Shown here: piece after piece, positions 1-64,000 of the stretch
Position numbering within the stretch: position 1 is the stretch's first letter
How the letters are laid out: each line of letters opens with the position of its first letter
Origin: an uncultured Chloroflexia bacterium
GTDB lineage: Bacteria; Chloroflexota; Limnocylindria; Limnocylindrales; CSP1-4
Direction: 5' to 3'
DNA: 64,000 nucleotides
Assembly (NCBI GenBank): GCA_963819655.1
Contig: CAWFXA010000002.1
Coordinates: forward strand, 768,001-832,000
The notes under the pieces: generated by a model
Databases searched by the model: none
What the model was told of the DNA's origin: nothing
What the model saw: the letters and a program-made list of their open reading frames with translations, nothing else
Made by a program: the position numbers and the translations under genes

Positions 1-1451
1 GTCAGTGATGTCTGGCCGAGCTTGTCCATCACGGTCCGGACGATGCAGGCGCCGGCCAGGATCACCTCGGCTCGCTTCGGCTGGAGACCGACGATCGTCC
101 GGCGCGCATCGGCGTCCCGTGTCCGGTAGAGCTCGATCTGGCGGTCGATCGCATCGCGATCGAGGACGGTGCCCTGGATGACCGCCGGGTCGTAGACCGC
201 GAGCTCATGCTTGACCGCGGCGAGGTTGGTCACCGCACCACCCATCGCCACGAGCGCGTCCGGTCTGGCGCGGCCATCAAGGCTGGCGAAGTCCTTCGAC
301 ATCGTCGCCTGGACCTCGGCGAGGGTCTCGGCCGAGGTGACGCCATCGAGGCCGAACTGCTCCGTGTAGGCCACGGCCCCAAGGGGCAGGCTAAAGCGCT
401 CGTCGATGCGTCCATCGTGGCCGAAGGTGAACTGCGTGCTGCCGCCGCCCGTGTCGAACACCACGACGTGACCGGCATCCGTCGCGAGGCCGATCGAGAC
501 CGCGGCGTAGGCGAGCCGGGCCTCCTCCTCGCCGCTGATCTCCTCGACATCGACGCCGGTGCGCTCGCGGATGGCCGACAGCACGTGGTCGCGGTCGCGC
601 GCGGCTCGCACCCAGGCGGTCGCCACCGCCGCGATCGCGGCGACGCCCTCGCGTTTCGCCTCGTCGGCCATCGCGCCGATGACCTCGATCGTCCGCTCGA
701 GGGCGGCAGGCGCGACCGTCCCGCCGCTCTCGAGGCCCTCGCCCATCCGAGTGATCTCCGCGCGGTCCGCGACCGTCCGCCACGTGCCGTCAGCTTGGCG
801 CTCGCCGATGTGGAACTTGACCGAGTTCGTCCCGACATCGATCACCGCGTAGCGCGGGGGCCGGCCGATCAGCAGCGCGGCGAGCCCGACCGGGTAACTC
901 GTGTTGACGTAGCCCCCGAGACCGACCGAGCGGACGGCAGCGATCACAGCGGCCGGGTCCTCGGCTTCGATGGCGATGGTCCGGATGGGCTGTCCGTCAG
1001 CGGTGACGTCGGAGACTTCCGCGGTGCAGCCACCGGGCGCATAGCGGACGCGTCGCTTGTGGACCGCGACCGCGCGAACGGCGCTACCGGGCTGTGCGAC
1101 CTCGGCGAGGAAGCCGTCCAGGCTCGCTGCCGCGTCGTCGGACGGGGTGGACGGAAGGCGAAGCGCCTGGGTGACGATCGCCAGATCGGCCGGCGCCAGC
1201 GGGAAGGCGACCTTCGCCACCGGCTCCCAGCGCTCGAGCCCATCCGGGTTCACCTCGCGGAGCGTCTTCACGTCCATGAGGTCGAACCGGATCTTCACGA
1301 CATCGGTCGTCGGCTGCCCGTCGTCGACGAGCAGGTAGACCTCGTCCGACTCCTGCACGGCGCCGGGGGTCATGGCCCCGAACGCGGCTTCGGCGGCGCC
1401 GAAGCGCTGCCCGAATGTCCGGAACTCCCAGCGCGGGATGATCACGCTCAT
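1..1451 (-). CDS. Ppx/GppA-family phosphatase with a ~200-aa N-terminal CYTH-like domain (3' end runs off the window)
   Basis: Manual translation from ATG 1451 (absent from the ORF track): MSVIIPRWEFRTFG...ESDEVYL...KIRFDLMDVK...HKRRVRY...TIAIE, in frame into YAVIDVGTNSVK, ITRMGEGL, ISGEEEARL, VFDTGGGSTQ, GLQPKRAEVILAGA (ASKHA/Ppx-GppA motifs). Confidence 0.85.
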   Translation of the reverse strand, partial: MSVIIPRWEFRTFGQRFGAAEAAFGAMTPGAVQESDEVYLLVDDGQPTTDVVKIRFDLMDVKTLREVNPDGLERWEPVAKVAFPLAPADLAIVTQALRLPSTPSDDAAASLDGFLAEVAQPGSAVRAVAVHKRRVRYAPGGCTAEVSDVTADGQPIRTIAIEAEDPAAVIAAVRSVGLGGYVNTSYPVGLAALLIGRPPRYAVIDVGTNSVKFHIGERQADGTWRTVADRAEITRMGEGLESGGTVAPAALERTIEVIGAMADEAKREGVAAIAAVATAWVRAARDRDHVLSAIRERTGVDVEEISGEEEARLAYAAVSIGLATDAGHVVVFDTGGGSTQFTFGHDGRIDERFSLPLGAVAYTEQFGLDGVTSAETLAEVQATMSKDFASLDGRARPDALVAMGGAVTNLAAVKHELAVYDPAVIQGTVLDRDAIDRQIELYRTRDADARRTIVGLQPKRAEVILAGACIVRTVMDKLGQTSL

Positions 1452-1476
1452 CGGGACGCAGCGGCGCTCGACTCCC

Positions 1477-4233
1477 TCACGAGGCTGCCGCTGGCAGCGG
1501 TGCACCGCCCGCCGTGACGGCCTCGGTCGAGGCTGCCCGACGGCGGAAGACCTTGCGGATCTCCGCCACGATGATGATCAGGGCGCCCGCAACGATGCAG
1601 ATCGCCCACTGATCCACGCTGAGCTCCACCGTGTCGAGCACCCGCTGGAGCGGACCGAACGTCGTGGCCAGGAAGATGGTCAGCAGCGACAGCGCCGATG
1701 TCTTCAGCAGGACGCTGTTCTCGAGAAGCTCACTACTGAAGATCGTGCGCTCTTCGTCCGACGTCTCGATCGAGAAGAAGAGGTGCAGCATCGAGAAAGT
1801 CACGAGGCCCATCGTGTGGGCGACGGTCTCGTCGAAATTGTTCCCGGCCCAGACGATGACGGCGAGGGTGATCGCAGCCATGACCAGTCCGATGAACGCG
1901 AGCCAGGCGAACAGGGGCCGCGGCAGGATCTGCTGGTCCTTGGGCCTGGGGGCTTCCTCCATGAGGCCCTCGCGTTGTTTGCCGTAGCCGAGGCCGATGG
2001 CCTGGAAGATGTCGACGGTGAAGTTGATCCACAGGGTCTGCAGCGGCAGGAACGGGACGCCACCAAGGATCCCGAAGATGCTCGCGCCGAGGAACGTTCC
2101 GATGAAGCTGAAGAGACACGCCATCTGGAACCGGATGTAGCGCACCAGGTTGTCGTACAGCGCGCGCCCCTGCTCCACGGCCCGCACGATCGTCGCGAAG
2201 TTGTCGTCGGTCAGGATCATCACGGCGGCCTCTTTGGAGACCTCCGTGCCGGTGATGCCCATCGCAACGCCGATGTCAGCCATCTTGAGAGCCGGCGCGT
2301 CGTTCACGCCGTCGCCGGTCATCGCCACGATGTGGCCCTTGCGGCGGAGGATGTCGACCAGGTGGACCTTGTCTTCGGGGGCCACGCGGGCGATGACGCC
2401 TATGTCATCGATCCGGCGATCGGCTTCCTCGTCGGACATGGCGCGGAAGTCGGCGCCGGTCATGGCCTGGCCCTCGATCCCGAGCTGGCGGGCGATGGCA
2501 TCGGCCGTCACGGCGTGGTCGCCGGTGATCATTCGCACCTTGATGCCGGCGGCCTTTGCCTTGGCGATGGCGTCCCGGGCCTCAGCGCGGGGCGGGTCGA
2601 CGATACCGACGATGGCCAGGAGCTGGAGGTCGCTGACCAGTGGCAGGAGATCGGCGTTCGGGTCGAACGTGGCCGGATCGAAGTCACGCTGCGCGGTGGC
2701 CATGACGCGCAGGCCCTGGGCGCCGAGTCGCTCGTTCTCGGCAAGGAACGGTTCGCGGACCCGGTCGATCGGGACGTCCGCACCATCGGGACCATGGGCC
2801 GACGTGGCCCGGGCGAGCAGCTGGTCGGGGGCCCCCTTGACGAAGCAGCGGATGACGGTCTTGCCAGCGTCATCCTCCATGCGGTGGAACGTAGCCATGA
2901 ACTTGTAGGCCGCATCGAACGGCAGCGTCGCCACCCGCGGATAGCGCTCGCGCGTCAACGTGGGGTCGACGCCGCCCTTGGCGGCGAGCACGACGAGCGC
3001 GCCCTCGGTCGGGTCCCCGACCAGCGAGCCATCGCGCACCTCCGCGTCGGCGCACAGGGCCATCGGCAGCAGCAGTCCCTCGAGCGGGACATCGGGTTGC
3101 CCGCCCGTATGCGTGATTTGCCCGTCCGTCGAGTAGCCCTCGCCCGAGATCGCGTAGCGCCGCCCGACCACCGCCATCTGCACTGCCGTCATCTGGTTCA
3201 GGGTCAGGGTGCCCGTCTTGTCCGAGTTGATCGCAGAAGTCGAGCCTAGTGTCTCGACCGAGCGCAAACGCTTCACGATCGCGCCGGACGCGGCGAGCGC
3301 AGTGGTGCCCGACGTGAGGATCGTCGTCACGACCGCGGGCAGGCCGGTCGGGATCGCCGAGACGGAGAACGAGATCGCGGTCAGGAACAGGACGTCGAAC
3401 GGTGTGTCTCGCGCCAGACCGATCAGGATCGAGACCAGGAGTGCGATACCGGCGATGACGAGGATCTGGTTGGTCAGGGTGTTGAGCTGGCGGGTGAGGG
3501 GCGTGACCTCGTCCTTGGTCCGCTGGAGCATGCCGCTGATGTGACCGACCTCGGTCGACATGCCTGTTGCGACGACGAGGATCGTTCCCGCACCGCGGGT
3601 GACCTGCGTGTTCATGAACGCGAGGTCGATGCGATCGCCCAACGCCGAGTCGTCGGGGACGGCATCGATCTGCTTGGGGACCGGGACGCTCTCGCCTGTC
3701 AGCGCCGACTCATCGATCTCGAGCGTGGCTGCGCTGAGGATCCGCGCGTCCGCCGGGACGAGGTCGCCGGCCTCGATGTTGACGATGTCGCCAGGCACCA
3801 GGTCGCCCATCGGTAGTTCGACAAGGTCCCCGTCGCGACGTACCTTGGCCTTCACGACCATCATCTTCTGGAGGGCGGCCACGCTGGCCGACGCCTTGCC
3901 TTCCTGGCTGAGGCCCATCGCTGCGTTCAGGAGGGTCAGGGCGATGAGGACCACGCCGGTCGCGACCTGGTTCGGGATGAACAGGCTCAGGACGCCGGCC
4001 GCCAGCAAGACGATCTGCATCGGATCCTTGTATTGGCGCACGAACGCCTGCCAGCGCGGCTCCTTGGCCGCCTCGGCGAACTTGTTGGGGCCGTAACGCG
4101 CGCGACGCGTCTCCACCTCGGCGGTCGCCAGGCCGTCGGCGACGGTGACGCCCTGTCGCTCGAGCGCCTCGGTGGGCGTCAGGCCGTGCCAGGCGGTTCC
4201 CGCATCGGCGGCGCCAACGTCGCTCCCTGTCAT
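1477..4233 (-). CDS. Cation-transporting P-type ATPase (Ca2+-type, P-IIA-like)
   Basis: TGES, SDKTGTLT phosphorylation motif, KGAP, TGD, GDGVNDAPAL and about 10 TM segments; RBS GGAGG upstream. Confidence 0.95.
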   Translation of the reverse strand: MTGSDVGAADAGTAWHGLTPTEALERQGVTVADGLATAEVETRRARYGPNKFAEAAKEPRWQAFVRQYKDPMQIVLLAAGVLSLFIPNQVATGVVLIALTLLNAAMGLSQEGKASASVAALQKMMVVKAKVRRDGDLVELPMGDLVPGDIVNIEAGDLVPADARILSAATLEIDESALTGESVPVPKQIDAVPDDSALGDRIDLAFMNTQVTRGAGTILVVATGMSTEVGHISGMLQRTKDEVTPLTRQLNTLTNQILVIAGIALLVSILIGLARDTPFDVLFLTAISFSVSAIPTGLPAVVTTILTSGTTALAASGAIVKRLRSVETLGSTSAINSDKTGTLTLNQMTAVQMAVVGRRYAISGEGYSTDGQITHTGGQPDVPLEGLLLPMALCADAEVRDGSLVGDPTEGALVVLAAKGGVDPTLTRERYPRVATLPFDAAYKFMATFHRMEDDAGKTVIRCFVKGAPDQLLARATSAHGPDGADVPIDRVREPFLAENERLGAQGLRVMATAQRDFDPATFDPNADLLPLVSDLQLLAIVGIVDPPRAEARDAIAKAKAAGIKVRMITGDHAVTADAIARQLGIEGQAMTGADFRAMSDEEADRRIDDIGVIARVAPEDKVHLVDILRRKGHIVAMTGDGVNDAPALKMADIGVAMGITGTEVSKEAAVMILTDDNFATIVRAVEQGRALYDNLVRYIRFQMACLFSFIGTFLGASIFGILGGVPFLPLQTLWINFTVDIFQAIGLGYGKQREGLMEEAPRPKDQQILPRPLFAWLAFIGLVMAAITLAVIVWAGNNFDETVAHTMGLVTFSMLHLFFSIETSDEERTIFSSELLENSVLLKTSALSLLTIFLATTFGPLQRVLDTVELSVDQWAICIVAGALIIIVAEIRKVFRRRAASTEAVTAGGAPLPAAAS

Positions 4234-4436
4234 CGTGAGCCTCCTAGTCGTCCATCACGACTGAGTCTGATGATGCACCGGATCACCGGCGCATCATTGC
4301 CTGCGTCGGCATACACGACGTCATCAGGTTCGGGTGATGCCCGGCTCGGCGACGCAACGTTTGCCGCAAGCTCGCTGGCCGTCGGTGGGACAATGCAGTA
4401 GAACGGCAACGCCTTCTCGCCCACCCGTGCATCCCG

Positions 4437-4490
4437 GCCGCGACCTCTGGCCGATCCTCCACTCCCTTGCCGAATGGGGTGATCAGCAGG
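4437..4490 (+). pseudogene. Probable remnant of an HxlR-type winged-helix regulator (C-terminal helix only)
   Basis: GRDLWPILHSLAEWGDQ resembles the conserved HxlR C-terminal helix; no HTH-like sequence precedes it in frame. Confidence 0.4.
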
Positions 4491-4830
4491 CGGCCCCTCG
4501 CCTCCTGCCGTCCTCCCTCGTGGCCGCAGCGAACCCGTCGCTGCTGCCAGCCGCCCGTCAACTCGGCAGGAAACTCGATGCCCTCATCAGTAACGCGACA
4601 GGCGCTGCGAGGCCATTTCCAGCAAGTCCATCGACGAGCCTTGCGGTGGCTGACGAACTGAGTCCCTGACGCGACGCATCTGATCGATTTCCGCGCTCAA
4701 AAACATCGGGCATCACCTGCTGTAGCCGCACGGCGTGTTCATGAAACGCCAGCGGAAGCGACGCGTCGGCTTGGTTCGGGCAGGTACCTGCGTCGTCCTG
4801 ATGTGGGCACATCGATCGACGAGGAACTAG

Positions 4831-4956
4831 GTGGCGACAGACGAATCCTTCGGAGGAACGGGCTTCTGGCTCTGGCTGGTGAAGGCCGGAGCAATCGTCC
4901 TGGGCTGGCTCGTGGCGGTGGTGATCCTGATCCCTTGCTCGGCTCCTCGCCGCTAA
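4831..4956 (+). CDS. Small single-pass membrane protein (41 aa)
   Basis: GAGGA RBS then GTG; VATDESFGGTGFWLWLVKAGAIVLGWLVAVVILIPCSAPRR; a hairpin follows. Confidence 0.5.
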   Translation: MATDESFGGTGFWLWLVKAGAIVLGWLVAVVILIPCSAPRR

Positions 4957-4991
4957 GCACGCGCGGCGCCGCCCGGACCGGATGGGAATCA

Positions 4992-5025
4992 CGAAGCGGC
5001 GCCGGAGGAGATCGGCGCCGCTTCG
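4992..5025. terminator. Probable bidirectional terminator hairpin
   Basis: 13-bp perfect stem cgaagcggcgccg / cggcgccgcttcg between convergent small genes. Confidence 0.65.
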
Positions 5026-5078
5026 CGGAAGACGCGAACACGAGAGGGTGCGTGCCGCGTGAAGGAGAAGTCGATCGG

Positions 5079-5345
5079 TCAGGCCGCGCTCGCCTGAGGG
5101 ATCTGGCTCGCTTCGGCCAGGCGCCCGGATCGATAGAGATGCCGCAGGAACAGCACGCGGTTGATCTCAGTGAGCGTCCAGGACGCGTCGCCGACGCGCA
5201 GGCCGTTCAGATAAGCCACGAGATTGGCGGCTTCGGCCGATTCGAGGCCCTGCCGGATGAGGGCGCGATGCGTCCCACGGATCTTCCGCGATCCTGGAAG
5301 GACGTCTGCCGGCAATTTCGCGATCGATGCGGATGGGTGGTTCAT
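5079..5345 (-). CDS. Small hypothetical protein (88 aa)
   Basis: Helical-looking, non-shadow composition (LIRQGLESAEAANLVAYLNGL...WTLTEINRVLFLRHL); points toward the hairpin. Confidence 0.6.
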   Translation of the reverse strand: MNHPSASIAKLPADVLPGSRKIRGTHRALIRQGLESAEAANLVAYLNGLRVGDASWTLTEINRVLFLRHLYRSGRLAEASQIPQASAA

Positions 5346-5566
5346 GAGGGATGCCTCGGGCTTGATCTGCGGTCACCACGCTAGTCGCGCCGGCCGGCCC
5401 CGCGAAGTCACATGGGTCGTGACTGCCATGTGAGGTCCGTCCCAAGGAGACCGTGACGGCTGTCACTGCTCGGATAGGACGCTCGCGACTTCCGACGCCC
5501 GAGCGCCCCCGATAGGGTCGGACGACGACAGGTCCGTGTGGAGACACGACCAGAGGAGAACGACTG

Positions 5567-5890
5567 ATGGCCACAACCACCTCCGGGCGATCCATCGTCC
5601 GGCCGACGACCGGGAGCCGCACCGAAGCGGCGCCCAGCAAATGGGCCATCTTCGGACTCGTGTCGGTCGGCACGTTCATGACGACGCTCGACGCCTCGAT
5701 CGTCAACATCGCGCTGCCGTCCATCGCGCGATGGTTCGACACGCCGGCGAGCGGTCTCGTCGAATGGGTCGTGATCGCCTACCTGATGGCGATCGCCGCC
5801 ACGCTCCTGACGTTCGGCCGACTGGCCGACCTGGTGGGGCGCGAGAAGATCTGGGTCGCCGGCCTCGCTCTCTTCAGCGCAGGCTCGGTG
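5567..5890 (+). pseudogene. 5' fragment of a DHA2/EmrB-QacA MFS transporter
   Basis: RBS GAGGAG; FMTTLDASIVNIALPSI, W..IAY, GRLADLVGRE (motif A), FSAGS; MFS character stops abruptly near 5890. Confidence 0.8.
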
Positions 5891-6312
5891 CCGGTGAGCT
5901 GCGCGAGCGCCTCCCGGAGTGTCGCGTCCTCATCCTCACGACGTTCGGCCGGCCGGGCTATCTGCGCATGGCGATGGAGCGCGGGGTCGCAGGCTTCCTG
6001 CTCAAGGACGCGCCAGCCGGGCAGCTGGCGGACGCGATCCGACGGGCCATGGCGGGCCTGCGAACCGTGGACCCAGCGCTCGCCGTCGCGGCGCTGAGCG
6101 AGGGGTCGAATCCGCTCACGGACCGCGAGCGGGAAGTGCTCATCGCCTCGACCGAGGAGGCGACCGTCGCCGACATCGCCGGACGACTCTTCCTCTCGGA
6201 AGGCACGATCCGCAATCACCTGTCCGCGGCGATCCAGAAGCTCGGGGCGCACAATCGCGCCGAGGCGGTCCGCATCGCGCAGGAGAAGGGCTGGCTCGAA
6301 CCCGGCTCCTAG
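5890..6312 (+). pseudogene. 3' fragment of a DesR/NarL-family response regulator
   Basis: AGELRERLPECRVLILTTFGRPGYL...GFLLKDAP...NPLTDRERE...LFLSEGTIRNHLS (LuxR HTH); the N-terminal REC half with the phospho-Asp and the start codon is absent. Confidence 0.8.
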
Positions 6313-6316
6313 GTTG

Positions 6317-6748
6317 CTAGGAGGCCCGTCCAGCGCCCGCATCGTCCGGTCCGTCCCCGACGACGCTCGGATCCGCCTCACGCATCGCGGCTGCCAGCCA
6401 GGACCGCGCGCCGGTCACCGCGACGGCGAGGCCGATCACGACGAGCAGCGGCCCGAGCGCGAGACCGAGAGCGACGGTGCCCGCGCCGACACCGACGAAG
6501 AGCGGGGCGAAGGCAGGTGCCGGGATCCGGCCGGGATCGCGCCCGATCGGCCACCCGTCGGCCGTCCGTTCGGCCTCCCTCGACCTGAACCACAGGACGC
6601 CCGAGGCGACGGCACTGGCGGCCCCGAACCCGAGCAACATGACGGTCCCGGCCGCCTCATAGGCCACGAACCAGTAGACGACCCCGATGATGAGACCGAA
6701 CGCCGCGATCCGGACGAAGAACAGGACCTCCTCGGGCAGCCGCATCAT
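6317..6748 (-). CDS. ctaF: Cytochrome c oxidase subunit 4 (CtaF-like)
   Basis: [15 protein letters not shown] motif, 3-4 TM; ATGA overlap with ctaD stop. Confidence 0.7.
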
Positions 6749-8409
6749 GGCTCGCTCGCCGGTGGGGTCCCGGCCGCGCGCTCGGCATCCATCCGCCAGT
6801 CGAACACCGGACGGGCGGACCGGATCGGCGGGAGGCTGCTGAAGTTGTGCGGCGGTGGGGGTGATGTCGTCGCCCATTCGAGGGTGAAGCCACCCCACGG
6901 ATCGGCCGGCGCGTCGGGGGGTCGACGGAGCGCGTCACCGACCGCCACAAGGAACGGGATCACACCGAGGCCGAGAACGACTGAGCCGATCGTCGACAGG
7001 ACGTTCAGCTCGACCCACCCGTTCGCGCCGCTGTAGTCGGCGATGCGCCGGGGCATCCCGAGGAAACCAAGTTGGTATTGCGGCAGGAACGTCAACGTGA
7101 AGCCCACGACCCACAGCGCGAGGTGGAGCCGGCCCAGGGTCTCGGACAGTCGCCGCCCGGTGATCTTGGGGAACCAGTAGTAGGTGGCCGCGAAGATGCC
7201 GAAGACGGTCCCGCCGATCAGCGTGTTGTGGAAATGGGCGACGACGAAATACGTGTCGTGAAGATGGAAATCGAGCGCGGGGGAGGCGAGGAGGACCCCG
7301 GTGATGCCGCCTAGCAGGAAAAGGTACATGAAACCGAGCGCCCACAGCATCGGCGTCTCGAACGTCAGCTGCCCGCGCCACATCGTGGCGATCCAGTTGA
7401 AGAACTTGATCCCGGTGGGCACCGCGATGGCGAACGACATGACGCTGAAGAACGGGAGGTTCACCGCGCCGGTCGCGAACATGTGATGGGCCCACACCGC
7501 CATCGACAGGCTGGCGATGGCGATCGTCGCGAAGACGAACGCGGTGTACCCGAACACGGGCTTGCGGCTGAAGACCGGGATGATCTCGGTGATGACGCCG
7601 AAGAACGGCAGGATCAGGATGTAGACCTCGGGGTGGCCGAAGAACCAGAAGATGTGCTGCCACAGGATCGCGTCGCCGCCCACCGTCGGATCGAAGAAGG
7701 CGCCGCCGAGGTGGCGGTCGATGAGGAGCATCGCAAACGCCGCGGTCAGCGGCGGGAACGCGACGAGCATGAGCAGCGACGTCACGAGGATGTTCCACGT
7801 GAAGATGGGCATCCGGAACATCCGCATCCCCGGCGCACGCAGGCCATAGATCGTCGCGATCAGGTTGATCGCCGCCAGCACACTCGAGAACCCGACGAGG
7901 GCCAGCCCGACGATCCACAGGTCGAGCCCGACGCCCGGTTCGTAGGCGCCCGTCAGCGGGACATAGCCGGTCCAGCCGCCCGCGGCGGCGCCCCCCGCGG
8001 TCAGGAAGCCGGCCAGGACGACGAGCCCGCCGAAGAGGAACAGCCAGTACGTCAGCGCGTTGAGCCGGGGGAACGCGACGTCCGGGGCGCCGATCTGGAG
8101 CGGGACGATGTAGTTGGCCAGTCCCGTCCCCATCGGCGTCCCGAACAGCAGCAGCATCACGGTCCCGTGGATCGTGAACAGCTCATCGAACGCCTGCGCA
8201 TCCATGACCTGCAGACCAGGAGCCGCGAGCTCGGCTCGCATCAGGAGCGCCAGCACGCCGCCGAAGAGGAAGAACAGGTACGACGTCGCGATGTAGAGGA
8301 TGCCGACCCGCTTGTGGTCGGTCGTGGTCAGCCACCCCGTCAGGCCGTTCACCGGAGCGTGGATGCGTTCCGAGGTGGCGGTGCCGACGACACTCTCAGT
8401 CGTGGTCAC
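6745..8409 (-). CDS. ctaD: Cytochrome c oxidase subunit I, A1-type (aa3)
   Basis: [50 protein letters not shown]; GTGA overlap with ctaC stop. Confidence 0.97.
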
Positions 8410-9146
8410 GGGGCCGTCCCGGCGCCGGCCTGGTTTTCGGTCAGCCACGCTTCGTAGTCGGGCCGGGAGACGGCCACGACCTTGAGCGTCATCGCGGCAT
8501 GACCGACACCGCAGAACTCGGCGCATTGGCCGGCATAGGTCCCGGCTTCCTCGACCGTGAACTCGAATTCGGTCGGACGTCCCGGGGTCGCATCGCGCTT
8601 GAACAGGAACGCCGGGACGTAGAACGAGTGGATGACATCGGGCGAGGTCATGGTCACGTGGACCGACTCGCCGACTGGCACGACCATCTCGGCTGGTGTC
8701 TCCGGCAGCCCGACGATGCTGACGTCGTCGTCGGGATAATCGAACCGCCACTGCCAGCGGAAGGCCGTGATCTCGACATTGATCCCGCCGGGCGTCCGCT
8801 CGTCGATGCGCGCGACCGCACCGACCGTCAGCCAGAACAGGATGAGCACAGTGGCGATCGGGATGGCAGTCCAGGCGATCTCGAAACGGTGATCCCCGGA
8901 GATCTGGGGCGGCGGCTCGTGCGCGGTCGCGCTCCGCCGCCGGTAGCGCACGATCGCAAACGTCGTCAGTCCCCAGACGAGGGCTGCGACGAGGATCGCG
9001 GGCACGAGGAACGCGTTCCACAGGTCGTTGACGACACGCCCCTGCGTCGTGACGGAGACAGGCAGGCAGCCCGCGAGAACGAGCGCGGCAAGGACCAAGA
9101 GGACGGCGACCGGCGGCCAGGACCGGGGACGCTCCCGCTCCCTCAC
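8406..9146 (-). CDS. ctaC: Cytochrome c oxidase subunit II (lipoprotein, CuA)
   Basis: Lipobox [37 protein letters not shown]; GTGA overlap with qcrB stop. Confidence 0.95.
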
Positions 9147-10603
9147 TCGACTTCCTCGAAGCCGCCATCCGGCGTCCGGCGAAGGACGGATCCGCCGTCC
9201 GGGCCGAGGGGCCGGCCTGCCCGGCGGCGAGTCTCGATCGCGAGCCGATAGGCGATCAGGGCGACGACGAGCGGGCCGATGAACACGAGGAGCCGCAGGG
9301 CGCTCGTCAGGTCCTCGACTCCGATGTCGAGGAGCGCAGCCAGGAGGTCGTTGGCCCCGGCGAGGGTCAAGACGACGAAGAGCGTCAGGACCGCCGACCC
9401 CACAGCCGATCGAAGCGGCGCCTGCCACGGGACCTGGAGCAGATGGTGATCCCGGTGGTCCCCGCTGATGCGCGATTCGATGAACGGCCACAGCGCAAGG
9501 CCGCCGAAGATGATGGTCGGCACGACGATACCGGGCAGGAAAGGACTCGGGATGGTGACGCCCAGGATCGTCGGCTCCCAGTTCGGGCCCAGACGGAGCA
9601 AGCCCTCGAGCCAGCCGAGATACCAGTCGGGCTGAGCGGGCGACGCGGCGGCGGACGGCACGTACGGTCCATAGACCCAGACCGGGTTGATCTGGAAGAC
9701 CCCGCCCATCAATGCCAGGACCGCGGCGGTCACGAAGAACAGGCCCACCGACCGGAACGCCTGGCCGGGCCACAGGTGACGCCCGACCACGTTGGTCTCG
9801 GTCGCCTGCCCGCTCGGGAACTGCGTGTGCTTCTGGAGGAAGACGATGCCGAGGTGGACGGTGATCGCCCCGATCATCAGGAGGGGCAGCAACATGATGT
9901 GGAAGACGTAGAACCGGCCGATCAGCTCGCTCGGCGGGAACTCGCCGCCGAACAGGAGATACGCGAGCCACGGCCCGACGAACGGGATCGCGAACGCAAC
10001 CGAATAGACGATGCGCAGGCCCGTCCCGGACAGGAGGTCGTCGGGGAGCGAGTACCCCGTCAGCCCGGCGGCGAGGGCCAGCAAAAGAAGGCTGACCCCG
10101 ATGAGCCAGTTGACCTCGCGCGGTCGTCGGAACGCGCCGGTGAAGAACACACGTGAGACGTGGACGACGATCGAGGCCACGAACACCAGTGCGGCCCAGT
10201 GGTGGACCTGCCGCATCAACAGGCCGGCCCGTACGTCGAACGACAGCCGCATCACCGAATCGAAGGCCACCGACACCTCGGTGCCCTGGAGGGGCACGTA
10301 GGGACCGTCGTACGTCACCGTCCCGCTGTCGGCCGCGAAGAAGAAGGTCAGGAAGATCCCGGTCGCGACGAGGATGATGTAGCAGGACAGGGCGACCTCG
10401 CCGAGCAGGAACGACCAGTGGTCCGGGAAGACCTTGCCCAGGAAGACGCGGGCGACCTCGGCGATACCGGTCCGTTCGTCGAGCCAACCAACGAGCCGAT
10501 CCAGCTCCGTCGGGCGCGGCTCGCTCGCGCTGGATTCGCTCGCGCTGGACTCGCTCGCCCGCGGCTCTGGCGGCCGCCGGCGCCGACGGGACGGCAGCCT
10601 CAC
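9143..10603 (-). CDS. qcrB: Cytochrome bcc complex cytochrome b
   Basis: [51 protein letters not shown]. Confidence 0.95.
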
Positions 10604-11442
10604 GAGGTCATGTTCCAGAACGCCGGGCCGACCGGCTCCGGGAAGTCACCGAGCGCGGTGAACGTGCCGTCCTCCGCCATCGCGATGGGAAGCTGCGGCA
10701 GTGCCCTTCCGGCCGGCCCGAACACCGGGACAGCTCCCTGCAGGACATCGAAGGTCGACTGGTGACACGGACAGATGAGCATGTGGTCCGGCGCCCGGTA
10801 CAGGCCGACCGGGCAACCGGCGTGCGTGCACACCTTCGAGTAGGCGACATACCCGTCGGGGGCGTTCGCGAGGCCGTCCGGGCTGAGCCGAAGAGCCTCC
10901 GGCTCCACGCGGATCAGAAGGGTCTGCGCCTGCGCGGACCCAGCGTCCCCCTCAGGAAAGACGGTCGCCACACTGCCGATCTCGAGATCGGCCGCGCGGA
11001 CCGGAAAGCCGTCGATGTCGACGAGGCGGCGGCCGGGTGCCCAGCTGGTCACAAAGAGCTCGCGACCAGGAGCCGGGCCGAGCGACAGGGCCGGGATCGC
11101 CAGCGCTGCCGCCAACCCACCAAGCGCCCCTAGCAGCATGCGGACGAGCAAGGTCCGGCGGGTGAAGCCGGCCTCCTCGTCGAGGATCTCGCTGACCGCA
11201 GGGCCGGGTGTCTGCGAGCCGAGCGGATGACGCTCCTCGACTGAGATCGGCGTCTGCATGAGTTCCTGGGCCCACACGACGATGCCGAAGCCAAGTGCGC
11301 CGAGACAGATGGCCAGCAGGACGCCTTCGACCTGCGTCTGGCCACCGAGGCCATAGACCGCGAGAAGGGCGAGTCCCGTCAGCATCGTCACGGCGAACGC
11401 CGCCGCGACCACGCGCTCCATCCATCGCTCGCGTTGCGTCAT
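10600..11442 (-). CDS. qcrA: Rieske Fe-S subunit with extra N-terminal TM helices
   Basis: CTHAGC and CPCHQS Rieske motifs; Tat-like TRRTLL after two TMs; ATGA overlap with qcrC stop. Confidence 0.95.
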   Translation of the reverse strand: MTQRERWMERVVAAAFAVTMLTGLALLAVYGLGGQTQVEGVLLAICLGALGFGIVVWAQELMQTPISVEERHPLGSQTPGPAVSEILDEEAGFTRRTLLVRMLLGALGGLAAALAIPALSLGPAPGRELFVTSWAPGRRLVDIDGFPVRAADLEIGSVATVFPEGDAGSAQAQTLLIRVEPEALRLSPDGLANAPDGYVAYSKVCTHAGCPVGLYRAPDHMLICPCHQSTFDVLQGAVPVFGPAGRALPQLPIAMAEDGTFTALGDFPEPVGPAFWNMTS

Positions 11443-12209
11443 CGGCCGCCCAGCCGCTCGATCCGGCGAACGGCCAGGAGCAGAAGACCCATGCCGACGA
11501 TCCATGCAACGTAGCCCTCGACGACCGGCCCGGCGCCGCCGACCGTCAGCCCACCGGGTGCGGCGTCCTCCTCGAGGTAGATCAGGTACGCCGCGATCGC
11601 ACCAAGGTCTGCGTCGCTGATCTGGCCGGACCCGAACACCGGCATGGCCCCCGGGCCGGTCCTGATCGCCTCACCGACCGTGACTGGATCGACGCCCAGC
11701 AACGGCGGGGCCACGAACCCGCCGCCGACCGCATCCCCGCCAGCTCCGGGGCCGTGGCACGCAGCGCAGCTGTCGATGAAGAGCTGGCGGCCCTTGGACA
11801 GATCGGCCCCGGCGACCTGGACTGCCGGGATCGGCGGGCCATCGCCCAGGGAGGCGACGTAGTCGACGAGCGCCCTGATCTGTTTGTCCGAGAACAACGG
11901 ATCGCGACGGACCATCGGGGCATCGGGCGCCGGCAGGGGCATGCGACCCGTCCGCAGCATGAAGTCCGCAGACGCGGCGCCGGCGCCGACAAGCGACGGC
12001 CCATCCGCCGAGCCGACGCCGCCGGGGCCATGGCACGCTGCGCAGCTCTCCAGGTAGAGCGAGAGCCCCTCGCCACCGGAGACCTGAGCCGCCGGAGGGC
12101 CAGCCGCGGAGGCAGGACGAACCGGGGTGACCGCTCCGATCAGGAGGCACCCCAACACGATCGCGATGAACGCGACCAAGCCCCCTACGGCGCGACGATC
12201 GTCTTGCAC
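11439..12209 (-). CDS. qcrC: Di-heme cytochrome cc
   Basis: Two CAACH motifs, TGRMP, GPGAMPVF, GAGPVVEG plus C-terminal TM; GGAGG RBS before GTG 12209. Confidence 0.93.
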   Translation of the reverse strand: MQDDRRAVGGLVAFIAIVLGCLLIGAVTPVRPASAAGPPAAQVSGGEGLSLYLESCAACHGPGGVGSADGPSLVGAGAASADFMLRTGRMPLPAPDAPMVRRDPLFSDKQIRALVDYVASLGDGPPIPAVQVAGADLSKGRQLFIDSCAACHGPGAGGDAVGGGFVAPPLLGVDPVTVGEAIRTGPGAMPVFGSGQISDADLGAIAAYLIYLEEDAAPGGLTVGGAGPVVEGYVAWIVGMGLLLLAVRRIERLGGR

Positions 12210-12481
12210 CTCCAGGCTCCTCCGCGGGATCCAGGGCCTCTCAGCAGCGACGCTCGTGTCTCCGGCCATTCTACGGACCGGATACCAGCCACGGACCGCG
12301 AGTCCTGGGATGCGGCATCCGAACCGGAGGCGCGGGCGTCCAGACGGCCGTGACATCCATCACGGCGGACGTGTGGTTGACGTCACCCGCCCTTCAGGAC
12401 CGTCGTGACTTCTGCGTTTTCGCCGCGCTCCATACCGTCGAGGTCGACAGCAACGACCCTGAGCGCAGGAGGAACGCAGCG

Positions 12482-12832
12482 ATGATCGTGAGAACCGCAA
12501 CGTCGACGTTGATGGTCCTGGCGCTCGTCGCCAGCCTGGTGTCCGCATGCGGGACCGGCTCCGCAGGCCTCGGCTCGGCGAACGCAGGCTCGACGTGCGA
12601 CGAGGCGTTCGCCCAGGCGATGGCGATCGATCCGGGGTCCGACACCGTCCAGCAGGTCGATGGCACATTCGCTGGATGCGCCTCCCTCGAATCCTGGGTC
12701 GCTGCCGCGCAGAGATTCCCGGATGCGTTCGGCGGGCAGGACCCGGCGACGATCGCTGCGGAGCGATGTGCGGCATCGCCCGAACTTGCCAATACCCCGG
12801 TGTGCGTGGAGGTCAGCGCCTCTTCATCGTGA
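12482..12832 (+). CDS. Small Cys-containing lipoprotein
   Basis: AGGAGG RBS; signal peptide with LVSAC lipobox; four further Cys. Confidence 0.7.
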   Translation: MIVRTATSTLMVLALVASLVSACGTGSAGLGSANAGSTCDEAFAQAMAIDPGSDTVQQVDGTFAGCASLESWVAAAQRFPDAFGGQDPATIAAERCAASPELANTPVCVEVSASSS

Positions 12833-12869
12833 GCGCCTCGTGAGCGCTTCCTGAGCTGCCCCCAGGAGT

Positions 12870-13259
12870 TCAGCCGGTCGCGAGCAGCCGCCAGGCCAGG
12901 CCAAACAGGACGATCCCGCCGCCGGCCGTCCAGACGTCCCGTCGCAGACGAGAGCCACCTCCCCCGGCCGGGCGTGCTCCGAGCCAGATCGCGACCGGCA
13001 GGCATGCCAGGGCGGCCGGTCCGTAGACGAGATGGAGCGGATCCACGGGGCGCGATCCATTGATCAGCAGCGCGATCCCGACCAGTCCGGCGGCCGCGAC
13101 GAGAACGAGGACGGCCAGCACAACCCGGTCGGCTGCGAAGCGGTGGTCCGAGCGGCCGCCCGAGCGCCTTCCGGCGATCGCCGACCAGATCGCCACGCCC
13201 ACGATCGCCGCTGACCCGGACATGGACGCCCACCCAAGGAGCTCGTGCACGCCCGTCAC
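12870..13259 (-). CDS. Small 4-TM membrane protein
   Basis: Hydrophobic segments, PLHLVYG and terminal LLATG; TACCGT -10-like hexamer 7 nt before GTG. Confidence 0.7.
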   Translation of the reverse strand: MTGVHELLGWASMSGSAAIVGVAIWSAIAGRRSGGRSDHRFAADRVVLAVLVLVAAAGLVGIALLINGSRPVDPLHLVYGPAALACLPVAIWLGARPAGGGGSRLRRDVWTAGGGIVLFGLAWRLLATG

Positions 13260-13407
13260 CCGACGCACGGTAGCGCACCCATGACGTGCGTCACGGCCAT
13301 TCGGGGATGGACCTCACGCCTGGATCAGGACGAGCGCGACTTATCGGGCGCACGTGCCCCGGGGATAGTGCTTTCAGAACATCCCACAGCCACGAAGGAA
13401 TCTCGCC

Positions 13408-14235
13408 ATGACTCATGCAGCTCTTCCGAAGCAGCCTGGTCCATCGATCCTGTCCGGGACTCGAGCGGGCATCGTCGGCACGCTCGTCCTCGCGACGGCC
13501 GTCGTTGTCGCCGCATGCGGCGGCGGCACGACGCCCTCAACGTCGGCAGCGCCATCGCCGGCGGCGTCGCCCGCCATCGCCGGTGCGCTGCAGAACGACT
13601 TCGTCGGCGTCGTCAACAGCGTGAGCCCGTCGGTGGTCGTCATCGAGACCAAGGCCGGCCTCGGCTCCGGCGTCGTGTTCGACGCGAAGGGCGACATCCT
13701 CACCAATAACCATGTCGTGACGGGCAGCAAGACGTTCACCGTGACCCTCGCCGATGGTCGCAAGCTCGACGGAACCCTGGTCGGCACGTATCCGGCCGGT
13801 GACCTCGCCGTCATCCACGTGTCAGCCACGGATCTGCAGCCCGCGACGTTCGGCGACTCGTCGGAGCTCGTCGTCGGCGACATCGTCCTCGCCGTCGGCA
13901 ACCCGCTCGGACTGCAGACAAGCGTGACCGAGGGGATCGTCAGCGCGATCGGGCGCGATGTGTCCGAGTCCAGCTCCGTGACGCTGTCCGGGGTCATCCA
14001 GACGAGTGCCGACATCAACCCGGGCAACAGCGGCGGCGCGCTCGTCGACCTGTCCGGCAACGTCGTCGGGATCCCCACCCTGGCCGCACTCGACCCGGAG
14101 TTCAACGACACGCCGGCGTCCGGGATCGGCTTCGCCATCCCGAGCAACGCCGCGGTCGATGTCGCGGGGCAGCTGATCGCGAACGGTCGCGTCACGACCC
14201 CGCCATCGTCGAGCGCAGCGCCGTCGGCATCCTGA
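13408..14235 (+). CDS. S1C (HtrA-like) serine protease lipoprotein, no PDZ
   Basis: VVAAC lipobox; TNNHVV, DLAV, INPGNSGG catalytic triad. Confidence 0.9.
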   Translation: MTHAALPKQPGPSILSGTRAGIVGTLVLATAVVVAACGGGTTPSTSAAPSPAASPAIAGALQNDFVGVVNSVSPSVVVIETKAGLGSGVVFDAKGDILTNNHVVTGSKTFTVTLADGRKLDGTLVGTYPAGDLAVIHVSATDLQPATFGDSSELVVGDIVLAVGNPLGLQTSVTEGIVSAIGRDVSESSSVTLSGVIQTSADINPGNSGGALVDLSGNVVGIPTLAALDPEFNDTPASGIGFAIPSNAAVDVAGQLIANGRVTTPPSSSAAPSAS

Positions 14236-14252
14236 CAGGAGGAACGGATCTG

Positions 14253-15236
14253 ATGCAGTACACAGGACTCGGCGCGCGCGGACCGCGCGTCTCGCGGATC
14301 GCATTCGGCAACTGGTCGGCGGGCGGCGACTGGGGCCACGTCGACCGTGACGCGGCCATCGCTGCGGCCCGCGAGGCGCTCGACCTCGGGATCACCCTCT
14401 TCGACACTGCCCATGCCTACGGGTTCGGTGCCGCCGAAAGCGTCCTCGGCGAGGCTCTCAAGCCCGAGATCCAGGCGGCCCGCGACTCGATCGTCATCGC
14501 CACGAAGGGCGGGCTCCGCAACGACGACGGCCTGACGGTCCGGGACGCCAGCCCGGCCGCTCTCCGTCGTGACCTTGAAGCGAGCCTCGCGTCGCTCGGC
14601 ACCGACTACGTGGACATCTACCAGGTCCACTGGCCGGATCCGGCAACGCCGCTCACCACGACAGCCGAGACGCTCGACAGGTTCGTCCGTGAAGGCCTCG
14701 TCCGCTCCGTCGGCGTGTCGAACTACGACACGCAGCAGATGGCCACATTCCAGAGCGTTCGACCCATCGACACCTTGCAGCCGCCGTACCACATGTTCCG
14801 CCGCGACATCGAGGGGACCATCCTCCCGTTCGCCCAGGAACACGGCATCGGCGTCCTGACCTATGGGCCGCTCGGCCACGGACTGCTCAGCGGCAGCATG
14901 ACCGAAGACACGACGTTCGCAGCCGACGACTGGCGCTCGAAGAGCGACCTGTTCGTCGGCGAGGGGTTCCGGCGGAATCTCGCGATCGTCCGCGACCTCG
15001 CCCGATTCGCGGCGAGCCGCGATGCAACGGTCGCGCAGCTCGCGATCGCCTGGACGCTGGCAAACCCGGCTGTCGATGTCGCGATCGTCGGGGCCCGCAA
15101 CGCCGAGCAGATCCGTCAGACCACCCCGGCCGCCGACGTCCGGCTCTCGACCGAGGACATGGCGCAGATCGATCGGATGCTACGCGGCGAGGTCGCGGTC
15201 GGCGGACCGGCACCCGAAGCGATGCCAAGGAGCTAG
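14253..15236 (+). CDS. Aldo/keto reductase
   Basis: FDTAHAYG, IATKGG, DIYQVHWPD, GVSNY, QPPY, GPLGHGLLSG. Confidence 0.95.
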   Translation: MQYTGLGARGPRVSRIAFGNWSAGGDWGHVDRDAAIAAAREALDLGITLFDTAHAYGFGAAESVLGEALKPEIQAARDSIVIATKGGLRNDDGLTVRDASPAALRRDLEASLASLGTDYVDIYQVHWPDPATPLTTTAETLDRFVREGLVRSVGVSNYDTQQMATFQSVRPIDTLQPPYHMFRRDIEGTILPFAQEHGIGVLTYGPLGHGLLSGSMTEDTTFAADDWRSKSDLFVGEGFRRNLAIVRDLARFAASRDATVAQLAIAWTLANPAVDVAIVGARNAEQIRQTTPAADVRLSTEDMAQIDRMLRGEVAVGGPAPEAMPRS

Positions 15237-15240
15237 TTCG

Positions 15241-16143
15241 ATGACTGACAAGACCCCGTCCCCACCCAGGATCGCGATCCTGGGCACGGGCAAGATGGGT
15301 TCCACGCTCGCCGCGCGCCTGGTCGAGGTCGGCCACGACGTCGTGCTGTGGAACCGGACCCGGTCGAAGGCCGAGGCGCTCGGTCTCGGCACGGTCGCCG
15401 ATACGCCCGCGGCGGCCGTGCGGGACGCCGAGATCGTCGTCAGCAGCCTGACCGGCCCCGAAGCCGTGTTGGCTACCTACCTCGGGCAGGCCGGTGCGTT
15501 GACCGCCGGCACAGGCAAGCTCTTCGTGGAGATGAGCACAGCCGGACCGGACCGGGAGTCGGCCCTCGCGGCGCATGTCAGTGCGGCGGGCGGCAAGCTG
15601 GTCGACGCGCCCATCGTGGGAGCGCCACCGTTCGTCCGAGCCGGCGAGGCAGCGATCCTCATCGGCGGGGCCGATGCCGATGTCGCTGTTGCCACGCAGA
15701 TCCTTGGCGCGTTCGGGACCGTCCGCCACGTCGGACCGCTCGGCAGCGGGGCGCGGCTCAAGCTCGTCGCCAACAGCATGCTCGCGGACGTCATCCTGGC
15801 GGCCGCAGAGCTCCAGGTGGCCGGCGAAAGCACAGGCCTCACCCCGGACGACGTGTTCTGGGTGCTGGAGCGGGTCGCGCCTTCCCTCGAAGCACGACGA
15901 GCCGGCCTGATCGACGATCGCCACACGCCCGCCCTGTTCGCCTTGCGCGACCTGCGGAAGGATGTCGACCTGGCCATCGCGCTCTTCGGCAAGTCGGCAG
16001 CCCGGACGCCGCTCACCGACGTCGCCAGCGGACTCGTCAGGGCGGCTGCCGAGAGGACCCCCGACTTCGACATCAGTGCCGTCGAGCGGCCGTACCGCCA
16101 CCCCGGCCGGTCATCCACCATCGCCCCCGGCACTGCGACCTGA
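15241..16143 (+). CDS. NAD(P)-dependent beta-hydroxyacid dehydrogenase family oxidoreductase
   Basis: LGTGKMG, WNRT, EMSTAGP, DAPIVG, GSGARLKLVAN, KDVDL; AAGGAG RBS. Confidence 0.9.
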   Translation: MTDKTPSPPRIAILGTGKMGSTLAARLVEVGHDVVLWNRTRSKAEALGLGTVADTPAAAVRDAEIVVSSLTGPEAVLATYLGQAGALTAGTGKLFVEMSTAGPDRESALAAHVSAAGGKLVDAPIVGAPPFVRAGEAAILIGGADADVAVATQILGAFGTVRHVGPLGSGARLKLVANSMLADVILAAAELQVAGESTGLTPDDVFWVLERVAPSLEARRAGLIDDRHTPALFALRDLRKDVDLAIALFGKSAARTPLTDVASGLVRAAAERTPDFDISAVERPYRHPGRSSTIAPGTAT

Positions 16144-16185
16144 TGACCGCAACGGGACGCTGACGAAGCGGAGACATGTCCGTCA

Positions 16186-16635
16186 TCAGGAGCGGGCCGT
16201 CCCCTTCTCCAGGACCTCTATCTTGTCGAGCAGCGCGTTGATGGCTTCGTCCTGCGCCTTGAGATGGGCCTGGATCTGGCCGGTCTCGTGGAACGTTGCC
16301 GAGGCGTCCTGGTAAGTCATCGCGGCTCGCTTGTCGGAGGCGCGCCCGAGGATGTTCTGGCCGACCATGATGACCGACAGCATCACGAGCTGGATGAACG
16401 TCTGGCTCAGCCATTGGACAAACGCCAGGAGACCGCCGCCGATCGCCTGCGGCAGGACGACGAGGGCGAGGCCAGCGAAGGCATAGGCGCACCACATCGT
16501 GCCGACCACGGTGGTGAGGACCAACGCGATCCTGCCATTGACACCGAGGTGCTCGTCCCTCCTCGTGGGTGGCCCGACCTTCTTGCGCTCCGCGATCCGA
16601 GGGTGCGGCTGTGGTTCAAAACTAACGCCTGGCAT
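16186..16635 (-). CDS. DUF1003-like membrane protein
   Basis: VGTMW, WLSQTFIQLVMLSVIMVGQN, then a coiled-coil tail. Confidence 0.75.
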   Translation of the reverse strand: MPGVSFEPQPHPRIAERKKVGPPTRRDEHLGVNGRIALVLTTVVGTMWCAYAFAGLALVVLPQAIGGGLLAFVQWLSQTFIQLVMLSVIMVGQNILGRASDKRAAMTYQDASATFHETGQIQAHLKAQDEAINALLDKIEVLEKGTARS

Positions 16636-16716
16636 GCTGGCCTCCGAGCTGCAAGTCCGATCGACCTCGACGCCATCATCGCCGAGGCCGGTTGCAGGCG
16701 AGCCCAGAAATGCCCG

Positions 16717-17391
16717 TCAGGCGGCGTTCCGTGCCCGCTCGAGAGCGTCGAGCAGCAGGTCCAGACCGAATTCGAACTCCTGCGCGTAGTCGAAGCCGGA
16801 CTTCAGGACGTGATCCGCGATCGCCTCGTGGAGATACGGATAGTCCGCCGCGGGGACCGCCGTGAGGATGGTCTCCGCTATGCCCGCGAGCTCTTTCGGG
16901 GAACCGGACGGCAGGTTCTGCTCCTGGACCGCGAACCCGTAGATGTAGCTGTCGACTGCGAAGAAAGCATGGAGCGCCATCTCGACCGAGAAACCTCCCT
17001 GCCGAAGGTTCCCGACCACGGCCTCCGGGTAGCCCAGTCTCGCCGGACTGGAGTTGGTGCGCGACTCCATCAGACCGCCTGCCCACGGGTGGCGCGCCAG
17101 CATCTGGCGGGCCGAGATCGCCCGCCGACGCATGGCCGCCTTCCAATCGTCCCCGCGAGCAGGCACCTCGATCTCGCCGATGACGATGTCGGCGAGGCCG
17201 TCGAAGAGGTCCTCCTTGCTGGCGACGTGGTTGTACAGCGACATCGCCTCGACCCCGAGCTCGCGGCCGAGTTTGCGCATGCTCAGCGACTCGATCCCGC
17301 CCTGGTCGGCGAGGTCCGCCGCGGTACGCAAGATCCGGTCTCGGGTCAGCGGGATCGGTGGTCCGGTCTTCCTCGTTCCCTTGGTGGACAT
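16717..17391 (-). CDS. TetR/AcrR regulator with TetR_C domain
   Basis: LSMRKLGRELGVEAMSLYNHVASK HTH; ARHPWA, YIYGFAVQE, EFEFGLDLLLD. Confidence 0.95.
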   Translation of the reverse strand: MSTKGTRKTGPPIPLTRDRILRTAADLADQGGIESLSMRKLGRELGVEAMSLYNHVASKEDLFDGLADIVIGEIEVPARGDDWKAAMRRRAISARQMLARHPWAGGLMESRTNSSPARLGYPEAVVGNLRQGGFSVEMALHAFFAVDSYIYGFAVQEQNLPSGSPKELAGIAETILTAVPAADYPYLHEAIADHVLKSGFDYAQEFEFGLDLLLDALERARNAA

Positions 17392-17416
17392 CTCGTCTCC
17401 TGCCGCCGGCACTTCT

Positions 17417-17493
17417 GACTCACAGTGTAAGTCCAGCCTTGACAGACTTACGGTGTACGTCCAGTATACGCCATGGACTTACGCCGTAAGTCC
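17417..17493. promoter_or_regulatory. Three GACTTAC-N3-GTAAGTC-type palindromic operators overlapping a TTGACA promoter
   Basis: GACTCAC-AGT-GTAAGTC (17417-17433), GACTTAC-GGT-GTACGTC (17445-17461), GGACTTAC-GCC-GTAAGTCC (17475-17493); TTGACA at 17439-17444; between divergent tetR and its target. Confidence 0.8.
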
Positions 17494-17548
17494 GGACGGA
17501 CGAAGGGGACCCCACCGTCCGCGGAAACCGCGTTTCGGGAGTCGCACG

Positions 17549-18241
17549 ATGGCTGATGTGATGGATCGCGCCGACCAGGGTGTCCTGCGCTGGGGCGGTC
17601 TGGCTGGCGTCCTGGGTGGCCTGCTCTTCGTACTCGTCTTCGTGATCGTGGGCGTCTTCGTCGGCGCGGACGCCGCCGAACCGGCGGGGGCCATCATGCG
17701 GTCCCCAGACATCAGGTCGGCGCGCACGGTCGAGAATGGGCTCTACCTGATCGTGCTCATTCTGTGGTGCGCCCATGTCGTCGCGCTGGGTCGCGCGCTC
17801 GCCGATTCGCGCCGCGCACCCGCACTGTTCGGGAGTGTCCTGGGGATCGTCGGCCTCACCGTGCTGGCTGCAGGGGCCCTGCCGCACGCCGTCAGCGTCC
17901 CGCTCTCGGACCTCTACCATGCCCCCGGTGCCACGGCCGCCGATCAAGCGACGCTCGAGATGGTCTGGCAGGGGACCCAGGCGATGTTCGATGCGCTGCT
18001 GGTCACGGGGCTCGTCATCCTGCCCGTCAGCGTGCTCGCGTTCGGCGTCGCGATGCTCGAGGCCCCGGGCTTCGGACGGCGTACCGGCTCGGTGAGCCTC
18101 GTTCTCGGCGTCATCGCGGCAGTCGCGGCGATCGTCCTCCTGATCGACCCGCTGTCGTTCATCGCCGTGGTCGGCATCTTCGCCTTGATCGTCTTCCACC
18201 TCGTCGCGGGAAGCCGGGTCTACCGTCTGGCGAGGGCGTGA
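17549..18241 (+). CDS. DUF4386-like membrane protein
   Basis: About 6 TM segments; GGGAG RBS; divergent from tetR. Confidence 0.7.
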   Translation: MADVMDRADQGVLRWGGLAGVLGGLLFVLVFVIVGVFVGADAAEPAGAIMRSPDIRSARTVENGLYLIVLILWCAHVVALGRALADSRRAPALFGSVLGIVGLTVLAAGALPHAVSVPLSDLYHAPGATAADQATLEMVWQGTQAMFDALLVTGLVILPVSVLAFGVAMLEAPGFGRRTGSVSLVLGVIAAVAAIVLLIDPLSFIAVVGIFALIVFHLVAGSRVYRLARA

Positions 18242-18250
18242 CTCCGGCGG

Positions 18251-19396
18251 TCAGGCAGCGACTTCGGCCCGGTTCCGCCCGTTCGCCTTGGCTCGATACA
18301 GCGCCTCGTCGGCCCGCGCGAACCACTCGTCGTCCGACTGGCTCAGATCGGCCGGCGTGACCAGCACGCCGCCGAGGCTGATCGTGACGAGATTGGACGG
18401 CTCGTTCTGGGGATGCGCGATGGCGGCGCCGACGACCGCCTGCCGGATCCGCTCCGCGGCAGTCGCCAGATCGTCGATCGAATTCAGTCGCAGGAGCACG
18501 AGGAACTCCTCGCCACCGAAGCGGTAGACGGCGTCCTCGGCGCGGATCGTGTCCTTGATCACGGTCACGACCGCCTTGAGCACCGAGTCGCCGACGAGGT
18601 GACCGAACCCGTCATTCACGCGCTTGAACTGGTCGAGATCGATGACGACGAGTCCGTAGCTGTGGCGGAGCCGATCCATGCGAGCGCGAGCGGACCGAAG
18701 GTCCTCGCGCAGCCGGATCCGGTTGCCGGCACCGGTCAGCGGGTCCAGGCGCGAGGTCTCCTCGAGCTCGTGATGGACGCGGGCGAGCTCCGCCATGTCC
18801 GCGTCGGCGCGGCGATGAAGCGCCTTGATCCTCTCGAGCTGCATGTGATCGCGGATCTGCGCCCGCTTCAGCAGCACATGGCCCGCAAAGCTCGCGACGA
18901 CCGCGATCACCCCGACGACGATCAGGTCGCTGCGGTCGACGGCGCTCAGGACCGGACTCGGCCCGAACAGCAGGTAGCCGAAGCTGATCACCGCATAGCC
19001 GGCGAGCCAGCGGACGTGTGCCCGGGTGCCCCATGGCACGATCAGGGCGATGAGGCCCGGGATGAGCAGGAGATAGCCGATGGTCTGGATCGCCAGGCCC
19101 GGCAGCACGAAACCGGTCACGGCCGTCGCGAACGTGAGGGCGAGCGTCACCAGCCAGGTGACGGGCTCGGGCCGTCGGCGGAAGCCGCGACCGAGCGACA
19201 GGAACGCCAGGACCGCGAGGATCGCGACGGTGCCGTTGAGGGCGACGAGCAGCGGTCCCTGGCCGGATTGAAGCTCGTACAACGCCATCGCATCGAAGAT
19301 GACAGCGCCCGCGATGATGACGAAACCGACACGACTCGAGCTGACGGTGCGTCGACGCTGGACCGCACGGAAGCGGGGACTCGCCCCGACGGTCAC
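18251..19396 (-). CDS. Membrane-bound diguanylate cyclase (GGDEF); start uncertain (ORF open to 19513)
   Basis: About 6 TM, then DPLTGAGNR, IDLDQFKRVNDGFGHLVGD, YRFGGEEF, ADEALYRAKANGRN. Confidence 0.9.
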   Translation of the reverse strand: MTVGASPRFRAVQRRRTVSSSRVGFVIIAGAVIFDAMALYELQSGQGPLLVALNGTVAILAVLAFLSLGRGFRRRPEPVTWLVTLALTFATAVTGFVLPGLAIQTIGYLLLIPGLIALIVPWGTRAHVRWLAGYAVISFGYLLFGPSPVLSAVDRSDLIVVGVIAVVASFAGHVLLKRAQIRDHMQLERIKALHRRADADMAELARVHHELEETSRLDPLTGAGNRIRLREDLRSARARMDRLRHSYGLVVIDLDQFKRVNDGFGHLVGDSVLKAVVTVIKDTIRAEDAVYRFGGEEFLVLLRLNSIDDLATAAERIRQAVVGAAIAHPQNEPSNLVTISLGGVLVTPADLSQSDDEWFARADEALYRAKANGRNRAEVAA

Positions 19397-19631
19397 ATAC
19401 TCGCTCTGGCGGATTCTCGCCAGCACGGACCCGGCACGAAGGAAGCCCCATAGGCGCGGGGCATCTGCCCGTCGGGCCCCGACTCCGGACGCGAGTTGCG
19501 TTGGCGAGCGCATCGGCCGATCCTGCGCTTCGATCAGCCGGACGTCTCTGGCCTCATAGTCCGTTGTCGGTCATGCGTCCGAACACGGACCGCATGAGCC
19601 TGCCGCTCACCGTTCGCCGACCGCCCGACGC

Positions 19632-20963
19632 TCAGTCCGACGAGGTTCGATCCTCTGTCGGAGGGTCGGAAGGGCCGGCTTCCGGCGTCGTCGACAGCAG
19701 CTGCAGGACGACCTGGAACCCGATGACCAATGCTGCGCCGAGCAGTGCGATCTCGAGGCCGATCGCCAGCCAGACCAGGATGAAGACGATGATCCCGATG
19801 CCGATCCGCTCGGTGGCCTGTCGGTTCGTGCGGACGGTCTTCGCGAGCGTGTCGCGGTCGGGGGCTTTGGCGGTGGCACCCTGCACACCCGCACTCGCCG
19901 CCGTCCCGGCCCGCCCCGCCGCGTCGCCGACATACGAGGTCGTCGCGACGACCCATCTCGGTCGACCCCACAGATACGCGACGATCGCCACGATCGCGGT
20001 CGCGATGACGATGATCAAGGTGAGGCTGCGCAGGTCCTCGAGCGTCGCGCCGACCAGCGCGCGCACGGCCCCGGCGATGTCGCCGTCGGCGATCCCGCCG
20101 ACGATCACGTCCTCCGCGGTGCGAATCGCCAACCGCGCAAGGAGGAAGGCGACGATCGTGCCGATACCGAGGTAGATGAGCATCCGGCGTCGATCGACAG
20201 CCAGCCAGACCGTGAGGGCGACGAGGATCACGCTCAGGGTGACGAGGAGGACCACGACCACGTCGAAGATGCGAACGACCGTTTGGGCGGCGACAAGACG
20301 GTCGGCCGGCATGAGCTGGATCGTCCCGAAGTCGGGCGGAAGCGTCACACCGAGTGCCGTCTCCACGCGCTGCGCCAGCACGTCGGGGGCCTCCGGGGCG
20401 GCGAGGTCGGGCAACTGGGTCTCCGCTGGGATCAGCCCGATGGACTGCAGCTCGGTCAGTGCGACCCCGACGATCGGAAACACGTCGAGCGTCACGTAGC
20501 CGTCGACGACCGCCACGACCTCGGACTCGCCCCGTAACAGTCGGACGATCCGCTCGTGGCTGAACGACAGCGTGTCGACCAGTGCCGTCTGGATCCTGGG
20601 ATCCTGGAGCGCGACCTGGAGGCGTTGTTCGATCCCGCTGCTAACGGCCGCGGTCAAGGGCCCCGCCAGAGGCTTGAGCGCGTCCGGCAGTAGCGCGTCG
20701 AGGCGCGCCTGCACGCCGACCGCGTCGACGACCTGGGTACTGATACGGGCGCTGATCGGATCGGTGACCGCCGGGTCGGTCACGACGCCCTCGATGAGCG
20801 CGCTGAAGCGGTTGGTGTTCAGGGCCACCTGATGGGTCCAGATCGCCACTGTGGTCACGACGATCGTCAGGCAGGCAAGCAGAAATGCGACGCCGGTGAG
20901 CAGCCGCCTCGACCGACCGCGGCTCCGTCGGCTCGTGGTCACGATCACGTCGTCCTGCGCCAT
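19632..20963 (-). CDS. Integral membrane protein of unknown function
   Basis: N-terminal TM, large extracytoplasmic region, then several C-terminal TMs; GAGGGA RBS. Confidence 0.75.
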   Translation of the reverse strand: MAQDDVIVTTSRRSRGRSRRLLTGVAFLLACLTIVVTTVAIWTHQVALNTNRFSALIEGVVTDPAVTDPISARISTQVVDAVGVQARLDALLPDALKPLAGPLTAAVSSGIEQRLQVALQDPRIQTALVDTLSFSHERIVRLLRGESEVVAVVDGYVTLDVFPIVGVALTELQSIGLIPAETQLPDLAAPEAPDVLAQRVETALGVTLPPDFGTIQLMPADRLVAAQTVVRIFDVVVVLLVTLSVILVALTVWLAVDRRRMLIYLGIGTIVAFLLARLAIRTAEDVIVGGIADGDIAGAVRALVGATLEDLRSLTLIIVIATAIVAIVAYLWGRPRWVVATTSYVGDAAGRAGTAASAGVQGATAKAPDRDTLAKTVRTNRQATERIGIGIIVFILVWLAIGLEIALLGAALVIGFQVVLQLLSTTPEAGPSDPPTEDRTSSD

Positions 20964-21035
20964 CAGCTCATCCCTCGCGTCCGCCCCCGGCGACCAACAC
21001 TAGCAGGGCTGTCTCGCCCGGGCTCAGTGGCTGAG

Positions 21036-21095
21036 TTGACACCGGGCTACTTTACACCGTATGGTTACGGCGTCAGGTTTACAACGTAAAGTAGC
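21036..21095 (+). promoter_or_regulatory. Promoter (TTGACA-18-TATGGT) with TTAC-N3-GTA operators
   Basis: TTGACA 21036-21041, TATGGT 21060-21065; CTTTAC-ACC-GTATGG, GGTTAC-GGC-GTCAGG, GTTTAC-AAC-GTAAAG. Confidence 0.7.
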
Positions 21096-21106
21096 AGGAG
21101 TCCCCG

Positions 21107-22129
21107 ATGAAGGCGATCGTTCAAGACAGGTACGGTTCACCCGCCGTCCTGGAAACACGTGACATCGACAAGCCTGAGATCACCGACGACGAGGTCCTCG
21201 TCCGCGTCCATGCGGCGTCGATCCATGTCGGAGACTGGATCCTCATGACGGGCGATCCGTTCGTCATGCGCATGGCGACCGGGCTGCGCAAGCCCAGGAA
21301 CCCTGTTCCGGGTACGGATGTCGCGGGGACGGTCGAGGCTGTCGGCAAGGACGTACAGGGATTCGTCCCAGGCGACGAGGTCTTCGGTTGGGCCGCTGGC
21401 GCGTTCGCCGAGTACGCACGGGCGACCGAGGATCACTTCGTCAAGAAGCCGGCCAACCTCACGTTCGAGCAAGCGGCCGCCGTCGGCGTGTCCGCCACGA
21501 CAGCCCTGCAGCTGCTGCGCGATGACGGACACGTCCATCCCGGGCAGAAGGTCCTGATCAACGGGGCGTCAGGAGGGGTGGGCACGTTCGCCGTGCAGAT
21601 CGCCAAGGCCTTCGGGGCCGAGGTGACCGGGGTCTCGAGCACCAGGAACGTGGAGCTCGTCCGCTCGATCGGCGCTGACCATGTCATCGACTACACCGCC
21701 GAGGACTTCACGAAGGGCGGCCCACGCTACGACCTCATCCTCGACAATGTCGGGAACCACTCGATGTCCGAGACGAGGCGAGCGCTCACGCCCGAGGGAC
21801 GGCTGATCTCCAACGGTGGCGGACACGCAGGCGGAAAGCTCGGTCGGACGATCAGGACCGCCATCGTGTCCATGTTCGTGCGCCAGCAGGCCGGGCTGTC
21901 CTTGAAGACCCAGAACTCCGCCGACCTGGAGGTCCTCAAGGCGCTCGTCGAAGGCGGGAAGGTCACGCCGGTCATCGGCGGCACCTACCCGCTGGAGAGG
22001 ACGCCCGCAGCGATCGAGCACGTGGCACAAGGACACGCGCGAGGGACCGTCGTCATCAGCATGTCCCAGGGGTCCCCAGGTGCGACGGCTCCCGCGACCG
22101 CCATGACCCTGTCCGGAACGACCGCCTGA
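21107..22129 (+). CDS. NAD(P)-dependent MDR-family oxidoreductase (quinone reductase-like)
   Basis: MKAIVQDRYGSP, GTDVAGTVEAVG, INGASGGVGTFAVQIAK, GHARGTVVI. Confidence 0.92.
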   Translation: MKAIVQDRYGSPAVLETRDIDKPEITDDEVLVRVHAASIHVGDWILMTGDPFVMRMATGLRKPRNPVPGTDVAGTVEAVGKDVQGFVPGDEVFGWAAGAFAEYARATEDHFVKKPANLTFEQAAAVGVSATTALQLLRDDGHVHPGQKVLINGASGGVGTFAVQIAKAFGAEVTGVSSTRNVELVRSIGADHVIDYTAEDFTKGGPRYDLILDNVGNHSMSETRRALTPEGRLISNGGGHAGGKLGRTIRTAIVSMFVRQQAGLSLKTQNSADLEVLKALVEGGKVTPVIGGTYPLERTPAAIEHVAQGHARGTVVISMSQGSPGATAPATAMTLSGTTA

Positions 22130-22183
22130 GCGTCGAGGCCGATCCCATCCAGGACCAGCAGGTCGTTTCGACCCGCGGCCCTG

Positions 22184-23164
22184 TCACCACCACCCCATGC
22201 GCTTCGTCCATCCGAGCATTCCCGCGACGACAAGGCCCATGAACGACAGCACCACCCCGAGCTGGATGACGTCGGTCCGGTCGCCGACGATGAGGTTCAT
22301 CCCGTAGATCGAGGCGATCGCCGTGACCGGCAGGAGCACCGCGGCGATCAACGCCAGCCGTTCCATCGCGACGTTCATGCGGGTGGTCGTCCGCGCCTGG
22401 TAGAAGTCGATGACGCCCTGCGCGAACTCCTTCTCGCTGTCGCTCATGCTCCGGACCCGTTCGAAGCGATCGATCAGGTCCTGGATCAGCGGCGGCGCCT
22501 CGGGCGGGATCATCCGCGTCAGCGCGGACATCCGGGCGAAGACATCGCCGGATTCGGCGGCCATGGTGCGGATCGACAGGAGCTCGTGTCGCACGAGGAA
22601 CATCTCCTCGAGGACGCGCACCGGGTCACCCAGCTCGCCCCGGACCTTCTCCTCGAGACCCGCGACCTGCACCGCCAGGCGCTCGAGCTGCGCGCCCTGG
22701 CGATTGGCCAGCGAGCTCACCATCGCGTAGGACAGCTCGAACGGAGTCGTGGCGTGGATCCGTCCCGTTTCGAGGCGCTCCACGATCTGCTCGGTCTCCG
22801 TGAAGCCGAGGGCCGTCGGGAGGTCCGGCGTCTGTGGTCCATGCGTCGTCACCAGGTAGCTGCGCCCGATGAACATGCCCACCTGGATGAGGTCGATGTG
22901 CCCGGTGTTGCCGGGTTCCGGGGCGTGCAGGACGACGAACATGTGATCCGGGTATGCGTGGATCTTCGGAAGGTGGCTTCGTTCGAGGATGTCGCGCACG
23001 GCCAGCTTGTGGAATCCGAAGCGCTCCGCAAGCGCTTTCGCTTTGTGGCTGTCGCACGAATCGACATCGACCCAGAGGAAGCCGTCGTCGCGCTCGAGGA
23101 GGGCCGGCACGTCCGCCCATTCGCGGGCCTCGATCCCCGACCGGGCGATCCAGCGAACGTCCAT
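22184..23164 (-). CDS. corA: CorA-family Mg2+ transporter
   Basis: FGFHKLAV, PKIHAY, YGMN signature between two C-terminal TMs, terminal GWW. Confidence 0.9.
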   Translation of the reverse strand: MDVRWIARSGIEAREWADVPALLERDDGFLWVDVDSCDSHKAKALAERFGFHKLAVRDILERSHLPKIHAYPDHMFVVLHAPEPGNTGHIDLIQVGMFIGRSYLVTTHGPQTPDLPTALGFTETEQIVERLETGRIHATTPFELSYAMVSSLANRQGAQLERLAVQVAGLEEKVRGELGDPVRVLEEMFLVRHELLSIRTMAAESGDVFARMSALTRMIPPEAPPLIQDLIDRFERVRSMSDSEKEFAQGVIDFYQARTTTRMNVAMERLALIAAVLLPVTAIASIYGMNLIVGDRTDVIQLGVVLSFMGLVVAGMLGWTKRMGWW

Positions 23165-23378
23165 GCACGTCTCCAGAAGCGGCATCGGCGCGGAACCGCC
23201 AGCCCGGCGAGTATAGGCACGCCTCCCGCTGACACATTCCGTCTCGCCAGCGCGTTAACACCCCGACCATGGCGGGGATATCCTTCGGGTCCAGCCTTCA
23301 TCGCGAGTCGCCCACCCAGGACATGCGGACCGCGGCGCACGCGGGCCGGTGGCGGGTGACAGAAAGGGAGGAGACCCC

Positions 23379-24635
23379 ATGCGCCGAGGCTTGCGCATCG
23401 CAGCTGTTGCCGCGCTGCTCATTCTCATCGTCCCGATCGCCACGACGAATGCCACGTCGGGCTCGGTGCGCTTCGCGACATTCAATGCGTCACTGAATCG
23501 CAACGCCGCGGGCCAGGCGCTGACCGACCTCTCAGCGCCGGGCAACGCGCAGGCGGCCGCCGTCGCCGAGATCATCCAGCGAGTGCGCCCCGACGTCCTC
23601 CTGATCAACGAGTTCGACTTCTACCCGGACGAGGCCCTGGTCGACGCGTTCCGGGACAACTACCTCGCGGTCGCCCACAACGGGGCCCAGCCGATCGCCT
23701 ATCCCCATGCATTCGTGGCCCCGTCGAACACGGGCATCTCGTCGGGCTTCGACCTAAACAACAACGGCGTGACGGACACGACCCCGGGCGACGGCTCGTA
23801 CGGCGACGACAGCTTCGGGTTCGGCCTGTTCCCGGGACAGTTCGGGCTCGTCGTCCTCTCGCGCTACCCGATCGACCAGGACGCGGTTCGGACCTTCCAG
23901 CACTTCCTCTGGAAGGACATGCCCGGGGCGCGACTTCCGGATGACCCGAACACGCCCGCGCCCGCCGACTGGTATTCAGCGGACGAGCTCGCGGTCTTCA
24001 GGCTCTCGTCCAAGAGTCACTGGGACGTCCCGATCGACATCGACGGCAAGGCCGTGCATTTCCTCGTCAGCCACCCGACGCCGCCGGTCTTCGACGGACT
24101 TGAGGATCGGAACGGGACCCGCAACTTCGACGAGATCCGCTTCTGGGCCGACTACATCACGCCCGGTCCGAGGTCGTCCTACATCTACGACGACGATGGG
24201 GTGTTCGGCGGACTCATGCCAGGTTCACCGTTCGTGATCGCCGGCGACCAGAACAGCGACCCGCTCGACGGCGACAGCATCCCAGGCTCGATCCAGCAGC
24301 TGCTCGAGCATCCGCTGATCAACACCAAGAAGACGCCCGCGAGCGCCGGCGGCACCTTCTGGGCGGCTGCGCAGGACGCCCTGAATGACAGGCATCGGAG
24401 CGATCCCGCGTTCGACACCGCCGACTTCTGCGACACCGCAGTCGCGCCGCCCTGCAGTGGTCCGGGCAACCTCCGCGCCGACTACGTGCTGCCCCGCAAG
24501 GACCTGCGGATCACGGACTCTGCGGTGTTCTGGCCGACGGCCAGCAACCCGCTGGTCTACCTGACCGGCGCCGGTTTCCCGGTCCCGAGCTCGGATCACC
24601 GACTCGTCTGGGTCGATGTGTCCGTCCCGGGCTAG
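23379..24635 (+). CDS. Secreted endonuclease/exonuclease/phosphatase-family protein
   Basis: Signal peptide; ATFNASL, LINEFD, LSSKSHWD, HPTPP, GDQNSD, LRADYVLP, SDHRLVWVD. Confidence 0.92.
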   Translation: MRRGLRIAAVAALLILIVPIATTNATSGSVRFATFNASLNRNAAGQALTDLSAPGNAQAAAVAEIIQRVRPDVLLINEFDFYPDEALVDAFRDNYLAVAHNGAQPIAYPHAFVAPSNTGISSGFDLNNNGVTDTTPGDGSYGDDSFGFGLFPGQFGLVVLSRYPIDQDAVRTFQHFLWKDMPGARLPDDPNTPAPADWYSADELAVFRLSSKSHWDVPIDIDGKAVHFLVSHPTPPVFDGLEDRNGTRNFDEIRFWADYITPGPRSSYIYDDDGVFGGLMPGSPFVIAGDQNSDPLDGDSIPGSIQQLLEHPLINTKKTPASAGGTFWAAAQDALNDRHRSDPAFDTADFCDTAVAPPCSGPGNLRADYVLPRKDLRITDSAVFWPTASNPLVYLTGAGFPVPSSDHRLVWVDVSVPG

Positions 24636-24796
24636 GGCGAGCATCACGCCGGGCCAGGCCAGGCACAGCCCATCGCCGGACGGGCGATCGACCGGAGTGG
24701 CATAGACTCAAGGTCGGCACCCTATCGGCGGTCTGGTGACCACATGAACCGCGTTCGGTCACCAGACCGTGATCTCGACCACTGCCGGCTGAGGAG

Positions 24797-25627
24797 ATGA
24801 CCGAGGAGTCCAGCTCGCCAGGGCAGGAGCCGCCGCGACGGCCGGGCCGCCTCGGACGGTCGGTGCCGTTCGCGTCCGGCGCAGTCGTCGTGCTTCTCGC
24901 GGTCGTGGCCTATGGCGTCCTGTTCCCGGCTCCGCGCCTGACCGAGCAGGACGTCGATGCGCGCGTCGGCGAGGCCCTCGCATCGGTCACACCCGCGCCG
25001 GCGTTCTCGGAGCTCGTGTATCAGGCTGTGCGCCCATCGCTCGTCCTGGTGGAGACCAACGGGCCAGAGCCGAGCGGCGCGGCGACGCGGGCCACGGGGA
25101 TCGGCAGCGGCGTCGTCGTGAGCCAGGCCGGCGACATCCTCACGAGCTGGCATGTCGTGGCCGACGCGTCCGATATCCGGTTGACGTTCGCTGACGGGAC
25201 GCGATCCAACGCGGAGATCGTGAGCAGCCAGCCAGGGATCGACATCGCTGTCCTCCGCGCGACACGACCGCCCGCGGAGGTCGTACCGGCCACCCTCGGT
25301 GACCCGAACGGGGTGCGCGAGGGAAGCGAGGCCTACGCGTTGGGGAGTCCATTCGGCCTGGCGAGCTCGATCAGCGTCGGCGTCATCTCCGGCGTCGATC
25401 GGACGTTCGTCCTCGAGGACACCGACACCGTCCTGCGCGGCCTGATCCAGGTCGACGCAGCAGTCAATCCGGGGAACTCCGGCGGACCGTTACTGAATAG
25501 AGAGGGTCACGTCATCGGGATCGTGACCGCCCTCCTCAATCCGACGGGCGACGACGTCTTCGTCGGCATCGGTCTTGCCGTCCCGATCGACGTCGCGGGC
25601 GGGGCCGCCGGACTACCCCCGTACTAG
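24797..25627 (+). CDS. Membrane-anchored S1C serine protease, no PDZ
   Basis: TSWHVV, DIAVL, VNPGNSGGPL; N-terminal TM. Confidence 0.9.
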   Translation: MTEESSSPGQEPPRRPGRLGRSVPFASGAVVVLLAVVAYGVLFPAPRLTEQDVDARVGEALASVTPAPAFSELVYQAVRPSLVLVETNGPEPSGAATRATGIGSGVVVSQAGDILTSWHVVADASDIRLTFADGTRSNAEIVSSQPGIDIAVLRATRPPAEVVPATLGDPNGVREGSEAYALGSPFGLASSISVGVISGVDRTFVLEDTDTVLRGLIQVDAAVNPGNSGGPLLNREGHVIGIVTALLNPTGDDVFVGIGLAVPIDVAGGAAGLPPY

Positions 25628-25650
25628 CCGCAACTGCAAGGGAGCGACGA

Positions 25651-26664
25651 GTGGACCAGTCTTCCAGCCACGACCAGGTGGCGGCCCCGATGGAGCGCCT
25701 GCTGTACGAGGTCAAGAAGGTCATCGTCGGGCAGGATCATCTGCTCGAGCGCCTGATCGTCGCATTGCTGGCCCGCGGCCACATCCTCGTCGAAGGCGTG
25801 CCCGGACTCGCCAAGACGATGGCCATCAGGACGCTGGCCGAATCGATCGGCGGTGAGTTCAAGCGGATCCAGTTCACGCCCGATCTCGTTCCGGCAGACC
25901 TGATCGGGACGCGGATCTATAACCAGAAGACCGGCGACTTCGGGACGACGCTCGGTCCGGTCTTCGCCAACCTCCTGTTGGCGGACGAGATCAACCGCGC
26001 CCCGGCCAAGGTCCAGAGCGCGCTCCTCGAGGTCATGCAGGAACGCCAGGTGACGATCGGCAAGGAGTCGTTCAAGGTCCCGGACCCGTTCCTGGTCCTC
26101 GCGACGCAGAACCCCATCGAGACCGAAGGGACGTATGCGTTGCCGGAGGCGCAGATCGACCGGTTCATGCTCAAGGTGCTGGTCGGCTACCCGAGCCCCA
26201 CCGAGGAGTTCGTCATCGTCGAGCGGATGACCGGGGCATTCCCGTCGGTCCACCAGGTGTTGTCGACCGACGCCCTGATCGAGATGCAGCGTGCCACCGA
26301 CAAGGTGTACGTGGATCCGGCGCTGATGGCCTACGCGGTTCGCCTGGCCACGGCGACTCGAGAGCCGGAGGCGCACGGTCTGGCCGAGCTCAAGCGCTAC
26401 ATCACGTTCGGTGCGAGCCCGCGGGCCTCCATCAACCTCATCCTCACCGCTCGGGCCCTGGCCTTCGTGCGCGGCCGTGACTACGCCCTCCCCGAGGACG
26501 TCCTGGACATGGCCCTCGACGTGCTCCGGCACCGCCTCGTCCTGTCGTTCGAGGCACTGTCCGACGACGTGACCAGCGACGCCTTGCTGGAGACCCTGCT
26601 CGACCGGATCTCCGTTCCGGTCGTGCCGCTGCGCGAACACGGGAATGTCCACGTCAGCGCCTGA
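25651..26664 (+). CDS. moxR: MoxR-family AAA+ ATPase
   Basis: EGVPGLAKT, RIQFTPDL, LADEINR, ATQNPIE, DRF, GASPR. Confidence 0.97.
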   Translation: MDQSSSHDQVAAPMERLLYEVKKVIVGQDHLLERLIVALLARGHILVEGVPGLAKTMAIRTLAESIGGEFKRIQFTPDLVPADLIGTRIYNQKTGDFGTTLGPVFANLLLADEINRAPAKVQSALLEVMQERQVTIGKESFKVPDPFLVLATQNPIETEGTYALPEAQIDRFMLKVLVGYPSPTEEFVIVERMTGAFPSVHQVLSTDALIEMQRATDKVYVDPALMAYAVRLATATREPEAHGLAELKRYITFGASPRASINLILTARALAFVRGRDYALPEDVLDMALDVLRHRLVLSFEALSDDVTSDALLETLLDRISVPVVPLREHGNVHVSA

Positions 26665-27541
26665 GCGCATCCTCCAGCGGCTCGACTGGCAGGTCATCCG
26701 CCGCCTGGATGGCTTGCTCCAGGGCGACTACGGGACGCTTTTCCACGGCAGTGGCGTCGACTTCGCGGACCTGCGCGAATACCAGTACGGGGACGACGTC
26801 CGCTACATCGACTGGAACGTCACGGCCAGGACGTCGACGCCGTATGTCCGCCAGTACATCGAGGACCGCGAGATCACCGCGTGGTTCCTGCTCGACCTCA
26901 GCCCATCGGTCGACTTCGGGTCCGCCGAGTCGGAACGGCTGAAGCGAGACGTGCTGGTCGATTTCGTCACGACGCTGGCCCGGCTCCTCACCCGCCGCGG
27001 CAATCGCGTCGGCGCGATCTTCTACGGGCGGCAGGTGGACCACACGATCCCCGCGCGCGGTGGTCGAGTCCACGTCCTGCGGCTCCTGAACGATCTCCTG
27101 CAGCAACCACGGCTGCCCGGGGCGCCGTTCACCGACCTCACGCCGCTCATGCAAGCCGGCCAGAAGATGATCAAGCGCCGCTCGCTGCTGTTCGTGATCT
27201 CCGACTTCATCAGCGCCCCCGGGTGGGAGCGTCCGCTCAACCTGCTGACCCGGCGACATGAGGTCATGGCCGTTCGGCTGTTCGACCGTCGCGAGGTCGA
27301 GCTGCCCGATGTCGGACCGTTGCTCATGGAGGATGCCGAGACCGGCGAGCAGCTGTATGTCGATACCCACGACAAGGCTTTCCGTCGACGTTTCCTCGAG
27401 GCATCGGAGCGCCGCGAGGCCACGCTGCGAGACGCGTTCCGGCGATCCGGCGTTGACGCGGTCTCGCTCTCGACCGAGGAGGATCTCGTCGGGGCGATCG
27501 TCCGCATGGCCACGCTCCGGCGCCGGCGGCGACGGAGGTAG
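26645..27541 (+). CDS. DUF58 (vWA-like) protein
   Basis: FADLREYQYGDDVRYIDWNVTAR, LDLSPS, ISDF. Confidence 0.95.
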   Translation: MSTSAPERILQRLDWQVIRRLDGLLQGDYGTLFHGSGVDFADLREYQYGDDVRYIDWNVTARTSTPYVRQYIEDREITAWFLLDLSPSVDFGSAESERLKRDVLVDFVTTLARLLTRRGNRVGAIFYGRQVDHTIPARGGRVHVLRLLNDLLQQPRLPGAPFTDLTPLMQAGQKMIKRRSLLFVISDFISAPGWERPLNLLTRRHEVMAVRLFDRREVELPDVGPLLMEDAETGEQLYVDTHDKAFRRRFLEASERREATLRDAFRRSGVDAVSLSTEEDLVGAIVRMATLRRRRRRR

Positions 27542-27543
27542 GC

Positions 27544-28560
27544 GTGTCGTTCCTGTGGCCGACCATGCTGCTGCTGCTGGCGACGATCCCGCTCGGCGCG
27601 TTCCTGTATCGGAGGAACGAGGGTCGCCGGCGGCGGCGGATGGCCGAGCTTGGGCAGATGAGGGTCGGGCCGGGCACGAGCCACGCTGGGGCTCGGGTCG
27701 GCGTCGGTCGACGGATCCCGGCCGTCCTCATGCTTGCAGGCCTCACCGCCCTCGTCCTCGCGCTGGCCCGGCCGCAGAGCGTCGTGAGCACGCCGCGGTT
27801 CGAAGGCACGGTGATCCTGTCGTTCGACGTGTCGGGCAGCATGGCGGCCGACGACATGGCGCCGACGCGGATGGAAGCCGCCAAGGCAGCTGCCAGATCT
27901 TTCGTGGCTGGCCAGCCACCATCGATCCTGATGGGCGTCGTGGCGTTCAGCGATAGCGGCTTCTCGATGCTCGTGCCGACCCAGGACGAAACGGAGGTCC
28001 TCGCGGCGATCGACCGCCTGGATCCCGAGCGCGGCACGTCGATCGCGCGGGGGATCCTGTCCTCGCTCACCGTGATCGCCGCTGCAGAACGCGACCCGGC
28101 CGAGGGTTTCTACACGAATCGCTCGCCCGATCCGGTGACACTGCCCGACCTCGTGCCGGCCGGGACGTTCGTGCCCGCGGCCATCGTCCTGTTGACCGAC
28201 GGCGAGAACAACCAGAGGCCCGACCCGTTGGAGGCTGCCCAGGCCGCAGCCGACCGCGGGGTCCGCATCTTCACCGTCGGGATCGGCACGGCTGAGGGGA
28301 CGATACTCGAGGTCGAGGGTTTCAAGGTCCACAGCCGGCTCGACGAGCCGTCCCTTCAGCGGATCGCCGACATGACCGGCGGCGCGTACTACAGCGCCAC
28401 CGATCCGGCGCAGCTCGCGGCGATCTACGACAGCATCGAGACCCGCCTCGTCATGCGACCCGAGGCGACCGAGGTCACCTCGCTCTTCGCCGGGCTCGGG
28501 ATCGTGCTCCTGGTCGCCGGTGGCCTGGCGGGTCTGGTCTGGCTCGGGAGGCTCCCATGA
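27544..28560 (+). CDS. BatA-like vWA domain membrane protein
   Basis: ALARP, MIDAS DVSGSM, LLTDGEN, FTVGIG; N- and C-terminal TMs. Confidence 0.93.
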   Translation: MSFLWPTMLLLLATIPLGAFLYRRNEGRRRRRMAELGQMRVGPGTSHAGARVGVGRRIPAVLMLAGLTALVLALARPQSVVSTPRFEGTVILSFDVSGSMAADDMAPTRMEAAKAAARSFVAGQPPSILMGVVAFSDSGFSMLVPTQDETEVLAAIDRLDPERGTSIARGILSSLTVIAAAERDPAEGFYTNRSPDPVTLPDLVPAGTFVPAAIVLLTDGENNQRPDPLEAAQAAADRGVRIFTVGIGTAEGTILEVEGFKVHSRLDEPSLQRIADMTGGAYYSATDPAQLAAIYDSIETRLVMRPEATEVTSLFAGLGIVLLVAGGLAGLVWLGRLP

Positions 28561-28579
28561 CGGAGGGGCGGGTCGTCTG

Positions 28580-29662
28580 ATGGACCTCCTCGCGCCTGGG
28601 CTCCTGGTCCTGCTTGCGGTCCTGCCCGTCCTCGTCGGCGTGCGGTTCTGGCTGCTCCGGCGCCGACGGCCGGGGATCCGCTACTCGAGCCTGTCGCTGG
28701 TGTCGGCCGCAGCGCCGCGCTCGTCGTGGCTCCGGCGCCACCTGCCCTTCGCCTTCTTCCTGGTGGCACTGGCGAGCCTCGTCGTGGCCATGGCGCGCCC
28801 GGTCCAGATCGTCCCGGTCCCTGCCGGGAGGACGACGGTGATCCTGGCGATGGACGTCTCACGGAGCATGTGCGCGACGGACATCCCGCCCAACCGCCTG
28901 CTGGCGGCCGAAGCGGCGGCGGCCTCGTTCATCGACCGTCAGGGCGCGACGACCCAGATCGGCATCGTCGCGTTCGCGGGCTTCGCCGAGATCGTCCAGG
29001 CGCCGACGACCGACCAGGAGGTGCTGCTCGACGTCGTCGAGAGCCTGACGACCGGTCGCCGGACCGCGGTCGGCAGCGCGATCCTCAAGTCACTCGACGC
29101 GATCGCCGAGACCGACGACAGCGTGGCGCCGATCCCGGACGCCGGATCCGCACAGGAGGACGCGCCGGCGCCGGTCCCCCGTGGCGCGTACGCGCCGGCG
29201 ATCATCGTGTTGCTGACCGACGGCGCGAGCAACGCCGGACCTGTGCCGGTCGAGGCCGCCCAGGCCGCCGCGGCGCGCGGCGTCCGCGTCTACACGATCG
29301 GCTTCGGCACGGCCAACCCGAACTCGGATCGGCCGCCGTGCGGGCTCCAGTTCATCGGGAACGAACCGAACCAGACGGGCATCGCGCCCGATCCAGGCCT
29401 CGGGGGAGGTGGTGGCGGCGGCGGTGGCGGCTTCCGGCGCGCCATCGACGAAGAGACCCTGATGGCCGTCGCGGAGGCGACGGGCGGCGAGTACTACCCG
29501 GCCGAGAGCGCCGACGAGCTGAACACCGTCTTCCAGAACCTCCCGACCAACCTGATCACGCGGCACGAGATCATGGAGATCAGCGTGATCTTCGTCGCAC
29601 TCGGTGCCCTGCTGGTCGCGCTGGCGATCCTGCTTGGTCAGGCGTGGCGTCCGCTGCCGTGA
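28580..29662 (+). CDS. BatA-like vWA domain membrane protein
   Basis: AMARP, DVSRSM, LLTDGAS, YTIGFG, Gly-rich insertion. Confidence 0.93.
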   Translation: MDLLAPGLLVLLAVLPVLVGVRFWLLRRRRPGIRYSSLSLVSAAAPRSSWLRRHLPFAFFLVALASLVVAMARPVQIVPVPAGRTTVILAMDVSRSMCATDIPPNRLLAAEAAAASFIDRQGATTQIGIVAFAGFAEIVQAPTTDQEVLLDVVESLTTGRRTAVGSAILKSLDAIAETDDSVAPIPDAGSAQEDAPAPVPRGAYAPAIIVLLTDGASNAGPVPVEAAQAAAARGVRVYTIGFGTANPNSDRPPCGLQFIGNEPNQTGIAPDPGLGGGGGGGGGGFRRAIDEETLMAVAEATGGEYYPAESADELNTVFQNLPTNLITRHEIMEISVIFVALGALLVALAILLGQAWRPLP

Positions 29663-29785
29663 GTCCCAACCGGCCTCGGATCTCGACAAGCTGGCCACGA
29701 ACCTGTCGATTCAGCCGGGAGCCGTTCGTCGCTAGGTCGTAAGGGCCGACCGGATGGGCGGCCGCCTAGTCGATGGAGGTGTCCC

Positions 29786-30124
29786 ATGGGGACGACAGTC
29801 GTTCATGTCGAAGTCACCGGCAAGGATGGAGAAGGGCTCCAGAAGTTCTACAAGGACGTGTTCGGGTGGAGCCTGGACACGAACAATCCGGGCGGCTACG
29901 GCATGTACCGCCAGGACGGCGGTCTCACCGGCGGCATCGGCGCATCGACCGACGGCAGTGCTGGTCACGTGACGTTCTACGTCCACACGGACGACCCGCA
30001 GGCGGTGCTCGACAAGGTCGCCGCAGGTGGGGGCCAGGTGATCATGCCGCTCACCGAGGTGGCGCCGGAGACCACGGTCGCCCTCTTCGCCGACCCCGAG
30101 GGGCACGTCGTCGGGATCATGTAG
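29786..30124 (+). CDS. VOC/glyoxalase family protein
   Basis: VVHVEV, FYKDVFGW, GGIG, FADPEGH; GGAGG RBS. Confidence 0.9.
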   Translation: MGTTVVHVEVTGKDGEGLQKFYKDVFGWSLDTNNPGGYGMYRQDGGLTGGIGASTDGSAGHVTFYVHTDDPQAVLDKVAAGGGQVIMPLTEVAPETTVALFADPEGHVVGIM

Positions 30125-30150
30125 CGCTCCACGCCCCGTTCGATCAGGCA

Positions 30151-30184
30151 GAGGCCGGACCCGCACAAGGGTCCGGCCTCTTTC
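30151..30184 (+). terminator. Rho-independent terminator
   Basis: gaggccggaccc / gggtccggcctc stem followed by tttc. Confidence 0.75.
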
Positions 30185-30211
30185 GCGCGATAATGCGGGC
30201 GAGCGATCCAG

Positions 30212-31619
30212 ATGCGTCCGTCAACGGCGCGCCGATACGCGGCCCGCCTTCGTCGATCGATCCTTTTCGCCGGGCTGGCCTGGTTGCTGGTCGGCGCCTT
30301 CCATCAGGCCGGCACGGACGTCCTAGCCGCGGACCCCACCTCGCCTCCGCGCGTCCATGTCCTGACCGCGACCGGCATCGTCGACAACGTCCTGGCCACC
30401 TACATCGAGCACGGGATCGCGCAAGCGTCGGCGGACGGTTCGGCGGCCGTGATCGTCACCTTGAATACGCCCGGCGGCAGCCTCGACGCGACCCAGCGGA
30501 TCGTGTCCGCGCTGCTCGAGGCGCCGCTGCCGACCATCGTGTGGGTCGCCCCGAGCGGCGGCCGAGCCGCCAGCGCCGGCACGTTCATCACGCTCGCGTC
30601 GCACCTGGCGTACATGGCGCCCGGCACGAACATCGGGGCGGCGTCGCCGGTCGGGGCGGGCGGGGAGGAACTGACCGGCACGATCGGCGACAAGGTCAAG
30701 AACGACGCGATCGCCAACATCCGGTCGATCGCGGAGGCGCGCCATCGGGACGTCGAATGGGCGGTCTCGACCGTTGACAAGGCGGTCTCGTCGACGGCGA
30801 GTGAAGCCGTGGCGGTCGGGGCGGTCGATGCGATCGCAACGTCCGTCGACGATGTCCTTCGCCAGGCCGATGGCCGCATCGTCGAAGTCCGCTCGCAGCC
30901 GGTCACGGTCGAGGTCACCGACGCGACCGTCACGGACCTCGCGATGAACCCGTTCCAGTCGATCATCCACCTGCTGTCCGACCCGAACATCGCCTTCATC
31001 CTCCTGACGCTCGGCTTCTACGGCCTGCTGTTCGAGCTGCAGAGCCCGAACTTCGTCACGGGCATCGTGGGTGCGATCGCCCTGATCCTGGCGTTCATCG
31101 GGTTCGGCAGCCTGCCGCTCAATGTCGCGGGGCTGATCCTGATCGGCCTCGCCGTGCTCCTCTTCGTGCTCGAGACGACGGTGACCAGCCACGGCCTGCT
31201 GACTGTCGGGGGGCTGGTCTGCTTCGTGCTGGGCGCCTTCACGCTGTACACGGCACCGGGCAGCCCTGTCGCTCCCGATGTGTCCGTGGCGACCCCGCTG
31301 ATCGTGGTCATGGCGGGCGTGACCGCAGCCTACGTGGGCATCGTGCTGGTCACCGTCGCACGGGTCCGCCGTCGCTCGTTCGTCTTCGCCGGTGAGTACG
31401 GCGCCGGCGGTTCGACGGCCGTCCCGGTCGGTACCGTGGGCGTTGCCAGGACAGACCTCGAGCCGCGCGGCGTGGTGTACGCCGCCGGCGAGGAGTGGAC
31501 GGCGCGGTCGAGCGACGGATCGGAGATCGCGAGAGGCGCGCCGGTGCGTGTCGTCCGTCAGGAGGACCTGACGCTCGTCGTCGAATTCGGGACCGGCAGG
31601 CGTGCCGGAAGGTGGATAG
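30212..31619 (+). CDS. nfeD: NfeD membrane serine protease (ClpP-like + TM + OB fold); expected stop is out of frame
   Basis: LNTPGG, AASAG, IGAASPV, SDPNIA, GEEWTAR, LVVE. A TAG at 31617-31619, overlapping the next gene's RBS, is one base out of frame; as sequenced the ORF reads on to 32629. Confidence 0.85.
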
Positions 31620-31628
31620 GAGGTTCGC

Positions 31629-32522
31629 ATGGAGCTAGCTGTCATCTTGCCGGCGGCATTCGTTCTCCTCGTCCTGGTGGTCGTCGCGATCGCCTCGATC
31701 AAGATCGTCAACCAATACGAGCGTCTGCTCGTGTTCACCCTCGGGCGGACGAGCCCGAACGAGGTGAAGGGCCCGGGCTGGGTGTTCATCGTGCCGATCG
31801 CCCAGCGCGGTGTTCGCGTCGACCTCCGGGAGCGCTTCATCGAGATCCCGAGCCAGACGAACATCACCAGGGACAACGCGCCGATCAGCATCGACTTCCT
31901 GATCTACTGGCGGATCGTCGATCCGTACAGGAGCATCGTCGAGGTCCAGAACTTCGAGGGCGCGCTCCAGAACATCGCGACCACGACGCTGCGCGCCGTC
32001 ATCGGCGACATCCTGCTCGACGACGTGCTGTCGAAGCGCGAGCAGATCAACGAAGTCCTGCGCGTGAAGATGGACGAAGTGACCGAGCGTTGGGGCGGCA
32101 AGGTCACGACGGTCGAGATCCGCGAGATCATCCCGCCGCGCGACGTCCAGGACGCGATGAACCGACAGCTGTCCGCGGAGCGCACGCGGCGTGCCGTCAT
32201 CATCGAGTCGGAGGGCGCGCGCCAATCGGCGATCAACGTCGCCGAGGGCACGAAGCAGGCCGAGATCCTGCGCGCCGAGGGCGATCGGCAGGCGGCCATC
32301 CTGCGGGCCGAAGGCTTCGCATTGGCGCTCGAGCAGATCTACGGTGCGGCGTCGAAAGTCGACGAGAAGACGATGGCGCTGCAGTACCTCGAAGCGTTCA
32401 AGGCGCTCGGCGCCAGCCCGTCGACGAAGTACGTGCTCCCGATGGAGATCACCAGTCTTGCCGAGTCGTTCCGCGGGTTCCTCGCGGCGTCGAACGAAGG
32501 CGGTCCGCCGACGACCGGCTGA
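31629..32522 (+). CDS. SPFH/stomatin-like protein
   Basis: VNQYER, VDLR, ITRDN, TTLRAVIG, AERTRRA; AGGAGG RBS; canonical nfeD partner. Confidence 0.95.
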   Translation: MELAVILPAAFVLLVLVVVAIASIKIVNQYERLLVFTLGRTSPNEVKGPGWVFIVPIAQRGVRVDLRERFIEIPSQTNITRDNAPISIDFLIYWRIVDPYRSIVEVQNFEGALQNIATTTLRAVIGDILLDDVLSKREQINEVLRVKMDEVTERWGGKVTTVEIREIIPPRDVQDAMNRQLSAERTRRAVIIESEGARQSAINVAEGTKQAEILRAEGDRQAAILRAEGFALALEQIYGAASKVDEKTMALQYLEAFKALGASPSTKYVLPMEITSLAESFRGFLAASNEGGPPTTG

Positions 32523-32583
32523 ATGGCGATGACCCCGGGTGGACACCCGGGGTCGTGATCTCGGGACTGCCCCACGGGCGGGC

Positions 32584-33291
32584 TCAGCCTTGGACGGCGG
32601 CCTCAGCGAACGACGCCATGTCCGTGTAGCGGGCATCGGGTGACGCATCCGCCGGCGGGGTCGCCCCCGCTCCTGGGCGATCGGACCGTCGATCGATCCA
32701 CACCGTCGTGAGGCCGAGGCGCTTGGCCGGCACGTGGTCATGGAACAGGCTCTGGGCGACGTGCACGATGCGCTCGCGCGGGAGGCCCAACCGCTCGAAC
32801 GCCGCCAGGAAGTTCGTCTCGTCGGGCTTGTACGAACCGACCTGCTGCGCCGTGACGATCCAGTCGAACTCGACGCCGAGTCGGCGGTTCGAGGCTGCAA
32901 ACAGGTCGTCGTCGCAGTTCGTGATCACGCCGAGCCGGAAGCGCGTCTTGAGCCGGGCGAGAGCCGCACCGGAATCCGCGAAGGCGGGCCAGTCACCGAC
33001 CGATGCGGAGAACGCGGCGACCTCTTCGGCGGTCGGCGTGAAAGCGAGGTCCTCCGCGACGCCGCGGAGACTAACCGCCAGGACCTCTCGGTACGTGCGA
33101 TACGGGCCGGCCTCGGCTGCGGCCTCATGTCGGGCGAACCGCACGAGGAGCTCCTCATCGTCGGTCGTCGCGTCGTGGGCCTCGAGGATCGGTCTGAACG
33201 CTGCGGTCAGGCCGGCCTCCCAGTCGATCAGGGTCCCGTAGCAGTCGAAGGTGAGGGCCTCGACGCTCCCGTAGTCGATGGGCGTGGGCAC
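32584..33291 (-). CDS. Haloacid dehalogenase type II (HAD superfamily)
   Basis: LTFDCYGTLIDWE, ITN, YKP, HVAQSLFHDHVPAK. Confidence 0.92.
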   Translation of the reverse strand: MPTPIDYGSVEALTFDCYGTLIDWEAGLTAAFRPILEAHDATTDDEELLVRFARHEAAAEAGPYRTYREVLAVSLRGVAEDLAFTPTAEEVAAFSASVGDWPAFADSGAALARLKTRFRLGVITNCDDDLFAASNRRLGVEFDWIVTAQQVGSYKPDETNFLAAFERLGLPRERIVHVAQSLFHDHVPAKRLGLTTVWIDRRSDRPGAGATPPADASPDARYTDMASFAEAAVQG

Positions 33292-33389
33292 GGGGATCGG
33301 GTCCTCCTGCGGGTCGCCCAGTGGCAGCGAGGTAGCATGATCGGGTCGACCGAGGGAACTGTAGCCGGGAGGGCGCCGTCCGGAGCGCG

Positions 33390-34124
33390 ATGGATGACCT
33401 GGCGCGGTCCCTGATCCGGTCGGTGGCGATCGTCGTGCTCGTTGCCGCGTGTGCGGGTGCAGCGGCACCGTCGTCGAGCCCCGCGCCGTCCTTCGATGAC
33501 GGGCCTGTCACGACCGAGGAGCAGGCCATCGCGCGGGTGATCGCCCACGAGCCGCGGCTGGCGGGGATCGTGAAGCGCGACCCCGACATGATCGGCCAGT
33601 CGAGCTGGTACGAGGCCATGCCGGCATCCGGGGTCGGTGCGTTCATCGTCACCGTCCGGATCGGCTGGGGCGATTGCCAGGCTGGCTGCATCGACGAGCA
33701 CACGTGGGTCTACGCGGTGAGCCCGGATGGCAGCGTGACACTCCAATCGGAGGGCGGTGGCGCGGTCCCGGATTCAGCGTGGCCGGGGGGCGCAGGCGAG
33801 CAGCCTGGCCGCACCGGGATCCTCGTGACCGCCGTGGCCGGACCGACCTGTCCCGTCGAGACCATCCCGCCGGATCCGGCCTGTGCTCCACGCCCGGTCC
33901 CGGACACACTGATCGATGTCACCGATGGCGCCGGACGACAGGTCGCCCGGCAGGCGACCGACGGCACCGGCACGTCATTCTTCGAGCTGCCGCCGGGCGT
34001 GTACGTCGTCACCGTCGCAGATACCGGTGAGGGCTTCTTCGGCGTCCCCGACGCGCAGAAGGTCGAGGTGGTCGCCGGAGCCGTCGCACCCGTGACGATC
34101 GCCTTCGATACGGGCATCCGCTAA
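33390..34124 (+). CDS. Lipoprotein with C-terminal carboxypeptidase-regulatory-like beta domain
   Basis: VAAC lipobox; GWGDCQAGC; GPTCPVE...C; TDGTG.FFELPPG.Y; ends FDTGIR. Confidence 0.75.
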   Translation: MDDLARSLIRSVAIVVLVAACAGAAAPSSSPAPSFDDGPVTTEEQAIARVIAHEPRLAGIVKRDPDMIGQSSWYEAMPASGVGAFIVTVRIGWGDCQAGCIDEHTWVYAVSPDGSVTLQSEGGGAVPDSAWPGGAGEQPGRTGILVTAVAGPTCPVETIPPDPACAPRPVPDTLIDVTDGAGRQVARQATDGTGTSFFELPPGVYVVTVADTGEGFFGVPDAQKVEVVAGAVAPVTIAFDTGIR

Positions 34125-34163
34125 CGGCGATTTCGGTGCCCGACGGCACCGCGACGGCATCCG

Positions 34164-34197
34164 GCAAGGTCCGCCGCAAGGTCGGCGACGGTACATT
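34164..34197 (+). promoter_or_regulatory. GCAAGGT-N5-GCAAGGT direct repeat plus -10-like TACATT
   Basis: GCAAGGT at 34164 and 34176; TACATT 34192-34197; ATG 34204 six nt later. Confidence 0.7.
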
Positions 34198-34203
34198 CCG
34201 CGC

Positions 34204-34866
34204 ATGCCCGTTCGGCCGCCTCGCACCAACCTCATCCACATCGGGATCATGGCCGCCGTGCTCATCGGCTCCCTCGTGACTGTCGCGCTCGCGTCGGGCG
34301 GGATCGGGCCGACCGCGACATCGGGAGCGGCCACGGCATCCGACTCTGGCGACAAGGCGAATAAGCCGGACAAGGCCAAGAAGGCCGATAAGGCGGATAA
34401 AGCCAAGAGCGTCGACGTGACCGTCAGCGGCACCCTCGGGACTCGCATCGCAGCCGACGGGTCGACCGAGTACACGCTCACATCCGGCGACACCGTGCTG
34501 CTCCTGGACGCCGGCCCGGCCTGGTTCTTCCGGGATGCCTATCCACTCGCACCGTTTGTCGGCAAGCAGGTCACGATCGGCGGCGAACAGAAGGAGGGCT
34601 CGACCAGCGTCGACGTCCTGACCGTGGATGGCACCGCGCTCCGCGAACCGGGCAAGCCGCCCTGGGCCGGCGGCTGGAAGAAGGTCGGCAAGGACCATCC
34701 GGGGTGGACGCAGGAGAAGGCCGATCGCCAGGCGGCCAAGCAGGCCGACAGGGCAGCCAAGCGGGCCGCCAAGATGGAGCGCTTCGGGCTCCAGTGCTGG
34801 CCTCCCGGCCACTGCAAGGACGGCTCTGCGAGCGACGTGAACCCGGGCGCCTCGACGGCGCCCTAG
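34204..34866 (+). CDS. Secreted or membrane-anchored hypothetical protein (OB-fold-like core, KAD repeats)
   Basis: N-terminal hydrophobic segment; DKA repeats; DAGPAWF...LREPGKPPWAGG; CWPPGHC. Confidence 0.7.
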   Translation: MPVRPPRTNLIHIGIMAAVLIGSLVTVALASGGIGPTATSGAATASDSGDKANKPDKAKKADKADKAKSVDVTVSGTLGTRIAADGSTEYTLTSGDTVLLLDAGPAWFFRDAYPLAPFVGKQVTIGGEQKEGSTSVDVLTVDGTALREPGKPPWAGGWKKVGKDHPGWTQEKADRQAAKQADRAAKRAAKMERFGLQCWPPGHCKDGSASDVNPGASTAP

Positions 34867-34948
34867 GACGACCCACCGACTTTTCGCGGCCCCGCTGGCC
34901 CGACGCGGTCCGGCGCGGCGCTGCGCACCCACCGCGTACGATGCCGTC

Positions 34949-35767
34949 ATGCGGCTGCCCGTCGCCCTCGTCCAGCTCGACGCGACCGGTGATGTCGAGG
35001 CGAACATCGATCGCGCCACCGCTCTCGCGGCCGAAGCCGCCGCGGGCGGCGCTCGCCTGGTCGTCCTGCCCGAGTACCTGCACTACCGGGGCGACGACCA
35101 TGGCTTCCGGGCGTCCGCACGACCGATTCCAGGGCCGTTCACCGAGGCATTCGCCGAGGTCGCGCGACGGCATGACGCGTGGATCCTCGCCGGCAGCGTC
35201 GCGGAGACCTCGGACGACGCCGCGTGTCCCTACAACACCAGTGTGCTGCTCGATCCGAGCGGCTCGATCGCGGCGACGTACCGCAAGATCCACCTCTTCG
35301 ACGTGTCCGTCGACGACGGCCCGGTCGATACCGAATCCGCCCGCGTCTCCCCCGGGGACACGCCGGTCGTTGCCGATGTCGACGGCGTGCGTGTCGGCCT
35401 GTCGGTGTGCTACGACCTCCGCTTCCCGGAGCTGTATCGCACGTTGGCGCTGGCTGGCGCTGAAGTGCTTGCGGTCCCCTCCAACTTCACAGAGCGAACG
35501 GGCCGCGATCATTGGGAGGTGCTACTCCGCGCGCGAGCGATCGAAAACGGCGCGTGGGTCCTGGCTCCTGGCCAGTCGGGCGGACCACCCGGGCAGCCGG
35601 CGTTCGGGCGGTCGATGGTCATCGATCCGTGGGGCACCGTCGTGGCCCAGGCGTCCGACGGCGTCGGCATCATCCGGGCGGACGTGGAGACGGACCGCGT
35701 CGCCGCGGTCCGTCGTCAGATCCCGTCTCTGGCCAACCGGCGACCCGAGGCCTACCGGCTGGCGTAG
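34949..35767 (+). CDS. Carbon-nitrogen hydrolase (Nit1-like)
   Basis: VLPE, YRKIHLFD, VCYDLRFPE, RARAIEN, DPWG. Confidence 0.95.
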   Translation: MRLPVALVQLDATGDVEANIDRATALAAEAAAGGARLVVLPEYLHYRGDDHGFRASARPIPGPFTEAFAEVARRHDAWILAGSVAETSDDAACPYNTSVLLDPSGSIAATYRKIHLFDVSVDDGPVDTESARVSPGDTPVVADVDGVRVGLSVCYDLRFPELYRTLALAGAEVLAVPSNFTERTGRDHWEVLLRARAIENGAWVLAPGQSGGPPGQPAFGRSMVIDPWGTVVAQASDGVGIIRADVETDRVAAVRRQIPSLANRRPEAYRLA

Positions 35768-35793
35768 GCGGCCCGCTGGGCCGCCGACGACCG

Positions 35794-36927
35794 CTACTTC
35801 ACGAGCTGGATGCCGATAGCACCGGCTCCCTGGATGGGTCCGCCGCTCACGGCGCCCGTGGTGATGTACCGGACGAACCAGCCGGCGATGCAGCTGCTGC
35901 TGCCGTTGCCGGCGATCGGGACGAGCGTGGTCCCGTTGCCCTGGCAGGCCAGGTTGTGGCCCCCGTTCTGATCCGACATGTAGTCGAGGAAGAATGCGGC
36001 GACCCGGATGATGTGGTACGTGGCGTGACTGCCGCCGGACGTCGTGCAGTCACCGTCGCAGATCGGGATGAACACGACCTTGCCGGAATAAGCATTGACC
36101 GCGTCGACCATCGGCTTGGCACAGTTGTTGCCGTTGTCCGAGTTGACGGTCACGGGGAAGCTCGCGAACTGGACCGCCGGCGGGTTGGTGACTTCGTCGT
36201 CGCAGTTGTTGGGATTCCCGTCGAGGTCGAGAACCATGAACGAGCCGCCACCGGTCTTGCACAGGGGCACGATGTATTCCTGGCCCTCGGGGTTGGAGTC
36301 GAGATCCGCGCCGTCAGGATTGCTGATCTGCCAATTGATCTCGCCGGTGCCTAGATCGCCGTTGACGTCGCAGTCGACGATGTTGACCGGGAAGACGACG
36401 GGCATGATCAGGCCACCTGAAAGGGCGCCAGCCACCGACGTCGCCTCGGCGGAGGCGGTGAACTGGTTCATTCCGAGCACTCGAGCGAACGTCGTATCGA
36501 AGTTCTGCGATCCCATGGCCTGGACGCCCTGGGCGTTGGGCGGGATCACGCCATCGCCGACCCGAGCGGCCGAGCCAAGCCCTCCGGAGGGAGTGCCGCC
36601 GTTGTTCAGCAGTTGCCCGGTCACATCGGTGTAATAGCCGAGGTACGAGCCGAGCGCATTCAGGCCAGACACCCTCGTCATCGCAGCGGCGACATTCGAA
36701 TCCGTTTTCGCTGTGCCGCCGAGATTCTCCGCCAGGACCGTGGCGCCGGCGTTCGCGATGGCGTCGGCGCCGTTCTGTGCCTGGCGCTGGTGGGCATACG
36801 CGTTGCCGGCCTCCAGGACCAGGGCGACTCCGCCGATCAGGGAGATCATCGCCATGGCAGCGATGACGATCACCTGGCCTCGTGGCCGCCGGGTGGAGAC
36901 GTGGCGAGTCATCGGTTTCCCTCTCAT
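35794..36927 (-). CDS. tadG: TadG-like pseudopilin, cassette A
   Basis: RG|QVIVIAA prepilin-type N-terminus, EAGNAY...AQNGADA.A.AGA Tad domain, Cys-rich C-domain. Confidence 0.8.
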   Translation of the reverse strand: MRGKPMTRHVSTRRPRGQVIVIAAMAMISLIGGVALVLEAGNAYAHQRQAQNGADAIANAGATVLAENLGGTAKTDSNVAAAMTRVSGLNALGSYLGYYTDVTGQLLNNGGTPSGGLGSAARVGDGVIPPNAQGVQAMGSQNFDTTFARVLGMNQFTASAEATSVAGALSGGLIMPVVFPVNIVDCDVNGDLGTGEINWQISNPDGADLDSNPEGQEYIVPLCKTGGGSFMVLDLDGNPNNCDDEVTNPPAVQFASFPVTVNSDNGNNCAKPMVDAVNAYSGKVVFIPICDGDCTTSGGSHATYHIIRVAAFFLDYMSDQNGGHNLACQGNGTTLVPIAGNGSSSCIAGWFVRYITTGAVSGGPIQGAGAIGIQLVK

Positions 36928-37436
36928 GGTTGCTTGGGGCAGTTGGCTGCGGCGGCGCCGTCGTTCCGGTTGGCCGGGCAGCTGAACTCCACGGACAGCG
37001 TGGAGGTGGCAGTGAAGGTCACGCCGTTCTTGAAGACGATGTTCCCGATGAGCGGCGTGATCGGTTGATAGGTGGCTTCGAAACTGACGGTGGCCATGCA
37101 GCCGACGGCGATCTGGCTCAACGCACAGGGGACCGCCGTGTTCGGTGTCCCGTCGGCGTTCACCTGGTAGAAGTCCACCTGGACGCTCGGATCGTTGAGC
37201 TCGACGATCGCGGTCTGCTGCTTCGCGCGCGCCACGATGCTCGGCTTGTACTGGTTCACGATCGCCATACGCGCCCCTTCGCGCGCTGCGTTCGTTAGCG
37301 TGTTGTAAGCGAAGACGGCTCGACCGAGGTCGAAGATCGCCACCAGCAGAAGGATGAAGATCGGCAGGACGAGCGCGAACTCGACGAGGGCCTGGCCACG
37401 CTTCGCTCCGCGGGGGCGTCGACGGAAGGTATTCAT
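36924..37436 (-). CDS. tadE: TadE-like pseudopilin, cassette A
   Basis: RG|QALVEFALVLP...DLGR...NAAREGAR...YQPITP; ATGA overlaps on both sides. Confidence 0.9.
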   Translation of the reverse strand: MNTFRRRPRGAKRGQALVEFALVLPIFILLLVAIFDLGRAVFAYNTLTNAAREGARMAIVNQYKPSIVARAKQQTAIVELNDPSVQVDFYQVNADGTPNTAVPCALSQIAVGCMATVSFEATYQPITPLIGNIVFKNGVTFTATSTLSVEFSCPANRNDGAAAANCPKQP

Positions 37437-38662
37437 GGATTGTTCACCGTCACGCTGCTGCTGCATGGAACCTGCGATGCCGCCGTGATCGACTGCGACA
37501 GGATCGTGAAGTTGCCGTTCGGGGCGCCTGGACCGTTGCTGACCGTGCCGGTGAAGCTCGCCGCGTTCCATACCGCCTGGGCGTTGTTGCGCTTCACGCC
37601 GTCGAGACTTGGGACCGTGCACAGGGCGGTGCCCAGCGAGATCGTCTTGGTGGCGCTCTCCGGCCCAGTCGGGTAGGTCACCGTCAGCGTCACGTCATAC
37701 GAGCCGGCCGAGCTATACCCGTGGCTCGTGGTGGTCCCGGTGCCAGTGCCTTCACCCGCCCCGAACGTCCAGTCGTAGCTCGTGCCACCGGGTGACGAGG
37801 CGTCGGTGAAGTCCACCGTCGCCGGCGCGTTCGGACCCGACATGGCGTAGGTGAAATCGACCGTCGTGGGCAACCCCACGTTCACGGTCATCGATTCGGT
37901 GGTGGATCCCCACGCGTTCGTCGCCCTCATCGTCACGACGTACGACCCCGGCAGGAGGAACTGGTGGTCCAGCGGGTCCTGCAGCGGCGATGTAGTGCCG
38001 TCGTCCGGGAACGTCCACAGCCATTCCGTCGGGCTGCCGCCCGACGTGTCCCGGAAGGTGACGGTAAACGGCGCGGTCCCACTGACTGAGTTCGGCGCGA
38101 GCGTCCCGTTGCCCGTGAAGGCGGCGTTCGGTGCGCTCCCCACTGGCCCACCACCGCCGGTCGACGTCATCCCGCTCTTGACCGGGAACACCGACGACGA
38201 CGCCACCGAGATCGAGCCACCAAGGACGTCCCGGATCCCCGGGGTGATTAGGTTGAACGTGCAGGACAGCGCGACCGATGCGGAGTCGCCGATGTCGTCG
38301 GCGGCGCCGTTGCCGCCGGTGTCACTGAATGTCGGATCCGGGGCAGTCGTCACCCCACTGACCGTCGGCAGCTGGCAGTTCGTCGCGGCCGCGTCGTTGC
38401 GGATCTGGTTCTGGTACTTGGCCTGGACGGCAACATCGCCGCCGCCCTGCCATGCCGTGGGGTTGTTCGCGGCGAGGTTGGCCGCGATCCGGCTCATGCT
38501 CTGGAGGTTGATCCAGCCGAGGTAGACCCGACCGAAATCGAGCGCCACGAGGGTCAGGTACAACAGGATCGGCAGGACGATCGCGAACTCGACGAGGCTC
38601 TGGCCTCGGCGGCGGCGGTGGCGGTCGTTCCTGAGCCCGTCGGTGGGTCGCATGAAGCGCAT
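37433..38662 (-). CDS. TadE-like pseudopilin fused to two PKD domains and a PASTA-like domain, cassette A
   Basis: RG|QSLVEFAIVLP; PKD motifs WLWTFPD / YDWTFG...H.Y...G.Y.VTL; C-terminal CTVPSLDG...AQAVW...LSQS. Confidence 0.85.
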   Translation of the reverse strand: MRFMRPTDGLRNDRHRRRRGQSLVEFAIVLPILLYLTLVALDFGRVYLGWINLQSMSRIAANLAANNPTAWQGGGDVAVQAKYQNQIRNDAAATNCQLPTVSGVTTAPDPTFSDTGGNGAADDIGDSASVALSCTFNLITPGIRDVLGGSISVASSSVFPVKSGMTSTGGGGPVGSAPNAAFTGNGTLAPNSVSGTAPFTVTFRDTSGGSPTEWLWTFPDDGTTSPLQDPLDHQFLLPGSYVVTMRATNAWGSTTESMTVNVGLPTTVDFTYAMSGPNAPATVDFTDASSPGGTSYDWTFGAGEGTGTGTTTSHGYSSAGSYDVTLTVTYPTGPESATKTISLGTALCTVPSLDGVKRNNAQAVWNAASFTGTVSNGPGAPNGNFTILSQSITAASQVPCSSSVTVNNP

Positions 38663-38701
38663 CAAGGGTTTCCTGCGTGCGGATTCGGAGAGGTGCGGCC
38701 G

Positions 38702-38735
38702 ATGCTCGGCGTAGCACCTTTCACGGTCCCTTGAA
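38702..38735 (-). promoter_or_regulatory. Degenerate 12-bp-period repeat (TCAAGGG-N5-GAAAGGT) plus GAGCAT
   Basis: Plus strand acctttca (38716) and cccttgaa (38728); same period and similar offset to a -10-like hexamer as the three perfect sites. Confidence 0.5.
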
Positions 38736-38831
38736 TCGGTGCGCGACTGCATAGCCCGAACGGCCTACTGCCCGGGCACGATGGTCAGGCGGTTCGCACG
38801 CTGCCGCGGCCAGGGATCGCCTCGGAATCGA

Positions 38832-38858
38832 GAGAGCCGCGCCCCCAGCGCGGCTCTC
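38832..38858 (-). terminator. Terminator hairpin separating cassettes B and A
   Basis: gagagccgcg / cgcggctctc 10-bp stem, 21 nt after the tadG-B stop. Confidence 0.65.
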
Positions 38859-38879
38859 CGAGGTGTTGTCGCTGCGTTC

Positions 38880-39881
38880 CTAGTCGATGAGCTTGATCAC
38901 ATAGGTGCCGTGGAAGAATCCGGCGCAAGCGGAGTCGGTGATGGCGCACACGTCATCGGCCGATGCGCTCCGGGTGATGCCCGTCAGGAAGTAGCCGGTG
39001 ATCGTCCCTTCCTCGCCGCCGCCGTTCTTCGCGGCGCTCACGACGTGGAACAGCGCCCATCCGCGGAAGCAGCCGACGTCGTGGGTCCCGTCGTTGCAAT
39101 GGGTCTGGCCGGGGATGGGAGGTCCGACGATGGGGACGGCGACGTTGAGTCCGGCGAGCGTCGTGTTGACGCTCGGCTGACTCGGTGAATTCGTATCGAA
39201 CAGCGCGTTGTGGACGCCGTTGTTGCTCTGGCCGATGTAGTCATTGAGCGCGAGGTCACCGTTGATCGGCGCCGTGCCATCCAGGGCGTCCGAGACGTCC
39301 CTGGTGGAGACGTTGCCCGTCCCAAGATTCGTCCAGGCCACGTTGAGCACCGTGAGCGGTGAGTCGCTGCCCTGACCATGGGTCTTCGTGAAGTCGGTCG
39401 GAGTCGTGTACGGCTCGAACGGAAGACCGGAGACCGGGTCGAAGATCTCCTGACTGAGGATGAACGGGGCGACCCCGGAGAACTTCGTCGGGATCCCGGT
39501 GAGCGCCGTCGCGGTGACACTGACCTGCCAGGTCGGCTGCCCGACCACGCCCGCGAAGTAGTTCGAGTGGGGCGCGCTTATGTCGACCTTGACTGTCTTC
39601 GGCGTGGTGCTCACGTTGACCGTGACACCACCGGTCCCATGGGTGTACTCGTTGGCCGCCGCCGCAGCCTGGGCAGCGGCAGTCGGGTTCTGGCCATTGA
39701 GCAGCGCGTTCGCTCCGGCGAAGGCCGCGAGGTCGGCCGCATTCTGCTCGCTTCGGCGTTGGGCGAACGCAAACCCCCCGTCGATCACCAGGCCCACGCC
39801 CGCGATGATCGCCACCAAGGCGACCACGAAGATGACGAGGATCTGGCCGCGCTGGTCAGATCGGCTATTGGATCTGCGCAC
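38880..39881 (-). CDS. tadG: TadG-like pseudopilin, cassette B
   Basis: RG|QILVIFVV, IDGG...EQNAADLAAFAGA; Cys-rich C-domain ending YVIKLID. Confidence 0.8.
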   Translation of the reverse strand: MRRSNSRSDQRGQILVIFVVALVAIIAGVGLVIDGGFAFAQRRSEQNAADLAAFAGANALLNGQNPTAAAQAAAAANEYTHGTGGVTVNVSTTPKTVKVDISAPHSNYFAGVVGQPTWQVSVTATALTGIPTKFSGVAPFILSQEIFDPVSGLPFEPYTTPTDFTKTHGQGSDSPLTVLNVAWTNLGTGNVSTRDVSDALDGTAPINGDLALNDYIGQSNNGVHNALFDTNSPSQPSVNTTLAGLNVAVPIVGPPIPGQTHCNDGTHDVGCFRGWALFHVVSAAKNGGGEEGTITGYFLTGITRSASADDVCAITDSACAGFFHGTYVIKLID

Positions 39882-40308
39882 TGCTACTTCCCTCCATGGT
39901 CCACGTGCCGGTCAGCCCAAGCAACGGCGTGACGGGTTGGTACGGTGCCGTGATCTCCACTTGGACCGAGTGCTTGCTGAAATCACACGGATTAGGCGCG
40001 ACGGGTGCCCCGCTTTCGTCGACGCAGCTGATGGTCGGGTTGGCGAGGCCGGGAATCAGGCCTCTCTGCGTCGCGAGGACGTTCTGTGTCTCGGTACTGC
40101 CGCCTGGTGTACAGGTCAGTGCATCCGGGACGGCGCAGGGATGGACACTCGTTACCCGCGCGAGCTCGCGCGCGGCCTGGGAGACCCCGTTGAACTTGTA
40201 GATCGCCATGCCGAAGTCGACGACGCCCATCAGGATCACCAGGAAGACGATGATGGTCAGCGCGAATTCGACGACGGCCTGACCGGCGAACGATCGAGTC
40301 CTGCTCAT
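39865..40308 (-). CDS. tadE: TadE-like pseudopilin, cassette B
   Basis: AG|QAVVEFAL...DFG...QAARELAR...YQPVTP. Confidence 0.88.
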   Translation of the reverse strand: MSRTRSFAGQAVVEFALTIIVFLVILMGVVDFGMAIYKFNGVSQAARELARVTSVHPCAVPDALTCTPGGSTETQNVLATQRGLIPGLANPTISCVDESGAPVAPNPCDFSKHSVQVEITAPYQPVTPLLGLTGTWTMEGSSSAQIQ

Positions 40309-41309
40309 GGCGATGTCACGGTCTGCGTCGCCGTCACCGTGCACGTGCCGGCGTTGTTCGTCGCCGTGACGGTGACCGAGTGCGGGCCGGTCGAGGGGAA
40401 GTTCACGGTCGGGCTCTTGCCGGTCGCGGTGATCGCGCCCGTCCAGGCGAATGCCCACGGCCCACCCGACGATGGTGTGAGGGTCGCATCGAGGTCCATC
40501 CGGTGCGGGAACGACCTGTTCGACTTGTCGGTCGCGGTGAAGGCGATCGTCGGACAGACCGGCGGAGGTCCGGTGCCCGTGACCGTGATCACCGCGGTAT
40601 CGGTGTCGGTCTGGCCGCGGCTGTCAGTGATGGTGAGGACGACGGTGTGCGAACCCACGGAGAACGAGTGATTGATCGTCATCCCCGATCCACCGAAGCT
40701 CCAGAGGTATGACGTGATCGTCGCTCCGGGCGAACTCGACCCTGAGGCGTTGAAGGAAACGTCGAGTGGCTCCGGCCCACTCATCGGGCTAGCCGTGAAC
40801 GCGGCGATGGGGTCGGGAACGGACGGGAACGTGACCTGTGGGACGACCAGACACTGCGCCTCAGCCGTCGCGTGGAGCACCACGTTCGAGCCGACGATCG
40901 AACCGATGATCGGCGTCACCATCCGGAATGGCGCCGACACCTCGACCGAGACGTTCGGCGGCCCCCCTGGCGGATACATCGCGTCCTTCACGCAGGTCGC
41001 TGGCGTCAGGGTGACGCGTGCCTGCTCGACCTCGACGAAGCCTCCCTGGGCCTCGGTCAGAGCGCCGCACATCACGGTGTTGGTGTCGCTGCAGGGCTGG
41101 TTGCTCTGGTACGTGCCGCCCTGGGATGCGACGAGCGCCCCCTCCTTCGCCGCGTTCGTGATCGTGATCTGCGAGTACAGCAAGCGGCCCAGGTCCAGGG
41201 CGGTGAGCAGCAGGAGAAGGAAGACCGGCGCGACGAGCGCGAGCTCGACGAGGCTTTGGCCTCGCGAGCGAGCGGACCGACCGCGACGTGACGGACGGAT
41301 GATGAGCAT
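40305..41309 (-). CDS. TadE-like pseudopilin fused to PKD domains, cassette B
   Basis: RG|QSLVELALVAP, NAAKEGA; PKD P.A.F...YLWSFG...H.V.LT.TD, then a second PKD-like domain. Confidence 0.85.
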   Translation of the reverse strand: MLIIRPSRRGRSARSRGQSLVELALVAPVFLLLLLTALDLGRLLYSQITITNAAKEGALVASQGGTYQSNQPCSDTNTVMCGALTEAQGGFVEVEQARVTLTPATCVKDAMYPPGGPPNVSVEVSAPFRMVTPIIGSIVGSNVVLHATAEAQCLVVPQVTFPSVPDPIAAFTASPMSGPEPLDVSFNASGSSSPGATITSYLWSFGGSGMTINHSFSVGSHTVVLTITDSRGQTDTDTAVITVTGTGPPPVCPTIAFTATDKSNRSFPHRMDLDATLTPSSGGPWAFAWTGAITATGKSPTVNFPSTGPHSVTVTATNNAGTCTVTATQTVTSP

Positions 41310-41343
41310 GAGTCCCCCGACAGGCTGGTACGAAAGTCCCGGA

Positions 41344-41376
41344 ATGGTCGCACCGGCACCTTGCACGTCACCTTGC
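41344..41376 (-). promoter_or_regulatory. GCAAGGT-N5-GCAAGGT direct repeat plus -10-like GACCAT
   Basis: Plus strand accttgc at 41358 and 41370. Confidence 0.7.
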
Positions 41377-41478
41377 TAGCGGTGCCGTTGGGCGACACCG
41401 GGAGCCCCGATGGGGTACCTCGACGGGGGACCAGTGGGTCAGTTGTCGGGCGGTCGCGCGCGGCGCACGATCGGCCCC

Positions 41479-41691
41479 ATGAAGAAGCGAATCCTCGCCG
41501 CATTCCTCTGGTTCTACGCCGGTTGGTACGGCGGCGCGCTCCTGGCCGATTTCATCGGCGTCAGCCCGCTGCTCGGCCCGATCGTCGGGGCCGCAGTGGC
41601 AGCGTTGATCGTCGGCGACCCGCGTCGGATCATCTGGACCGCCCGAACCGCCAGCCCGGCCGCGTCCGAGGCCACGCCAGAACCTGCCTGA
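41479..41691 (+). CDS. Small 2-TM protein (70 aa) between cassettes
   Basis: MKKRILAAFLWFYAGWYGG...GPIVGAAVAALIVGDPRRIIW; CACGAT 7 nt before ATG. Confidence 0.75.
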   Translation: MKKRILAAFLWFYAGWYGGALLADFIGVSPLLGPIVGAAVAALIVGDPRRIIWTARTASPAASEATPEPA

Positions 41692-41726
41692 CACCGAGCC
41701 GCGCCCGGCGCGGCCGATCGACGCGA

Positions 41727-41760
41727 TGAGCGCCGGGTGCCTGTCGTCACCCGGCGCTCA
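41727..41760. terminator. Bidirectional terminator hairpin
   Basis: 13-bp stem tgagcgccgggtg / cacccggcgctca between convergent genes. Confidence 0.7.
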
Positions 41761-41796
41761 CCGATCCCCCTTCGGGAAATTCGATCGACGCTGGAG

Positions 41797-42861
41797 TTAG
41801 CGCACCAGCTGCACGGCCAGCGAGGCGAACTCACCCGGTGAGCTGCCGGTGGTCGGACCAAGGAAGAACTGCTTCCGCCACACGCCCGAGATGTTCTTGC
41901 CGCCCTCGCACTCGGTCAGCTGGAAGCCGGCGAACCCGATGATGTGGTACCAGCCGTTGGCGCCGGTGCCCCCGGCGTAGTCCCAGATCGGGATGGTGAC
42001 CACGATCTCGTTGTCGATGTAGTAGGAGCAATCGGCGCTGGCCTTGTTGCCGGGCAGGCTGCCGATGCGATCCAGATCCGGATCGCCGGACACCGCGGTG
42101 CAGCAGCCGAAGCTGTTCGACGGCGGGCCGATCTCCTCCTGGAGGAAGGGCTTGTTCTCCTCGCAGCCCGACGAGGTCGACATCCCCAACCCGAATCCTG
42201 CGCACTTGTTCTGCGCGCCGAACTTCAGCCAGCCGAAGCCGCCGGGCACGTTCAGGTTGCCCGGGGTGAGGTTCTGCGGCTGGCACTCCGGGCTCGACCC
42301 GACATCGCCCGTGCAGAACGGGTACGTCTCGAAGAAGGCGAGCGAGATCCCGGCCGGAAACACGTTCCCCATCGGTGGCGCCGCGGCGTATCCGCCCCGC
42401 GCGGTGGCGACCGAGCTGGCCGTCCAGTCGCCGCTGCCGATGATCCCGAGCAGGTACGGATGGAAGGTCCTGCTCGATCCGACGGTGACGCCTTCCGTCC
42501 CGGTCGGGATCGTGCCGCTGCCGACCCACCCGGTGAATGCCCCGGCGCGGCTGACATAGCGCGGGCCGTTCGGCGATCCGTAGGTGACCGGCGTGCCGCC
42601 GTTTGCCGCGATCGTCGCGTCGATCGACGAGACGACGTTCGCGTCGGTGCCGTTGACGGCATCGTTATCGATCCACGTGGCGATGATCCGGGCGCCCGCG
42701 AGGGCGGCGAAGTCGGATGCATTCTGCGACGCGCGACGCTGGAGCAGTGCGTTGCCGCCATCGATGACGAGTGCGACGGCCAGGATGATGACGACCATGC
42801 TGAGCGCGAACAGTGCAAGGATCTGGCCTCGCGGACGCACCTCAGCCTGCTGACTGGGCAT
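41797..42861 (-). CDS. tadG: TadG-like pseudopilin, cassette C
   Basis: RG|QILALFAL, IDGGN...SQNASDFAALAGA; Cys-rich C-domain with GFAGF, ending LAVQLVR. Confidence 0.8.
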   Translation of the reverse strand: MPSQQAEVRPRGQILALFALSMVVIILAVALVIDGGNALLQRRASQNASDFAALAGARIIATWIDNDAVNGTDANVVSSIDATIAANGGTPVTYGSPNGPRYVSRAGAFTGWVGSGTIPTGTEGVTVGSSRTFHPYLLGIIGSGDWTASSVATARGGYAAAPPMGNVFPAGISLAFFETYPFCTGDVGSSPECQPQNLTPGNLNVPGGFGWLKFGAQNKCAGFGLGMSTSSGCEENKPFLQEEIGPPSNSFGCCTAVSGDPDLDRIGSLPGNKASADCSYYIDNEIVVTIPIWDYAGGTGANGWYHIIGFAGFQLTECEGGKNISGVWRKQFFLGPTTGSSPGEFASLAVQLVR

Positions 42862-42871
42862 CGGGTCCCCT

Positions 42872-43408
42872 CTAGTTGATGACCATGGATGTCGACGCCG
42901 ACATCGACACGATGCCGACGATCTGGGAGATGACCGGTGTGATCGGTCGGAACGTCCCAGCGACGCGGACCGATGCGACGTTGCCGCTCCCGTTGCTGGT
43001 GCACGAGGTGCCCGTCCAACCGCCGGTCGGCGTGCCACCGGACGGGTCGCATCGCACGAACACGTCGGTCGCGGGGACGACAGCGAACGGCGCGATCATC
43101 CGGTTGGCGGCAGTCACGATGTCGGTCTTCATGGAGGCGCTCGACGCCGGACACGTCGGCCCATTCGCCGAACCGCAACCGGCGTCCGCCGAACCGATCC
43201 AGCTCGCCTCCACCGATGCCAGTCGGGCGCCTTCGCGGGCGGCCTGGGACAGGACGCTGTGCTGGTAGACCAGGCGGCCGCCGTCGATCAGGCCGAACAG
43301 GAACAGGATGAAGATCGGCAGGACGAGGGCGAACTCGACAAGGCTTTGGCCGCCTGATAGCCGCCGGTCGCGGGCGGTCCGCCGCACACTCGCTCGCAGC
43401 CGCCTCAC
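42872..43408 (-). CDS. tadE: TadE-like pseudopilin, cassette C
   Basis: GG|QSLVEFALVLP...QAAREGAR...FRPITP; GTGA overlap. Confidence 0.88.
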   Translation of the reverse strand: MRRLRASVRRTARDRRLSGGQSLVEFALVLPIFILFLFGLIDGGRLVYQHSVLSQAAREGARLASVEASWIGSADAGCGSANGPTCPASSASMKTDIVTAANRMIAPFAVVPATDVFVRCDPSGGTPTGGWTGTSCTSNGSGNVASVRVAGTFRPITPVISQIVGIVSMSASTSMVIN

Positions 43409-44556
43409 GGTGACACCGACCGCGTGACGCTGTGGGAGCCGCTCGCGCTGGTCACGGACAGCGTCACGTTCCACGTCCCGTTATTGCTCGGGAAGCTATG
43501 GAACGGATTGGGCGCGTTGCTCGACGGGGAGCCGTCGCCGAAATCCCACAGCCACGCCGTGATCGGGCAGCCGGCCGGCGCCGACGAGAGGTCTGAGAAC
43601 GTGATGTTTCGCCGCGGATTGCCCGACAGCCAGCTGAAGTTCGCGACCGGGTTGGCGCACGGCGCCGGTGTGGGTGTCGGGGTCGGTGCCGCGGTCGGGG
43701 TCGGTGTCGGGCCGCTGGTCGGCGTGGGGGTCGGCCCCCCGGTCGGGGTCGGTGTCGGCGCCGCAGGCGGGACGGTCACGGTGCGGATCGCCGTGAGAGT
43801 GCCACCCTGGTTCGTGACCTCGAGCGTGACGACATAGGTGCCGGGCGACGCGTACGTGTGGGTCACCGGGATGCTCGATCCCACGTCGGTCTCCCCGTCC
43901 CCGAAGTCCCAGTTGTAGCCCGAGATCGTGCAGACCCCGGTGTCAGGCTTCGACCCGTCGGGGTTGGCGATGATCTGAAGTCCGGTGGCGACGATCGAGA
44001 ACGTCGCATTCGACGGCCCTGCGCAGGAGCTCGGGCCTCCGCCCGTCCCGCCGGCCGCGGACACGAACACGGCCGTCGTGACATTCGCCGACATCCGGAG
44101 GCTGCCGCCGAACATGTCGTTGATCAGAGGGGTAAGGAAGGTGAACGGCTGGCGGACCGTGACAGTCAGGGTGTTGCCGGCGCCAGCGCCTCCCGGTGCC
44201 GCTGCACAGGCGATCGTCGTTCCTGCCTGATTCGCACAGCTGGTGATGATCGGGTCGAGCGGGCCTTCGCCCTGCGACTGCGCGTTCTTCTCCTGGACCG
44301 CCCGGGCTTGCATGCCCACGCTATCGGTGGGCTGTGTGGCGCCGTAGGCGGCGGCCTCACGAGCGGCGTTGCTGACCTGGATGTACGTGAAGAACAGGCG
44401 ACCGAAGTCGACTGCCATCAGCAGCAGAGCGAGGAAGATCGGGAGGACCAGCGCGAACTCGACCACGGATTGACCGCGGCGGCGTCTGGCCGGGCGGCTC
44501 GCACCATGCGGCGCACGCGCACGCACAGGCTTCCGCCATCGGAAGCGATCCCACAT
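43405..44556 (-). CDS. TadE-like pseudopilin fused to two PKD domains with a Pro/Thr linker, cassette C
   Basis: RG|QSVVEFALVLP, NAAREAA; YNWDFGDG and WLWDFGDG; (PT)n linker at about 43670-43760. Confidence 0.88.
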   Translation of the reverse strand: MWDRFRWRKPVRARAPHGASRPARRRRGQSVVEFALVLPIFLALLLMAVDFGRLFFTYIQVSNAAREAAAYGATQPTDSVGMQARAVQEKNAQSQGEGPLDPIITSCANQAGTTIACAAAPGGAGAGNTLTVTVRQPFTFLTPLINDMFGGSLRMSANVTTAVFVSAAGGTGGGPSSCAGPSNATFSIVATGLQIIANPDGSKPDTGVCTISGYNWDFGDGETDVGSSIPVTHTYASPGTYVVTLEVTNQGGTLTAIRTVTVPPAAPTPTPTGGPTPTPTSGPTPTPTAAPTPTPTPAPCANPVANFSWLSGNPRRNITFSDLSSAPAGCPITAWLWDFGDGSPSSNAPNPFHSFPSNNGTWNVTLSVTSASGSHSVTRSVSP

Positions 44557-44606
44557 CGATATAGGTCCCCGGCGGTTACCCGGCGAATACCGGGTAGTCG
44601 AGCGGG

Positions 44607-44641
44607 ATTATCAGGCATCGAACCTTGCAGCGAACCTTGCA
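44607..44641 (-). promoter_or_regulatory. GCAAGGT-N5-GCAAGGT direct repeat plus -10 GATAAT
   Basis: Plus strand accttgc at 44622 and 44634 (gaaccttgcag twice); GATAAT 44612-44607. Confidence 0.75.
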
Positions 44642-44724
44642 GAGCCCGCTTCACGCCGAAGAGTGGTGCACCATCGCACCGAGCCCGTAACGGAATCAGT
44701 GCGGGTTCGTTGCGACGGCTTGGC

Positions 44725-46185
44725 TCAGGCCTCGTCGCCGGATTCGCCCGGCAAAGCGATCGAGAAGGCCGCACCCCGACCCGGTTCGGAGGGCTCGAGC
44801 GTGAGCTCGCCACCCATGGCGCGACACAGCTCGCGCGAGACGTACAGACCGAGGCCACTGCCGCCGTCCGGAGCGGGATCGCCGCCCCTCTCGAACCGCG
44901 TGAACAGGCGGCCGCGGTCGGCATCGGCGACCCCGGGTCCGCGGTCGCTGATGGTCAGTCGCACGCGGCGGGCGTCGGCGTCGACCGCGATGGCGGCACG
45001 GACCGGGGTGCTGCCACCGTACTTCACGGCATTGTCGAGCAGGGCCCACAGCACCTGGTCGAGCTGATCCGGGTCGGCGATCGCGAGCCAGCCAGCGGCT
45101 CGGTCGTCGAGCTCGAACTCGACGTCGTCGACGCCCAATGCTTCCCATGCCTTGCGGACCCTCGTCGCGAGCGAGACGACCTCGCTGCGTGGCTTGAGCG
45201 CCCCCGACTCGAGACGCGTCACGGTGAGCAGCTGGCGGACCATCCGCGACAGCCGTTCGGACTGTTCCGCGATGATCCCGAGCCGCCGATCCGGCGATGC
45301 CGCGTCGAGCTGTTCGGCATACGCGCGAATGCTCGTGAGCGGTGTCTGCAGGTTGTGGCTGACGCCGCGCAGGAAGTCGTCCTTGGCCGCATCGAGCTCG
45401 AGCAGCTGGCGGTTCTGGGACTCGACCTGGGCGAACAGCTGAGCATTCCGGATGGCCGATGCCATCTCGCTCGCGAACAGCTCGAGGAGGTCCTGGTCGG
45501 CGGGCTCCCAGCGGCGCGTCGCCGGCAGCCGGCCGATGAGGATCCCGATGTCCTGGCCGCCGGCGCGCATGACCGCGCGAAGCGGCCGCGACACTCCCGG
45601 CACGACCTCCTCTTCCTCGACGATCGACGGGTCGCCCATGACGACGGTCGCATCGATGAGTGCGAAGGCCGACGTGGCGTCGGCCCCGGTCCGCTGGACG
45701 AGCGCCTCGACGTCGTCATGGAGCGATACCTCGTCGATCGCCGCCAGGATCCGGCCGAGCTCGCGGTTTCGGCGCTCGAGGTCCGCGGCGAGGCGATTGT
45801 GGCTGTCGGCCAGCCTCGCCAGCTCGTCATCGCCCACGACCTGCATCGGGCTCTGGAGATCGCCCTTGGACACCCGGTCGACCGCGGCGACGACCGAGCG
45901 CAGGGGCGCGAGCAGCTCTGTCGCCAAGGCGAACGCCGCAACGATCGCGAAGGCCAGCAGGATCGCGAGCGCGAACAGGAGGACCTGGGCGAACGTGGCG
46001 TCGACGGACTGGTCGCCCAGGATCGATTCGAAGGCGAGGACGACGACGCCGAAGACCGCGAGCGGGACGATCGCCGCAAAGAGGAGCGCCGCGGTCAGCC
46101 GCGAGCGGAAGCTCATGCGCGGCGGGCGATCGGCCGGCGCGGGAGGCGCGTCGCTGGATGGCCGGACCAGTCGGTCGTCAGCCAC
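44725..46185 (-). CDS. Sensor histidine kinase (2 TM, HAMP, GAF-like, HisKA, HATPase)
   Basis: VSHNLQTPL, LLDNAVKY, DRGPG, LFTRFER, GSGLGL; two TMs joined by a ~15-aa loop. Start is GTG 46185 or ATG 46116. Confidence 0.93.
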   Translation of the reverse strand: MADDRLVRPSSDAPPAPADRPPRMSFRSRLTAALLFAAIVPLAVFGVVVLAFESILGDQSVDATFAQVLLFALAILLAFAIVAAFALATELLAPLRSVVAAVDRVSKGDLQSPMQVVGDDELARLADSHNRLAADLERRNRELGRILAAIDEVSLHDDVEALVQRTGADATSAFALIDATVVMGDPSIVEEEEVVPGVSRPLRAVMRAGGQDIGILIGRLPATRRWEPADQDLLELFASEMASAIRNAQLFAQVESQNRQLLELDAAKDDFLRGVSHNLQTPLTSIRAYAEQLDAASPDRRLGIIAEQSERLSRMVRQLLTVTRLESGALKPRSEVVSLATRVRKAWEALGVDDVEFELDDRAAGWLAIADPDQLDQVLWALLDNAVKYGGSTPVRAAIAVDADARRVRLTISDRGPGVADADRGRLFTRFERGGDPAPDGGSGLGLYVSRELCRAMGGELTLEPSEPGRGAAFSIALPGESGDEA

Positions 46186-46900
46186 CGGAGCGCTTCTGCG
46201 GCGCGGCCGAGACCAGCCGGTACCCGACGCCCCTGACCGTTTGGACATGGGCCGGACGGTTCGGGTCGACCTCGACCTTCTGGCGGAGGCGACGCATGGT
46301 CACCCAGACGTATGACGGATCGGCGTCCTCGGTCTCGGCCCATCCACGTGCCAGGAGCGTCTCGGTCGTGACCGTCTGACCGAGGTTGGCGGCGAGGGCG
46401 TACAGAAGGCGCGATTCGGTCGGGGTCAGCTGGACCACCTGGCCACCGACCGTGGCTTCGCGGCGATGCAGATCGAGCGTCAACGACGGCCCGAGCTTCA
46501 GGCTCTGGCGAGGAACCTTGTCGCCCAGCCGGCGGAGGACCCGGTTGATGCGCGCCCGCAGCTCGGGGTAGTGGTACGGCTTGGTGACGTAATCCTCGGC
46601 GACCTCCTCGAGCAGGTCGGCCTTGGAATCGCCTGCATCGATCGCCGAGAGGACGATGATCGGCAGGTCCGCCTGTGCCTTGATCTCGCGCGCGAGGGTC
46701 AGGCCGTCCATCCGCGCCATCATCATGTCGATGATCAGGAGGTCGGGCCAGGCCGATCGCAGACGGCGGAGTGCCTCGTCGCCGTCCCGCGCGGTCGAGA
46801 TCTCGAAGCCGTCGGCGCGCAGCTGATCGGCGAGCAGGACCAACAAGTTCGGATCGTCGTCGACCAGCAGGATCCGAGGGGCGTGCGGACCTGACAGCAT
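46178..46900 (-). CDS. OmpR/PhoB-family response regulator
   Basis: ILLVDDD, IIDMMM, DYVTKPY, LTPTE, MRRLRQKVE, TVRGVGY; TATACT 7 nt before ATG. Confidence 0.95.
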   Translation of the reverse strand: MLSGPHAPRILLVDDDPNLLVLLADQLRADGFEISTARDGDEALRRLRSAWPDLLIIDMMMARMDGLTLAREIKAQADLPIIVLSAIDAGDSKADLLEEVAEDYVTKPYHYPELRARINRVLRRLGDKVPRQSLKLGPSLTLDLHRREATVGGQVVQLTPTESRLLYALAANLGQTVTTETLLARGWAETEDADPSYVWVTMRRLRQKVEVDPNRPAHVQTVRGVGYRLVSAAPQKRSGG

Positions 46901-47229
46901 GTCCGCGAGTATAGGGACGGCGTTCGCGACGACCTCGTAGTACCGGCGGCGAGTCGTCTCGGCGTCCGGTTGGTGCGGTCGGACACCTGTTTCTGCGGCC
47001 AGGTGTGGTCCGGGGCAGAGCAGACGTCCGAATGGGGGATGACTTCCGGCGGACGGGTCAGTACGGTTGGCGCCCGCTCGTTCCGGAGCGGCCAACTGAA
47101 TAGTCACTCGTCCCGTGTCGGGGTGAGGCGACCTCGGGCCCAGGACGCAGCTCTCATCCGTTCGTTCTTCCTTCGGACCCTGCGAACCCGAGACGCCACC
47201 CGTCACGCCAGGCGCCTTGGGGGACCTTG

Positions 47230-50200
47230 ATGTCGCGCGTATCCAGCCGCCTCTCGTTCGTGGGTCATCGCTCGCTTGTCGCGATCCAGACCTTCCTGCT
47301 GATCGCCACGCTATTCGCGCCGATCCCGGTGGCCGCAGAGGATCCGACGGACGACCCGGGCGCCAGCGCGCCGCCCACGACCGAACCGGCTGCGACGCCG
47401 GACCCGACGCCCGACCCCACGGCCGAGCCGACTGCTGAGCCGACGCCGGACCCCACGCCGGAACCCCCGGCCGCGACTCCCGACCCGACCCCTGAGCCGA
47501 CCGCCGAGCCGCCGACCGCCGAGCCGCCGACCGCCGAGCCGCCGACCGCCGAGCCGCCCGCCGCGACCCCTGACCCCACGACCGAGCCGTCCACGTCGGT
47601 CGGCACGCCGACGATCCAGAGCGACCTCGCGGACTACCCGCCCGGCGGGCTGGTCACGCTGACTGGCTCAGGCTGGCAGCCGGGCGAGTCCGTGCACATC
47701 TTCGTCAACGACGACTGGGGCAGCAGCTGGTCCCGCAACGTCGACGTCATCGCGGACGCCTCCGGCGCGATCGTCGACCAATTCAACCTCCCAAACTGGT
47801 TCGTGGCTGTTTACTCCGTCACTGCGACGGGTTCCATTTCAGGGGCCGCGACAACCAGCTTTACCGACGCGAGGGTGGTCACCACCGCGACGCTAAACGG
47901 CGGAACCACCGTCACAGTCAATACGGGAGGCTCAATCAGCGCAGTAGTTAACGTGACGACTGACGGGTCTGGCGCGAATGCCCGATGGCGTTCAACCTCT
48001 TGGTCGATTGCGACGACTGACCCAGCTGGCACGAGTGCTGGCACCTGCGTCAATCACGGGAACCATGATCTGGCGGGGTCGTACTCGGAGTCGTTCAGCA
48101 TCACCGCGCCGCCCACAGCCGGGACGTACAACGCCTATTTCAAGGCGCATGCGGACGATGGTTGTGGCATCGCAAACGGTCCCAGCGCCCTGTTCAAGCT
48201 GACGGATGGTGTCATCGCTCGCTGGCCCACTACGACGATGCTGAGTTCCAGTGGAAGCCCCAGCGTATTCGGCACCCTGGTGACTTTCACAGCGACTGTA
48301 ACGGCGACCGGCGGGAACCCATCTGGGGTCGGAACCGTGAACTTCAGCGCGGGCTCGGGCCCGCTCTGCACGGCGGTTGCTCTGTCCGGCAACACGGCAA
48401 CGTGCAGCACGTCGACGCTTACCGTCACCGGCAGTCCTCACACCATCACGGCTCAGTACAACGGCACGACGACTGGCTCGCCGCAATTCGCGCCGAGCGC
48501 GCTCGCAACTCTGTCCGGAGGACAGACCATCACCAAGGCCAGCTCGACGACGACCGTGACCTGTCCGGCCGGTCCGTACACGTACACCGGCCTGGCCCAG
48601 ACGCCGTGCACGGCGACGGTCACCGGGGCCGGTGGCCTGAGCCTCAGCCCGACGCCCGACTACACCGCCAACACCAACGCCGGGACGGCCACCGCCAGCT
48701 ACACCTATGGCGGCGATGACAACCACACCGGCAGTGACGACAGCGACTCGTTCACCATCGACAAGGCGACCCTGGCCGTCGACGCCGACGACCAGACCAA
48801 GGTGTTCGCGGATGACGATCCGACGTTCAGCTGGACATACAGCGGCTTCGTCAATGGCGAGACCGCCGACGACGTGACGATCAGCGGCGCCGCCGACTGC
48901 TCGCGCGATCCCGGCGAGACCGTGCTCGGCGGCCCGTACGCGATCACCTGCGCACCGGGCGACCTGCTCGCGGACAACTACACGTTCGTGACCGGCGAGC
49001 CGGGCGCGCTGACCATCACCAAGGCCAGCTCGACGACGACCGTGACCTGTCCGGCCGGTCCGTACACGTACACCGGCCTGGCCCAGACGCCGTGCACGGC
49101 GACGGTCACCGGGGCCGGTGGCCTGAGCCTCAGCCCGACGCCCGACTACACCGCCAACACCAACGCCGGGACGGCCACCGCCAGCTACACCTATGGCGGC
49201 GATGACAACCACACCGGCAGTGACGACAGCGACTCGTTCACCATCGACAAGGCCGACGCGGTGTGCACGGTGACCGGCTACGACGTCGTCTATGACGCGG
49301 CCGCCCACACCGCCACCGGCTCGTGCGTCGGCGTCGAGGACGAGACCCTGGCCGGGCTCGACCTGTCGACCACGACCCACACCAACGCCGGCACCTATGC
49401 CGACGATCCGTGGTCGTTCATCGACCTGACCGGCAACTACAACGACACCTCGGGCACCGTCGCTGACCAGATCGACAAGGCGCCCTCGTCCACGGTCGTG
49501 ACCTGCCTGGCCGGTCCGTTCGTGTACAGCGGCTCAGCCCACACGCCGTGCTCCGCGGCGGTGACCGGTGCCGGCGGCCTCAGCGAGACGCTGACCGTCA
49601 GCTACACCGACAACGTCGATGCGGGGACGGCCACGGCCAGCGCCGGCTACGCCGGTGACGACAACCACGAAGCCAGCTCGGACAGCGAGACGTTCACGAT
49701 CGACAAGGCGCCCTCGTCCACGGTCGTGACCTGCCTGGCCGGTCCGTTCGTGTACAGCGGCTCAGCCCACACGCCGTGCTCCGCGGCGGTGACCGGTGCC
49801 GGCGGCCTCAGCGAGACGCTGACCGTCAGCTACACCGACAACGTCGATGCGGGGACGGCCACGGCCAGCGCCGGCTACGCCGGTGACGACAACCACGAAG
49901 CCAGCTCGGACAGCGAGACGTTCACGATCGACAAGGCGCCCTCGTCCACGGTCGTGACCTTTGAGGCTGGCCCATACATCTATCGAGGGACGTCATTCGC
50001 CGCGACTGCCCTGGCGACCGGTGTTGGTGGTCTGAGCATCGCCGTCGCGGTCGACTACAGCGGCGATTGCACCAACGTCACCATTGCCGGTGGCTGCACT
50101 GCCTCCGCGACATTCGCGGGCGACCTGAATCACTACGGTAGCGGCGACTCCAAGAGCATCACGATCCTGAGGAAGAACGTCACCGGGGCGTTCACCGCTG

Positions 50201-50820
50201 CGAACAAAGTGTGGGACGGCACGACGGCAGCATCAGTCGTGACGACCACGGTCGTCGGGGCTCTCGTTGGCGACGACGTCGAATTGACTGGTGGTACCGC
50301 CACCTTCGCAAGCAGCACGGTCGGGACGTGGACCGTCACCCTGACCGGTGCCGGCCTGATGGGGTCTGACGCCGGCAACTACAACCTGACATCGGTCGAG
50401 ACGACGACCGCAACGATCACGACGGCCTTCCGCATCATCGGGTTCGATAGTCCGGTCGACATGACTGTCGTCGGCAATCCGCGTATCTACAACTCGGTCA
50501 AGAACGGCCAGACGGTTCCTCTGAAGTTCCGCGTGTTCAATCTGAACGGGACCGAGGTGACGAGCACGACCGGCCTCAGCGCATGGGCTCGCAACGTGGG
50601 CTGTGCGAGCGGCATCGTGGAACCGGACCTCATCCCGGTCGCCTCGACCGCTGACACCGGACTGCGGCGGACGGGCGATCGGTTCCACTTCAACTGGGCC
50701 GTGCCCAAGGGCGCCCTCAAGTGCTATCAAGTCCTGATCCAGACCGTCGACGGCTCGACCACGATGGTTGGTAGCCTGAGCGGGACACCCGTCCAGGAGG
50801 CGTGGTTCAAGTCCAAGTAG
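47230..50820 (+). CDS. Large secreted multi-Ig-like repeat protein (Pro/Thr stalk; Big_3-, MBG-, YDG-like and C-terminal PxKF domains)
   Basis: Signal peptide ..PVAA|; EPT/PDPT stalk; LSSSGSPSVFG..VTFTATV; TKVFADDDP.F...GFVNGE; NKVWDGTT; TVPLKF. Confidence 0.85.
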   Translation: MSRVSSRLSFVGHRSLVAIQTFLLIATLFAPIPVAAEDPTDDPGASAPPTTEPAATPDPTPDPTAEPTAEPTPDPTPEPPAATPDPTPEPTAEPPTAEPPTAEPPTAEPPAATPDPTTEPSTSVGTPTIQSDLADYPPGGLVTLTGSGWQPGESVHIFVNDDWGSSWSRNVDVIADASGAIVDQFNLPNWFVAVYSVTATGSISGAATTSFTDARVVTTATLNGGTTVTVNTGGSISAVVNVTTDGSGANARWRSTSWSIATTDPAGTSAGTCVNHGNHDLAGSYSESFSITAPPTAGTYNAYFKAHADDGCGIANGPSALFKLTDGVIARWPTTTMLSSSGSPSVFGTLVTFTATVTATGGNPSGVGTVNFSAGSGPLCTAVALSGNTATCSTSTLTVTGSPHTITAQYNGTTTGSPQFAPSALATLSGGQTITKASSTTTVTCPAGPYTYTGLAQTPCTATVTGAGGLSLSPTPDYTANTNAGTATASYTYGGDDNHTGSDDSDSFTIDKATLAVDADDQTKVFADDDPTFSWTYSGFVNGETADDVTISGAADCSRDPGETVLGGPYAITCAPGDLLADNYTFVTGEPGALTITKASSTTTVTCPAGPYTYTGLAQTPCTATVTGAGGLSLSPTPDYTANTNAGTATASYTYGGDDNHTGSDDSDSFTIDKADAVCTVTGYDVVYDAAAHTATGSCVGVEDETLAGLDLSTTTHTNAGTYADDPWSFIDLTGNYNDTSGTVADQIDKAPSSTVVTCLAGPFVYSGSAHTPCSAAVTGAGGLSETLTVSYTDNVDAGTATASAGYAGDDNHEASSDSETFTIDKAPSSTVVTCLAGPFVYSGSAHTPCSAAVTGAGGLSETLTVSYTDNVDAGTATASAGYAGDDNHEASSDSETFTIDKAPSSTVVTFEAGPYIYRGTSFAATALATGVGGLSIAVAVDYSGDCTNVTIAGGCTASATFAGDLNHYGSGDSKSITILRKNVTGAFTAANKVWDGTTAASVVTTTVVGALVGDDVELTGGTATFASSTVGTWTVTLTGAGLMGSDAGNYNLTSVETTTATITTAFRIIGFDSPVDMTVVGNPRIYNSVKNGQTVPLKFRVFNLNGTEVTSTTGLSAWARNVGCASGIVEPDLIPVASTADTGLRRTGDRFHFNWAVPKGALKCYQVLIQTVDGSTTMVGSLSGTPVQEAWFKSK
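47506..47560 (+). repeat. 15-bp tandem repeat (gagccgccgaccgcc; EPPTA x3+)
   Basis: Directly visible. Confidence 0.85.
48525..49253 (+). repeat. Identical 243-bp direct repeat (48525-48767 and 49011-49253)
   Basis: Identical DNA by eye and identical 81-aa translations, offset 486 bp. Confidence 0.9.
49470..49961 (+). repeat. Identical 228-bp tandem repeat (about 2.2 copies)
   Basis: gatcgacaaggcgccctcgtccacggtcgtgacct at 49470, 49698 and 49926; identical 76-aa units. Confidence 0.9.
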
Positions 50821-50826
50821 GAGCTC

Positions 50827-51354
50827 GTGTCAACCCAAGCAACAGCTGCGAGGATCGGCCAGGGGCCGGTCCTCGCTGTCATCCTGGGAGCCGCCGCGGT
50901 CGTCGGGTTCGGGATCGGCACTCTGATCGGCAGCCAGGATCCGAGGTCCACCTCGGGCGCTCCGGTCGCCTCCGCCGCGCTGGGGAGCCCGCCGCCGACG
51001 CCCGCCGCCACGCCGATGTTGACGGCCTCTCCAGCGCCGTCTTCGTCGGCCGCGGCGAGCCCGTCGCAACGTGCCCCGAGCCCAGCTCCGCCGCAGGAGA
51101 TCATCCTCACGCTCAGCGGGACCGAGCACGACGTCAGCGACCCATTCGAGGTGATCTCGGGCTGGCAGATCCAATGGCAGACGGACGGTGCCTCACTGGC
51201 GATCGCTGTGACCGGCGATCAGAACCTCGGGGTCATCGTGGATGAACCCGGACCGGCCAGCGGCGTGACCTCGCTCGCGCCCGCCGGCACGTTCCGCCTC
51301 GACATCGCAGCCAGTGGTCCCTGGGCGATCACGGTCGTCCAGGGTGGCGGCTGA
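50827..51354 (+). CDS. Membrane-anchored protein with Pro/Ser linker and small beta domain
   Basis: TM, low-complexity linker, SGT...SDPF..W...GPW.ITV; AGGAG RBS overlapping the upstream stop. Confidence 0.75.
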   Translation: MSTQATAARIGQGPVLAVILGAAAVVGFGIGTLIGSQDPRSTSGAPVASAALGSPPPTPAATPMLTASPAPSSSAAASPSQRAPSPAPPQEIILTLSGTEHDVSDPFEVISGWQIQWQTDGASLAIAVTGDQNLGVIVDEPGPASGVTSLAPAGTFRLDIAASGPWAITVVQGGG

Positions 51355-51356
51355 CC

Positions 51357-52196
51357 TTACGGCGCCTTCGGGTCGACGAACCGGCAGCGCGCCCGAAGCG
51401 GACACGCGTCGTGGTCCGGCCGCTGCGCGTGGCACACCTTGCGACCATGCTGGATCAGATTGACGTGTGCCTCGTACATCTGATCGGGCTGGAACACGCC
51501 AAGGAACAGGTCGTGCGCCTCGTCGACCGTCGCCTTCGGTGGCAGCAGGCCGACCCGGTGTGCGACGCGCTCGACGTGGCGGTCGATCGGCATCAGTGGC
51601 ATCCCGAACGAGAAGAGCAGCAGGACGGACGCAGTCTTCTTGCCGATGCCATCGATCTGGGTCAGCCAGTCGCGCGCCTCGAGCGCCGTCATGCCACCGA
51701 GGAATTCCAGCGAATAGTCGCCGCGCTCCTCTCGGATCCGTCGGAGCGTCGCCTGGAGCCGTGGCGCCTTCTGGTTGGCCAGGCCGCCCGGACGGATCAC
51801 GTCGGTCAGTTCGGGGAGCGGCGCGAACTCGACCGCAGCCCAATCCGGTGGGGCCCCGTCCGGTAGACCGACGCCGCCCCAGCCGGCACCCGGGTGGTGG
51901 GCCTCGGGCGGCAGCCCGCTCGGGTAGGCATGCCGAAGCGCCTCGAAGGCGACCTCGGCGTTCACGTCGGCGCTGTTCTGGGTCAGGATCGTGAGGATCA
52001 GCTCGCTCGTCGGATCGAGCCGTCGCTCCCAGACCGGGTGTCCATACAGCCCGGCGAGCCCGTCCAGCGTGAAGCGCACGAGCCCTGGGCGGTAGCGCTC
52101 GAGCCGCCTGGCGTAGCTCGCGCCCGGGTTCGAGAACCTGCGCTTCTTCGGGCGGCGTCGCTTGGCTGCCCCCGGCGGTCGCGTCGACGACGTCAC
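51357..52196 (-). CDS. nth: Endonuclease III-like HhH-GPD glycosylase
   Basis: LILTILTQN, IRPGGLANQKA, LTQIDGIGKKTA (HhH Lys), PIDRHV, C-X6-H-X2-C-X5-C; GTGA overlap with vapC stop. Confidence 0.88.
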   Translation of the reverse strand: MTSSTRPPGAAKRRRPKKRRFSNPGASYARRLERYRPGLVRFTLDGLAGLYGHPVWERRLDPTSELILTILTQNSADVNAEVAFEALRHAYPSGLPPEAHHPGAGWGGVGLPDGAPPDWAAVEFAPLPELTDVIRPGGLANQKAPRLQATLRRIREERGDYSLEFLGGMTALEARDWLTQIDGIGKKTASVLLLFSFGMPLMPIDRHVERVAHRVGLLPPKATVDEAHDLFLGVFQPDQMYEAHVNLIQHGRKVCHAQRPDHDACPLRARCRFVDPKAP

Positions 52197-52579
52197 CAGA
52201 TGGTCTCGACGTCGTACCGGGTGATCGCCGCATCCTTTGTGATGATGGGCATCGACTCGAGCTGGGCTTGCGCGACGAGGACGCGGTCGAACGGATCTGA
52301 ATGGATCATCGGCAGCGTCGCAGCTCGCACCGCGTGGCGTGCGTCGATGCAGACGGTCCCCCACCGATTTCGACGAAGTCGGTCGGCGACGTACGCATCG
52401 ACCTGCATCGGGAGATCCAACCTGCCCCTGGTCGCCTTGAGGGCCACTTCCCAGATCGATGCCGCGCTGACGACGATGTCATTGCGCCCATCATGGATGA
52501 CCCGTCGAGCGAGGCCCGACAACCGGTCGTCGTCCAGGTTCCACCAAAGGAACGCGTGCGTGTCGAGCAAAGCACGCAC
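52193..52579 (-). CDS. vapC: PIN-domain toxin
   Basis: LLDTHAFLW, SAASIWE, HSDPFDRVLVAQA, ITKD. Confidence 0.95.
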   Translation of the reverse strand: MRALLDTHAFLWWNLDDDRLSGLARRVIHDGRNDIVVSAASIWEVALKATRGRLDLPMQVDAYVADRLRRNRWGTVCIDARHAVRAATLPMIHSDPFDRVLVAQAQLESMPIITKDAAITRYDVETIW

Positions 52580-52806
52580 TAGGTGTGTTCCTCGAATTCC
52601 GGGAGCGGGTCATCGAAGTCGTCATGGATGACAACCAGTCCCTTGTCGATCCCAGGGACCCGATCTGGGGGTCGGTCTTCCGCTGGCGAGAGGACGGCTA
52701 TCGGCTTGCCGGCGCGCGCGATCGTTATCCGCTCGCCTGCCTCGACACGCGCCAGGAGTCGAGACAGATGTGTCTTTGCTTGGTGGATGTTGACGACGTC
52801 CGCCAT
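52579..52806 (-). CDS. Phd/YefM-family antitoxin
   Basis: VNIHQAKTHLSRLL.RVEAGE.ITIARAGKPIA.L...DDFDDPLP. Confidence 0.95.
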   Translation of the reverse strand: MADVVNIHQAKTHLSRLLARVEAGERITIARAGKPIAVLSPAEDRPPDRVPGIDKGLVVIHDDFDDPLPEFEEHT

Positions 52807-52812
52807 GGAGTC

Positions 52813-52842
52813 ATGATGGACTAAGTCAGGAGACTAAGTCAA
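52813..52842 (-). promoter_or_regulatory. TA promoter with two GACTAAGTC palindromic operators
   Basis: GACTAAGTC at 52819-52827 and 52832-52840; TTGACT (52842-52837), 18 nt, CATCAT (52818-52813), then ATG 6 nt later. Confidence 0.75.
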
Positions 52843-53938
52843 CCAGGTTGGCAAGCCGCGTCCCACAACGCACCACCGGATCGATGCCCGCTGACATCAC
52901 TTCCTCGACGGTCTGTGGGCGCTCGATGACGGGCACGGCGATCGCGCCCGCCTCGGCGAGCGCGGCGATTCCCTCCACCTCCACCCCGCCGCCGACCGCT
53001 ATGCAGGGCACGCCGGCCACGGCCGCCCGCCTGGCGACTCCAAGCGCCGTCTTGCCGAAACCTGTCTGCGCGTCGATCCGGCCTTCGCCGGTGATCACGA
53101 GGTCCGCCTTCGAGAGCTTGCCATCGAACTCGCTGGCATCCATCACGAGCTCAACGCCTGGCCGCAGAGCAAAGGTCCGAAACCGCCTTTGGATCGCCAA
53201 CAACGCGAACCCCACACCACCGGCCGCCCCGGCTCCGGGGATGTCGCGGGCCTTCTGCCTTGCTGCGAGCTCGAGTTGGTCCGCCCAGGCACTGAGCCAG
53301 CGATCACTTTGCGCGACCGTGTCAGGTGTCAGGCCTTTCTGCGGCCCATACACGGCGGCGGCGCCAGTGGGTCCCAGGAGCGGATTGGCGACGTCACAAG
53401 CCACCTGCATGTCGACGGATGCAAGACGTGGATCCAAGCCTTCGAGATCGGCGGCGGGACCGGACCAGTCCACCTGGGCGCCTAGCGCCTGCAAGAGGCC
53501 AGCGCCGCCGTCGGTCGTCGCACTCCCGCCGATTCCAAGGATCATGCGCCTGGCACCGGAATCGAGGGCCTGCTTGATCAGTTCGCCGGTGCCACGGCTG
53601 GTGGCGCCAACGGCATGTTCCGCACGCTCCTCGCGAGTGAGCTTTGTCAGTCCCGATGCTTCGGCCATCTCGATGTATGCCGTGCGACCATCGGCAGAGT
53701 GAAGCCATGCGGCCTCGGTCTGGCGAAGGATCGGATCTGACGCGGCGGTCCGGACCCAGGTCCAGCCACCCGCATAGGCCAGCGCGTAGATGGTTCCAGC
53801 GCCACCGTCGCCGAGTGGAGCGTGAAGGATCTCGTCGTCCGGCCGACCGATCGACCAGCCCGCCGCCAACGCTCGCGCGACTTCGACCGACGTCAGCGAA
53901 CCCTTGAACGAGTCCGGCGCGATCAACACGACGCTCAC
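52826..53938 (-). CDS. glxK: Glycerate kinase (GlxK/GarK class I)
   Basis: IAPDSFKGSL, EMAEASGL, GIGGSATTDGG, DVANPLLG, YGPQKG, GAGAAGG, ITGEGRID. Confidence 0.95.
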   Translation of the reverse strand: MSVVLIAPDSFKGSLTSVEVARALAAGWSIGRPDDEILHAPLGDGGAGTIYALAYAGGWTWVRTAASDPILRQTEAAWLHSADGRTAYIEMAEASGLTKLTREERAEHAVGATSRGTGELIKQALDSGARRMILGIGGSATTDGGAGLLQALGAQVDWSGPAADLEGLDPRLASVDMQVACDVANPLLGPTGAAAVYGPQKGLTPDTVAQSDRWLSAWADQLELAARQKARDIPGAGAAGGVGFALLAIQRRFRTFALRPGVELVMDASEFDGKLSKADLVITGEGRIDAQTGFGKTALGVARRAAVAGVPCIAVGGGVEVEGIAALAEAGAIAVPVIERPQTVEEVMSAGIDPVVRCGTRLANLVDLVS

Positions 53939-54450
53939 CGCAGGTCCTTGTAGTAGTAGGTCGCAGCTTCCGGGACACCGGCCGTGTCGAGGGCGTAGTC
54001 CGGGATGGTGCCCACCGTCTGCCAGCCGAGCGATTCGTACATGGCAGCTGCCGGGCTGCCCGTCACCGTGTCGAGCACCAGCATCCAGCGACCCTCGCTG
54101 CGGGCTCGCTCTTCGGCGGCGTTCATGAGCGCACGGCCGAGACCCTGCCGCCGCGCCGACCGATGGACGATGACCTTGCCGATCTCGGCGCGGTGGGGCG
54201 AGTTCGGGTTGCGCGAGCGCTCGAGAAGCGTGGAGCCAACGATCCGGTCACCGTCGCGCGCGACGAAGACCGTGATCGTGCCGGCCGTGACCCCTGCCGA
54301 CCGGGCCACCCACCAGGCCATCGCGTCGGCCGGTGTGACACCCGACAGGAAGTTGACCGACGCGCCGCCATCGACGGCGTCCTTCAGAAGGGCTCCGAGC
54401 CCCTCGACCGCGTCGGCGAATGACGCGGGCTCGAGGGCTTCGATGTTCAC
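53935..54450 (-). CDS. GNAT acetyltransferase
   Basis: HRAEIGK, RRQGLGRALM, LVLDT, YESLGW..G.IP.YA; GTGA overlaps. Confidence 0.92.
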   Translation of the reverse strand: MNIEALEPASFADAVEGLGALLKDAVDGGASVNFLSGVTPADAMAWWVARSAGVTAGTITVFVARDGDRIVGSTLLERSRNPNSPHRAEIGKVIVHRSARRQGLGRALMNAAEERARSEGRWMLVLDTVTGSPAAAMYESLGWQTVGTIPDYALDTAGVPEAATYYYKDLR

Positions 54451-56393
54451 CGGATGGACGGGTCGAGCGTCGCCCCGATCGCCGCGCGTCGACGCTCCAG
54501 GTACTCCGGGATGCGGATCATCGGCGGGCGCTCCTGGTCGGCGAGCTCGATGACCTCGAGCGACAGCCGGCCTTTCCCGGAGCGGGGCAGCTTCATGGTC
54601 GACCCGAGCTCGGCGAACAGCCGCGCCTTGCGCCGCTCCTCGAGCCGCTTCATCACCGCCTGCAGGATCACGAACGACATCCGCGTGAGCCCCTCGAGCT
54701 CCTGGTTCCGGTGCACCCGCCGCTCAAGGTCCACCTGGCCGAGACCCTCGATCCCGACCCGCTCGGCTGCATCGATCAGGTGGCCGATCTCGACCGCGTA
54801 GCCCGTGAAGAACGGGATCGATTCGAGGAGCGTTCGCCGTCCCGCGTATTCGCCGGCGAGCGGCTGGATGAGCCCCGACAGCTCGGGGTAAAAGAGATTG
54901 ATCAGCGGACGAGCGACGAGCTCCGTGACCCGGCCGCCGCCGCCCTCCTTGAGAACGCCCCCCTCGACGATCGGGCGCTGGTAGTACGCCTTCACATATT
55001 GCAGGCGCGTCTCGTGGAGCAGCGGGCCGAGCGTCCCGTAGACCATCCGGTGGTGCCAGTGCCGGACGTCGGTGTCGGCCCACACGATGATGTCGCCGCT
55101 GGTGGCGAACAGCGACTTCCAGAGGGCCTCGCCCTTGCCGCGGAACGAGCCGTAGCGGGCGAGCACGTCGGGGTGCTGGACGACCGTGGCACCCTCGGCC
55201 TCGGCGATCTCGCGCGTGCGGTCGGTGGACGCGGAGTCGATGACCAGGACCTCGTCGAGCAGCGGCACCCGCCCGACCATCTCGCGCATGGCCTTGCGCA
55301 CGATCGGCCCGATCGTCTCCTCCTCGTTAAGCGTCGGCAGCACGAGCGACACCGTGACGCCCTGCTTCTCCTTCAGCTGGACGAGGCGTCGCAGGTCGGC
55401 GAACTCGGCGTGGTGGAAGTTCGACTCGCCGAACCAGCGCTCGACGCGGGCTGGCACGGCCCGGGCTTCCTCGGCTGCCCGATCGGCGGCGATCAACGAC
55501 TCGGCCTTGCCCGCGAGCGTGTCGAAGGTCGCGCCGCCGATCTCCTCGCGCGTCTTGACGACGACGACCGACGGCCTGGCACGCGCGGCGATCGCCTCGG
55601 GGAGTGCCCCGAACAGGTACGAGTCGACGCCATCGCCGCCCGGCACAGCCGACGCACCCATGACGACGAGGTCCGCCTTCTCGGCCTCACGCAGGATCGC
55701 GTTGCGCACGTTGGGCGCCTCGCGCAGGACCGCCTCGCCCTTGCCCTTCAGGTGCTGCTTGATGAACGTGGCAAGCGCCCGTTCCGCCTGGGCTCGCACG
55801 GCCATCGTGATGCCCGGCGGCACGAGATGGAGCACGACGACCGTGGCCCCGTGATACGTCGCGATGGCATCGGCGAACCGGATCGCGAGCTCGGCGTGAG
55901 GGCCGCCGCGGACGGGGACGAGGACGCGCTTGATGTCCCGTGACCCGCGCTGCTTGACGACGGCGATGTCGCACGGGGACTCGCGCACGACCTCGTCGAT
56001 GGTCGGCGAGAACACCGTGGGGCCGCCATTTCGCCCGTCGTTGCCGATCGGCGTCTTGCCACCCCAGCCGAAGATGATGAGGTCCGCCTCCTGCTCGGCC
56101 GACGCCTCGATGATGCCCTCCGACGCGTGCCGCCCGATACGGACGATGGGGTGGATCGGCGTACCGCTTGGGGCGTAATCGAGGACCTTCTGGAGGAGGC
56201 GGCGGGCGTGCCGGGCACGGGTCGCGCCCTCGGACAAGGGCATCCCCTCGGGCACCTCGACGATCCCGAGGGCGGACAGCTCGCCGGCCCGCGGGTCGAG
56301 CATGGCCGCTCCCAGCCGGATCAGCTCCTCGGCCGTGCCCGGGTTTGCGACCGGGATCAGGATGCGCGCCGGCAACGGCGATCTGAGACTCAT
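54447..56393 (-). CDS. gpgS: Tandem-USP / glucosyl-3-phosphoglycerate synthase (GT81) fusion
   Basis: USP1 RILIPVANP...DLIIFGW...DEVVRESPCDIAVVK; USP2 RVLVPVRGGP...DLVVMGA...LFG...VVVVK; then VLPTLNEEET, DSASTD, GKGEALWKSL, DTD, GGGRVTELVARP, QPLAGEY, GYAVE, HRNQ. Confidence 0.9.
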   Translation of the reverse strand: MSLRSPLPARILIPVANPGTAEELIRLGAAMLDPRAGELSALGIVEVPEGMPLSEGATRARHARRLLQKVLDYAPSGTPIHPIVRIGRHASEGIIEASAEQEADLIIFGWGGKTPIGNDGRNGGPTVFSPTIDEVVRESPCDIAVVKQRGSRDIKRVLVPVRGGPHAELAIRFADAIATYHGATVVVLHLVPPGITMAVRAQAERALATFIKQHLKGKGEAVLREAPNVRNAILREAEKADLVVMGASAVPGGDGVDSYLFGALPEAIAARARPSVVVVKTREEIGGATFDTLAGKAESLIAADRAAEEARAVPARVERWFGESNFHHAEFADLRRLVQLKEKQGVTVSLVLPTLNEEETIGPIVRKAMREMVGRVPLLDEVLVIDSASTDRTREIAEAEGATVVQHPDVLARYGSFRGKGEALWKSLFATSGDIIVWADTDVRHWHHRMVYGTLGPLLHETRLQYVKAYYQRPIVEGGVLKEGGGGRVTELVARPLINLFYPELSGLIQPLAGEYAGRRTLLESIPFFTGYAVEIGHLIDAAERVGIEGLGQVDLERRVHRNQELEGLTRMSFVILQAVMKRLEERRKARLFAELGSTMKLPRSGKGRLSLEVIELADQERPPMIRIPEYLERRRAAIGATLDPSIR

Positions 56394-57763
56394 GCGGCTC
56401 CCGCGCCCCAGCGCTGGACGAGGTACGGCTTGAGCCGCTCGAACTCGCGGGCCTGACGCTCGACGCGCTCCTCCGCCTGGTCGGTCGTGATGTGCCGGTT
56501 CTCGATGACGAACGAGCCGACCCGGCCGAAGTAGATCGGGACGAGCGCCGCGACAAGGCTCTCCAGGGGGTGCGGTGGTTTCCGCGCGCTGACGACGAGG
56601 TCGTACACGACCCGTGCCCAGACGTCATCCGGGAAGTGGAACGCGCTGACAGCCTCGGCCATCTCGAGGGTCGTGGCCGACGTCGATGCGACGTCGCCGC
56701 CGATGCCGAGTCGCGCCCGCGCGGTGTCGCCGAGCTGCCCGGCCTCCGCCGCGAGCTCCATCACCGTTTCGAGCGACTCGGGGGATAGCATCGAGCTCCA
56801 CATGTCGGCGAGCGCCAGCGATCCGGCGTGGAACTCCGACAGGAGCCGGAGCGTGTTCACCTCGAGCGGTGGCGGGTCGATGATCCGCTCGAACCCGTAG
56901 GCCGGGACGTCATGGCTGCCGCGGATCGGCAGCCAGTGGTCGGCGTTGCGCACGGCCAGCCGCAGGATCGTGCCGACGACCTGGCGGAACATCGGGCCGA
57001 GGTCGGCGCCGGGGTCCTTCGGGTCGTGGATCTTCGCCCCGAGGCGTGTCTGGCACACGGCAAACCCGCCGGTCAGCGCCGATGTCGTCATCCAGATATC
57101 GATGCCGAATTTGCTGACGTCGTCCGTCCAGTCGTCGAGCGTCAGGTAGTGCCGGACCAGGTCGCCGCTGACGCCGAAATCGCCACCGATCGGCTGGCGG
57201 ATCCGATGGCCGTACAGCGCTCGCGTGAGCGGATACGTGACGGTGTTGGTGATCGTGCCGTCGTACTTGTAGCGGGCATACAGCGGCGCCACGAAGTCAT
57301 AGCCGCCCTTGAGGATGGGGCCCGAGAGCAGCTCGATCCACTCCGGCACGATCGAGCGCAGGTCGGAGTCGACCACGACGAGCGCCTGGACCTCGAGCGC
57401 CGCGGCGATCTCGAAGATCGTGCGCAGGGCCGCGCCCTTGCCGCCGACCCCGTCGATCTCCGGATAGGTGAGGCTGACGCGCTCGAGCTTGTGGTTCGGG
57501 CGGGTCAGCAGGATCTGCTCGACGTAGTCGGGCGGCTCGGTCTCGATGACGACGCGGCCGGTGCCGTCCGGTGAGCCGGCGTCCGAATTGACGACGACGG
57601 GCCGGAGATCCGGGAAGTACTGGACCAGACCGGCCTGCGCCGCGCGCACGACATAGCCGATCGTCGCCGCGTTTTTGAAACTGGGGATGCCGACCATGAT
57701 GTCGGCCGAGCCGAGCCGGGCGATCTGATCCCGGACGGTCGGTGTCAGAACTGTTTGGGGCAT
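56390..57763 (-). CDS. ggs: Glucosylglycerate synthase-like GT-A glycosyltransferase (single-step Ggs/Mgs type)
   Basis: VGIPSFKNA.TI, NSDAGSPDGT, GKG.ALR, VDSDLRS, Y.R.KYDGTITN, RQPIGGDF, FGIDIWMT, KIHDPKDP..DLGPMF. Confidence 0.8.
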   Translation of the reverse strand: MPQTVLTPTVRDQIARLGSADIMVGIPSFKNAATIGYVVRAAQAGLVQYFPDLRPVVVNSDAGSPDGTGRVVIETEPPDYVEQILLTRPNHKLERVSLTYPEIDGVGGKGAALRTIFEIAAALEVQALVVVDSDLRSIVPEWIELLSGPILKGGYDFVAPLYARYKYDGTITNTVTYPLTRALYGHRIRQPIGGDFGVSGDLVRHYLTLDDWTDDVSKFGIDIWMTTSALTGGFAVCQTRLGAKIHDPKDPGADLGPMFRQVVGTILRLAVRNADHWLPIRGSHDVPAYGFERIIDPPPLEVNTLRLLSEFHAGSLALADMWSSMLSPESLETVMELAAEAGQLGDTARARLGIGGDVASTSATTLEMAEAVSAFHFPDDVWARVVYDLVVSARKPPHPLESLVAALVPIYFGRVGSFVIENRHITTDQAEERVERQAREFERLKPYLVQRWGAGAA

Positions 57764-57840
57764 CGCCTAGACCGTACACCGCTCAGCGATGCCGTGTCTT
57801 GGTCGGCAGGATCAGGAACCGAGAATCGGCCGCCGAGTTG

Positions 57841-58542
57841 CTAGCGGCGCGGCATTTCCGCTTGGGTCCAGTCGGTGGCGGTCTCACCCGGGTGGTAGCG
57901 GGAGTTGGCGGCCTTGAATGTCATCGCGCGGAAACCCTGTGCTCGCCACGAGCCGATCCACGTCCCGATCGGCTCACGGACGTACGGGGTCGCGCGGACG
58001 AGCTGGCTCGGCGTCAGGATCAATTCGAGGATGCGCTTCCGCTCGAGCAGCGGGACGTCGAGAAGCCACTGACCGTCCAGCCAGAGCAGATCGACGACGA
58101 CGAGATTGACGACGTCCTCATCGTCGAAGCGAAGCTCCTCGGTCTCCGCCTCGCGCCGTTTCTCGTGCTCGTCGATCCGGTCGCGCCGCCCGCCGATGAG
58201 CAACCGCGACATCTGTCCGGCCGCCGTCGGGTACTCGGGCGTCCACGTGTGCACCCCGACTCCCTCGGACGCGATCTGTTTCGTCAGGTAGCCGTCGAAG
58301 ATCGCGCCCGCGCCCACAAGGCCGCTCGTGGCGCGCTCCAGGGCGCCAGCGAGTGGCTGGTGCCCGTCGAGCGTCTCGCCATCGACCCAAATGGTCCCGC
58401 GACCGTCGCCGACCGCCGCCAGGACCCGGTGACCCGGCCACGCTGGCTCGACCAGCGCGTCGGAGATGTTCGTCGGGCGGGTGCCCCCGAACTCCTGGGG
58501 CCGGAGCTGCCGAACGAGGTCGTGTGCGTCGCTGCCGATCAT
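57841..58542 (-). CDS. ATP-dependent DNA ligase adenylation-domain homolog, catalytically degenerate
   Basis: VEPAWPGHR, IFDGYL, VVDLLWLDG..LLDVPLLERKRIL, FKAANSRYHPG...W follow the LigC/LigD motif order. Confidence 0.75.
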   Translation of the reverse strand: MIGSDAHDLVRQLRPQEFGGTRPTNISDALVEPAWPGHRVLAAVGDGRGTIWVDGETLDGHQPLAGALERATSGLVGAGAIFDGYLTKQIASEGVGVHTWTPEYPTAAGQMSRLLIGGRRDRIDEHEKRREAETEELRFDDEDVVNLVVVDLLWLDGQWLLDVPLLERKRILELILTPSQLVRATPYVREPIGTWIGSWRAQGFRAMTFKAANSRYHPGETATDWTQAEMPRR

Positions 58543-58585
58543 CTCCACGCATCGTAGCGGGACTAGGCCCGCGTATCATCCGGCC

Positions 58586-59965
58586 GTGGCCAGCGCCGCC
58601 CCGTCCACCGGCCCAGCGTCACGCGCCCGTGGCCTTGCCGGCCTGACCCCGAGCGGCCGGGCGATCGTTCCGACCGCGTGGTCCCTGTACGACTTCGCGA
58701 ACACGATCTTCAGCTTCGCGGTCGTCTCAGGGGCGATCGGCCTGTACCTCAACGACCAGTTCGGCCCGCGGGACGGTGGTGTCCTCCTGGCCGTGTCGGT
58801 CGCGCTGAGCGTGGGCCTCAACGCCCTTGTCTCGCCGATCCTCGGGGCGATCTCCGACCGTGGCGGTCGGCGGATGCCGTTCCTCCTGGCGTTCACGGCA
58901 CTCTGCATCGGATCGACCTTCTTCATCGCCGACGTGGCGCCGCTCATCGGTCTCGCACTGTTCATGGTCGCGAACTTTGCGTACCAGGCCGCGTTGATCT
59001 ATTACGACGCGACGCTCAAGACGGTGTCGTACCCGGAGTCGCGCGGGCGGTCTGTCGGGCATCGGGACGGCGATCGGGTACTGCGGCACGATCGTCGTGG
59101 GTTGCTGATCGCGCTGCTCGACGTACCGGTCGAGGATCGGTTCCGACTGGCGGCCGCGCTGTATCTCGTGTTCGCCATCCCGATCTTCCTGGTCGTCAAG
59201 GAGCCGCGGCACCCGTGACGAACCGCCGCTGCGCGCGGCCGATGTCATCGCGGTCGTTCGGCCAGCTCCGCGACTCGATCGAGCATGCGCGTGCCGTCCC
59301 AGGACTCGGTCGGTTCCTTGTCGGACGGTTCTTCTACAGCGACGCTGTCAATACGGTCATCGTGGTCATGAGCGTCGTCACGACCGAAACGCTCGGCGTG
59401 TCCGACGCGGCGGCGAACGGGATCCTGCTCGGCCTCACCGTCGTGGCGAGTCGCGATGAGCTTCGTGTGGGGCTGGCTCGCCGACCGGATCGGGCCGAAG
59501 CGCACGCTTCTGATCGTGCTCGCGTCGTGGGCGGTCGGGCTTGTCATCGGCGGTCTGGCGATCGGACTCGGGTCGGGGGGCTTGCCGCCGTTCCTGGTCG
59601 CCGGAGCCATCCTCGGCTCCGGCCTCGGCGGCGTGACGGTGGCCGACCGGGTGCTGATGGTGCGGCTCTCCCCACCAGACCGGATCGGCGAGTTCTTCGG
59701 CCTGTATGGCCTCGTCGGGAAGGGCTCGCAGGTGATCGGCACGCTGCTCTACGGTCTGACCCTGTTCCTGTTCCTCGACCGGCTCGGCAACGGCGCCTAT
59801 CAGCTCGCGGTCCTCAGCCTCCTCGTGACGATGATCATCGGCGTCTGGCTGATCTGGCCGGTGCGCGACGATTGGGCGGGCAGCGAGGAGGTGCCCGTCA
59901 AGCCGGTCGTCCCGCCCGAGCGCCTCTCCCCGGCGAGCGCACCGATCGAGCCACGCGAGCTCTAG
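58586..59965 (+). pseudogene. UMF1/ATG22-like MFS transporter with several frameshifts (pseudogene or sequencing error)
   Basis: WSLYDFAN, GAISDRGGRR, YYDA, LSGIGTAIGY, FFYSDAVNT, GWLADRIGPK, EFFGLY; frame changes near 59051, 59101, 59213, 59253 and 59448. Confidence 0.8.
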
Positions 59966-59981
59966 TCCGTCACGCCGCGCC

Positions 59982-60779
59982 TCAGCGGTTCAAGCGGCGG
60001 TAGCGCCGGATCGAGAGCGGCAGGAACACCGCGATGATCGCGACCGGCCACAGCACCGCCAGCGCGATGGCATGCGTCGCCACGAACAATTCGCCGCCGA
60101 CGCCCGGGTTGCCGAACAGTGCCCGTGTCGCGGTGACCGTCGCCGACAGGGGGTTCCACTCGGCGAGGGTGCCCAGCCAGACGGGCATCGTCTCGGTCGG
60201 GGCGAAGGTGTTGGTGACCATCGTGAACGGGAACATGACGGTCTGGACGATGGCGAGGGCGGCCGCCCCTGTGACCACGAGGCCCATGAACATGCCCGCC
60301 CACAGGACCGCGAAGCGGAGCAGGAGGAGCAGTCCCACGGCCGCGGCGACTTCGGCTGGACCGGTGTGCCAGCGCCAGCCCAGGGCCAGACCGCAGGCGA
60401 CCATCACCGCCAGCCCGAGCGCCGCATACAACATGTCGGCGATGCCCCGGCCCAGGAGGACCGACAGCGACGACATCGGCATCGACCGGAAACGGTCCGT
60501 CACCCCGCGGTCGGCGTCCTGTGTGACCGCCATCATGGTCTCAGCGGTCCCGAAGGCCATCGTCATCACGAACATCCCGGGCATCAGGTACTCGATGTAC
60601 GGTCCGCCACCGGGGACGGTCATCGCGCCGCCGAACAGGAACGCGAAGAGCACGACAAGCATGATCATGAAGCCGAGGCCGGCGATGATCTGCATGGGCT
60701 CCCGGCGCCAGTATTGGAGCCCCCGCAGGGTCAGCGTCCAGGCATCGGCGAGGGTCCAACGGATCGTGCTCGCGGTCAT
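59982..60779 (-). CDS. ABC-2 exporter permease (DrrB-like)
   Basis: YLMPG, GVTDRFRSMPMS, WNPLS..V.A.R; 6 TM. Confidence 0.92.
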   Translation of the reverse strand: MTASTIRWTLADAWTLTLRGLQYWRREPMQIIAGLGFMIMLVVLFAFLFGGAMTVPGGGPYIEYLMPGMFVMTMAFGTAETMMAVTQDADRGVTDRFRSMPMSSLSVLLGRGIADMLYAALGLAVMVACGLALGWRWHTGPAEVAAAVGLLLLLRFAVLWAGMFMGLVVTGAAALAIVQTVMFPFTMVTNTFAPTETMPVWLGTLAEWNPLSATVTATRALFGNPGVGGELFVATHAIALAVLWPVAIIAVFLPLSIRRYRRLNR

Positions 60780-61759
60780 GCGGCCTCCTCCTCTCGGGTG
60801 GTGGTTTCGGCGGCATGGCCTGTCAGCTGCAGGAACACCTCATCGAGAGTCGGTCGGCGCACGCCAACGTCCTCGGCCTCGATCCCGCGGGCATCCAGAT
60901 CGCGGAGCAGCGCTGCCAGGGCCGCCAGTCGGTCGTCGACCGGTGCGCTGACGCGGCGACGATCGACATCGATCTCGGGATCCTGGGGTGACAGGCGGGC
61001 GAGCGCCTCCGCCGCCCCGGCGAGATCATCGTCGTGACGGACGATGCATTCGAGGCGATCGCCCCCGAACCGAGCCTTGAGCTGATCCGGCGATCCTTCG
61101 GCGATGACGCGGCCGAGGTCGACGACGCTGATGCGGTCGGCCAGTTGATCGGCCTCGTCCAGGTACTGCGTGGTGAGGAGGACGGTCGTGCCCTCGCGCA
61201 CGAGGGCGCGGATGGCCGACCAGACCTCGTTCCGGCCGCGCGGGTCCAGACCCGTGGTCGGCTCGTCCAGGAACAGGACCTCCGGCGCCAGGATGAGGCT
61301 GGTCGCCAGGTCGAGGCGTCGTCGCATGCCGCCCGAGTACCGCTTGACGGGCCGATCGGCAGCTTCCTCCAGACCGAACCGCCCCAGCAACTCGTCGGCC
61401 CGCCGACGGGCCGCCGCGCTTCCGATATGGAACAACCGCCCGAACATGACCAGGTTCTCGCGACCGCTGAGCGCTTCGTCGAGAGCGGCGGTCTGGCCGA
61501 CCAGCCCGATCCGCTTGCGCACCTCGCCGGCCGCCCGGCTGACGTCGTGCCCGGCGACTTCCGCGACGCCGCCGTCAGGACGGACGAGCGTCGCCAGGAT
61601 GCGGACGGCCGTCGTCTTGCCTGCGCCGTTCGGGCCGAGCAGCCCGCAGACGGTTCCGGCCGCTACCTCGAGATCGAAGCCGTCGAGCGCGGTCGTGGTC
61701 CGATATCGCTTCACCAGTCCGGTGGCCCGGATAGCCGGGCGACCAGGGGATCCATCCAT
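60776..61759 (-). CDS. ABC exporter ATP-binding subunit (DrrA-like)
   Basis: GPNGAGKT, YSGGMRRRL, LDEPTTGLD, LTTQYLDEA, RRPTLDEVFL; AGGAGG RBS. Confidence 0.95.
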   Translation of the reverse strand: MDGSPGRPAIRATGLVKRYRTTTALDGFDLEVAAGTVCGLLGPNGAGKTTAVRILATLVRPDGGVAEVAGHDVSRAAGEVRKRIGLVGQTAALDEALSGRENLVMFGRLFHIGSAAARRRADELLGRFGLEEAADRPVKRYSGGMRRRLDLATSLILAPEVLFLDEPTTGLDPRGRNEVWSAIRALVREGTTVLLTTQYLDEADQLADRISVVDLGRVIAEGSPDQLKARFGGDRLECIVRHDDDLAGAAEALARLSPQDPEIDVDRRRVSAPVDDRLAALAALLRDLDARGIEAEDVGVRRPTLDEVFLQLTGHAAETTTREEEAA

Positions 61760-61777
61760 GTTCTCCTCCTGACTCGA

Positions 61778-61822
61778 TACGGTGTACGGTGTTTCCCGGT
61801 CATGATACCGTACGCCATACGG
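61778..61822. promoter_or_regulatory. TAC-N3-GTA-type operators between the ABC operon and tetR
   Basis: TAC-GGT-GTA (61778-61786) and CCGTAC-GCC-ATACGG (61808-61822). Confidence 0.6.
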
Positions 61823-61851
61823 AGTTTGCAAGAGGTGCATCATCGTCCGCG

Positions 61852-62685
61852 ATGTCTCCCGAATATCTCGGCCGCGGCGATCCACGACGCAGCCTGGACC
61901 TGCTGTGGGGCGACGGCCCGCGTCCGACGCGCGGGCCCAAGCCCGGCCTGACGGTCGAATCGATCATCGAGGCGGCCATCGAGCTGGCCGGTCAGGACGG
62001 GATCGCCGGGCTCTCCATGCGTCGCGTCGCCGAGCGACTGGGTGTCGGGGCGATGTCTCTGTACACCTACGTGCCGTCGAAGGCCGAGCTCCTCGACCTG
62101 ATGCTCGACACCGTGTACGGCGAGCAGGTCGCGGCCATCCGGTCGGCGACTACCGGCGGGACGGCCGACGACCCACACGCCCCACTCACGGTCGAATGGC
62201 GCGCCGGCCTGGCGGCGCGCGCCCGGGCGGACTGGGATCTGTACCACCGGCATCCATGGATCTTCCAGGTGGCCCACGGCAGGGGTGTTCTTGGCCCCAA
62301 TGAGTTGCGTGCCTACGAAGCGACGCTACGCCTCGTCGACGGGCTGGGGCTGACCGGGCGCGAGATGGTCGCCGTTGTGGACCTGGTCGCGATGTATGTG
62401 GGCGGCGCGGCCCGCTTCGCCGTCGAAGCAGGCCAGGCACCGAAGGTGACCGGCATGTCCGACACGGAATGGTGGCTGGCGCGCGAACAGATCCTGGCTG
62501 AAAAGATCGGCGACGGGTCCGACTTCCCGACGGTGACCCGAGTGAGTGCTGACGGCGGCTTCGACGTGGCGCCGGATGCCGCGGACTACAACAAGGCGTT
62601 CGCTATCGATGACTTCGAGTTCGGCCTGGAACGGGTCCTCGACGGGATCGGCGGGTTCATCGCTGGGCGGCGTCAGTCGGCATAG
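61852..62685 (+). CDS. TetR regulator with TetR_C domain
   Basis: RGPKPGL, LSMRRVAERLGVGAMSLYTYVPSK, RHPW, GPNE, FEFGLERVLDG. Confidence 0.93.
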   Translation: MSPEYLGRGDPRRSLDLLWGDGPRPTRGPKPGLTVESIIEAAIELAGQDGIAGLSMRRVAERLGVGAMSLYTYVPSKAELLDLMLDTVYGEQVAAIRSATTGGTADDPHAPLTVEWRAGLAARARADWDLYHRHPWIFQVAHGRGVLGPNELRAYEATLRLVDGLGLTGREMVAVVDLVAMYVGGAARFAVEAGQAPKVTGMSDTEWWLAREQILAEKIGDGSDFPTVTRVSADGGFDVAPDAADYNKAFAIDDFEFGLERVLDGIGGFIAGRRQSA

Positions 62686-63671
62686 CCGCCCGGGCGCGCG
62701 CGGCGCCAGGCCCACGCCGAGCCGACCATCTCCTCCAGGTCCGGTCGCCGCGCCGCCCATCCGAGGATCGCTTTCGCGCGCAGTGGTGAGGCGACCAGGA
62801 CCGGGGGATCGCCGGGCCGTCGCGGCCCGACCTCGTAGTCGATCGGCCGACCCACCACAGCCTCGGCGGCCGCGATGACCTCCAGGTTGGTGGCGCCCTC
62901 GCCGTTGCCGAGGTTGCACGCGAGCAGACCGTCGCCCGTGCGCTGGTCGCCCGCGACGGTCGCCTCGAGCGCGAGGAGGTGGGCGTCGGCTAGGTCGGCA
63001 ACGTGAATGTAGTCACGGACGCACGTGCCGTCACGGGTCGGGTAGTCGTCCCCGAACAGTGTCAGCCGACGGCCGGCATCCACCGCCTGCAGGATCGCCG
63101 GGATGATGTGGGTCTCGGGCTCGTGGTCCTCGCCGATCGCGTCGGTCGCGCCGGCAACGTTGAAGTACCGCAGCGACACGCCGCGCAGCCCGTAGGCCTT
63201 CGCGTACCAGTCGAGCGCACCCTCGAATGAGCGCTTCGTCTCGCCGTACGGATTGATCGGGCGGAGCGGCGCGTCCTCGCTGATCGGGGTGGCGTCCGGG
63301 ACACCGTAGACGGCAGCGGTCGAGGACAGGACGAATCGGTCGACGCCGATCTCCCGCGCGGCCTCCAGCAGCGCGATGCCGCCGGCCACGTTGTCCCGGA
63401 AGTAGCGGGCGGGCTCGACCAGCAATTCGCCGACCAGCGAGCGTGACGCGCAATGGAGGATCGCCTCGATCCGCGCGTCGGCGAGAAGTGAGGCAGTCGC
63501 CGACCCGTCGCCGTAATCGCCGACGACCAGACGCGCCCCGTCCGGCACAGCCGCGCGGTGCCCGGTCGAGAGGTCGTCCAGCACGACGACCTCATGGCCG
63601 GCCGCGAGGAACGCCTCGACGGAGACCGCACCCACGTAGCCCGCCCCGCCTGTGACGAGGATCCGAGTCAT
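62673..63671 (-). CDS. galE: UDP-glucose 4-epimerase
   Basis: VTGGAGYVG, SSTAAVYG, NPYGETK, LRYFNVAGA, GEDHEPETH, DGTCVRDYIHV, RRPGDP. Confidence 0.95.
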   Translation of the reverse strand: MTRILVTGGAGYVGAVSVEAFLAAGHEVVVLDDLSTGHRAAVPDGARLVVGDYGDGSATASLLADARIEAILHCASRSLVGELLVEPARYFRDNVAGGIALLEAAREIGVDRFVLSSTAAVYGVPDATPISEDAPLRPINPYGETKRSFEGALDWYAKAYGLRGVSLRYFNVAGATDAIGEDHEPETHIIPAILQAVDAGRRLTLFGDDYPTRDGTCVRDYIHVADLADAHLLALEATVAGDQRTGDGLLACNLGNGEGATNLEVIAAAEAVVGRPIDYEVGPRRPGDPPVLVASPLRAKAILGWAARRPDLEEMVGSAWAWRRARPGGYAD

Positions 63672-63681
63672 GGGCCGAACC

Positions 63682-64000
63682 TTAGCGGCGGCGGAGCCGA
63701 TCGATGATGGATCGCCGCTCCGGTGTTCTGGCAGGCTCCGACTCCCCATCCGGCGCTGGCACGGCCTCGGGCCGCGCCGGTGGGGGCGGTGGGGCTGCCG
63801 GCATCGGATCGTCCACGGGTTCGCCGCGGGTCGCGAGCACTTCCTCGAGTCGGACCGCCAGCCGGCGCGCCGCCTCGTTCTCCGGATCGATGACGAGTGC
63901 GCGCCGGGCGAGCAGGTAGGCCCCCAGGTCGTCCGTCCGCTCCAGCGCCACCCGCGCCAGACCGACGACCGCGATCGAATTGCGCGGATCCGACGTCGCG
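63682..64000 (-). CDS. TPR-containing protein (5' end outside the window)
   Basis: DPRNSIAVVGLARVALE...ARRALVIDPEN TPR pattern, Pro-rich tail. Confidence 0.7.
   Translation of the reverse strand, partial: ATSDPRNSIAVVGLARVALERTDDLGAYLLARRALVIDPENEAARRLAVRLEEVLATRGEPVDDPMPAAPPPPPARPEAVPAPDGESEPARTPERRSIIDRLRRR

What the first reader, a model, noticed from the sequence alone, without database searches (positions are those of the whole stretch)
35794..44556. Three tandem, sequence-divergent Tad pseudopilin cassettes (TadE-PKD / TadE / TadG) with no pilus machinery in view
Seen: nine genes form the same three-gene unit three times (A 35794-38662, B 38880-41309, C 41797-44556). Genes within a unit overlap or nearly abut, and cassettes B and C each end in a hairpin. 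All nine keep the G|Q prepilin-type N-terminus, but the extracellular parts differ: PKD-PKD-PASTA, PKD-PKD-like, or PKD-(PT)n-PKD, plus three different Cys-rich TadG domains sharing a terminal x-L-[VI]-x strand (IQLVK, IKLID, VQLVR). No flp, tadA/B/C, cpaB or prepilin peptidase is in the window. Established: TadE/F/G minor pilins are normally encoded once, inside the tad locus. Inference: this is a library of alternative pilus-tip complexes, each pairing a long PKD adhesin pilin with its own TadG, served by one Tad machine encoded elsewhere.
Basis: partly seen in the sequence, partly recalled or inferred. Interest (0 to 1): 0.85.

Follow-up and report, generated by a model that had tools for sequence, protein, structure and literature searches.

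The report
Three tandem Tad pilus-tip gene sets
An uncultured soil Chloroflexota bacterium carries three different side-by-side sets of minor-pilin genes that probably give its single adhesive Tad pilus a choice of tips, as was recently shown for a predatory Myxococcus.

Summary
Nine minus-strand genes form three units of TadE-PKD, short TadE and TadG-like, only 27-37% identical between units. The genome, named Limnocylindrales on relatives' records, has one complete tad locus about 250 kb away on the same contig, with 3 flp, rcpC, tadZ, tadA, tadB and tadC. It also has one short A24 prepilin peptidase, no other T2SSF platform and no secretin found. Two further minor-pilin sets lie elsewhere.

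In relatives the same island, between a CN-hydrolase gene and an OmpR-type two-component system, holds 0-4 such cassettes. Three cassette families (A, B, C) are recovered in all three gene trees. Three or more TadG-like matches occur in 72 of 121 sampled genomes of the class, against 16 of 135 other Chloroflexota.

Best reading (about 0.6): alternative heterotrimeric priming/tip complexes for one Flp pilus. This matches the four KilLMN 'Tips' of the Myxococcus Kil pilus (PMC12075869), so the idea is published. New here are the phylum, the tandem variable island, the PKD-bearing TadE pilins and the adjacent regulator. Assembly, tip location and alternation are inferred, not shown.

The parts
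37433..38662 (-). A1: modular TadE-like minor pilin. Leader ends in G|QSLVEF; then a pilin module, two PKD domains and a small C-terminal alpha/beta (PASTA-like?) module.
   Evidence: Pfam TadE 40.1 bits and PKD 76.2 bits with 2 stretches. AF2 mean pLDDT 79.9, with the PKD and C-terminal parts above 90. Foldseek top hits are PKD/Ig arrays. PASTA only E 0.024.
36924..37436 (-). A2: short TadE-like minor pilin (170 aa), G|QALVEF, 4 Cys.
   Evidence: Pfam TadE 70.2 bits. N-terminus and Cys count. The 120 best related clusters are 73-96% identical.
35794..36927 (-). A3: TadG-like minor pilin (377 aa), G|QVIVIA without Glu5, with a Cys-rich C-terminal domain of unassigned fold.
   Evidence: PF13400 21.7 bits and 26.4 bits. 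AF2 pLDDT 81: helix 17-69 plus sheet 94-169 is pilin-like. No clear PDB match. Four invariant Cys plus one near-invariant.
40305..41309 (-). B1: TadE-like pilin with two PKD domains.
   Evidence: Pfam TadE 53.5 bits and PKD_4 57.2 bits. The second PKD_4 scores 27.5 bits when scanned alone.
39865..40308 (-). B2: short TadE-like pilin (147 aa).
   Evidence: Pfam TadE 49.7 bits. G|QAVVEF.
38880..39881 (-). B3: TadG-like pilin (333 aa), 4 Cys, ending in IKLID.
   Evidence: PF13400 35.9 bits. No Pfam hit on the C-terminal 173 aa.
43405..44556 (-). C1: TadE-like pilin with PKD, a (PT)n linker and a second PKD.
   Evidence: Pfam TadE 59.3 bits and PKD_4 98.1 bits with 2 stretches. PT-rich linker at residues 266-297.
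42872..43408 (-). C2: short TadE-like pilin. The start is probably the GTG at 43408, which overlaps the C1 stop by 4 nt; the open frame reaches 43474.
   Evidence: Pfam TadE 67.6 bits. Candidate starts.
41797..42861 (-). C3: TadG-like pilin (354 aa from the ATG at 42861), 8 Cys, ending in VQLVR.
   Evidence: PF13400 39.5 bits. No Pfam hit on the C-terminal 177 aa.
38828..38861 (-). GC-rich hairpin just after the B3 stop; a likely end of the cassette B transcript.
   Evidence: Fold -31.6 kcal/mol, z -2.64. No T tract, and not called by the consensus scan.
41726..41762 (-). GC-rich hairpin after the C3 stop.
   Evidence: Fold -41.3 kcal/mol, z -3.62, 0 of 200 shuffles as stable.
35761..35792 (-). 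Hairpin after the A3 stop, between A3 and the convergent CN-hydrolase gene.
   Evidence: Fold -29.2 kcal/mol, z -1.86. Weak.
41479..41691 (+). Small membrane protein of unknown function (70 aa from MKKRIL) on the opposite strand. It is a conserved landmark of the island.
   Evidence: tblastn hits in 9 of 16 related loci, always beside the cassettes. No Pfam family.
44725..46248 (-). Sensor histidine kinase (HAMP, HisKA, HATPase_c). Its stop lies 168 nt upstream of C1, on the same strand.
   Evidence: Pfam. Found beside pilin cassettes in 9 of 16 related loci.
46178..47206 (-). OmpR-type response regulator (receiver plus Trans_reg_C). The start is probably the ATG at 46900.
   Evidence: Pfam. 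Start position. Synteny.

Best explanation
The nine genes encode three self-contained sets of Tad (type IVc) minor pilins. Each set has three proteins: a modular TadE-like pilin carrying a PKD-domain stalk, a short TadE-like pilin, and a TadG-like pilin with a disulfide-rich distal domain.

Proposed mechanism:
1. The six TadE-like prepilins are cut after Gly of the G|Q(S/A)(L/V)VE motif by the genome's single short A24 (TadV-type) peptidase.
2. Within a set, the three N-terminal helices bundle into a heterotrimer.
3. That heterotrimer primes polymerisation of Flp pilin on the only TadA/TadB/TadC machine, encoded about 250 kb away, and stays at the pilus tip.
4. At the tip, the PKD stalk and the TadG distal domain set what the pilus sticks to.

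The three sets, plus two more elsewhere in the genome, are alternative tips. Choice among them is probably transcriptional. Each cassette ends in its own hairpin, and an OmpR-type two-component system sits directly upstream of cassette C. No invertible or recombining DNA elements were found.

What is shown: gene content, domain make-up, signal motifs, one machine in the genome, co-inheritance of each triplet, and variable cassette content between species. What is inferred: processing, trimer formation, tip location, alternation and regulation.
For: - TadE, PKD and Tad domains occur in a repeated three-gene order.
- Class III-type G|Q..E5 leaders in the six TadE-like proteins match the genome's Flp leaders, G|QGLAEY.
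- All nine proteins have an even number of Cys, which fits extracytoplasmic disulfides.
- The A3 model has a long N-terminal helix plus a beta-sheet at pLDDT above 90, a pilin-like module, followed by an extra domain.
- The A1 model has a pilin module, a flexible linker and two confident PKD domains.
- The genome has one complete tad locus (3 flp-like, rcpC, tadZ with a receiver domain, tadA, tadB, tadC), only two T2SSF genes, both in that locus, and one 213-aa A24-only peptidase.
- Relatives carry the same island with 0-4 cassettes. All three genes share the same best-hit label in 18 of 19 cassettes.
- The A (6 cassettes), B (4) and core-C (3) groups are recovered in all three gene trees built from 15 cassettes.
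- The cassette-A proteins are conserved: 66-95%, 60-88% and 73-96% identity in the 120 best clusters of each search. They are therefore under purifying selection.
- The two-component system lies beside pilin cassettes in 9 of 16 related loci.
- Published precedent: four paralogous TadE/F/G-like kilLMN clusters give interchangeable heterotrimeric Tips on the single Myxococcus Kil pilus. There the TadG-like KilN is the backbone and distal domain, and many disulfides are predicted (PMC12075869: abstract, sections 8 and 16, and passages read).
Against: - No direct evidence of a pilus, of processing, of a trimer or of differential expression.
- The three TadG-like proteins lack Glu5, so their cleavage and incorporation are less certain.
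- The rcpC gene of the core locus reads in three frames. This may be assembly error in a 3-contig MAG, or a broken machine.
- The genome is 91% complete, so a second machine cannot be fully excluded.
- A second, orphan TadA-like ATPase exists.
- Five flp-like genes alongside five minor-pilin sets would also fit dedicated pilin-tip pairs rather than interchangeable tips.
- Co-inheritance of linked genes is expected from linkage alone and does not prove cognate binding.
- The hairpins lack T tracts, and the consensus terminator scan shows no enrichment.
Confidence: 0.6

Rival explanations
1. The sets are dedicated rather than interchangeable. Each minor-pilin set works with its own Flp-type major or minor pilin, so the cell makes several distinct filament types on one machine, possibly at the same time.
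For: Five flp-like genes were found, three in tandem in the core locus plus two orphans, and five TadG-containing sets. In Myxococcus one tip cluster carries its own Flp-like gene, kilO (PMC12075869, passage of section 13).
Against: No flp-like gene lies inside or beside the three window cassettes. All flp hits are below Pfam's cut-off, and the two orphans are weak (23.0 and 17.6 bits). The equal counts may be coincidence.
Confidence: 0.2
2. These are pseudopilins that never leave the envelope. The proteins stay membrane-anchored or form only a short stub, as T2SS pseudopili do. They would display PKD adhesins on the surface of a cell without an outer membrane, or aid assembly, rather than cap a long pilus.
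For: From my own recall (no call or paper read here), Aggregatibacter TadE and TadF are called pseudopilins and TadG a membrane protein. The TadG-like proteins here lack Glu5. No secretin was found in the genome, so a short stub could already reach the surface.
Against: The Myxococcus work places TadEFG homologues at the tip, by genetics and models (PMC12075869). The A1 architecture of pilin module, flexible linker and PKD array is that of a modular pilin (PMC8179133, passages read).
Confidence: 0.12
3. The sets are redundant or decaying tandem duplicates with no separate roles.
For: Tandem paralogues with the same architecture.
Against: All nine frames are intact with GC3 of 0.84-0.87. The paralogues are only 27-37% identical, yet each has well-conserved relatives. 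The A, B and C families predate the divergence of the species compared. The distal domains differ in length and Cys pattern.
Confidence: 0.03

Closest known systems
KilL/KilM/KilN 'Tip' clusters of the Myxococcus xanthus Kil (Tad-like) pilus (Herrou et al. 2025, PMC12075869)
   Same: Both have several paralogous three-gene clusters of TadE/TadF/TadG homologues in one genome, mostly away from the machine genes, serving one Tad-type pilus. In both, one short pilin is joined by two with extra regions, the TadG-like member has a variable distal domain without a PDB match, and cysteines are many.
   Different: Here three sets are tandem in one island whose content changes between species. The extra module on the TadE-like pilin is a recognisable PKD array. 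The organism is a Chloroflexota genome in which no secretin was found. A two-component system is adjacent. No link to predation or to a T3SS-like partner is known. Orthology to KilLMN was not tested, and the paper reports tip1-4 as restricted to Myxococcota.
TadE, TadF and TadG of canonical tad loci (Aggregatibacter, Pseudomonas, Caulobacter CpaJ/K-type)
   Same: The same Pfam families (PF07811, PF13400). The same G|xxxxE leader in the TadE-like members. The same dependence on a TadV-type peptidase and a TadA/B/C machine is expected.
   Different: Canonical loci carry one set inside the tad operon (from PMC12075869 passages and my own recall). Here five sets lie outside it, and the TadE-like gene 1 is fused to PKD domains.
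Modular type IV pilins such as Streptococcus sanguinis PilB (vWA) and PilC (lectin) (Raynaud et al. 2021, PMC8179133)
   Same: A pilin module is linked by a short flexible linker to an adhesive module for display by the filament, in an organism that probably lacks an outer membrane.
   Different: That survey was built on the IPR012902 N-terminal motif and does not mention TadE (0 occurrences). The proteins here are TadE-class (type IVc) pilins with PKD modules.
Three minor-pilin/PilY1 clusters of the Myxococcus type IVa pilus, one controlled by the HsfBA phosphorelay (PMC7541494, cited within PMC12075869; PMC9109919, seen only as a search listing and the start of its abstract)
   Same: Alternative tip-complex gene clusters for one pilus, with a phosphorelay choosing between them.
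   Different: A different pilus class (IVa), four minor pilins plus the non-pilin PilY1, and clusters that are not tandem.

Membership tests
TadE/TadF-type pseudopilin (Pfam PF07811) | Match to PF07811 above the curated cut-off | tested here: met
   6 of 6 gene-1 and gene-2 proteins score 40.1-70.2 bits against 22.9.
TadE/TadF-type pseudopilin (Pfam PF07811) | Prepilin-peptidase site: Gly at -1, a hydrophobic helix, Glu at +5 | tested here: met
   All six read G|Q(S/A)(L/V)VE(F/L)A, the same register as the genome's Flp leader G|QGLAEY.
TadE/TadF-type pseudopilin (Pfam PF07811) | Cleavage by TadV and requirement for pilus biogenesis | not testable with these tools
   Needs biochemistry or genetics. 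One A24-only peptidase of 213 aa is present in the genome.
TadE/TadF-type pseudopilin (Pfam PF07811) | Encoded within the tad operon | tested here: not met
   The core tad locus is at G000:C2:548-554 kb and the cassettes are at about 804-813 kb on the same contig. This is a habit of the family, not a strict requirement.
TadG-like minor pilin (Pfam PF13400) | Match to PF13400 above the cut-off at the N-terminus | tested here: met
   B3 scores 35.9 and C3 39.5 bits against 22.3. A3 scores 21.7 in hmmscan but 26.4, over the cut-off, in the genome scan.
TadG-like minor pilin (Pfam PF13400) | Pilin-like fold (long N-terminal helix packed on a beta-sheet) followed by an extra C-terminal domain | tested here: met
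   A3 model: helix 17-69 and strands 94-169 at pLDDT above 90, with the C-terminal domain at about 65-86. Only A3 was modelled.
TadG-like minor pilin (Pfam PF13400) | Glu5 or a canonical class III leader | tested here: not met
   G|Q(V/I)(I/L)... with Ile or Leu at +5 in all three. Whether the family requires Glu5 is not established.
Myxococcus Kil 'Tip' system (KilLMN) | Several paralogous TadE/F/G-like three-gene clusters in one genome with a single Tad-type machine | tested here: met
   Five sets. One TadB/TadC pair and one complete tad locus.
Myxococcus Kil 'Tip' system (KilLMN) | Sequence orthology to KilL, KilM and KilN | not tested
   No Kil sequences were fetched. The paper reports tip1-4 HMM hits restricted to Myxococcota (PMC12075869, section 16).
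Myxococcus Kil 'Tip' system (KilLMN) | Role in contact-dependent killing with a T3SS-like partner | not tested
   Nothing here bears on predation. I do not file the locus as a member of this family, only as working like it.
Modular type IV pilin (sensu Raynaud 2021) | N-terminal pilin module fused through a linker to a domain not specific to pilus biology | tested here: met
   TadE plus 2 PKD in A1, B1 and C1. In the A1 model the linker 162-174 has low pLDDT and the PKD domains are above 90. Foldseek matches PKD/Ig arrays.
PASTA domain (PF03793) at the A1 C-terminus | Match above the curated cut-off | tested here: not met
   E 0.024, 15 bits against 23.2, although 59 of 64 model positions align. 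No PASTA chain appears in the PDB sequence search. The fold could not be searched separately.

The most novel reading that the evidence does not exclude
Limnocylindria, a widespread class of uncultured soil Chloroflexota, use a regulated, species-variable repertoire of interchangeable Tad pilus tips to recognise other cells rather than inert surfaces. The PKD stalks act as spacers. Distal modules, including a PASTA-like end on A1 that would bind peptidoglycan fragments, act as target-specific heads. Each tip is paired with one of the five Flp-like pilins. That would make the 'adaptable tip' principle of predatory Myxococcus a general cell-cell interaction device in bacteria that lack a secretin and probably an outer membrane, and it would hint at an epibiotic or predatory lifestyle for this class.
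Probability: 0.1. Interest if true: 0.8.

Novelty: new variant of a known kind. Interest (0 to 1): 0.5.

Why it matters
The 2025 Myxococcus study proposed that Tad pili are customised by exchangeable minor-pilin tips, but found multi-tip repertoires mostly in predators.

This locus suggests the same design is common in an abundant, uncultured soil class. Three or more TadG-like matches occur in 72 of 121 sampled genomes of the class. The sets form tandem arrays that differ between species, and their TadE pilins carry recognisable adhesion modules.

It yields concrete testable parts: nine proteins, a candidate regulator pair, and three cassette families with many natural variants. It also flags that current annotation calls the long pilins 'PKD repeat protein' or 'cell surface protein', which hides their pilin nature.

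The finding is not a new principle.

Tried and rejected
1. Complex prediction of mature A3 + A2 + the pilin module of A1, each given as an alignment. The tool's verdict was 'no answer'. I draw nothing from it, for or against binding. Cognate-versus-swapped comparisons could not be run because the cap is one job.

2. Fold of the TadG distal domain.
- Foldseek against the PDB gave 0 matches at E <= 0.001.
- VIA-align wide gave a best Z of 7.3, on the N-terminal module only. A type IV pilin, PilJ, scored Z 4.7.
- A profile search of PDB sequences found nothing relevant.
- The distal domain was barely tested on its own, so 'no known fold' is not claimed.

3. PASTA at the end of A1. It is sub-threshold in Pfam, absent from a PDB sequence search, and swamped by PKD/Ig matches in Foldseek.

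4. Expression. One RNA-library run (X1, rhizosphere metatranscriptome, kept as contigs) holds 200-490-nt contigs of about 92-98% identity. They cover parts of A3, C3, C2, the 5' end of C1, the kinase gene and a gene outside the cassettes. Contigs cannot show strand, level or absence of DNA carry-over. This shows only that close relatives occur in that library, not that the genes are transcribed.

5. Switching elements. No long inverted or direct repeats flank the cassettes. Only the shared TadE N-terminal coding segment (6 copies, 61-70%) and the PT repeat were found. A shufflon or invertible-promoter model is therefore not supported.

6. Consensus promoter and terminator scan: 0 promoters, and 4 terminator-like sites against 3.8 expected. 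Uninformative for this high-GC genome.

7. Earlier notes of this scan: none on pili in this genome.

8. Literature. No paper holds both 'Limnocylindria' and 'pili'. Searches on Chloroflexota / Tad pili / TadE and on modular pilins / PKD listed no description of tandem TadE-PKD/TadE/TadG cassettes. Only titles and abstract starts of those listings were seen. Supplements of PMC12075869 (its genome survey tables) were not opened and could list such loci.

Full report
**What is there**

The window is G000:C2:768001-832000, part of a 3.49-Mb genome in 3 contigs that is 91% complete. Between 35794 and 44556 lie nine co-directional minus-strand genes with GC3 of 0.84-0.87. They form the same three-gene order three times.

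- Gene 1 is a long TadE-like protein with two PKD domains: A1 37433-38662, B1 40305-41309, C1 43405-44556.
- Gene 2 is a short TadE-like protein: A2 36924-37436, B2 39865-40308, C2 42872-43408.
- Gene 3 is a TadG-like protein: A3 35794-36927, B3 38880-39881, C3 41797-42861.

Pfam places all six gene-1 and gene-2 proteins in PF07811, at 40-70 bits against a cut-off of 22.9. PKD/PKD_4 is found in A1, B1 and C1. B3 and C3 fall in PF13400. A3 scores 21.7 bits against 22.3 there, but 26.4 bits in the six-frame genome scan.

Genes within a unit overlap by 4 nt (A1/A2, A2/A3, B1/B2, and C1/C2 if C2 starts at 43408), overlap by 17 nt (B2/B3), or lie 10 nt apart (C2/C3). The units are separated by 217 and 487 nt.

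Each unit is followed by a GC-rich hairpin. The values are -31.6 kcal/mol (z -2.6) after B3, -41.3 (z -3.6) after C3, and a weaker -29.2 (z -1.9) after A3. None has a T tract, and the consensus scan is uninformative.

Between units the proteins are only 27-37% identical over their alignable parts. A3 and B3 align only over the first 45 residues.

**Signals and folds**

The six TadE-like proteins read G|Q(S/A)(L/V)VE(F/L)A, with Glu at +5. This is the same register as the genome's Flp pilins, G|QGLAEYAL. The three TadG-like proteins read G|Q(V/I)(I/L)... without Glu5. All nine have an even number of cysteines: 4, 6, 6; 4, 4, 4; and 8, 4, 8.

A3 was modelled with AlphaFold2 from 45 aligned relatives (mean pLDDT 81, pTM 0.75). 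The model has a 53-residue N-terminal helix packed on a beta-sheet at pLDDT above 90, which is a pilin-like module. A C-terminal domain follows at pLDDT of about 65-86. Four cysteines are invariant and one nearly so. No solved structure matches convincingly.

The A1 model (mean pLDDT 79.9) has a pilin module, a low-confidence linker at 162-174, two PKD domains above pLDDT 90, and a small confident alpha/beta end module. Foldseek returns PKD/Ig arrays, such as SorCS2 and an archaeal S-layer PKD.

The end module is PASTA-like only at E 0.024, 15 bits against 23.2.

**The machine**

The tad components found in the genome all lie outside the window. On the same contig, at about 548-554 kb, lies one complete tad locus. 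It holds three tandem flp-like genes, rcpC, a tadZ with an N-terminal receiver domain, tadA, tadB, tadC and a DUF192 gene.

- These are the only two T2SSF genes in the genome.
- There are two T2SSE ATPases. The second is an orphan fused to an L-PSP domain.
- There is one prepilin peptidase, 213 aa with the A24 domain only, as expected for the TadV type.
- No secretin was found. At 91% completeness this fits a cell without an outer membrane but does not prove it.

The window cassettes are not the whole repertoire. A TadE/TadE/TadG set lies at C3:177121-179696. A TadE/TadG(647 aa)/CpaB-like set lies at C3:786104-789561. The genome therefore has five TadG-like genes and five flp-like genes.

**Relatives**

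Names on homologues place the genome in Chloroflexota, 'Candidatus Limnocylindrales'.

TadE is found in 23 of 24 other genomes of the genus. It was found in 0 of 16 genomes of the small-genome sister family.

I fetched 16 loci from 13 genus members and compared them by tblastn. The island is bounded on one side by a CN-hydrolase gene (window 34949-35767). On the other side lie a small membrane-protein gene (41479-41691, + strand) and an OmpR-type response regulator with its histidine kinase (44725-47206).

| Genome | Cassettes in the island |
|---|---|
| G021 | the same A, B, C at 70-92% identity |
| G007 | B-like, A-like, C |
| G016 | four sets: one of another type, a B-like and two C-like in opposite orientations |
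| G011 | A plus an A-like copy, no C |
| G005 | two B-like |
| G012 | two islands with two sets each |
| G001 | C-like plus A-like |
| G020 | none between the flanks; other set types beyond the regulator |

In 18 of 19 A/B/C-type cassettes in these relatives, all three genes have the same best-hit label. The exception is one cassette in L025.

I built trees from the first 125 mature residues of 15 cassettes for which all three N-termini could be extracted. Cassettes with a frameshifted or missing gene were left out: L018 x1-x3, L019 y3, L023 u1, both L025 cassettes and L030 t2. All three gene trees recover the same A group (6 cassettes), B group (4) and core C group (3). Only a short sequence (L030_t1) and a long-branch outlier (L019_y0) move.

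The triplets are therefore old units that are duplicated, lost and inverted as wholes. Linkage alone would also give this pattern, so it permits cognate co-evolution but does not prove it.

Cassette-A proteins are well conserved in metagenomes. The 120 best clusters listed are 66-95% identical for A3, 60-88% for A1 and 73-96% for A2. A3 belongs to a large family, with 1754 representatives at E <= 0.001 and 74 at E <= 1e-30.

**Distribution beyond the genus**

Across the class, 115 of 121 sampled genomes have a TadG-like match at E <= 1e-5. The median is 3 per genome, and 72 of 121 have three or more. These tallies include four genomes flagged as unpublished (G102, G122, G131, G135). Without them the figures are 111 of 117 and 71 of 117. 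No sequence from those four was used.

Among 135 sampled Chloroflexota outside the class, 16 have three or more matches (my count from the table). Matches are not exact copy numbers, and related genomes are not independent.

Tandem arrays also occur in other families and genera of the class: three sets in L034 (G069), four in L035 (G133) and two or three in L033 (G110). PKD was found in 3 of 5 long TadE-like proteins scanned there.

**Interpretation**

The closest published system is the Myxococcus xanthus Kil pilus. It has four paralogous kilLMN clusters, homologues of TadE/F/G, which give interchangeable heterotrimeric 'Tips'. The TadG-like KilN is the backbone and the variable distal domain, with many predicted disulfides and no PDB match. 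Any one Tip suffices for pilus formation, and deleting all four abolishes it (PMC12075869; I read the abstract, sections 8 and 16, and search passages).

The authors found their tip1-4 families restricted to Myxococcota. They proposed that single TadEFG sets form tips elsewhere.

The long PKD pilins also fit the 'modular pilin' idea of Raynaud et al. (PMC8179133, passages read). That survey used a different N-terminal signature and does not mention TadE.

I therefore read the locus as three alternative priming/tip complexes for the one Flp pilus, with confidence of about 0.6. Choice among them is probably by transcription. Each cassette is a separate unit, the two-component system lies directly upstream of cassette C and beside cassettes in 9 of 16 related loci, and no repeats suggest DNA switching. 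A phosphorelay choosing between tip clusters is known for the Myxococcus type IVa pilus (PMC9109919; seen only as a search listing and the start of its abstract).

Rival readings:
- Dedicated pilin-tip pairs, given five flp-like genes and five sets (0.2).
- Envelope-retained pseudopilins that display PKD adhesins (0.12).
- Decaying duplicates (0.03). Conservation argues against this.

**Novelty**

The principle is published. The new points are the phylum, the tandem species-variable island, the PKD-bearing TadE pilins, the adjacent regulator, and the finding that multi-set repertoires are the majority condition in a whole uncultured soil class.

My searches listed no description of this. I saw only listings and abstract starts for most hits, and I did not open the supplements of PMC12075869.

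Current annotations call A1-type proteins 'PKD repeat protein' or 'cell surface protein'.

I rate this a new variant of a known kind, with interest 0.5.

Noticed in passing
L012:11928-13037 (G000:C2:552927-554036): The rcpC/cpaB gene of the core tad locus reads in three different frames, with a break near a poly-Gly/poly-Pro stretch. This is either indel errors in a 3-contig (probably long-read) assembly or a real frameshift in an essential pilus gene.
   Followed up: partly
L013:9252-11177 (G000:C3:617251-619176): A second, orphan TadA/CpaF-like ATPase (641 aa) is fused at its C-terminus to an L-PSP/RidA endoribonuclease-type domain. No T2SSF platform gene lies nearby.
   Followed up: partly
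window 47227-50820 (+): A 1197-aa surface protein with Big_3_5, MBG_2 and YDG domains is transcribed divergently from the response regulator. Homologues lie next to the same two-component system in L017, L018 and L019, so it may belong to the same regulon.
   Followed up: partly
window 41479-41691 (+): A 70-aa hydrophobic membrane protein of no known family sits between cassettes B and C on the opposite strand. It is conserved at the island edge in 9 of 16 related loci.
   Followed up: partly
G000:C2:554040, 554380, 554717, 239840, 189465: There are five flp-like pilin genes (three tandem, two orphan; all below Pfam's cut-off) and five TadG-containing minor-pilin sets in the genome. The numbers are equal, which may or may not be meaningful.
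   Followed up: no
L012:10536-11804: The TadZ/CpaE-like ATPase of the core locus carries an N-terminal response-regulator receiver domain. A LuxR-type regulator and HisKA_3 kinases lie just upstream of the flp genes.
   Followed up: no
L020, L021, L026, L029, L031 (relatives G020, G024, G017, G015, G003): Relatives carry other cassette types: TadE/TadE plus a 700-800-aa TadG with a 'SWYW.N' helix, and TadE plus a 500-770-aa TadG. These occur in tandem pairs and sometimes next to the same two-component system. They resemble the window genome's two sets on contig 3.
   Followed up: partly
window 25651-29662 (+): A MoxR AAA ATPase, a DUF58 protein and two BatA-type vWA membrane proteins form a Bat-like aerotolerance/vWA cluster. 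It seems unrelated to the pilin cassettes.
   Followed up: no
window 18251-19513 (-): A GGDEF diguanylate cyclase lies about 16 kb from the cassettes. c-di-GMP control of adhesion is common, but no link was examined.
   Followed up: no
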